From NCBI GenBank assembly GCA_032718475.1, contig JAUCBJ010006875.1, forward strand, positions 1-41,984: a stretch of 41,984 nt of DNA, read 5' to 3'. The translations under genes were made by a program, and so were the position numbers. This stretch comes from Nemertoderma westbladi (taxonomy: Eukaryota; Animalia; Xenacoelomorpha). The notes under the pieces were generated by a model. The model was not told where the DNA came from, did no database searches, and saw nothing but the letters and a program-made list of their open reading frames with translations. Below, in pieces: positions 1 to 41,984 of this stretch (positions within the stretch are counted from its first letter, which is position 1; every line of letters starts with the position of its first letter).

Positions 1-1147
1 TGTCCTTAGATCATTATAATGATGATGGGGTGATGATAACTCCACCTACTGGCTCCAGAAGTCGAGGAAATCCTGCCAAGTACCTAACTGATCTAGACTT
101 TGCTGATGACTTAGGGGTTTTTTTTTTTTTTTTTTTTACTCAAAAGCCTCCATATATTATAATACTAACAAACAATAATTCGAATATAAAAACGCACCAA
201 AACAAGTACAAATATAACCCACCACCAGCTGATTCAAACTGTTACCTAGCAACAATACAAACAATACAAATTGGTTCAGTACCCATCACCAGTCTGCCAC
301 TCTGCCACTGCCAGTACCAAACAACCTTAGGAGTACTCTCAGAATCATTAGAGGGAGCCCAACGGCTCCTCAGCTCATTAGAACATGCTGCTTCTAGTGT
401 TGGTCTTTTTATTAACTCCAGAAAGACCAAAATTCTGACAGTTAACTTTGAAAGTCCTCAGCAAGTCTCTGATCGGATGAGCATAAGCTCAAAGGATGGT
501 ATGCTTGAGCATGTGGACGACTTCTGTTACCTGGGATCATGGATCCGGACCGGAAGTCAGGTGAGGACCTTCGAATACGTAAGGGATAGGCATGGGCAGC
601 CTTGAATATGCTTTCCAGGATTTGGAAGTCACCGAGAATTAATCTGAAACTTAAGGTCCGATTATTTAGAGCAGCAGTAGTTCCAGTACTCCTCTACGGG
701 TGTCCATGCTGGGCTCTAACTGCTGAGGACACCAAATCTCTGGATGGCACATTCACAAGAATGCTACGCCGGGTTCATTGTGTCAAGTACAATGCACACA
801 TCTCCAACCAGACACTATATAACATTGTAGGTGTCTCATTGGTTCCCCCAAGCTTGACACTAGAACAAAATCGCCTCCGCTTTGCAGGACATTGCTTTCG
901 CCGTGAGGACCAGCCAGTGCATAATCTTGTACTTTGGCAGCCTCATGGAGTGAATAAGCATGGTGGACAGCCCATGACTTTCTTGAGACGCATCTTAAAG
1001 GACACTGGCCTTAAAGATGCGGATGATCTAGCAAATGTCATGGGTGATAGGGAGTTGTGGCGGTGCAATTTTGTTGACAAGCCGGCACAGCATTCTTAAA
1101 AATGCAGCTGCAATGCAGCATGCCGATCCTAGTAGTAGTAGTAGTAG
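1..1147 (+). mobile_element. RTE-like non-LTR retrotransposon 3' part (degenerate RT C-terminus), copy 1, running off the window start
   Basis: LDFADDL RT motif, 'GLFINSRKTKIL', 'VDDFCYLGS', 'KVRLFRAAVVPVLLYG', 'RLRFAGHCFR' in broken frames; ends in (AGT)n tail at 1130-1147. Confidence 0.85.
116..325 (-). mobile_element. Short antisense poly(A)-tailed retro-insertion inside the RTE-like copy
   Basis: T run 118-137; CTTAGG duplicated at 110-115 and 326-331; segment absent from the paralogous copy at about 17530-17545. Confidence 0.75.
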
Positions 1148-2095
1148 GGGCCCCTGGACCCATATCGCAGGGTATTCTGTGTCTGTGGGGTCCATGGTCC
1201 CATATCGCAGGGTATTCTGTGTCTGTGGGGGCCCATGGACCCATATCGCAGGGTATTCTGTGTCTGTGGGGCCCCTGGACCCATATCGCAGGGTATTCTG
1301 TGTCTGTGGGGGCCCATGGACCCCTATCGCAGGGTATTCTGTGTCTGTGGGGGCCCATGGACCCATATCGCAGGGTATTATGTGTCTGTGGGGGCCCATG
1401 GACCCATATCGCAGGGTATTCTGTGTCTGTGGGGGCTCATGGACCCATATCGCAGGGTATTATGTGTCAGTGGGGGCCCATGGACCCATATCGCAGGGTA
1501 TTCTGTGTCTGTGGGGGCCCATGGACCCATATCGCAGGGTATTCTGTGTCTGTGGGGGCCCATGGATCCATATCGCAGGGTATTCTGTGTCTGTGGGGGC
1601 CCATGGACCCATATCGCAGGGTATTCAGTGTCTGTGGGGACCCATGGACCTATATCCCAGGGTATTCTGTGTCTGTGGGGGCCCATGGACCCATATCGCA
1701 GGCTGTTCTATGTGTATGTGGACCCATATCGCAGGGTATTCTGTGTCTGTGGGGCCCATGGTCCCATATCGCAGGGTATTCTGTGTCTTTGGCGCCCATG
1801 GACCCATATCGCAGGGTATTCTGTGTCTGTGGGGCCCATGGACCCATATCCCAGGGTATTCTGTGTCTGTGGGGTCCATGGACCCATATCACAGGGTATT
1901 CTGTGTCTGTGGGGGCCCATGGACCCCTATCGCAGGGTATTCTGTGTCTGTGGGGCCCATGGACCCATATCGCAGGGTATTCTGTGTCTGTGGGGCCCAT
2001 GGACCCATATCGCAGGGTATTCTGTGTCTGTGGGGCCCATGGACCCATATCGCAGGGTATTCTGTGTCTGTGGGGGCCCATGTGGACCCATATCG
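1148..2095. repeat. 40-41 bp minisatellite (GGGGCCCATGGACCCATATCGCAGGGTATTCTGTGTCTGT)
   Basis: Direct tandem periodicity; starts immediately after the LINE (AGT)n tail. Confidence 0.97.
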
Positions 2096-3159
2096 AATCC
2101 TTCGTTTTTACCTACACACACCTTTTCTCCGCTTCCCAATCACCTGTATAATGCTTACATATTACTTAAATAGACGCTTTACCATTATCCGAAACGTAGT
2201 CACTCAAGAAATGGCTGTAATTCTCAAAATGATAAAATGAACTACGGGTTATGTTAGATGAATATATTAATTAGTGTTTGAGTTTTATCAGTTTTATAGT
2301 TTTATCTTAAGCATGACTTTCCCACCCAGTGGGTGTAATCAAAATCAAACGCTTTAGGTAACTGATACCGGCACCACACCAAATTCTTCCGAATCCAAAG
2401 TGCCCACAAGTTCGCACGACCCCCACAACTCTTCTTCAAAATCTTTATAATGTTTTGATATTGAGGGATACTAGATAATGATAGAGATTGAGCGTATATA
2501 TATACTATATCTCAGGTTATAAAGTTACTTATGAGAGAGAGAGTCGACCTTTAAAAATATGCTTCATTTGGGGTCAGGAGGTTGATAACCAACCATATAC
2601 AGTGCCATGGATGCCTCAAACCTACTCACCACAAAACAAATCCCAGGTACTAAGCCAGTGACTGCCTATGTAGCTATTCACTAGAGAGGCACCTGGTCAG
2701 ACCAAACGTAAGAAGCACATAACAATAACACAAGGGCCTCACCAGTCCGCCCTGTTTATTGGGACAAGTTGCTGAATATAGGAGTCCCACTTGGCCGGGG
2801 ATGGGCTGGCATTGTATTACTACTGGTAAAGCAGACAATACCTTCAGTTCAAAATGGACAATGAAATCGTGATTGACGTATATCCAAATGATTTGCTTGT
2901 GGTAGTGGGGGCATGAGGATGAGAGTATGAACGGATAGAATTAAATGGGCCACCTTGACTGATAGCCTGGCAGCTTAGTTGTTGCACTAAGTACAGGTCG
3001 GCCTTAATTGCTTACTTTAATTGGATTACAGGTCAAGTTTGAATCCGAGGCATTTGGCGTGACTAATTAACGACAAACACAGCTGAGAGCCATTGCACTC
3101 CAGACAAACGCATTAATTATTATTACTATTCGTATTTAATACTATATTTCTTTTTTTTA

Positions 3160-4431
3160 TGTGGGGCGAGCCACGAAGTTGGCGGAGCCTTAGCGAATTG
3201 ACACTGTTAGGGGGTGGGTCAATTTATGCAAATAGTTGTCGTCGTCGTCGTCGTCGTCGTTGTCGTCGTCGTCGTTGTCGTCGTCGTCGTTGTCGTCGTC
3301 GTTACGATTTTGACATGCTAATAACTTTGTCGGATTTAAAGCTGCCAAGTTGAAAATTTGTAGGTATCAATATGAGCAAAAGTTGAGATTTTTGAGAGAC
3401 TTTCAGACACCATCAGTGCAATGGTCTCCCGCTAGAGGGCCACATGTCTAAACATTAAATGGCCACCCATTTCTTTGCTTTTAATCCGTTTAAGCTGAAA
3501 CTTGGGAAGTATGTACTAGACCATTAGCTGTAAATTTCAAAGGAGGCTAATCTGTCTGCAGTTCTCCAGTCTGCCGCTAGAGGGCGAAATGTCCCGAATG
3601 TGAAATTATTCTTCCATTTAGTTGTTTATGATCTGATTACGCTGAAACTTGTCATATATGTACTAGATGACATCCTGAGTCTTTGTGTGGATTGTAATCG
3701 GTCCGAAGTTTTCCAGTCTCCCGCTAGAGGGCCACATGTCTAAACATTAAATGGCCACCCATTTCTTTGCTTTTAATCCGTTTAAGCTGAAACTTGGGAA
3801 GTATGTACTAGACCATTAGCTGTAAATTTCAAAGGAGGCTAATCTGTCTGCAGTTCTCCAGTCTGCCGCTAGAGGGCGAAATGTCCCGAATGTGAAATTA
3901 TTCTTCCATTTAGTTGTTTATGATCTGATTACGCTGAAACTTGTCATATATGTACTAGAAGACATCCTGAGTCTTTGTGTGGATTGTAATCGGTCCGAAG
4001 TTTTCGAGTCTGCCGCTAGAGGGCGAAATGTAGGAAAGTGATAACCTTTGCGAATTCCTTGATCTTAATCTATTTAAGCTGAATTTTGGAATATACAGTA
4101 CCGGTATGTACTAGACCACATGCCTCGTCTTTGTGAGGAAGGTGATCGATCCGTAGTTCTTTAATATGCCGCTAGAGGGCTAAATGTATGAAAGTGAAAA
4201 CCTTCCAACATTTCGTTATTTATGATCCGTCAATCGGAAACTTGGTAGATATGTAATAGACCATAGGATGTGGCTTTGTAGGGAAACTAATCCTTCCTTC
4301 TTCAGTTACCCAGTCTCCCGCTAGAGGGTTAACGTTTTCCGGGAAAATCTTCTCCTATGTTTTTATAATCCTTTCGAGTTGATACTTAGCATTAACTCAT
4401 TTCACGTGCTGCGCGAAGGCCCCACTTCGTG
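3160..4431 (+). mobile_element. Non-autonomous Helentron/HINE-like element with internal ~146-bp tandem repeats
   Basis: Starts after a T run; short inverted motifs GTGGGGC (3161-3167)/GCCCCAC (4419-4425) and CACGAAGT (3172-3179)/ACTTCGTG (4424-4431); (GTC)n microsatellite about 3235-3303; then 145-156 bp repeats with a near-perfect 292-bp dimer duplication. Family assignment is by architecture only. Confidence 0.55.
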
Positions 4432-4718
4432 TTATATCAGTTATTCTCCTTTTCAGTGATTAAATCCTTATGTTATTTATTAGAGATTATATTCATGACA
4501 ATAATATAAGTTTAATTATTTATAAGTTCAAAAACAGATTATGACTTTTTCTAATATGTCCGATTGATCTGTTGATACTAATCCAAACAAGTATATATTT
4601 ATATTTAGGAGAAATACGTAAAAATTATTTATTCGCAGTCGTTGTTAAGATCGGATGTCCGTTTATTCAACACCTATCCACGTACACCTAGAGTAGTAAA
4701 CCAATTCGAAAGAAGCCT

Positions 4719-5058
4719 CCATAGTAATAGTAACCATAGTAATAGTAACCATAGTAATAGTAACCATAGTAATAGTAACCATAGTAATAGTAACCATAGT
4801 AATAGTAACCATAGTAATAGTAATCATAGTAATAGTAACCATAGTAATAGTAACCATAGTAATAGTAACCATAGTAATAGTAACCATAGTAATAGTAACC
4901 ATAGTAATAGTAACCATAGTAATAGTAACCATAGTAATAGTAACCATAGTAATAGTAACCATAGTAATAGTAACCATAGTAATAGTAACCATAGTAATAG
5001 TAACCATAGTAATAGTAACCATAGTAATAGTAACCATAGTAATAGTAACCATAGTAAT
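4719..5058. repeat. 15-bp minisatellite (CCATAGTAATAGTAA)
   Basis: About 22 near-perfect tandem units. Confidence 0.97.
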
Positions 5059-5340
5059 CTCCATATAGAAGTAAAAGCTATAGAAGTGAGGATTCATCGG
5101 ACCAGTAAGAAAATGTTTAACATTAACGCTAAATATAATTATATATTCACTGTCAAATAAACTGCTTTATTTATTTATTTGATATGCACGTACGCTGTAC
5201 AATGTAGGGCCAACTGTAATTACCTACAAACTACAACACAATCAAGTCCATTTAGAAATTCAACCATATAATAATAATTAATATATCTTTATAACAACTT
5301 AAATGGAGTGCAATAAATGGGTGGCCTGAAATTAAGAGAC

Positions 5341-5600
5341 GGGGGGGGGGGGGGGGGGGACTGGACGCAAATCCCTTCTTGGCTAATTAATATCCCGCCT
5401 CAATGTTAAATTCTCAATTTAGGGAAAGGAGCAGGTTACAGTGGCACGTTATTTTAACCAAAACAATAAACTAAGCACAATAGAACAGGTTACAGTTTTA
5501 TTTTTCAGAGTATTCATCTGTTATTTGCGTCCAATTTCCCCTGGAGAGGGATGAATTCTTATTGCGTCCAGTTGCCCCCCCCCCCCCCCCCCCCCCCCCC
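5341..5600. mobile_element. Possible MITE-like inverted-repeat element
   Basis: Poly-G + ACTGGACGCAA (5341-5370) mirrored by TTGCGTCCAGT + poly-C (5562-5600); extra TTGCGTCCA near 5526; no TSD identified. Confidence 0.4.
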
Positions 5601-6090
5601 ATCTGGAAATAAATGACCAATATTCAAAATATTTTATGTACAGAACCAAATGTATAAACATTGGCTACAAAGTACGAAATGTAATAAGTTACACAGATAT
5701 ATTATTATTAAAAAACCAAAATCACCATCGTAAATAATTATTGACAAAATACGATCAACAAAAGGCATTCAATGGCCCAAAAACAAAAATATAAACAACA
5801 CCACCGATATTATATATTACCGAACGTACCAATAATGTCTCGACAACATCATAATCATAAAATTGCAAAACATAAGGCATCAATAATTTCTCATCAATAC
5901 AATATTTGTGAATAATAATATGTGCGCGGTGTACATCAATACATAATAATAGTGAGGGAGTGGATGCGTGTAAATCTACAATGGCCATTGGATTATTTCT
6001 ATGAATCACTATTTACAGATTCACAAACTTTAAACAAACCGGTACTAAATAAACCGACTGTCTATAAATAGGTCCCTGAACAGGAGTCTA

Positions 6091-7077
6091 CTAAAGACTT
6101 AGAAGTCGTTTTGCTGCAGATTCAGACACGTTTAGCTTTGTGCAGATTGAGTGGCGGGATTTTATGTGGCGATCTAAGTCTCTACGCCTTACCAATACTT
6201 TCCCACACTGTTTGCACTTGTAGGGGGCGTCGTCCCCTTCAGCATGCAACCGTATGTGCTTATTGAGATTGGACGGGTCTCCAAATGGTCTATCACATAC
6301 TTTGCATTTCAGTGGCTTGAAGCCGGTGTGAGTGCGCAGATGGATCTTTAAGCCGTATCTTCGTGAATATAACTTCCCGCAGTAGGGGCACAAGTGTTTA
6401 TTTTTCTCGGAGTAACGGAGGGCAGCGCGTTCGACCATATCCGGGTCTACAGTTGGTAAAAGGAGCGGAGGTGGAGGTTGTACTGGACGGCTTAGTTGGC
6501 TGTACAAAAGCTGCTGGGAAAATCTTGGTTGGGCCTGCTGGACACGCATCATCGCGGATTGGAGATTAACTATGTCGTCTATAACAGGTATGCGGGTGAA
6601 CATTCGGTCACCATGTGGTGTCTGGGTTGAAGGACTCGATTTCGTGATCCTGGAAGACTCCGGAGATTGTTCTAATAATTCCGTTGATCGTTGCGATGAC
6701 AACGAGGAGTTAATGGATGAACTGATGGATAGTGGGGACGGCACAGTTCCGAGAATACTGTCAATGCTGAAACTACTAAGTTTTTTAGGGGTATTATCAG
6801 CGGCTTCGACACAAGAAGAAGGTGAAGTATTAGAAGTAGCTTTAGATTGTTTTTGGACTTCGTCATTTGGATGTCGGATGGGAAGTGAGGGGTGGATAAA
6901 TGGTCGTTGTAGCCATGGCAAGGAGCTAAGGCCAGTAGGTATAATAGGAAGTTGAGTAAGACACGCAACCTTGGTTTGATGTGCCCCGAGGGGGGACGGA
7001 TTTTCCATGAGTTGCAGGGAACGCTGCATCATCAAGAAGCGAAGTTGATCGTTCGTTGGGAAGGCCCCGAATGCCAT
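6091..7077 (-). CDS. prdm13: PRDM13-like C2H2 zinc-finger transcription factor, 328 aa, no PR/SET domain, with eh1 motif
   Basis: C-terminal 'HLCPYCGKLYSRRYGLKIHLRTHTGFKPLKCKVCDRPFGDPSNLNKHIRLHAEG..YKCKQCGKVLVRRRDLDRHIKSRH' closely matches the three terminal fingers of PRDM13 as I recall them. First ATG at 7077, TAG at 6093-6091. FSIDSIL at 6771-6751. Confidence 0.85.
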   Translation of the reverse strand: MAFGAFPTNDQLRFLMMQRSLQLMENPSPLGAHQTKVACLTQLPIIPTGLSSLPWLQRPFIHPSLPIRHPNDEVQKQSKATSNTSPSSCVEAADNTPKKLSSFSIDSILGTVPSPLSISSSINSSLSSQRSTELLEQSPESSRITKSSPSTQTPHGDRMFTRIPVIDDIVNLQSAMMRVQQAQPRFSQQLLYSQLSRPVQPPPPLLLPTVDPDMVERAALRYSEKNKHLCPYCGKLYSRRYGLKIHLRTHTGFKPLKCKVCDRPFGDPSNLNKHIRLHAEGDDAPYKCKQCGKVLVRRRDLDRHIKSRHSICTKLNVSESAAKRLLSL

Positions 7078-7119
7078 AAAGCTGATCTTTATCACACCAG
7101 AACTTTGCTTGTTGAAAGC

Positions 7120-7726
7120 CTAGAATCACAAAAGTATTAACTGAAAAAGTGACATACATAAAAAGCACATATAATAAATAAATTGTTTGGGTGGTATGTG
7201 GAGTGACTGTTGATCTAGGTTTCACGGTTCCCCTTCTTCCCGCAGTTTTGTGAGTTTTAGTGGGTTTAATACCACTACTGAGCTACGGAAGCTATCGGGT
7301 AACAGAAATAACTTGCTCGCTATGGGCTGGACTATTAAATTGTTTACCTTTGTTAGTAACTCAAATGGAAGCTAGCGTTACCATTATATTATATTTTAAA
7401 ATAAATATTATAAACTTGGAACAAATATATTTATTTCCATTGCGTCCCACAGCCGTGGTCTGGTCATCCCATATAAACTTAAATCCAATGTAAAATACAT
7501 ACAGAATACAGTTAATGTAAAAAATATATTATGTACTAGTATATTTAAATACTTTAACTAATTATCGTTTTTTAGTATCTTACCATCCCCCTAAAATGTG
7601 TACAATTTACAGTTATTATTCCAACTTGTAAAAATGTATTTACATTTACTTTGTTACACTGTATACAAAAATGTATTAGTAGACAAGCTGAAGTGTTTTA
7701 AATTATATATTGAAAGGTAAACTCAC
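7120..7726 (-). other. 5'UTR intron of the prdm13-like gene
   Basis: Minus-strand donor AAG|GTGAGT (7727|7726) and acceptor ttttgtgattctAG|G (7120|7119); upstream exon has an in-frame TAA, so it is non-coding. Confidence 0.65.
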
Positions 7727-7859
7727 CTTTATATAAGTTATAGTAATAAATTAGTTGACAATATTTCCCCACAAGGTAATTGTCCGACAGCTCGAGGTAT
7801 TTTTACATGTAAATAGTATATAGGATTATTGAATGATGCTCTACTCGAAAAAGTATAGA

Positions 7860-7960
7860 ACTTATCTATGCCCTCCCTCTCTCTCCGCCTTATATAATAT
7901 CAGAAAATCGAACCAATCAGGAGAGACACTCACAGAACTACGCATCGCCCTATTGGTTGC
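7860..7960 (-). promoter_or_regulatory. Core promoter of the prdm13-like gene (TATA plus two CCAAT boxes)
   Basis: TATATAAG on minus at 7896-7889; CCAAT at 7913-7917 (+) and 7956-7952 (-); predicted start near 7860, upstream of the strong donor at 7726. Confidence 0.6.
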
Positions 7961-8365
7961 TTGTCAACGACTAACAATCTATGGGCAGATATGATAGCCA
8001 TTCACCCTTCATTAAAGTAATTGACAGTTGATGAGAATGTTGATTGACGTTGTAACGGGAGGTGATTCGTAGAGTAAAGGAACTGGTACCCACATTCTTG
8101 ATGGTCTCACAAAGGCCTCATGTTGAGCTGGAAGTATTCCGTTATAATATTCCCAGAATAGGGCCCTCACCAGTCGGGTTGGGTGGGGCAATGACAATAG
8201 AGGGGGTGGCCCTTGCGCTGCTAGCTGGGAGTTCCATACTCGTTGGAGTTTGTAAGTGGTCTATGGAATTGACAATTGAATAGTAAGGGAGAGCCTTTCG
8301 TCACTTATCTTTGCAGGTTTTTGATGTTTTGTAACATCAGCCAACAACTTCAGGGTGGCAAAGTT

Positions 8366-8673
8366 AATTAATCATATAGCAGGGAATTAATCATATAGCA
8401 GGGAATTAATCATATAGCAGGGAATTAATCATATAGCAGGGAATTAATCATATAGCAGATAATTAATCATATAGCAGGGAATTAATCATATAGCAGGGAA
8501 TTAATCATATAGCAGGGAATTAATCATATAGCAGGGAATTAATCATATAGCAGGGAATTAATCATATAGCAGGGAATTAATCATATAGCAGGGAATTAAT
8601 CATATAGCAGGGAATTAATCATATAGCAGGGAATTAATCATATAGCAGGGAATTAATCATATAGCAGGGAATT
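8366..8673. repeat. 19-bp minisatellite (AATTAATCATATAGCAGGG)
   Basis: About 16 near-identical units, ~0.5 kb upstream of the predicted transcription start. Confidence 0.97.
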
Positions 8674-9867
8674 TGATTTTGATATAGTTGAATTTTATGC
8701 AACGAATCATATTGCAGCATCCTGGTATTATTATTCCAGGTACACCGAAATGTGCCGGTATTTATATATTAATTAAAACGATTAATTTAAATAAATAAAA
8801 TAAAAAACACACAATAGAGTGCGCACCTGTAAATATTAATATATGCCTTCAAGGAATCTTAATCTAGTATAATAAATGCAGTAAGACACTAAAAGGGTCT
8901 ACCATATACCAATTCTACTGTTGCCCGCATTAAACCTACATCACAGATGGTGTGATTCAAAGTAAAATATTCGCACTCAAGTAAACATGCTATCTATCAA
9001 TAAGAATACATGGTAGACTATGGGACGTGCATCTTGCGTCTGGCATCTTGCATCTTGCAGCTCTAGTGTGCGGCGGGCCTTAAAAGGTTCGAAAAAAAAA
9101 GTTTCGATTTCGATTTATGCCAATCAGAGCATCCCATTCCTAGAAGACCCTGAATATCGTATATATATGTATCCCACTGTATATCGGCCCTTCAAGAGTG
9201 TAGAGACAAGGGTACGTCGGATGTTTCTTGAAAGGATGGAGAAGTCTCGTAGAGTTGTAACCATGGTTACTATTAGCCATTAGCCAATCGGATCATCCTA
9301 TTCCTAGACACCCGGGGAAACTGAATCACGACTCTAACACAGTACAGAGACTATGGAGTGGGATGTCCCTAGCGATAATGAAAAAGTTTTGATTTTAAAT
9401 TAGTCCAGTTTTATCGAGGTTTAGTTTCAGCCAATTAGAGCCTTGACCACCTAAATCTGAAAATTTTCAATTAAGAGTGACGTTAGATTTAGGGTCTAAA
9501 CGCGTGTTAAAAAATATGGAAAATCGTTAGAGCCATTTTAAATTTGATAATCTTCAGTACTTACTTAATAAGCACAGATTAATTTCCGGGTTGACTTGTT
9601 TCTGATTTTATTTTTATTTCACTTATTATTTAGGCTATACATTAAAGCTTAGATCCTGCTCAATTTCATTATATTAACATTTGAATTTCATATTTATTTC
9701 TTATTAAAACAATAAAAGTTACGTTTGTAACTTAGTACGTACAAGTTAGTACATACAAGTTAAGTTTAGGTTAGGTTGCAAAACTCATGAAGTCCAACAA
9801 AATATTTAATTAGTTACTAATTAATTAATTATTTATTAATTCTGCACTTTTATAGATGCTAAAGCTA

Positions 9868-12800
9868 AACAACAAATAAACTCTGTCTGCACGGAATCCA
9901 AATGGAACAACAACAAATAAACTCTGTCTGCATGGAATCCCAATGGAACAACAACAAATAAACTCTGTCTGCACGGAATCCCAATGGAACAACAACAAAT
10001 AAACTCTGTCTGCATGGAATCCCAAGGGAACAACAACAAATAAACTCTGTCTGCACGGAATCCAAATGGAACAACAACAAATAAACTCTGTCTGCATGGA
10101 ATCCCAATGGAACAACAACAAATAAACTCTGTCTTCACGGAATCCAAGTGGAACAACAACAAATAAACTCTGTCTGCACGGAATCCAAATGGAACAACAA
10201 CAAATAAACTCTGTCTGCACGGAATCCAAATGGAACAACAACAAATAAACTCTGTCTGCATGGAATCCCAATGGAACAACAACAAATAAACTCTGTCTGC
10301 ATGGAATCCCAATGGAACAACAACAAATAAACTCTGTCTGCACGGAATCCAAATGGAACAACAACAAATAAACTCTGTCTGCACGGAATCCAAATGGAAC
10401 AACAACAAATAAACTCTGTCTGCACGGAATCCAAATGGAACAACAACAAATAAACTCTGTCTGCATGGAATCCAATTGGAACAACAACAAATAAACTCTG
10501 CCTGCACGGAATCCAAATGGAACAACAACAAATAAACTCTGTCTGCACGGAATCCCAATGGAACAACAACAAATAAACTCTGTCTGCACGGAATCCAATT
10601 GGAACAACAACAAATAAACTCTGTCTGCACGGAATCCCAATGGAACAACAACAAATAAACTCTGTCTGCACGGAATCCAATTGGAACAACAACAAATAAA
10701 CTCTGTCTGCACGGAATCCAAATGGAACAACAACAAATAAACTCTGTCTGCACGGAATCCAAATGGAACAACAACAAATAAACTCTGTCTGCATGGAATC
10801 CAATTGGAACAACAACAAATAAACTCTGCCTGCACGGAATCCAAATGGAACAACAACAAATAAACTCTGTCTGCACGGAATCCCAATGGAACAACAACAA
10901 ATAAACTCTGTCTGCACGGAATCCAATTGGAACAACAACAAATAAACTCTGTCTGCACGGAATCCCAATGGAACAACAACAAATAAACTCTGTCTGCACG
11001 GAATCCAATTGGAACAACAACAAATAAACTCTGTCTGCACGGAATCCAAATGGAACAACAACAAATAAACTCTGTCTGCATGGAATCCCAATGGAACAAC
11101 AACAAATAAACTCTGTCTGCATGGAATCCCAATGGAACAACAACAAATAAACTCTGTCTGCACGGAATCCCAATGGAACAACAACAAATAAACTCTGTCT
11201 GCACGGAATCCCAATGGAACAACAACAAATAAACTCTGTCTGCACGGAATCCCAATGGAACAACAACAAATAAACTCTGTCTGCACGGAATCCCAATGGA
11301 ACAACAACAAATAAACTCTGTCTGCACGGAATCCCAATGGAAAAACAACAAATAAACTCTGTCTGCACGGAATCCCAATGGAACAACAACAAATAAACTC
11401 TGTCTGCACGGAATACCAATGGAACAACAACAAATAAACTCTGTCTGCACGGAATCCCAATGGAACAACAACAAATAAACTCTGTCTGCACGGAATCCCA
11501 ATGGAACAACAACAAATAAACTCTGTCTGCACGGAATCCAAATGAAACTCTGTCTGCACGGAATCCAATTGGAACAACAACAAATAAACTCTGTCTGCAC
11601 GGAATCCCAATGGAACAACAACAAATAAACTCTGCCTGCACGGAATCCAAATGGAACAACAACAAATAAACTCTGTCTGCATGGAATCCCAATGGAACAA
11701 CAACAAATAAACTCTGTCTGCACGGAATCCCAATGGAACAACAACAAATAAACTCTGTCTGCACGGAATCCAAATGGAACAACAACAAATAAACTCTGTC
11801 CGCACGGAATCCAATTGGAACAACAACAAATAAACTCTGTCTGCATGGAATCCCAATGGAACAACAACAAATAAACTCTGTCTGCACGGAATCCAAATGG
11901 AACAACAACAAATAAACTCTGTCTGCACGGAATCCCAATGGAACAACAACAAATAAACTCTGTTTACACGGAATCCAAATGGAATAACAACAAATAAACT
12001 CTGTCTGCATGGAATGCCAATGGAACAACAACAAATAAACTCTGTCTGCATGGAATCCCAATGGAACAACAACAAATAAACTCTGTCTGCACGGAATCCC
12101 AATGGAACAACAACAAATAAACTCTGTCTGCGCGGAATCCCAATCGAACAACAACAAATAAACTCTGTCTGCGCGGAATCCCAATGGAACAACAACAAAT
12201 AAACTCTGTCTGTACGGAATCCAATTGGAACAAAAACAAATAAACTCTGTCCGCACGGAAACCCAATGGAACAACAACAAATAAACTCTGTCTGCACGGA
12301 ATCCAATTGGAACAACAACAAATAAACTCTGTCCGCACGGAATCCCAATGGAACAACAACAAATAAACTCTCTCTGCACGGAATCCCAATGGAACAACAA
12401 CAAATAACATCTGTCTGCACGGAATCCAATTGGAACAACAACAAATAAACTCTGTCTGCACGGAATCCCAATGGAACAACAACAAATAAACTCTGTCTGC
12501 ACGGAATCCAAATGGAACAACAACAAATAAACTCTGTCTGCGCGGAATCCAAATGGAACAACAACAAATAAACTCTGTCTGCATGGAATCCCAATGGAAC
12601 AACAACAAATAAACTCTCTCTGCACGGAATCCAAATGGAACAACAACAAATAAACTCTCTCTGCACGGAATCCAAATGGAACAACAACAAATAAACTCTG
12701 TCCGCACGGAATCCCAATGGAACAACAACAAATAAACTCTGTCTGCACGGAATCCAAATGGAACAACAACAAATAAACTCTGTCTGCACGGAATCCCAAT

Positions 12801-13511
12801 GGAACAACAACAAATAAACTCTCTCTGCACGGAATCCCAATGGAACAACAACAAATAACATCTGTCTGCACGGAATCCAATTGGAACAACAACAAATAAA
12901 CTCTGTCTGCACGGAATCCCAATGGAACAACAACAAATAAATTCTGTCTGCACGGAATCCAAATGTAACAACAACAAATAAACTCTGTCTGCACGGAACC
13001 CAAATGGAACAACAACAATTAAACTCTGTCTGCACGGAATCCAAATAGAACAACAACAAATAAACTCTGTCTGCACGGAATCCAATTGGAACAACAACAA
13101 ATAAACTCTGTCTGCACGGAATCCAAATGGAACAACAACAATTAAACTCTGTCTGCACGGAATCCAAATAGAACAACAACAAATAAACTCTGTCTGCACG
13201 GAATCCAATTTGAACAACAACAAATAAACTCTGTCTGCACGGAATCCAATTGGAAAAACAACAAATAAATTCTGTCTGTACGGAATCCCAATGGAACAAC
13301 AACAATTAAACTCTGTCTGCACGGAATCCAAATAGAACAACAACAAATAAACTCTGTCTGCACGGAATCCAATTTGAACAACAACAAATAAACTCTGTCT
13401 GCACGGAATCCAATTGGAAAAACAACAAATAAATTCTGTCTGTACGGAATCCCAATGGAACAACAACCAATAAACTCTGTTTGCACGGAATCCAATTGGA
13501 ACAACAACAAT
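9868..13511. repeat. 41-bp minisatellite (AACAACAAATAAACTCTGTCTGCACGGAATCCCAATGGAAC)
   Basis: About 89 units; variants CCCAA/CCAAA/CCAAT; more divergent toward the right end. Confidence 0.98.
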
Positions 13512-13662
13512 TGCGGGGGAGTAGTGTTTTATGGGTGAAAAAAAGTCATTCCGAGATAATAGCCTTCAAAGTTAAAACCTTCCCACGCAAAACGGTTTCT
13601 CTGGGGTCTGTTTGGATAATAATGGCTGGCAGGAAGGAGGCATACCACCAAGCTAAAATAGC

Positions 13663-16600
13663 GGGTTAGTTAGAGGTTTACCGACGACTGGGTTTGGTTC
13701 GATTTAACATAGACCGGGATAGGGTTAACCGGGTTAGTTAGAGGTTTACCGACGACTGGGTTTGGTTTGAGTTAACATTGACCGGGATAGGGTTAACCGG
13801 GTTAGATAGAGGTTTACCGATGACTGGGTTTGGTTTGAGTTAACATTGACCGGGATAGGGTTAACCGGGTTAGTTAGAGGTTTTCCGACGACTGGGTTTG
13901 GTTTGAGTTAACATTGACCGGGATAGGGTTAACCGGGTTAGATAGAGGTTTACCGACGACTGGGTTTGGTTTGAGTTAACATTGACCGGGATAGGGTTAA
14001 CCGGGTTAGTTAGAGGTTTACCGACGACTGGGTTTGGTTTGAGTTAACATTGACCGGGATAGGGTAACCGGGTTAGTTAGAGGTTTACCGATGACTGGGT
14101 TTGGTTTGAGTTAACATTGACCGGGATAGGGTTAACCGGGTTAGATAGAGGTTTACCGACGACTGGGTTTGGTTTGAGTTAACATTGACCGGGATAGGGT
14201 TAACCGGGTTAGTTAGAGGTTTATCGACAACTGGGTTTGGTTTGAGTTAACATTGACCGGGATAGGGTAACCGGGTTAGTTAGAGGTTTACCGACGACTG
14301 GGTTTGGTTTGAGTTAACATTGACCGGGATAGGGTTAACCGGGTTAGATAGAGGTTTACCGACGACTGGGTTTGGTTTGAGTTAACATTGACCGGGATAG
14401 GGTTAACCGGGTTAGTTAGAGGTTTATCGACGACTGGGTTTGGTTTGAGTTAACATTGACTGGGATAGGGTTAACCGGGTTAGTTAGAGGTTTATCGACG
14501 ACTGGGTTTGGTTTGAGTTAACATTGACTGGGATAGGGTTAACCGGGTTAGTTAGAGGTTTATCGACGACTGGGTTTGGTTTGAGTTAACATTGACTGGG
14601 ATAGGGTTAACCGGGTTAGATAGAGGTTTATCGACGACTGGGTTTGGTTTGAGTTAACATTGACTGGGATAGGGTTAACCGGGTTAGATAGAGGTTTACC
14701 GACGACTGGGTTTGGTTTGAGTTAACATTGACCGGGATAGGGTTAACCGGGTTAGTTAGAGGTTTACCGATGAGTCTGGGTTTGGTTTGAGTTAACATTG
14801 ACCGGGATAGGGTTAACCGGGTTAGTTAGAGGTTTACCGACGACTGGGTTTTGTTTGAGTTAACATTGACCGGGATAGGGTTAACCAGGTTAGATAGAGG
14901 TTTACCGACGACTGGGTTTGGTTTGAGTTAACATTGACCGGGATTGGGTTAACCGCGTTAGTTAGAGGTTTACCGACGACTGGGTTTGGTTTGAGTTAAC
15001 ATTGACCGGGATAGGGTTAACCGGGTTAGTTAGAGGTTTACCGACGACTGGGTTATGTTTGAGTTAACATTGACCGGGATAGGGTTAACCGGGTTAGATA
15101 GAGGTTTACCGACGACTGGGTTTGGTTTGAGTTAACATTGACTGGGATAGGGTTAACCGGGTTAGTTAGAGGTTTTCCGACGACTGGGTTTGGTTTGAGT
15201 TAACATTGACCGGGATAGGGTTAACCGGGTTAGATAGAGGTTTACCGACGACTGGGTTTGGTTTGAGTTAACATTGACCGGGATAGGGTTAACCGGGTTA
15301 GTTAGAGGTTTACCGACGACTGGGTTTGGTTTGAGTTAACATTGACCGGGATAGGGTTAACCGGGTTAGTTAGAGGTTTACCGACGACTGGGTTTGGTTT
15401 GAGTTAACATTGACCGGGATAGGGTTAACCGGGTTAGATAGAGGTTTACCGACGACTGGGTTTGGTTTGAGTTAACATTGACCGGGATAGGGTTAACCGG
15501 GTTAGTTAGAGGTATATCGACGACTGGGTTTGGTTTGAGTTAACATTGACTGGGATAGGGTTAACCGGGTTAGATAGAGGTTTACCAACGACTGGGTTTG
15601 GTTTGAGTTAACATTGACCGGGATAGGGTTAACCGGGTTAGTTAGAGGTTTACCGACGACTGGGTTTGGTTTGAGTTAACATTGACTGGGATAGGGTTAA
15701 CCGGGTTAGTTAGAGGTTTTCCGACGACTGGGTTTGGTTTGAGTTAACATTGACCGGGATAGGGTTAACCGGGTTAGATAGAGGTTTACCGACGACTGGG
15801 TTTGGTTTGAGTTAACATTGACTGGGATAGGGTTAACCGCGTTAGTTAGAGGTTTACCGACGACTGGGTTTGGTTTGAGTTAACATTGACCGGGATAGGG
15901 TTAACCGGGTTAGATAGAGGTTTACCGACAACTGGGTTTGGTTTGAGTTAACATTGACCGGGATAGGGTTAACCGGGTTAGTTAGAGGTTTATCGACGAC
16001 TGGGTTTGGTTTGAGTTAACATTGACCGGGATAGGGTTAACCGGGTTAGATAGAGGTTTACCGACGACTGGGTTTGGTTTGAGTTAACATTGACCGGGAT
16101 AGGGTTGACCGGGTTAGTTAGAGGTTTACAGACGACTGGGTTTGGTTTGAGTTAACATTGACCGGGATAGGGTTAACCGGGTTAGATAGAGGTTTACCGA
16201 CGACTGGGTTTGGTTTGAGTCAACATTGACCGGGATAGGGTTAACCGGGTTAGTTAGAGGTTTACCGATGACTGGGTTTGGTTTGAGTTAACATTGACCG
16301 GGATAGGGTTAACCGGGTTAGATAGAGGTTTACCGGCAACTGGGTTTGGTTTGAGTTAACATTGACATGGATAGGGTTAACGGGTTAGATAGAGGTTTAC
16401 CGACAACTGGGTTTGGTTTGAGTTAACATTGACCGGGATAGGGTTAACCGGGTTAGTTAGAGGTTTACCGACGACTGGGTTTGGTTTGAGTTAACATTGA
16501 CCGGGATAGGGTTAACCGGGTTAGTTAGAGGTTTACCGATGACTGGGTTTGGTTTGAGTTAACATTGACCGGGATAGGGTTAACCGGGTTAGTTAGAGGT

Positions 16601-16815
16601 TTACCGATGAGTATGGGTTTGGTTTGAGTTAACATTGACCGGGATAGGGTTAACCGGGTTAGTTAGAGGTTTACCGATGAGTCTGGGTTTGGTTTGAGTT
16701 AACATTGACCGGGATAGGGTTAACCGGGTTAGTTAGAGGTTTACCGACGACTGGGTTTGGTTTGAGTTAACATTCACCGGGATAGGGTTAACCAGGTTAG
16801 TTAAAGGTTTACCGA
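13663..16815. repeat. 68-bp G/T-rich satellite (GGGTTAGTTAGAGGTTTACCGACGACTGGGTTTGGTTTGAGTTAACATTGACCGGGATAGGGTTAACC)
   Basis: About 46 units; period measured 13801 to 13869. Confidence 0.98.
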
Positions 16816-17315
16816 CCGAGGGTTACCTTATAGGTTGTTACTTGTCTACACGACTCGAGGGTTACCTTATAAGTTGTTACTTGTCTATCATCTTTGTCTT
16901 TTCGTGTTACGGTATCACGTCTAAACTCCAACACGTGTTGAATCAATAACAATTAGAGTAAACTTTAGCAATGGATGGTGTTCATGGATTCATTAATGCG
17001 TTCACGTTCCTTTATGATTTAGGTGTCAGAAAGTGCGGGCTTTTTAGTAAATTTATGGCCTATTGTTCGCCCACCTGTTTTACTAACTGGAAGGGAGTAT
17101 CTTAAGCCAGTTGTCAATTGGGTTCGGCTTGTGTTTCCTACTGTGTGGATTGGCGTCGACGTAACAAAATCTATAAATGGGCCAACAAAGGGCATTGAGG
17201 TTCAGCGTTTGTTATTTTGTACACATCCGACACTGACCGACAGTGAGGTTGTTACTAAGGTGTCAGTTTGTATTGCTTGAGAGTATATGCGGCCATGGCC
17301 ATATAGCGGTGCGTG

Positions 17316-18033
17316 AGGGTTATGGGGCATCCTCCAGGGAGACACACTTCTTGTTCACCAATTCTGCACAATTCTTGTTCTGCACCATTCTTGTTCATAA
17401 TTATGGTTGCCTATATTCAACGCATGTCCTTAGATCATCATAATGATGATGGGGTGATGATAACTCCACCTACTGGATCCAGAAGTCGAGGAAATCCTGC
17501 CAAGTACCTAACTGATCTAGACTTTGCTGATGACTTACGAGTACTCTCAGAATCACTAGAGTGAGCCCAACGGCTCCTCAGCTCATTAGAACATGCTGCT
17601 TCTAGTGTTGGTCTTTTTATTAACTCCAGAAAGACCAAAATTTTGACAGTTAAACAGTGGAAGTCACCGAGAATTAATCGGAAACTTAAGGTCCGATTAT
17701 TTAGAGCAGCAGTAGTTCCAGTACTCCTCTATGGAAGTCCATGCTGGGCTCTAACTGCCGAGGACACCAAATCTCTGGATGCTACATTCACAAGAATGCT
17801 ACGCCGGGTACATTGTGTCAAGTACAATGCACACATCTCCAACCAGACACTATATAACATTGGAGTTGTCTTATTGGTTCCCCCAAGCTTGACACTAGAA
17901 CAAAATCTCCTCCGCTTTGCAGGACATTGATTTCGCCGTGAGGACCAGCCAGTAAATAATCTTGTACTTTGGCAGCCTCATGGAGTGAATAAGCATGGTG
18001 GACAGCCCATGACTTTCGTGAGACGCATCTTAA
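17316..18033 (+). mobile_element. RTE-like LINE fragment, copy 2 (internal deletion, truncated at TTAA)
   Basis: GILQGDTL..APFLFII and LDFADDL motifs; 17425 onward matches window position 1 onward; region equivalent to about 447-621 is missing; homology stops at CATCTTAA 18026-18033. Confidence 0.85.
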
Positions 18034-18289
18034 CCGTTTCAGTCCGTTTCACCCCCCCCCCCCCCCCCCCCTATCAAAAATCGGTTACAAACATAGAAGC
18101 ACTAAAAATGAGATACGCAAATTTCTTGACTTTTTCTAACTTTTATCGGCGCACCTTATGGCACTATTTTTATTTTCAACGGATTGCTACTTTTCGGTGG
18201 GTGCCCCCCCTTTTTTTCATAGTGTCTGAAAAAAAATCGAAATTTATTATAGACTTAAGATATCTATAACTATTGACTGCCTAATAAGG

Positions 18290-18548
18290 TTTTTTGGGGT
18301 GCTGATTACAATGAATTATGTTTTGGACTTACTCGGATGTGTGAAATTGTTATTTTTTGCACCCAGCATGTTGCACGAAAAGTGCTGGTAATGAAAAAAT
18401 TTCATTTTGTAACAACATCAAATCGACATAAATTTTATGTAAGAAGGGGTATTTTTGGGTGCTGATTACGATGAAACATGTTTTGGACTTACTCGGATGT
18501 GTGAAATTGTACTTTTTTGCACCCTGCATGTTGCACGAAAAGTGCTGA
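18290..18548. repeat. Imperfect ~160-bp tandem duplication, probably part of a non-autonomous DNA element beginning at TTAA 18030
   Basis: GTGCTGATTAC..TGTTTTGGACTTACTCGGATGTGTGAAATTGT..GCATGTTGCACGAAAAGTGCTG occurs at about 18299 and 18459. Confidence 0.6.
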
Positions 18549-20039
18549 CATTATTAATAGGAGGGCTGGGGCAATATTGTTAATAAGGCAGGTGGGTATA
18601 CTAGGGGTACCACCTACCTACCTACCTTACCTGTCTTACTTTCTTATTTTTCTTTGGACAAGCCTGGGCTGGGATAATGTGAATTCTATCAGGTCTGGAT
18701 GCTAATGTTACTTCAACAAAGTTTGCCTTGTGGCTTGCCTGAGGAGACATTTTCATTAAAGTGAATATACAATAAAATGTAAAATGTGTATAAATGTCAT
18801 AGAAATGGGATCTTTGGGAGGGGGTCACATGTTTTTATTTGGTATTCTTATTATTTGCTTGTGTTCGTTATTATTTTGGTTTTCATGGGTGATAAAATTA
18901 AATCAAAATTCAAAATTCAATATTTTGCATCAGTTATTAAGTATAGTGACCGTTTCTCTCAAGGGGGGCACGTGCCCTCGTGTCCCCCCTCTGGATCCGC
19001 CCCTGAACACATCTATATGTATATATTATTCACTCAAATACATGTTGACAAGGTCTAGTTAGTTACGCAGTTCTAATGTACGCAACTAAACTCTAGAACG
19101 TACTATGTTGTCTTGGGAATTAAATTTTGTTCTTAGGCCAGGTTGGGTTTTAATTGAGTACTTGTGGTTGGCGTGACGCGCTCCTATCATATTGTCTATC
19201 ACGTGTACTAGTACTATACCTATACCCACCATACAGTATGACATGTTTTTTGCCGGTTTTATTTCAGTAGTATTATTATTATTATTCAACATGTTTATAC
19301 TTTATAAAGGACATTTTACTGTTTCAGGAGAAGCAGTCTCGTTCTAGTGGAGTTGACTGATTAGAGTAGGTAGGCCTACCAGGTTGGTGTTTACTACAAC
19401 CCTAGTGGGCTGCCACAGGCTATTTACGTTGGACAAAAATCCCCCTTCAAAAGAAATCAATGGAAAATCTGGGACCAGGGATTTAGTCAGTGACGGCAGA
19501 CACAGGGTTTCCTTTAAACGGTGTCAACTGGGCAGGTTCACCAGGCCAGGCCGCCAGACCCCGAGGAGGTCTGTGCTGTTACTAAACCGCAGGCAAACTA
19601 GAAACAGTCTAGGAGACGCCATCGTACCTAAACCAAACCGCACCTCCGACTGATATTTCTGTAAAATGGGCGGAATGCCAGAATTCTTTATATTCTTACT
19701 TTACTATTTTAATATTACTATTAATACTTAATATTTTAGGAATTTGAAATTTGAAATTTGATTACTGATTTAGATTCACTAAGCATTGTAACTGTGCGGC
19801 TTTTCCTGTGGTATAAAGGGCACAAATGCAACTGCCATGCATAGTTGAATCAGTTGGACTTATAATACTAATTTAATAATAAACAGATAAATGAAATTTC
19901 AGAAATGAATTAAATTAAGAAACATTAATAACTATTTAGTTCATGGCACATTATTTATAAGTCGTTCTATAAGTCGAAGTCAATCAATGATAATAAGAGT
20001 CATCGATAGTCAAGCAATCCGCACCAACTCCATAATTGC

Positions 20040-20335
20040 ATAACTCCATAATGCAGCGTGCATTAAGAATGGAATGCCGGATTGTCGACAAAATTGCGCC
20101 ACCACAACTCCACCCCATCACTATCGCGAGATTAACCGCATCCTCAAAAGGTCAGGGTCCTTTAAGATGCGTCTCAATAAAGTCATAGGCGAACCACCAT
20201 GCTTATTCACACTTAATGAGACCGCCAAAGCACATGATTATGCACTGGCTGGTTTTCACGGCAAAGCAATGTCCTGAGAAGCGGGGGTGGCTCTATTCAA
20301 GTGTCAAGCTAAGTGGGACCAATGAGACACATCCA
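20040..20335 (-). mobile_element. RTE-like LINE 3' fragment, older diverged copy
   Basis: CCTTTAAGATGCGTCTCAA, CCACCATGCTTATTCAC, GATTATGCACTGGCTGG and AAAGCAATGTCCTG match the reverse complement of about 830-1110. Confidence 0.75.
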
Positions 20336-20751
20336 TTGCTATAATTGAATTATGTTGGTGTTTTAAGGGTCTAAGCAACGATTCTAAATAAAAAAAATTT
20401 ATTTTATTATAGCCATACAGTGTCTTCAGTGATATAAATTAAAAATACATTTAAATTGTATACATAATTTACATATTAAAAGTAGAAGGCCTAGGTACGC
20501 GTTGTGATTCAGTATAAATGAATGCCATCTATATCTTACTGTATCTTATCATAACTGCAGCCATAAATGACATATCGGTATTCAAGAGATGTGAATTGTG
20601 AAATGCAATCATTGCAAAACCAGTACAAATTTATTTACATCCAATCCATCGACTTCAAATTCATAAAAGTACAAAAGGTGTAATATTATGTTGTAACATC
20701 AGGTTTGTTCAGAAGTGGAAAAAATGGGAGCGCGTCACCGGGGGTTGAACC

Positions 20752-20797
20752 AGCGCTATACGTACGTTTCGGCCTAACAGGCCTCATCAGTAGCGCT
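20752..20797 (-). ncRNA. Minimal type I hammerhead ribozyme, copy 1
   Basis: Minus strand AGCGCTA-CTGATGA-GGCC-TGTTA-GGCC-GAA-ACGTACGT-A-TAGCGCT: 7-bp stem I, intact core, stem II, palindromic stem III, GUA cleavage triplet (cut 3' of the base at 20759). Confidence 0.9.
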
Positions 20798-21100
20798 AAC
20801 CAGCTCAGCCACTAGCCCCTGACACTCGCAGTCCCACCTAATCCACTTCTATTGAACGGGCAGTCTTAAGTTGCAAATATTCTATCTCTAACAGCGGTTG
20901 ACCTAACGGCCTCAAGTATGCTAGAGTGAAACAGGAGGGAAGTACAAATAAATAAATATTCAGCTCGGTATTGCTGCCAGGTGATATTAATTAAATAAAT
21001 TGGAGATGAGCTGTTGCAACTGTAATTAAAGGTGTAATATTATGGGTTTGTTAAGACTGCCCGTTCAATAGAAGTGGATTAGGTGGGACTGCGAGTGTCA

Positions 21101-21201
21101 GGGGCTAGTGGCTGAGCTGGTTAGCGCTACTGATGAGGCCTGTTAGGCCGAAACGTGCGTATAGCGCTGGTTCAACCCCCGGTGACGCGCTCCCATTTTT
21201 T
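21101..21201 (+). promoter_or_regulatory. tRNA-like Pol III internal promoter (A box, B box, T6) bracketing the hammerhead; mirrored on minus at about 20719-20819
   Basis: A box TGGCTGAGCTGG 21109-21120; B box GGTTCAACCC 21169-21178; TTTTTT 21196-21201; 5' context GGGGCTAGTGGCTGAGCTGGTTAGCGC resembles a tRNA 5' half. Confidence 0.65.
21123..21168 (+). ncRNA. Minimal type I hammerhead ribozyme, copy 2
   Basis: AGCGCTA(21123-29) CTGATGA(21130-36) GGCC-TGTTA-GGCC(21137-49) GAA ACGTGCGT A(21161) TAGCGCT(21162-68); GUA cleavage after 21161. Confidence 0.9.
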
Positions 21202-21371
21202 CCACTTCTGAACAAACCCATAATATTACACCTTTAATTACAGTTGCAACAGCTCATCTCCAATTTATTTAATTAAAAGTACAAAAGCATTTCACTTTCC
21301 TTGACTTTGGCTAGTAATGTGAAGTAGGATAAATTACATTATAATGGTTATAAAGTAGGAAACCACATCTA

Positions 21372-22700
21372 TTAATTATAATTATAATAGATAGCACAAT
21401 AAGAGGCAAGGAGCACAAATAAGATAAGGACCTGTGGAAGTCCGACTATAATGAAGTGGTTGCAGTGCGAGGACAGAGAGAGAAGGACACCTCGGGCAGA
21501 CCAAGATATGGTACCTATCAGTCGCAGGATCCAGACAGAAACTTCAGACGCACTGAGGCGAGAGTTCGTGGAACGGCTGTTTATTCTTACAGAGTTTATG
21601 GTGGAAACCATAAACTGTTGCTCGAGTTATAGAATGACGGTTTCGCTGGTTCGGGCAGAAACTGATGTTGATACAGTTTTCTTCGCGTTTGAGTCTGTGT
21701 TCCCAATATTGGTCAACAACGATGATGTTTTTTCTAAAGTTTTTTCTTGCACTAGGTGAAGAACCAAGGTTGGGGAGGCCGATTTGTGAACACCAAGAAG
21801 ACGTTTTATGAAAGTATCTTTAATTTCATCGAGTTCTTTTAAATTTGAAACTGTAAGGAATTTTGCAAATACTGGAAGCGCATAGATAACAATAGGGTAT
21901 ATTTTCATTCTGAATATTTTTAGAGCAGTTTCTGTAGATACAAGTTGAATGTTTGAGAGTGATCCAATAATTCCAAATGCTTTATTTTTCTTTGAATTTA
22001 TATGTTCTGTAAAGCTGAGTGATTGTTGAAGTATAACACCGATATATTCGTATTTTGAACACATTGTGACCTACTACTAGGATCGGCATGCTGCATTGCA
22101 GCTGCATTTTGAAGAATGCTGTGCCGGCTTGTCGACAAAATTGCGCCGCCACGGCGCCACAACTCCCTATCACCCATGACATTTGCTAGATCATCCGCAT
22201 CTTTAAGGCCAGTGTCCTTTAAGATGCGTCTCAAGAAAGTCATGGGCTGTCCACCATGCTTATTCATTTCATGAGGCTGCCGAAGTACAAGATTATGCAC
22301 TGGCTGGTCCTCATGTCGAAAGCAATGTCCTGCAAAGCGGAGGCGATTTTGTTCTAGTGTCAAGTTTGGGGGAACCAATGAGACACCTCCAATATTATAT
22401 AGTGTCTGGTTGGAGATGTGTTGTTGTGACCAGTTGCCCCCGTAAGTAAAGATGTCAGAAGCGATAGTTTCCCACCTTTTCTAAATTTTACAATTTTGAT
22501 TTTCGTTAAGTTTACTTCCATTCCGTTGAGTTGCACCATATTTCCACAGTGTTAAGAGCATCTTGAATATGTTGAATTTCACTTGAGTAAAACACAAGAT
22601 CGTCTGCGAAGAAAATAAATTTAAGTAAGTCTACAAACGCAGCGTACACATGGCGTCTGTACTAATTATACGCTCTACAAAATAATAAACTGCACTCAAT
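21372..22700 (-). mobile_element. Degenerate LINE RT/C-terminal fragment (second family), split by an RTE-like insertion
   Basis: 'FFADDLVFYSSEIQHIQDALNTVEIWC' near 22613-22533, 'KIVKFRKGGKL', then 'KYEYIGVILQQSLSFTEHI..KDTFIKRLLGVHKSA'. Boundaries approximate. Confidence 0.7.
22072..22423 (-). mobile_element. RTE-like LINE 5'-truncated copy with TSD
   Basis: Reverse complement of about 795-1137 with short (AGT)n tail; TTGTGACC duplicated at 22064-22071 and 22424-22431. Confidence 0.9.
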
Positions 22701-22810
22701 ATCTTAGATTATTGGTACTGAAACGAAAATTTCACCACACACACGTTTAATTTGGGAAATTTTGATTACTCCTAGTACCATGCTGTACACCGTCCCAAGG
22801 ACACCGTCAA

Positions 22811-25363
22811 CAGGGGCGGGAATAAGTTATCTTGTACAACAGTTATCACCAAGGGGCGGGAATAAGTTATCTTGTACAACAGGGAGCACCAAGTGGTGGA
22901 AATAAGTTATCTTGTACAACAGTGAGCACCAAGGGGCGGGAATAAGTTATCTTGTACAACAGTGAGCACCAAGGGGCGGGAATAAGTTATCTTGTACAAC
23001 AGTGAGCACCAAGGGGCGGGAATAAGTTATCTTGTACAACAGTGAGCACCAAGGGGCGGGAATAAGTTATCTTGTACAACAGTGAGCACCAAGTGGCGGG
23101 AATAAGTTATCTTGTACAACAGGGAGCACCAAGTGGCGGAAATAAGTTATCTTGTACAACAGTGAGCACCAAGGGGCGGGAATAAGTTATCTTGTACAAC
23201 AGGGAGCACCAAGGGGCGGGAATAAGTTATCTTGTACAACAGGGAGCACCAAGGGGCGGGAATAAGTTATCTTGTACAACAGGGAGCACCAAGAGGCGGG
23301 AATAAGTTATCTTGTACAACAGTGAGCACCAAGGGGCGGGAATAAGTTATCTTGTACAACAGGGAGCACCAAGTGGCGGAAATAAGTTATCTTGTACAAC
23401 AGGGAGCACCAAGTGGCGGAAATAAGTTATCTTGTACAACAGTGAGCACCAAGGGGCGGGAATAAGTTATCTTGTACAACAGGGAGCACCAAGGGGCGGG
23501 AATAAGTTATCTTGTACAACAGGGAGCACCAAGGGGCGGGAATAAGTTATCTTGTACAACAGTGAGCACCAAGGGGCGGGAATAAGTTATCTTGTACAAT
23601 AGTGAGCACCAAGGGGCGGGAATAAGTTATCTTGTACAACAGTGAGCACCAAGGGGCGGGAATAAGTTATCTTGTACAACAGTGAGCACCAAGTGGCGGG
23701 AATAAGTTATCTTGTACAACAGGGAGCACCAAGTGGCGGAAATAAGTTATCTTGTACAACAGTGAGCACCAAGGGGCGGGAATAAGTTATCTTGTACAAC
23801 AGGGAGCACCAAGGGGCGGGAATAAGTTATCTTGTACAACAGGGAGCACCAAGTGGCGGAAATAAGTTATCTTGTACAACAGGGAGCACCAAGTGGTGGA
23901 AATAAGTTATCTTGTACAACAGTGAGCACCAAGGGGCGGGAATAAGTTATCTTGTACAACAGTGAGCACCAAGGGGCGGGAATAAGTTATCTTGTACAAC
24001 AGTGAGCACCAAGGGGCGGGAATAAGTTATCTTGTACAACAGTGAGCACCAAGGGGCGGGAATAAGTTATCTTGTACAACAGTGAGCACCAAGGGGCGGG
24101 AATAAGTTATCTTGCACAACAGTTATCACCAAGGGGCGGGAATAAGTTATCTTGCACAACAGTTATCACCAAGGGGCGGGAATAAGTTATCTTGTACAAC
24201 AGGGAGCACCAAGTGGCGGGAATAAGTTATCTTGTACAACAGTGAGCACCAAGGGGCGGGAATAAGTTATCTTGTACAACAGGGAGCACCAAGGGGCGGG
24301 AATAAGTTATCTTGTACAACAGTGAGCACCAAGGGGCGGGAATAAGTTATCTTGTACAATAGTGAGCACCAAGGGGCGGGAATAAGTTATCTTGTACAAC
24401 AGTGAGCACCAAGGGGCGGGAATAAGTTATCTTGTACAACAGTGAGCACCAAGTGGCGGGAATAAGTTATCTTGTACAACAGGGAGCACCAAGTGGCGGA
24501 AATAAGTTATCTTGTACAACAGTGAGCACCAAGGGGCGGGAATAAGTTATCTTGTACAACAGGGAGCACCAAGGGGCGGGAATAAGTTATCTTGTACAAC
24601 AGGGAGCACCAAGTGGCGGAAATAAGTTATCTTGTACAACAGGGAGCACCAAGTGGTGGAAATAAGTTATCTTGTACAACAGTGAGCACCAAGGGGCGGG
24701 AATAAGTTATCTTGTACAACAGTGAGCACCAAGGGGCGGGAATAAGTTATCTTGTACAACAGTGAGCGCCAAGGGGCGGGAATAAGTTATCTTGTACAAC
24801 AGTGAGCACCAAGGGGCGGGAATAAGTTATCTTGTACAACAGTGAGCACCAAGGGGCGGGAATAAGTTATCTTGCACAACAGTTATCACCAAGGGGCGGG
24901 AATAAGTTATCTTGCACAACAGTTATCACCAAGGGGCGGGAATAAGTTATCTTGTACAACAGGGAGCACCAAGTGGCGGGAATAAGTTATCTTGTACAAC
25001 AGTGAGCACCAAGGGGCGGGAATAAGTTATCTTGTACAACAGTGAGCACCAAGGGGCGGGAATAAGTTATCTTGCACAACAGTGAGCACCAAGGGGCGGG
25101 AATAAGTTATCTTGTACAACAGTGAGCACCAAGGGGCGGGAATAAGTTATCTTGCACAACAGTGAGCACCAAGGGGCGGGAATAAGTTATCTTGTACAAC
25201 AGTGAGCACCCAGGGGCGGGAATAAGTTATCTTGTACAACAGTGAGCACCAAGGGGCGGGAATAAGTTATCTTGTACAGCAGTGAGCACCAAGGGGCGGG
25301 AATAAGTTATCTTGTACAGCAGTGAGCACCAAGGGGCGGGAATAAGTTATCTTGTACAACAGT
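22811..25363. repeat. 40-bp minisatellite (CAAGGGGCGGGAATAAGTTATCTTGTACAACAGTGAGCAC)
   Basis: About 64 units in exact 40-bp register with no indels. Confidence 0.98.
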
Positions 25364-26127
25364 ACGAATTATAAAGTGATTACATCATGTCGCTCAGAAT
25401 TAGTAACGGTTTCATTTCAGTCTTCACTACGACAATGAAAGACAACAACATTCCGGTGTAGGAATCTAAACTTTGGTACTCAAACTATATCTGCACGAGT
25501 TGCTAACTATATATGACACGTGGACCTTTCCTACTGGTTTGCCTCGTGTTACTACTAGTGGATGTTATTATTACAGCAGGAAGGTATTGCGTCGGACATA
25601 TATATGGTAAAGATTCTCATTCTGCTTCGAACAAACTTTACAGTGGAGTGGACTACTTAAGTGTTTCATAATTATCTGGAGTGGATAGAATAGAGAAGAA
25701 AGATCTTTTTACAAGTGACCCACTGAGAATCAATAATTAATAAAATTAATTAATTAATATTTCCAGCAATATTTCGGCTACAAGCCTTTTAATAGCTGTA
25801 GGGTAAATGGTTTACAACATAAAATATAACATTATACAGCAAAAGCAGAAAATAGTACGTACTACTGCTGAGACCGGTACCGGTGATAGTCTTAGGCTAC
25901 ATAATGGGGGAGGGGGGGGGGGGGGGGGGCACTTAACATTCTGTATAAATTATTCACATCGCCATGATTCAACGAAGAGATTACTGAAACCGAAGAAGCA
26001 GCTAATTCAGCACCAAACAAGAAGTCATGTGGACCAGATAGAATATGTAACGAACATATAAAGATGTCCCTCCCATTAATCCTTCCTATTCTTGTAGGTT
26101 TATATAATGTGTGCCGTGTGAGAGGGT

Positions 26128-26962
26128 GTAGTCCATGTGAGTGCTCGACTAACTAACGCTATTTACTCTCACAGTAGTCCGTGTGAGAGCTCGACTAACT
26201 AACGCTATTTACTCTCACAGTAGTCCGTGTGAGTGCTCGACTAACTAACGCTATTTACTCTCACAGTAGTCCGTGTGAGAGCTCGATTAACTAACGCTAT
26301 TTGTTCTCACAGTTGTCCGTGTGAGTGCTCGACTAACTAACGCTATTTACTCTCACAGTAGTCCGTGTGAGTGCTCGACTAACTAACGATATTTACTCTC
26401 ACAGTAGTCCGTGTGAGTGCTCGACTAACTAACGCTATTTACTCTCACAGTAGTCCGTGTGAGTGCTCGACTAACTAACGCTATTTACTCTCACAGTAGT
26501 CCGTGTGGGTGCTCGACTAACTAACGCTATTTACTCTCACAGTAGTCCGTGTGAGTGCTCCACTAACTAAGGCTATTTACTCTCACAGTAGTCCGTGTGA
26601 GTGCTCGACTAACTAACGCTATTTACTCTCACAGTAGTCCGTGTGAGTGCTCGACTAACTAACGCTATTTACTCTCACAGTAGTCCGTGTGAGTGCTCGA
26701 CTAACTAACGCTATTTACTCTCACAGTAGTCCGTGTGAGTGCTCCACTAACTAACGCTATTTACTCTCACAGTAGTCCGTGTGAGTGCTCGACTAACTAA
26801 CGCTATTTACTCTCACAGTAGTCCGTGTGAGTGCTCCACTAACTAACGCTATTTACTCTCACAGTAGTCCCTGTGAGGGCTCAACTAACTAACGATATTT
26901 ACTCTCACAGTAGTCCGTGTGAGTGCTCCACTAACTAACGCTATTTACTCTCACAGTAGTCC
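26128..26962. repeat. 46-bp minisatellite (GTAGTCCGTGTGAGTGCTCGACTAACTAACGCTATTTACTCTCACA)
   Basis: About 18 tandem units. Confidence 0.97.
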
Positions 26963-27556
26963 TACTAATATTATATAAAATGTAGACTGCACATATAAAT
27001 TTTATTCTAATATAATAAATTGTACATTTTTGCATTGCGTAGTTATGATATATTGAGAAATAAAAATAAAGTTTATTTGATTTCATTTTGTTTATTTAGA
27101 ACAATTCGATGATGTCTACAGACATAATCCATGTAAGTACAGTGCATACTTTGTTCCCAGGTAACTGGTGTACGTGAATAATAATAATAATAATAATGTA
27201 TGAACGCATTTATACAATTACTGTACAAATTGGGCATAACTCACATTACCTCTATTAAAACTCTAGGGACACGCGCGCCGAACACTAGATCAAGATCATG
27301 AGATAATGATTAGCTGCCCGTTGAAATAGCATCCATTACCGTGGTAATTGTGACAAACAAGTCACTTTGTCGTCATAGAGAGTGAAGGATTCCCAATCCA
27401 ACATCTATAGGGTAACACTATATGTGGAGCTTATGGCCTGGTCTTCTCTAACTCCGTTCAAACTACACGGTAACGCTAATTGCGCGTGAACAATACGCGC
27501 CACACGCTCCAATATTGCCCAGAGAAACATATCCTTTTGTCACCAACAGCCTAAAT

Positions 27557-27594
27557 TCAGTAAACATGTCCACTTGTCTCCAATGTCATATCAT
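27557..27594 (-). CDS. Possible terminal coding exon of the unidentified minus-strand gene
   Basis: Acceptor ctcctatacAG at 27595; in phase 1 reads (D)DMTLETSGHVY then TGA; AATAAA on minus at 27096-27091 and 27077-27072. Short and speculative. Confidence 0.3.
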
Positions 27595-27646
27595 CTGTAT
27601 AGGAGATGATTCTACGTGTATTAATGACGTTAAAGCCGCACCAACG

Positions 27647-28612
27647 TGGACCCTGGGGTTCTCATTTGCGATTGTATATGGGCTTCCGCACTCCCACTTG
27701 GCTACACGGACCCTGGGGTTCGGTTGTATATGGGCTTCCGAACTCCCACTTGGGTACATGGACCCTGGGGTTCGGTTGTATATGGGCTTCCGCACTCCCA
27801 CTTGGGTACATGGACCCTGGGGTTCGGTTGTATATGGGCTTCCGCACTCCCACTTGGGTACATGGACCCTGGGGTTCGGTTGTATATGGGCTTCCGCACT
27901 CCCACTTGGGTACATGGACCCTGGGGTTCGGTTGTATATGGGCTTCCGCACTCCCACTTGGGTACATGGACCCTGGGGTTCGGTTGTATATGGGCTTCCG
28001 CACTCCCACTTGGGTACATGGACCCTGGGGTTCGGTTGTATATGGGCTTCCGCACTCCCACTTGGGTACATGGACCCTGGGGTTCGGTTGTATATGGGCT
28101 TCCGCACTCCCACTTGGGTACATGGACCCTGGGGTTCGGTTGTATATGGGCTTCCGCACTCCCACTTGGGTACATGGACCCTGGGGTTCGGTTGTATATG
28201 GGCTTCCGCACTCCCACTTGGGTACATGGACCCTGGGGTTCGGTTGTATATGGGCTTCCGCACTCCCACTTGGGTACATGGACCCTGGGGTTCGGTTGTA
28301 TATGGGCTTCCGCACTCCCACTTGGGTACATGGACCCTGGGGTTCGGTTGTATATGGGCTTCCGCACTCCCACTTGGGTACATGGACCCTGGGGTTCGGT
28401 TGTATATGGGTTTCCGCACTCCCACTTGGGTACATGGACCCTGGGGTTCGGTTGTATATGGGCTTCCGCACTCCCACTTGGGTACATGGACCCCGGGGTT
28501 CGGTTGTATATGGGCTTCCGCACTCCCACTTGGATGGACCCTGGGGTTCGGTTGTATATGGGCTTCCGCACTCCCACTTGGGTACATGGACCCTGGGGTT
28601 CGGTTGTATATG
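27647..28612. repeat. 52-bp minisatellite (TGGACCCTGGGGTTCGGTTGTATATGGGCTTCCGCACTCCCACTTGGGTACA)
   Basis: About 18 highly homogeneous units; open in all six frames. Confidence 0.97.
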
Positions 28613-28725
28613 CTTTGGCACATCTGTCACATAATCATTAATAATCATTAATATATTAAATCAGTACAGCAGTAGCCTGACTGCAGGATAGCAGGTACCG
28701 TAAGCATATATTGGAATAAGTGTAT

Positions 28726-29673
28726 ATGGCACATTCGAACATTTCTATCAACGAATACAAAGGATTGTCAAAGGCCGAACAGCGTAAAATTCAGAAGTCG
28801 GTACGGAAGGAGGAATTAGTAAGGTTGCTGGACGAAAGTATAGCAATATCATTCAGTTCGGGTTCCGATTCTGAGGTTTCTCAGTCTGATCGTCCACCGG
28901 CGACCGGAGCAAGATCTCAGTCCAAGGCCCCTAAAGCCGGCGCGACATTGGAACAAATTTCGAGTTTGTTAGACGTTAAACTGAACAAGCTTAAGTCCGA
29001 TATTAAGTCCGAAGTTAAAGCCGATCTGAAGCGGGAAATCGACCAGCAGGTCGAGGTGTCTGTTAGTAAGCATTGCGACAGTCGGTTGAAGTGTTATTCA
29101 AAGGATATAGAATATCTCAGGAAGGCAGTAAAGCGCAACGAGTCCAGTATTTCTAACATTGAGCGGGATAATCGGGACAGGCGAATTATAATCGCAGGTC
29201 TACCAGAAGGGGATTTCAGTTTGCCTACGGGCTCTGTGGTGGCATTAATTAATCTGAGAGACAAGGTAAGCGCAGTATTTGAGCAGTTAAAAGTTCCAAG
29301 CGACGCAACAGGAAGGGAATCTGTGTTTAATCCTACAGTTTGTAAACGGTTGGGTAAGCAGGTTCAGGTAGAGGGCTCCACTTCTCCCCGGATTGTTCTG
29401 GTAGAATTTAGTCATTCTTCTGCTAAATACGAAGTTCTAAATCGAGCTGTGGCTCTTCGCTCTTTGCGCCCAGATTTTTCGATATTTATTTCGGCGGACT
29501 TGTCTGACACGGAGAGGCGTGAGAAACGACGTTTACTAGCTAAGCGGGATTCTCTACGTGAAGACCAACCGGATCGGAAGGATATTTACATTAAGTGGCC
29601 GTCGTTATACGTCGGATCAGACATTGTTGATCAGGTGAACACCGGTACCGGTAGTAGCAACGCTGTTATATGA
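28726..29673 (+). CDS. LINE ORF1 protein (coiled coil + RRM-like)
   Basis: Lys/Glu-rich heptad region followed by 'IERDNRDRRIIIAGLPE', 'PRIVLVEF', 'IFISADLS', typical of LINE ORF1; first ATG at 28726. Confidence 0.85.
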   Translation: MAHSNISINEYKGLSKAEQRKIQKSVRKEELVRLLDESIAISFSSGSDSEVSQSDRPPATGARSQSKAPKAGATLEQISSLLDVKLNKLKSDIKSEVKADLKREIDQQVEVSVSKHCDSRLKCYSKDIEYLRKAVKRNESSISNIERDNRDRRIIIAGLPEGDFSLPTGSVVALINLRDKVSAVFEQLKVPSDATGRESVFNPTVCKRLGKQVQVEGSTSPRIVLVEFSHSSAKYEVLNRAVALRSLRPDFSIFISADLSDTERREKRRLLAKRDSLREDQPDRKDIYIKWPSLYVGSDIVDQVNTGTGSSNAVI

Positions 29674-29880
29674 TGGGTTTGCATTTGTTGGTTTTGTTGG
29701 TTTCTTTTATGGTTACTGTTTCTCGAGTTACAGTTATCCCGGATATCAGTGTTATTAATGGATCGGGGTTCGCTAGTTTACATTCTTTAAGTCCTGCAGC
29801 AGGTGCTGCAGGCTGTGGTTGGCTAGGGCCTTTGGCTGGTAGCGATCGGCGTACTGGTACATTCAGCTTAGGCTATAGTC

Positions 29881-32800
29881 ATGGTCGCATTTACAGTTGC
29901 TTATCAGGGTACTGATGACATCAGTCATGGCCATGGCTATGAGCTAAGTAATGGAAACAGGTCTACAAGGTCGCAACTGCTTTCATCCCTGCAAGGAATA
30001 CATTGTACACAAGAAAACCAAAGCAGGTCCAGCAATAATTTTCGTTGCCAAAAGAAGGTCTGTGTATTGAATGCACGTAGTATTAAAGCATATAATCGGA
30101 GGTTTAACAAGTTATTGGAGTTTCATCAGTTTGTTGCTGATCAACATATCGACATGATTGCAGTTACGGAATCTTGGTTGAATTCTAATATTAAAGATGA
30201 AGAAATTATACCAAATAAGGAGTGGTGCATATATCGTAAGGATAGAGATGATAAAGTTGGTGGGGGGGTGTTCCTTATGTTGAGGAACAATTTTACCAGC
30301 CTACACAGAAAGGATCTGGAGTTTGGATGCTCTGAAATTATGGTGGTGGAGTTACGCCCTGTGGGTGGAGAAAGGGCTGCTATGGTGGTGGGTTACAATC
30401 CGCCAATCGATTCTCGTTTCCCGGCTGAGTCTCGTGCTGCTAGGTCAACCTTTATATGCGATCTACGATTGGTTTTGCAGCGTTGCTCAAATGCAAAGCT
30501 CAATCAGGTTTACTTGTTTGGTGACTTTAATCTGCATGAGGGTATTGAGTGGGGCTCACAAACGGCGAAAACTCTTGGTTCTGATGAAAGCAACTTTTGT
30601 GAGCTGTTGAACGACTTCTGTTTGCAACAGCTGGTAGATACACCGACGCACATTAGTGGGAACATTTTGGATTTGGTGTGCACTAATTATTGTGAGCGTT
30701 TGAGTGATCTTTATGTTATAGAGCATGGTTTTAGCTCTGACCACTTTCCAGTAGTTTTTCGGTTGGGGTTCTTGGCTCCAACCGGGAAGAGGTTGAAGAA
30801 GTTTGTTTATAATTTTAAAAAAACAAATTTTGATGAACTTAAACAGTTTTACTCACGAAATCTAGACCCCGAGTACTTTGAGGCGAATCTATCACAGGGC
30901 TCAAAGTCTGATGTTAATTATGTTCTAGAATGCTGGATGTCCATTCTTCAGAATGGGATCCAACAGTTTGTGCCTAAATCGCTTATTAAAAATTCTGGTC
31001 GGCCAAAATGGTTAGACAAGGATAGTACACACTTGTCTAACCGTGTTAACACGGCCCGTAAGAGGGCAGTTGTATCTGGCTCCATTCAACACTGGGCCAA
31101 ATACAAGCATCTACGCAATAATTTACGTTCTCTTGCTCGTGCAAAGTATAATGCGTACATAGAGGATTTGGGTAACTCTATTGACTCTAACCCAAGGTTG
31201 TTTTGGAACTTTTATCATTCTAAGACAAAATCTAGTGCTTCACCAGCTGTTATAAAGCACAGGGATGGAGTACTTACATCTGATTACGATATTGCTTGTA
31301 AATTCAATGACACGTTTTTCTCAAATTTTAGTGAACCATTGTCCGCATCTGTGCTACCATACATTTTTAGTTGGCGGAATTGTAATCTGGAAAGCACATG
31401 CTTTTCTCCACAACATGTGCTCAAGATTTTACGATCTTTAAATAGCAACAAGGCTGCAGGCTTTGATGCAATTCCACCCATTGTTCTAATTCAGTGTGCA
31501 GGTGAATTAAGTGAGTCATTGTGCAATATATTCAATTTGTCACTGGCGACAGGTATTTTTCCTGAGGCTTGGAAGAGTGCAGTGGTTATTCCCGTATATA
31601 AGAAGCTAGAGCGTAATATTGCTGACAACTATAGGCCAGTGTCTTTGTTGTCAGTTATATCTAAAGTATATGAACGATGTTTATGCGATCACATCATATA
31701 TCAGATTAAACCACTGTTCTCTCTTAGTCAACATGGTTTCTGTGCTGGTCGCTCAACAGTGACCCAGCTCATTGGTGCATATCATACTATTGGTAAGATT
31801 TTAGATAATGGTGGGCAGGTACATGTGCTGTACTTGGATTTTTCCAAGGCATTTGATAGTGTACCTCATACTTATTGATTCATAAGCTAAAAAGCTTTGG
31901 TTTTAGTGGTGCAATACTGAAATTGATGGAATCATATTTATCAAACCGTAGGCAATGTGTGTCACACAATGGCTCAGTTTCCTATTGGCTAGATGTGCGG
32001 TCAGGGGTCCCACAGGGGTCCTTGTTGGGGCCCATTTTGTTCAGTATGTATATCAATGACATGCCGCGTGTGGCAGAAAGAGACCACACGGTTTCTCTTT
32101 ATGCTGATGACTCTAAGCTTTTCTCTGAAATAAAATCTGTTACAGACTGCTGGGACCTACAAGGCAGCTTAGATAAATTACTTGTTTGGAGCGAGACATG
32201 GGGTATGAGTTTTAACACTAAGAAATGCAAGGTGCTAACTATAACTAGGAAGAAATTCCCAAATTTATATTTTTATAATTTGAGGGGCCACCCACTGGGT
32301 CGTGTAACTAGTTTCACCGATCTAGGTTTGAAAATCACTGGGAACCTAGATTGGTCAGCGCACATTGATGACGTTGTTGGTAGGACAAATAAAACTTGGT
32401 TTATGATAAGGAGAGTGTGTGATAGTTCACATGGTGAACTAATGAAAAAGTTATTTGTTTCGTTGTGCCGTAGTAAATTGGAGTACGCCAGTCCAGTGTG
32501 GGACACACACATCAAACATAACCGCCTTCGACTGGAAGGGGTTCAGCGACGTGTAACTCGCAGCCTTTGTGGGTATCAGCATGATCTCTCATACAGCGAG
32601 AGGTTAGGCAATTTAAATCTAACTCCAATTTGCTATCGGAAAGAGATCTTAGATCTCCTATTTTATCATGGTGTTGTCTATAATCGCTTTGACGTTGCAC
32701 TACCTGCTATTAGAGAACGTAGCTGGGACGTGGATCCTAGAATATTCGGTAATCTTTGCCATACTGAAACGTTTTATGCTTCTTTCTGTAACCGGATTGG

Positions 32801-32981
32801 GAAGGAGTGGAATAATCTACCTCTTGCAATCCGGAAAATCAAGAAGCTTTCAGTATTTAAACGTCAACTGTTTTTGCATTACAGTCGAGTAAGGATGCCC
32901 ATATTTGACTGCGATAACCCATGTACATACATGACATGTTGTCACTGTTCACGTTGTCGGGAGTTTAACAGTTGTTTATAA
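29881..32981 (+). pseudogene. LINE ORF2 (AP endonuclease + reverse transcriptase) with a single frameshift at about 31875
   Basis: APE motifs LNARSI, VTESWL, GDFN, LDLV, SDH; RT motifs NYRPVSLL, QHGF, LDFSKAFDSVPH | LIHKL, GVPQGSLLGP, YADDSKL; Cys-rich C-terminus CDNPCTYMTCCHCSRC. Confidence 0.92.
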
Positions 32982-33303
32982 ATATCGTAGCGGAATCCAA
33001 GCAATATTAGTTTTGGTACTGTTAACCATACTGATTAAGTATATAGGTATATTGTAGTGTCACTATTATCAGTTTAATTTAGTTAGTTTATTTTCTGCCA
33101 TAACATTATATTATTATCAATTTATGTATTATATAATATCATATGTAGCCTATAATACGTTGTTTTGCTTACAGTAGGCCTACATTAAGTAACGGTCAGT
33201 TATATCACAGGCGTGCACTACAATATGGTTATCAACACCTCCGTGCATTGTCTTTGTTATCTATATATAACATAAAGTTTAATAATAAATAAATAAATAT
33301 ACT

Positions 33304-34633
33304 TTGTTTGGGTTGTATTGGACAACAAACCTTGTTTGGGTTGTATTGGACAACAATTGGGTTACATTGGACACCATACCTTGTTTGGGTTGTATTGGAC
33401 AACATTTGGGTTACATTGGACACCATATACTTTGTTTGGGTTGTATTGGACAACATTTGGGTTACATTGGACACCATACCTTGTTTGGGTTGTATTGGAC
33501 AACATTTCGGTTACATTGGACACCATACCTTGTTTGGGTTGTATTGGACAACATTTCGGTTACATTGGACACCATACCTTGTTTGGGTTGTATTGGACAA
33601 CATTTGGGTTACATTGGACAACATACCTTGTTTGGGTTGTATTGGACAACATTTGGGTTACATTGGACACCATACCTTGTTTGGGTTGTATTGGACAACA
33701 TTTGGGTTACATTGGACACCATATACTTTGTTTGGGTTGTATTGGACAACATTTGGGTTACATTGGACACCATACCTTGTTTGGGTTGTATTGGACAACA
33801 TTTCGGTTACATTGGACACCATACCTTGTTTGGGTTGTATTGGACAACATTTCGGTTACATTGGACACCATACCTTGTTTGGGTTGTATTGGACAACATT
33901 TGGGTTACATTGGACAACATACCTTGTTTGGGTTGTATTGGACAACATTTGGGTTACATTGGACAACATACCTTGTTTGGGTTGTATTGGACAACATTTG
34001 GGTTACATTGGACACCATACCTTGTTTGGGTTGTATTGGACAACATTTGGGTTACATTGGACACCATACCTTGTTTGGGTTGTATTGGACAACATTTGGG
34101 TTACATTGGACACCATACCTTGTTTGGGTTGTATTGGACAACATTTGGGTTACATTGGACACCATACCTTGTTTGGGTTGTATTGGACAACATTTGGGTT
34201 ACATTGGACAACATACCTTGTTTGGGTTGTATTGGACAACATTTGGGTTACATTGGACAACATACCTTGTTTGGGTTGTATTGGACAACATTTGGGTTAC
34301 ATTGGACAACATACCTTGTTTGGGTTGTATTGGACAACATTTGGGTTACATTGGACACCATACCTTGTTTGGGTTGTATTGGACAACATTTGGGTTACAT
34401 TGGACACCATACCTTGTTTGGGTTGTATTGGACAACATTTGGGTTACATTGGACACCATACCTTGTTTGGGTTGTATTGGACAACATTTGCGTTACATTG
34501 GACAACATACCTTGTTTAGGTTGTATTGGACAACATTTGGGTTACATTGGACACCATACCTTGTTTGGGTTGTATTGGACAACATTTGGGATACATTGGA
34601 CACTATACCTTGTTTGGGTTGTATTGAACAACT
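33304..34633. repeat. 49-bp minisatellite (TTGTTTGGGTTGTATTGGACAACATTTGGGTTACATTGGACACCATACC)
   Basis: About 27 units, each made of two related TTTGGGTT..ATTGGACA subrepeats; begins right after the LINE tail. Confidence 0.97.
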
Positions 34634-35026
34634 TTTCGGGTGGGGGGTTTTCGTTTTAGCGATCGGTAAGTTTCATCTGGTCTACGATTCGAGATCCCTG
34701 GAAAGTAAAAAATAAACTAACATTTTGAAAATTTATAATATTAAAACTCAGTTGGATGCGAAAATATATAAAGACATTTATTCCACTACATTACCTTCTT
34801 AACACAGATATTTACAAAGGCAACTTATTTTCCTAATATTTCTACCTTCCAAACAAGAATTAAGTGCGACGGGGGGGGGGGGGGGGGGGGGGGGGTTTAT
34901 TGCAAGATACCATATATAACACTTCTCCCTAGGAGAACGTCAACCGGTACTAAATGGAAGCGGCGTGTGAATGAATCCAATTAGTCGCGGACCTAACCGC
35001 AACGACTAAAATTAAACTCGACAAAC

Positions 35027-35290
35027 CTTCCAAGGTAGCCAGTGCTTTGTTGATTTCCGCGACGTCCTCCACGTGGCCATGGCAACCGGAAGTGGCCAGT
35101 CGTTTAGCGGGGCGAGGGGCGATCCTTCGATCTGATTGGATGGGGTTTGATGCGTCGCTGAATCCGCGATAGGTGTGGACCCGGGGTCCGACGGCGATCT
35201 TCCGTTGGTGGGCGCGGGTTCCGGGGGGTTGGTAGTCCGAGGTTCGAACCGCCTCACCGGCTGTGTGGAGATATCTCCTGGAAGCTGAAC
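35027..35290 (-). CDS. Putative internal coding exon of an unidentified gene
   Basis: GC-rich island; acceptor tgctccaccAG|G at 35291|35290 and donor AAG|GTTTGT at 35027|35026; phase-1 frame is open: (G)SASRRYLHTAGEAVRTSDYQPPG..VEDVAEINKALATLE. This frame differs from the listed ORF. Confidence 0.45.
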
Positions 35291-35657
35291 CTGGTGGAGC
35301 AATATAGCGAGTATAGCACCGGAGGAAACCCGAAGGATCCTCTCTCTTGGCTGTTACCTATAACGCAACCCTTTCTTTACTCCACAGTAGAAGCTGGGTT
35401 GTGGGTTCCCAAATGCTTATACGGACAAAACAGTGAAACATTTATACAGCCTTTAGTCGGATTTGAACCAGCGCCGCCAAAGGCGCTATATGCATTCGTA
35501 CTCTGCGACAATATAACCAAATAATAAATAAAATGTAAAAATGTTTATTATTAGTAAGTTGTGGTCTGTCTGAACTCAACCAGTGTGGCTATTGAGCAAA
35601 AGGAAGTAACTTCCGCGATTATAACCAACATTATAAATTATTAATAATAATTTTATG

Positions 35658-35979
35658 ACTATTACCTAACGGCTATTACCCAACGACTATTGCCTAACGG
35701 CTATTACCTAACGGCTATTACCTAACGGCTATTACATAACAGCTATATTGCCTAACGGCTATTACCAAACGGCTATTACCTAACGGCTATTGCCTAACGG
35801 CTATTACCTAACGGCTATTACATAACAGCTATATTGCCTAACGGCTATTACCAAACGGCTATTACCTAACGGCTATTGCCTAACGGCTATTACCTAACGG
35901 CTATTACCTAACGGCTATTACCTAACGGCTATTGCCTAACGGTTATTGCCTAACGGCTATTGCCTAACGGCTATTACCT
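35658..35979. repeat. 14-bp minisatellite (CTATTACCTAACGG)
   Basis: About 22 units with variants; abuts a putative splice donor. Confidence 0.95.
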
Positions 35980-36293
35980 ATCCTCTCATGATTCTCCGGA
36001 GGAATAATAAACTTGCGGTCCTCGTAGCTTGGCTGTTTAAACTCTTCCATTTCGCGACCAAATAATCGCTTATACGCCGTTTCACCGGGACGCTGTGAAT
36101 GTGTGGCGGGGTCTGTATAGCCGTTAATATCGAGTTTATTCGAGTACGCGAGTTTTCTGTTCGAGTTGACATCGCAGCCAAACAGAGACGCGTTTCGTGG
36201 ACTCAATTGGGCCTCCAATACCTTGGCGTCGTGCTTCAAGTCCGTTAACTTTTCTTCTATATCCCGAGACATAAATCTTTCGTCGGCGATCGC
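35978..36293 (-). CDS. Putative coding exon of the same unidentified gene
   Basis: Open frame AIADERFMSRDIEEKLTDLKHDAK..PPENHERI; acceptor tattttatgtctgtaAG at 36294, donor TAG|GTAATA at 35978|35977 (phase 1, compatible with the next exon). Confidence 0.5.
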
Positions 36294-36631
36294 CTTACAG
36301 ACATAAAATACATTTTAAATATAGTCATGGATACCTTTTTCGGTAAAGCATAAACGGATACGTGAATATTTCCACATAGACTAAGTATAGAATCAATTAT
36401 TGGGGTAATAGTATATGAAATATAACTCTATTTCTAGAATGGATTTTATTTAAATTGCAATGATAACATTAACGGTTTTAATTTGTTTGGGATGTGATGT
36501 ATTATTATGTTTTTACTGATTACCAGCGAGAGTCCGGGTATTAAAGTAAATTTGAATGTATGTATGCAAGATAACTCATCAATACAGACAGACACACAAC
36601 CACACTAGCAAACTTTATAGATAGTAAGTAA

Positions 36632-37147
36632 TAGGGATATGGCGAATGTCCGCATCCGCATCCGCATCTGCGTATATCCGCATGATTTTTCGCATTCGCA
36701 TTCGCATCCGCACCTTGGCATGCGGATGTGATATGCGGATGTTACATGCACTATTCAAGCATCCTGTCTGAAGGCCCAGCAACCACTCAATTAAATTTTC
36801 AATAATAATTACTTTTTCCCTTATGAAATTTGTTTTATTTTATAAAAAAATTATAATACTAAAAATACACTAACACTCGACGGGAACAATATAACAAATG
36901 TATGTTGTATTATTGTTTTGTTATATTATGTCCCATTCTGTTCTATAACCTTAGACTCTTGTTAGTTTATTAATATAAGATTAGAATATAATATTAAAAT
37001 GCTGGTATAACCTTGATGTAAAAGGGCGGCCACGCAAAAATATATATGTTTTAATAGACATCCGCATCCGCATCCGCATCCGTACGGATGTCACCTCAGA
37101 CATCTGCATCCGCGGATGTTAAAAATATGACATTCGCAACATCCCTA
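36632..37147. mobile_element. hAT-type MITE (516 bp)
   Basis: TIRs TAGGGATATGGCGAATGTC / GACATTCGCAACATCCCTA (17/19 match); 8-bp TSD GTAAGTAA at 36624-36631 and 37148-37155; subterminal (GCATCC)n repeats; AT-rich core. Confidence 0.88.
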
Positions 37148-37451
37148 GTAAGTAATAGAGTTGACCGTGATTCAGTAAAAAAACAGCCAAAAAAAATAAT
37201 AAGTACAATGTAATAAAAAATAGAAATACGCATGATTATTACTCATCCATGTCATAAAGGTACAAAGTAATAGCACGTGAGAAATAACATATGGGAGATT
37301 AATAAATATCTACGAGGACCCAGTGATATATTCTACGATATAAGATGACAGTGCTGAGTTCCAACACAACTACTTACTACTACACCTACACCACACACTA
37401 CAACACTTAGATAATTAATTACATTAATACTCGGTAAGGGAGAGAATCGCC

Positions 37452-38225
37452 GATTGATTGATTGATTGATTTATTTATTTTCCCAAATAATACATAAATA
37501 TAACAAATACATTACATAATTCACAATAAAATGGGCAGGAAGACTGCTTAGTAGCATAGTGCTAGTTAGCGCAGTATCCTGTTAGGTACCGGAATATATA
37601 ATACATAAATTGGGTAGATACATCTTACGTTAATGTGCAAGCAACTACAGGGGTTACATACATGTAGGATCCCAATACCCAACCCACCAGTGCACCCAGT
37701 TCCCCTATCGTTGGTCAATCGACCCCCTCCCACACACCGTTGTTGCTACGTAGACCTCCTTACGATCCCTCTGTTATAAATGTTAAAAAAAAAAAAAAAA
37801 AAAAAAATTTATTTTTACTTTTTATTTATTTTTATTTTTATAGATCGCTGCTCTCCGATGACATTAGTTTTAATTTCATATTTTTTATAAACATTTTCCT
37901 ACTTTTGATTTCTCTCAGTTTAGGTGATATGTTGTTCCAAAGAGATGGTCCGACAAAAGAGATAGATCGCTGCCCAACGACTAAATTAGCACGAGGAATA
38001 AAGAATAAATTTTGTGATTTTGATCTTGTACCATAACGATGAACATCACCTACCAATAAAAATTGATTTGATAATTCAGTTTTCTCATAGTTGTAGAATA
38101 CACTGTGCATAAAGGCTGCTACTTGAAGTGAGTGCAAATGTTGAACGGGTAATATTTTTAAACTTTGATATAACGGAAAGGAGTGCGCAAGACGGTCAGA
38201 AAAGGTAATGCATCTTAAGATTTTA
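37452..38225 (-). mobile_element. 5'-truncated L2-group (Crack/Daphne-like) LINE 3' end
   Basis: 'HRYGTRSK..FIPRANLVVGQRSISFVGPSLWNNISPKLREIKSRKMFIKNMK' is a typical ORF2 C-terminus; 3'UTR ends in AATAAA/(ATCA)n at about 37480-37452. Clade tentative. Confidence 0.7.
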
Positions 38226-38304
38226 TTAATTTTTTGTCTTACTTTTTTTATCAGAGAGGAGGTCGCCGAGGGTCATTGAGATCCGTCAATATACTATGGG
38301 AAAT

Positions 38305-41300
38305 CCTATCTGCTACCCGAAGGTAGGGGTGGGCGCTACTCCTATCTGCTACACGAGGGTAGGGGTGGGCGCTACTCCTATCTGCTACCCGAAGGTAGGG
38401 GTGGGCGCTACTCCTATCTGCTACCCGAAGGTAGGGGTGGGCGCTACTCCTATCTGCTACCCGAAGGTAGGGGTGGGCGCTACTCCTATCTGCTACCTGA
38501 AGGTAGGGGTGGGCGCCACTCCTATCTGCTACCCGAGGGTAGGGATGGGCGCTACTCCTATCTGCTACCCGAAGGTAGGGGTGGGCGCTACTCCTATCTG
38601 CTACCTGAAGGTAGGGGTGGGCGCCACTCCTATCTGCTACCCGAGGGTAGGGATGGGCGCTACTCCTATCTGCTACCCGAAGGTAGGGGTGGGCGCTACT
38701 CCTATCTGCTACCCGAAGGTTGGGGTGGGCGCTACTCCTATCTGCTACCTGAAGGTAGGGGTGGGCGCCACTCCTATCTGCTACCCGAGGGTACGGATGG
38801 GCGCTACTCCTATCTGCTACCCGAAGGTAGGGGTGGGCGCTACTCCTATCTGCTACCCGAAGGTTGGGGTGGGCGCTACTCCTATCTGCCACCCGAGGGT
38901 AGGGGTGGGCGCTACTCCTATCTGCTACCCGGAGGTAAAGGTAGGGGTGTGTGCTACTCCTATCTGCTACACGAAGGTAGGGGTGGGCGCCACTCCTATC
39001 TGCTACCCGAAGGTAGGGGTGGGCGCTACTCCTATCTGCTACCCGAGGGTAGGGGTGGGCGCTACTCCTATCTGCTACACGAAGGTAGGGGTGGACGCTA
39101 CTCCTATCTGCTACCCGAGGGTAGGGGTGGGCGCTACTCCTATCTGCTACCCAAGGGTAGGGGTGGGCGGTACTCCTATCTGCTACCTGAAGGTAGGGGT
39201 GGGCGCTACTCCTATCTGCTACCTGAAGGTAGGGGTGGGCGCTACTCCTTTATCTGCTACCTGAAGGTAGGGGTGGGCGCTACTCCTATCTGCTACACGA
39301 GGGTAGGGGTGGGCGCTACTCCTATCTGCTACCCGAGGGTAGGGGAGGGCGCTACTCCTATCTGCTACCCGAGGGTAGGGGTGGGCGCTACTCCTATCTG
39401 CTACCTGAAGGTAGGGGTGGGCGCTACTCCTATCTGCTACACGAGGGTAGGGGTGGGCGCTACTCCTATCTGCTACCCGAAGGTAGGGGTGGGCGCCACT
39501 CCTATCTGCTACCCGAGGGTAGGGGTGGGCGCTACTCCTATCTGCTACCTGAAGGTAGGGGTGGGCGCTACTCCTATCTGCTACACGAGGGTAGGGGTGG
39601 GCGCTACTCCTATCTGCTACATGAAGGTAGGGGTGGACGTTACTCCTATCTGCTACACGAGGGTAGGGGTGGGCGCTACTCCTATCTGCTACCCGAGGGT
39701 AGGGGAGGGCGCTACTCCTATCTGCTACCCGAGGGTAGGGGTGGGCGCTACTCCTATCTGCTACCTGAAGGTAGGGGTGGGCGCTACTCCTATCTGCTAC
39801 CCGAGGGTAGGGGTGGGCGCCACTCCTATCTGCTACCCGAGGGTAGGGGTGGGCGCTACTCCTATCTGCTACCTGAAGGTAGGGGTGGGCGCTACTCCTA
39901 TCTGCTACCTGAAGGTAGGGGTGGGCGCTACTCCTATCTGCTACACGAGGGTAGGGGTGGGCGCTACTCCTATCTGCTACCCGAAGGTAGGGGTGGGCGC
40001 CACTCCTATCTGCTACCCGAGGGTATGGGTGGGCGCCACTCCTATCTGCTACCCGAGGGTAGGGGTGGGTGCTACTCCTATCTGCTACCCGAGGGTATGG
40101 GTGGGCGCCACTCCTATCTGCTACCCGAGGGTAGGGGTGGGCGCTACTCCTATCTGCTACCCGAGGGTATGGGTGGGCGCCACTCCTATCTGCTACCCGA
40201 GGGTAGGGGTGGGTGCTACTCCTATCTGCTACCTGAAGGTAGGGGTGGGCGCTACTCCTATCTGCTACCCGAGGGTAGGGGTGGGTGCTACTCCTATCTG
40301 CTACCCGAGGGTATGGGTGGGCGCCACTCCTATCTGCTACCCGAGGGTAGGGGTGGGTGCTACTCCTATCTGCTACCCAAGGGTAGGGGTGGGCGGTACT
40401 CCTATCTGCTACCTGAAGGTAGGGGTGGGCGCTACTCCTATCTGCTACCTGAAGGTAGGGGTGGGCGCTACTCCTTTATCTGCTACCTGAAGGTAGGGGT
40501 GGGCGCTACTCCTATCTGCTACACGAGGGTAGGGGTGGGCGCTACTCCTATCTGCTACCCGAGGGTAGGGGAGGGCGCTACTCCTATCTGCTACCCGAGG
40601 GTAGGGGTGGGCGCTACTCCTATCTGCTACCTGAAGGTAGGGGTGGGCGCCACTCCTATCTGCTACCCGAGGGTAGGGGTGGGCGCTACTCCTATCTGCT
40701 ACCCGAGGGTATGGGTGGGCGCCACTCCTATCTGCTACCCGAGGGTAGGGGTGGGTGCTACTCCTATCTGCTACCCGAGGGTAGGGGTGGGCGCTACTCC
40801 TATCTGCTACCCGAGGGTAGGGGTGGGCGCTACTCCTATCTGCTACCCGAGGGTATGGGTGGGCGCCACTCCTATCTGCTACCCGAGGGTAGGGGTGGGT
40901 GCTACTCCTATCTGCTACCCGAGGGTAGGGGTGGGCGCTACTCCTATCTGCTACCCGAGGGTATGGGTGGGCGCCACTCCTATCTGCTACCCGAAGGTAG
41001 GGGTGGGCGCCACTCCTATCTGCTACCCGAGGGTAGGGGTGGGCGCTACTCCTATCTGCTACCTGAAGGTAGGGGTGGGCGCTACTCCTATCTGCTACAC
41101 GAGGGTAGGGGTGGGCGCTACTCCTATCTGCTACATGAAGGTAGGGGTGGACGCTACTCCTATCTGCTACACGAGGGTAGGGGTGGGCGCTACTCCTATC
41201 TGCTACCCGAGGGTAGGGGAGGGCGCTACTCCTATCTGCTACCCGAGGGTAGGGGTGGGCGCTACTCCTATCTGCTACCTGAAGGTAGGGGTGGGCGCTA

Positions 41301-41984
41301 CTCCTATCTGCTACCCGAGGGTAGGGGTGGGCGCCACTCCTATCTGCTACCCGAGGGTAGGGGTGGGCGCTACTCCTATCTGCTACCCGAAGGTAGGGGT
41401 GGGCGCCACTCCTATCTGCTACCCGAGGGTAGGGGTGGGCGCTACTCCTATCTGCTACCCGAAGGTAGGGGTGGGCGCTACTCCTATCTGCTACCCGAGG
41501 GTAGGGGTGGGCGCTACTCCTATCTGCTACCCGAGGGTATGGGTGGGCGCCACTCCTATCTGCTACCCGAGGGTAGGGGTGGGTGCTACTCCTATCTGCT
41601 ACCCGAGGGTAGGGGTGGGCGCTACTCCTATCTGCTACCCGAGGGTAGGGGTGGGCGCTACTCCTATCTGCTACCCGAAGGTAGGGGTGGGCGCTACTCC
41701 TTTATCTGCTACCCGAGGGTAGGGGTGGGCGCTACTCCTATCTGCTACCCGAGGGTAGGGGTGGGCGCTACTCCTATCTGCTACCCGAGGGTAGGGGTGG
41801 GCGCTACTCCTATCTGCTACCCGAGGGTAGGGGTGGGCGCTACTCCTATCTGCTACCCGAGGGTAGGGGTGGGCGCCACTCCTATCTGCTACCCGAGGGT
41901 AGGGGTGGGCGCTACTCCTATCTGCTACCCGAGGGTATGGGTGGGCGCCACTCCTATCTGCTACCCGAGGGTAGGGGTGGGTGC
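38305..41984. repeat. 36-bp minisatellite (CCTATCTGCTACCCGAAGGTAGGGGTGGGCGCTACT), runs off the window end
   Basis: About 102 units. Confidence 0.98.

Follow-up and report, generated by a model that had tools for sequence, protein, structure and literature searches.

A hammerhead ribozyme sequence nested between the two halves of a putative tRNA-type promoter was found in the xenacoelomorph Nemertoderma westbladi (GenBank assembly GCA_032718475.1, contig JAUCBJ010006875.1, positions 1 to 41,984 of the forward strand; this whole 41,984-nucleotide stretch is called the window). The locus is best read, with a probability of about 0.6, as a retrozyme-type repeat that was likely moved by Penelope-type machinery and whose hammerhead lies between likely tRNA-derived boxes, which would act as an outer stem in the RNA and as a Pol III promoter in the DNA. 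Among hammerhead repeats, Sm-alpha of Schistosoma is the known Pol III case, and retrozymes as a kind are known as well. What sets the locus apart from the promoter-then-hammerhead order of Sm-alpha, and was not found described in the literature covered, is the nesting with a cut that would split the promoter. The motifs on the plus strand are as follows.

21109-21120, plus strand: A box (TGGCTGAGCTGG), tRNA D-loop-like, by consensus match; in the RNA fold, the 5' strand of the distal helix I extension and its internal loop.
21123-21168, plus strand: canonical type I hammerhead, by core, helix geometry and fold; predicted cut after the GUA ending at 21161.
21169-21179, plus strand: B box (GGTTCAACCCC), tRNA T-loop-like, by consensus match; in the RNA fold, the 3' strand of distal helix I.
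21196-21201, plus strand: T6, candidate Pol III terminator, from the T-run scan; the fold pairs its U's within the long stem.
21071-21209, plus strand: long imperfect hairpin with the hammerhead at its tip, from the RNA fold.

A first-pass annotation of this DNA had listed an A box, a hammerhead, a B box and a T6 run. All of these were found where it placed them; only the close joining of the B box and T6 did not stand, as 16 bases lie between the two (T6 begins about 17 nt behind the B box). Its view that the hammerhead takes the place of a tRNA anticodon arm and variable loop is borne out by the order A box, hammerhead, B box, as is the prediction that a cut after 21161 would part the A box from the B box in the RNA, since the B box lies behind the cut site. 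The T-arm-like CCGGT comes after the B box. T6 is the sole run of four or more T's in the sense monomer, a weak signal given that 309 of 5,000 shuffles of the rest were equally free of T4, and it is retained in a second sequence type seen among the loose ends in DNA runs. According to the available text of PMC5356446, the spacing of A and B boxes is variable and terminators stand close behind tRNA genes; by analogy, the distance of T6 behind the B box resembles that of tRNA-gene terminators.

The suggestion of a repeat family in the same annotation was confirmed. The repeat unit is a high-copy, non-coding, circularly permuted monomer of 341-343 nt, and 954-1,871 contigs per DNA run matched 21051-21276 (1,208 in X2, 1,871 in X3 and 954 in X4; the three runs come from two studies, one possibly the source of this DNA), with a further 104 in X5. 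The loose ends of the X2-X4 contigs run on into the sequence found at window 20870-20986 on the minus strand. A single X1 contig of 371 nt has ends overlapping by 30 nt, which gives a closed loop of 341 nt; this loop matches all 226 nt of the plus copy without a difference and departs from the 343-nt period of the window by one substitution and four gap letters. That X1 is RNA is a guess only, and a closed contig may come equally from an RNA circle, multimeric RNA or tandem DNA. Every junction of the monomer loop is present in DNA, the window itself holds about 1.07 units on one strand, and short contigs cannot resolve arrays. In X3 the flank has a summed depth of 26.5, while most element positions reach about 37,000 or more; this suggests a thousand or more copies, though depth is not a copy number. 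X1 contigs are missing from the unique flank 20380-20701 and X4 contigs from the junction 20679-20701; these gaps were taken as evidence neither of expression nor of an insertion polymorphism.

Non-LTR retrozymes are defined, in the available text of PMC7229834, by a unit of 150-450 bp, a type I hammerhead, GC under 50% and a long target-site duplication. The monomer studied here falls within that length range, has a GC content of 0.446 and no ORF of 100 aa, carries a type I hammerhead as judged from sequence and fold, and is present in many copies; it is thus very probably an animal non-LTR retrozyme. The likeness to metazoan non-LTR retrozymes, as far as the available text of PMC7229834 and of preprint 10.64898/2026.07.22.740005 goes, includes the monomer size, a canonical type I hammerhead with short palindromic helix III, GC under 50%, the absence of an ORF, high copy number, a long candidate target-site duplication, and a self-paired ring in which the hammerhead fold is accessible (here predicted). 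Two differences stand beside it. Retrozymes are described as promoterless in the accessible part of PMC7761336, whereas tRNA-type boxes enclose the hammerhead here and T6 follows; and tandem arrays and RNA circles are established for them, whereas the present family is represented by short contigs and one closed contig.

The insertion is made up of two copies on opposite strands; the inverted one and the 341-343-nt unit had both escaped the first-pass annotation.

20664-20677, no strand: left copy of a 14-bp direct repeat, candidate target-site duplication, overlapping the element end by 4 nt.
20674-21052, minus strand: permuted full monomer (period 343) with about 25 nt of terminal redundancy and an 11-nt insertion, 3' end facing left; from self-comparison and from the X1 ring contig on 20702-21044.
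20702-20869, minus strand: second copy of the boxes, hammerhead and T6, with 167 of 168 positions identical; loop III is GUAC, the majority form.
20870-20986, minus strand: 117-nt spacer completing the monomer (115 nt in the X1 ring), from run contigs and fold and period analysis.
20902-20918, minus strand: decayed partial duplicate of the hammerhead core and helix II, without GAAA, inside the spacer; 17 of 20 columns match, and 17 of 5,000 shuffles were as good.
21051-21276, plus strand: partial monomer of 226 nt, 3' end facing right; family cover starts and ends here in X1-X4.
21274-21287, no strand: right copy of the 14-bp direct repeat, candidate target-site duplication, overlapping the element end by 3 nt.

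The plus and minus copies meet head to head near 21051, so that both outer ends are 3' ends; at this one locus they lie about 41 nt apart in monomer coordinates, about 35 and about 75 nt behind T6. One X3 contig crosses the flank and the left junction (20380-20731) with 0 other letters, and the junction is therefore not an assembly error. Both copies continue across the hammerhead cleavage site, and the template was therefore uncut or re-closed RNA; with one hammerhead per strand, this locus could not itself free a monomer by two cuts. Penelope-like elements are reported to carry an inverted truncated copy and a 30-40 bp tail (PMC8557442), and the PAc enzyme to nick and extend both strands and to start reverse transcription at two nearby internal sites (PMC11167929), as far as the available texts go. 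The head-to-head copies with ends about 41 nt apart match this signature, and retrozymes have been linked to Penelope-like elements in the accessible part of preprint 10.64898/2026.07.22.740005. By this analogy, drawn from one locus, insertion by Penelope-type machinery is probable. No reverse transcriptase or GIY-YIG ORF was found in the insertion or among the 8 window ORFs scanned. The relic core in the spacer lies off the half-period, and an origin of the monomer from two 170-nt halves was rejected on that ground.

The surroundings are repeat-rich animal-type DNA with tandem arrays, LINE-type reverse transcriptase fragments and a C2H2 zinc-finger exon. An open frame at 6091-7119 (minus strand) encodes three C2H2 zinc fingers and presumably resembles PRDM13. 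A near-complete LINE, with a putative ORF1 and an endonuclease-reverse transcriptase region over two frames, lies at 28720-32981 (plus strand), and one LINE-type family has left four dispersed 3'-end fragments (796-1138, 17831-18033, 20052-20343 and 22071-22421). Long young tandem arrays occur at about 9700-13500, 22812-25363, 27600-28650, 33290-34700 and 38160-41984, three of them with units of 41, 40 and 36 bp; a search with the hammerhead core pattern found no match within the long arrays of the window.

The predicted hammerhead consists of a 6-bp helix I (21124-21129/21162-21167), the core CUGAUGA (21130-21136), a 4-bp helix II (21137-21140/21146-21149) with the loop UGUUA, GAAA (21150-21153), and a helix III of 2 bp with a 4-nt loop, followed by GUA (21159-21161). 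The helix III region (ACGUGCGU/ACGUACGU) can form an 8-bp self-pairing in both natural copies (-8.8 and -9.8 kcal/mol). U21168 and A21145 of loop 2 are presumably positioned for the usual hammerhead tertiary contact. As read from sequence, this geometry is that of the canonical animal type I form, for which the available text of PMC4209133 gives a helix I of 6 bp, a helix II of 4 bp and a short helix III with a palindromic loop; the "minimal" type I hammerhead of the first-pass annotation is thus replaced by the canonical one. Newt type I hammerheads require looped helix I extensions, as stated in the available text of PMC6155905. Matches to the core pattern alone are not unusual (3 in the window against 1.4 expected), and the Rfam scan of the locus gave no hammerhead match at the gathering score, the type III model Hammerhead_3 being matched only below threshold (20.7 and 20.9 bits against 48.5). 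Because the core pattern is within chance and the Rfam matches are sub-threshold, the case for a ribozyme rests on the helix geometry.

Folding of the ring gave probabilities of 0.62-0.92 for helix I, 1.0 for helix II and 0.55-0.73 for a helix between the A and B boxes (6 bp plus 2 bp) that extends helix I past an internal loop; pairs of a T-arm and a D-stem had a probability of 0.0. The hammerhead-constrained fold lies above the minimum by 2.6 kcal/mol in the 21071-21209 hairpin and by 1.8 kcal/mol in the ring. The stability of the ring is weak (z -1.8 against mononucleotide shuffles), and the 101-nt piece alone shows no unusual stability (z -0.5). The RNA is therefore predicted to take the shape of an extended hammerhead with paired A and B boxes and not that of a tRNA, and the tRNA-ribozyme chimera shape proposed in the first pass was given up on the values of 0.0 for T-arm and D-stem in the ring together with a sub-threshold ARAGORN score. 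For the short RNA, with an assumed start site, misfolding is predicted in the plus copy, where helix I has a probability of 0.22; in the minus copy the value is 0.86.

The natural variants mostly fit this model. The sole A-box variant at a frequency of at least 2%, 21116 G>A (26-44% of depth in X2-X4 and 91% in X5), turns a G.U pair of the distal helix into A-U while the A-box consensus is kept, and the B box has no variant at that level in X2-X4. The 21157 G/A variant retains the 8-bp self-pairing of helix III, which permits dimers, and variant site 21143 sits in loop 2. These common variants are compatible with the predicted hammerhead fold; 21149 C>T (19-34% of depth), which weakens the conserved first pair of helix II, counts against it. 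The lower stem has changes in each of its strands, at 21089-21095 and at 21188-21193, that seem compensatory; being unphased, they were not counted. By conservation the boxes do not stand out from background: 1 of their 23 sites is variable and, outside them, 19 of 203 (Fisher p 0.70). A direct duplication of the hammerhead, window 21121-21166, was also seen in X4 and X5, with the joint going back by 46 and 19 letters between; these 19 letters include an A-box-like start, and the variant has a depth of 241 in X5. One deep X5 contig carries a 4-base insertion where the hammerhead core starts.

The likeness of the boxes to those of tRNA genes was set against chance with A and B consensus patterns picked after the sequence had been seen. 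With these, strict A and B boxes 35-110 nt apart occurred in 2 of 200,000 dinucleotide shuffles of the monomer, the loose consensus in 446 of 40,000 (51 of 40,000 with T4 behind), and, with the hammerhead fixed and the flanks shuffled, the box pair in 2 of 100,000. These counts support boxes that are tRNA-like beyond chance. The two boxes stand in tRNA spacing, as in tRNA-derived SINEs, and the box positions dispensable for the distal helix (T21109, C21112, G21119-G21120 and A21175) still fit the consensus. A pattern built from both flanks matched 68 loci, all of them tRNA genes (Asn 19, Thr 18, Met 15, Val 8, Phe 3, Pro 3 and Tyr 2); the pattern was designed with tRNA in mind, and the result therefore speaks for likeness and not for descent from a given gene. 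The flanks agree with an intron-bearing tRNA-Tyr (L094) in 22 of 33 and 18 of 25 columns, the target having been picked among the pattern matches with no null. A suspected ancestry from tRNA-Tyr was dropped as the 68 matches spread over seven isotypes, and an ancestral isotype is therefore not assigned. ARAGORN reported only a possible pseudogene at 21093-21193 with 87% of the threshold score (35 of 1,000 shuffles pass at 85%), and its tRNA-Asn call was taken as noise. No functional tRNA gene was recovered at the locus, where a cloverleaf with an anticodon arm is missing and ARAGORN and Rfam give no tRNA at normal thresholds. Taken together, the flanks of the hammerhead are likely, on sequence grounds, to be tRNA-derived.

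Intron-containing tRNA genes are alike in that an inserted RNA at the anticodon arm parts the A and B boxes (tRNA-Tyr L094; tRNA-Phe-like L022 and L069). They differ from the present locus, which has no cloverleaf, no anticodon stem and no variable loop; the D-stem 3' strand and T-stem 5' strand are consumed by helix I, and the acceptor strands are out of register. L094 and L155, at 138-222 (plus strand), are eukaryote-type intron-containing tRNA-Tyr genes on bacterial MAG contigs, likely contamination. L022 (1190-1276, minus strand), L069 (1190-1282, minus strand) and L075 are tRNA genes with an anticodon-loop insert, likely tRNA-Phe with an intron, and L022 and L069 match the Rfam tRNA model. 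The loop and insert of these three spell a hammerhead-like CTGAAGA...CGAAAC core, and tRNA genes can therefore come near the core by accident.

The boxes may alternatively be relics or look-alikes in the same kind of retrozyme, retained solely as outer helix and tertiary contact, with the RNA produced by read-through from other promoters. We consider this less likely than a promoter still in use, although it is the strongest of the alternatives. It would explain why the two boxes are predicted to pair (6 bp and 2 bp) and why the one common box variant (21116 G>A) strengthens this pairing; T6 is at odds with Pol III production of the monomer, and retrozymes are seemingly promoterless (PMC7761336, available text). 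Moreover, metagenome contigs L016, L019 and L026 have B-box-like sequence behind a type III hammerhead, so that such a motif may have other causes. Against it, the five box positions outside the helix still match the consensus, the terminator-like T6 stands at tRNA-gene distance, and the tRNA likeness is complete in the boxes and gone from the acceptor and anticodon regions, which we take as the usual pattern of promoter retention. On balance, use of the boxes by Pol III as a promoter is slightly favoured by the sequence.

Penelope-like elements and the hammerheads of their pLTRs share with the locus an inverted truncated 5'-side copy, two 3' ends about 40 nt apart, an AT-rich target and a type I hammerhead; they differ in that the present repeat has no reverse transcriptase or GIY-YIG ORF and a canonical, not minimal, hammerhead, and in that tRNA-type boxes are not mentioned for them in the available texts of PMC4209133, PMC11167929 and PMC8557442. 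That the repeat is itself the pLTR of an autonomous Penelope-like element or a truncated fragment of one, and not an independent non-coding family, is improbable: the X1 contig closes on itself at 341 nt, the best-supported loose ends listed from the DNA runs enter the spacer and not a coding region, and animal pLTR hammerheads are mostly minimal, whereas the one here is canonical. The model of a self-contained tRNA-headed SINE, whose transposing RNA would be a 100-nt Pol III transcript of tRNA-like shape, can draw on the A box, B box and T6, which are ordered and spaced as in a tRNA gene, and on the weak ARAGORN pseudogene, but is very improbable and largely refuted by the monomer length, as the family spans 341 nt in a loop and extends past both ends of the 100-nt piece, the insertion ends well behind T6 with no A-tail, and T-arm and D-stem are predicted not to form. 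The sense monomer has no A4 run, and the unit has neither a tRNA-head start nor an A-rich or simple-repeat tail; the 100-nt SINE unit of the first-pass annotation thus gives way to the 341-343-nt permuted monomer, inserted in Penelope fashion.

Also close to the locus are the SINE-like repeats Sm-alpha and Sj-alpha of Schistosoma, each unit of which combines a tRNA-related Pol III promoter with a type I hammerhead and whose multimers are cut to monomers, according to the available texts of PMC6765202, PMC2770079 and, for the combination in Sm-alpha, PMC2220036. In Sm-alpha the promoter precedes the hammerhead, and cleavage leaves it whole at the monomer's 3' end (PMC6765202). Here, in contrast, only the A box of the putative promoter stands upstream of the hammerhead; the predicted cleavage site separates it from the B box, and pairing of the two boxes is predicted to contribute a helix to the ribozyme. 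Helenus, a non-autonomous LTR element, is likewise a non-SINE retroelement with a captured tRNA-derived promoter, and its motifs TRGCY, YGG and GGTTC are also present at our locus; it differs in its LTR type, its primer binding site and the lack of a ribozyme (PMC10886601, available text).

The literature listings and passages covered gave no account of a hammerhead between A and B boxes, and the two of the three supplements of PMC4209133 that were searched gave zero matches. A pattern of core and B box matched 12 viral and 79 metagenome loci, none of which (0 of 91) has a type I helix I of at least 4 bp and a helix II of at least 3 bp and none of which is monomer-like by blastn, while a pattern of A box and core matched 10 viral loci, none with a B box; the viral and metagenome collections are mostly prokaryotic, and these negatives say little on animals. 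Among the metagenome loci, L016 (about 1175-1260, plus strand), L021 (match at 1201-1257, minus strand) and L026, L034, L045 and L082 (about 30-115, plus strand) carry a hammerhead core with a TTCGCA-type helix II loop, a D-loop-like sequence upstream of the core and a T-loop-like GGTTCRAT motif downstream of it. L026 and L016 match Rfam Hammerhead_3 below threshold, and the six are possibly a hammerhead family with a tRNA-elbow-like frame. L019 has two type III hammerheads on the same strand, 620 nt apart (1175-1229 and 1795-1849, plus strand), the first followed by a B-box-like hairpin; it was grouped with L030, L043 and L058.

A life cycle can be proposed for the retrozyme with promoter boxes. 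TFIIIC would bind the boxes, and Pol III would start near 21090-21100; most transcripts would end at T6, giving an RNA of about 105 nt that could cut itself into pieces of about 65 and about 40 nt. As T6 is a canonical terminator, Pol III would yield a monomer solely by read-through, and read-through by Pol III or another polymerase over head-to-tail copies would reach the next hammerhead. Two cuts would then free a monomer with the B box at its start and the A box at its end, which a host ligase would close, restoring the order A box, hammerhead, B box; RtcB is the ligase in known retrozymes. A Penelope-type reverse transcriptase and endonuclease would copy the uncut or re-closed RNA, and two reverse transcription start sites about 41 nt apart, on two nicked strands, would produce the head-to-head insertion. 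Leaky Pol III termination is reported for human genes (PMC3141230), and 8 of 9 predicted retrozyme dimers were uncleaved in vitro (preprint 10.64898/2026.07.22.740005), as given in the available texts. Because the cut falls between the boxes, a cut linear monomer would carry them in the wrong order, and only re-closed or uncut RNA would pass on the promoter. We tentatively suggest, as a possibility of rather low probability, that a hammerhead took the place of the anticodon arm of a tRNA gene or evolved from it; the result would be a self-promoting retrozyme with a split-promoter check, in which the same bases double as promoter and helix and the short T6-ended RNA may supply a partner for dimeric cleavage.

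In summary, the locus bears a Penelope tail signature on a non-coding retrozyme, adding nucleotide-level support to a link for which co-occurrence and trees had so far been the arguments. Should the boxes be mere relics, the locus would represent one more retrozyme family. Retrozymes seem to lack a promoter according to the available text of a 2020 review (PMC7761336), and with a candidate promoter built into the ribozyme, the mode of transcription of animal retrozymes becomes accessible to direct test, as point mutations can part the promoter role from the pairing role. If the flanks are tRNA-derived, the family would offer a traceable path from a tRNA to a ribozyme retroelement, and, if the split-promoter reading is true, only RNA that was correctly re-circularized or copied uncut would give rise to DNA with a working Pol III promoter.
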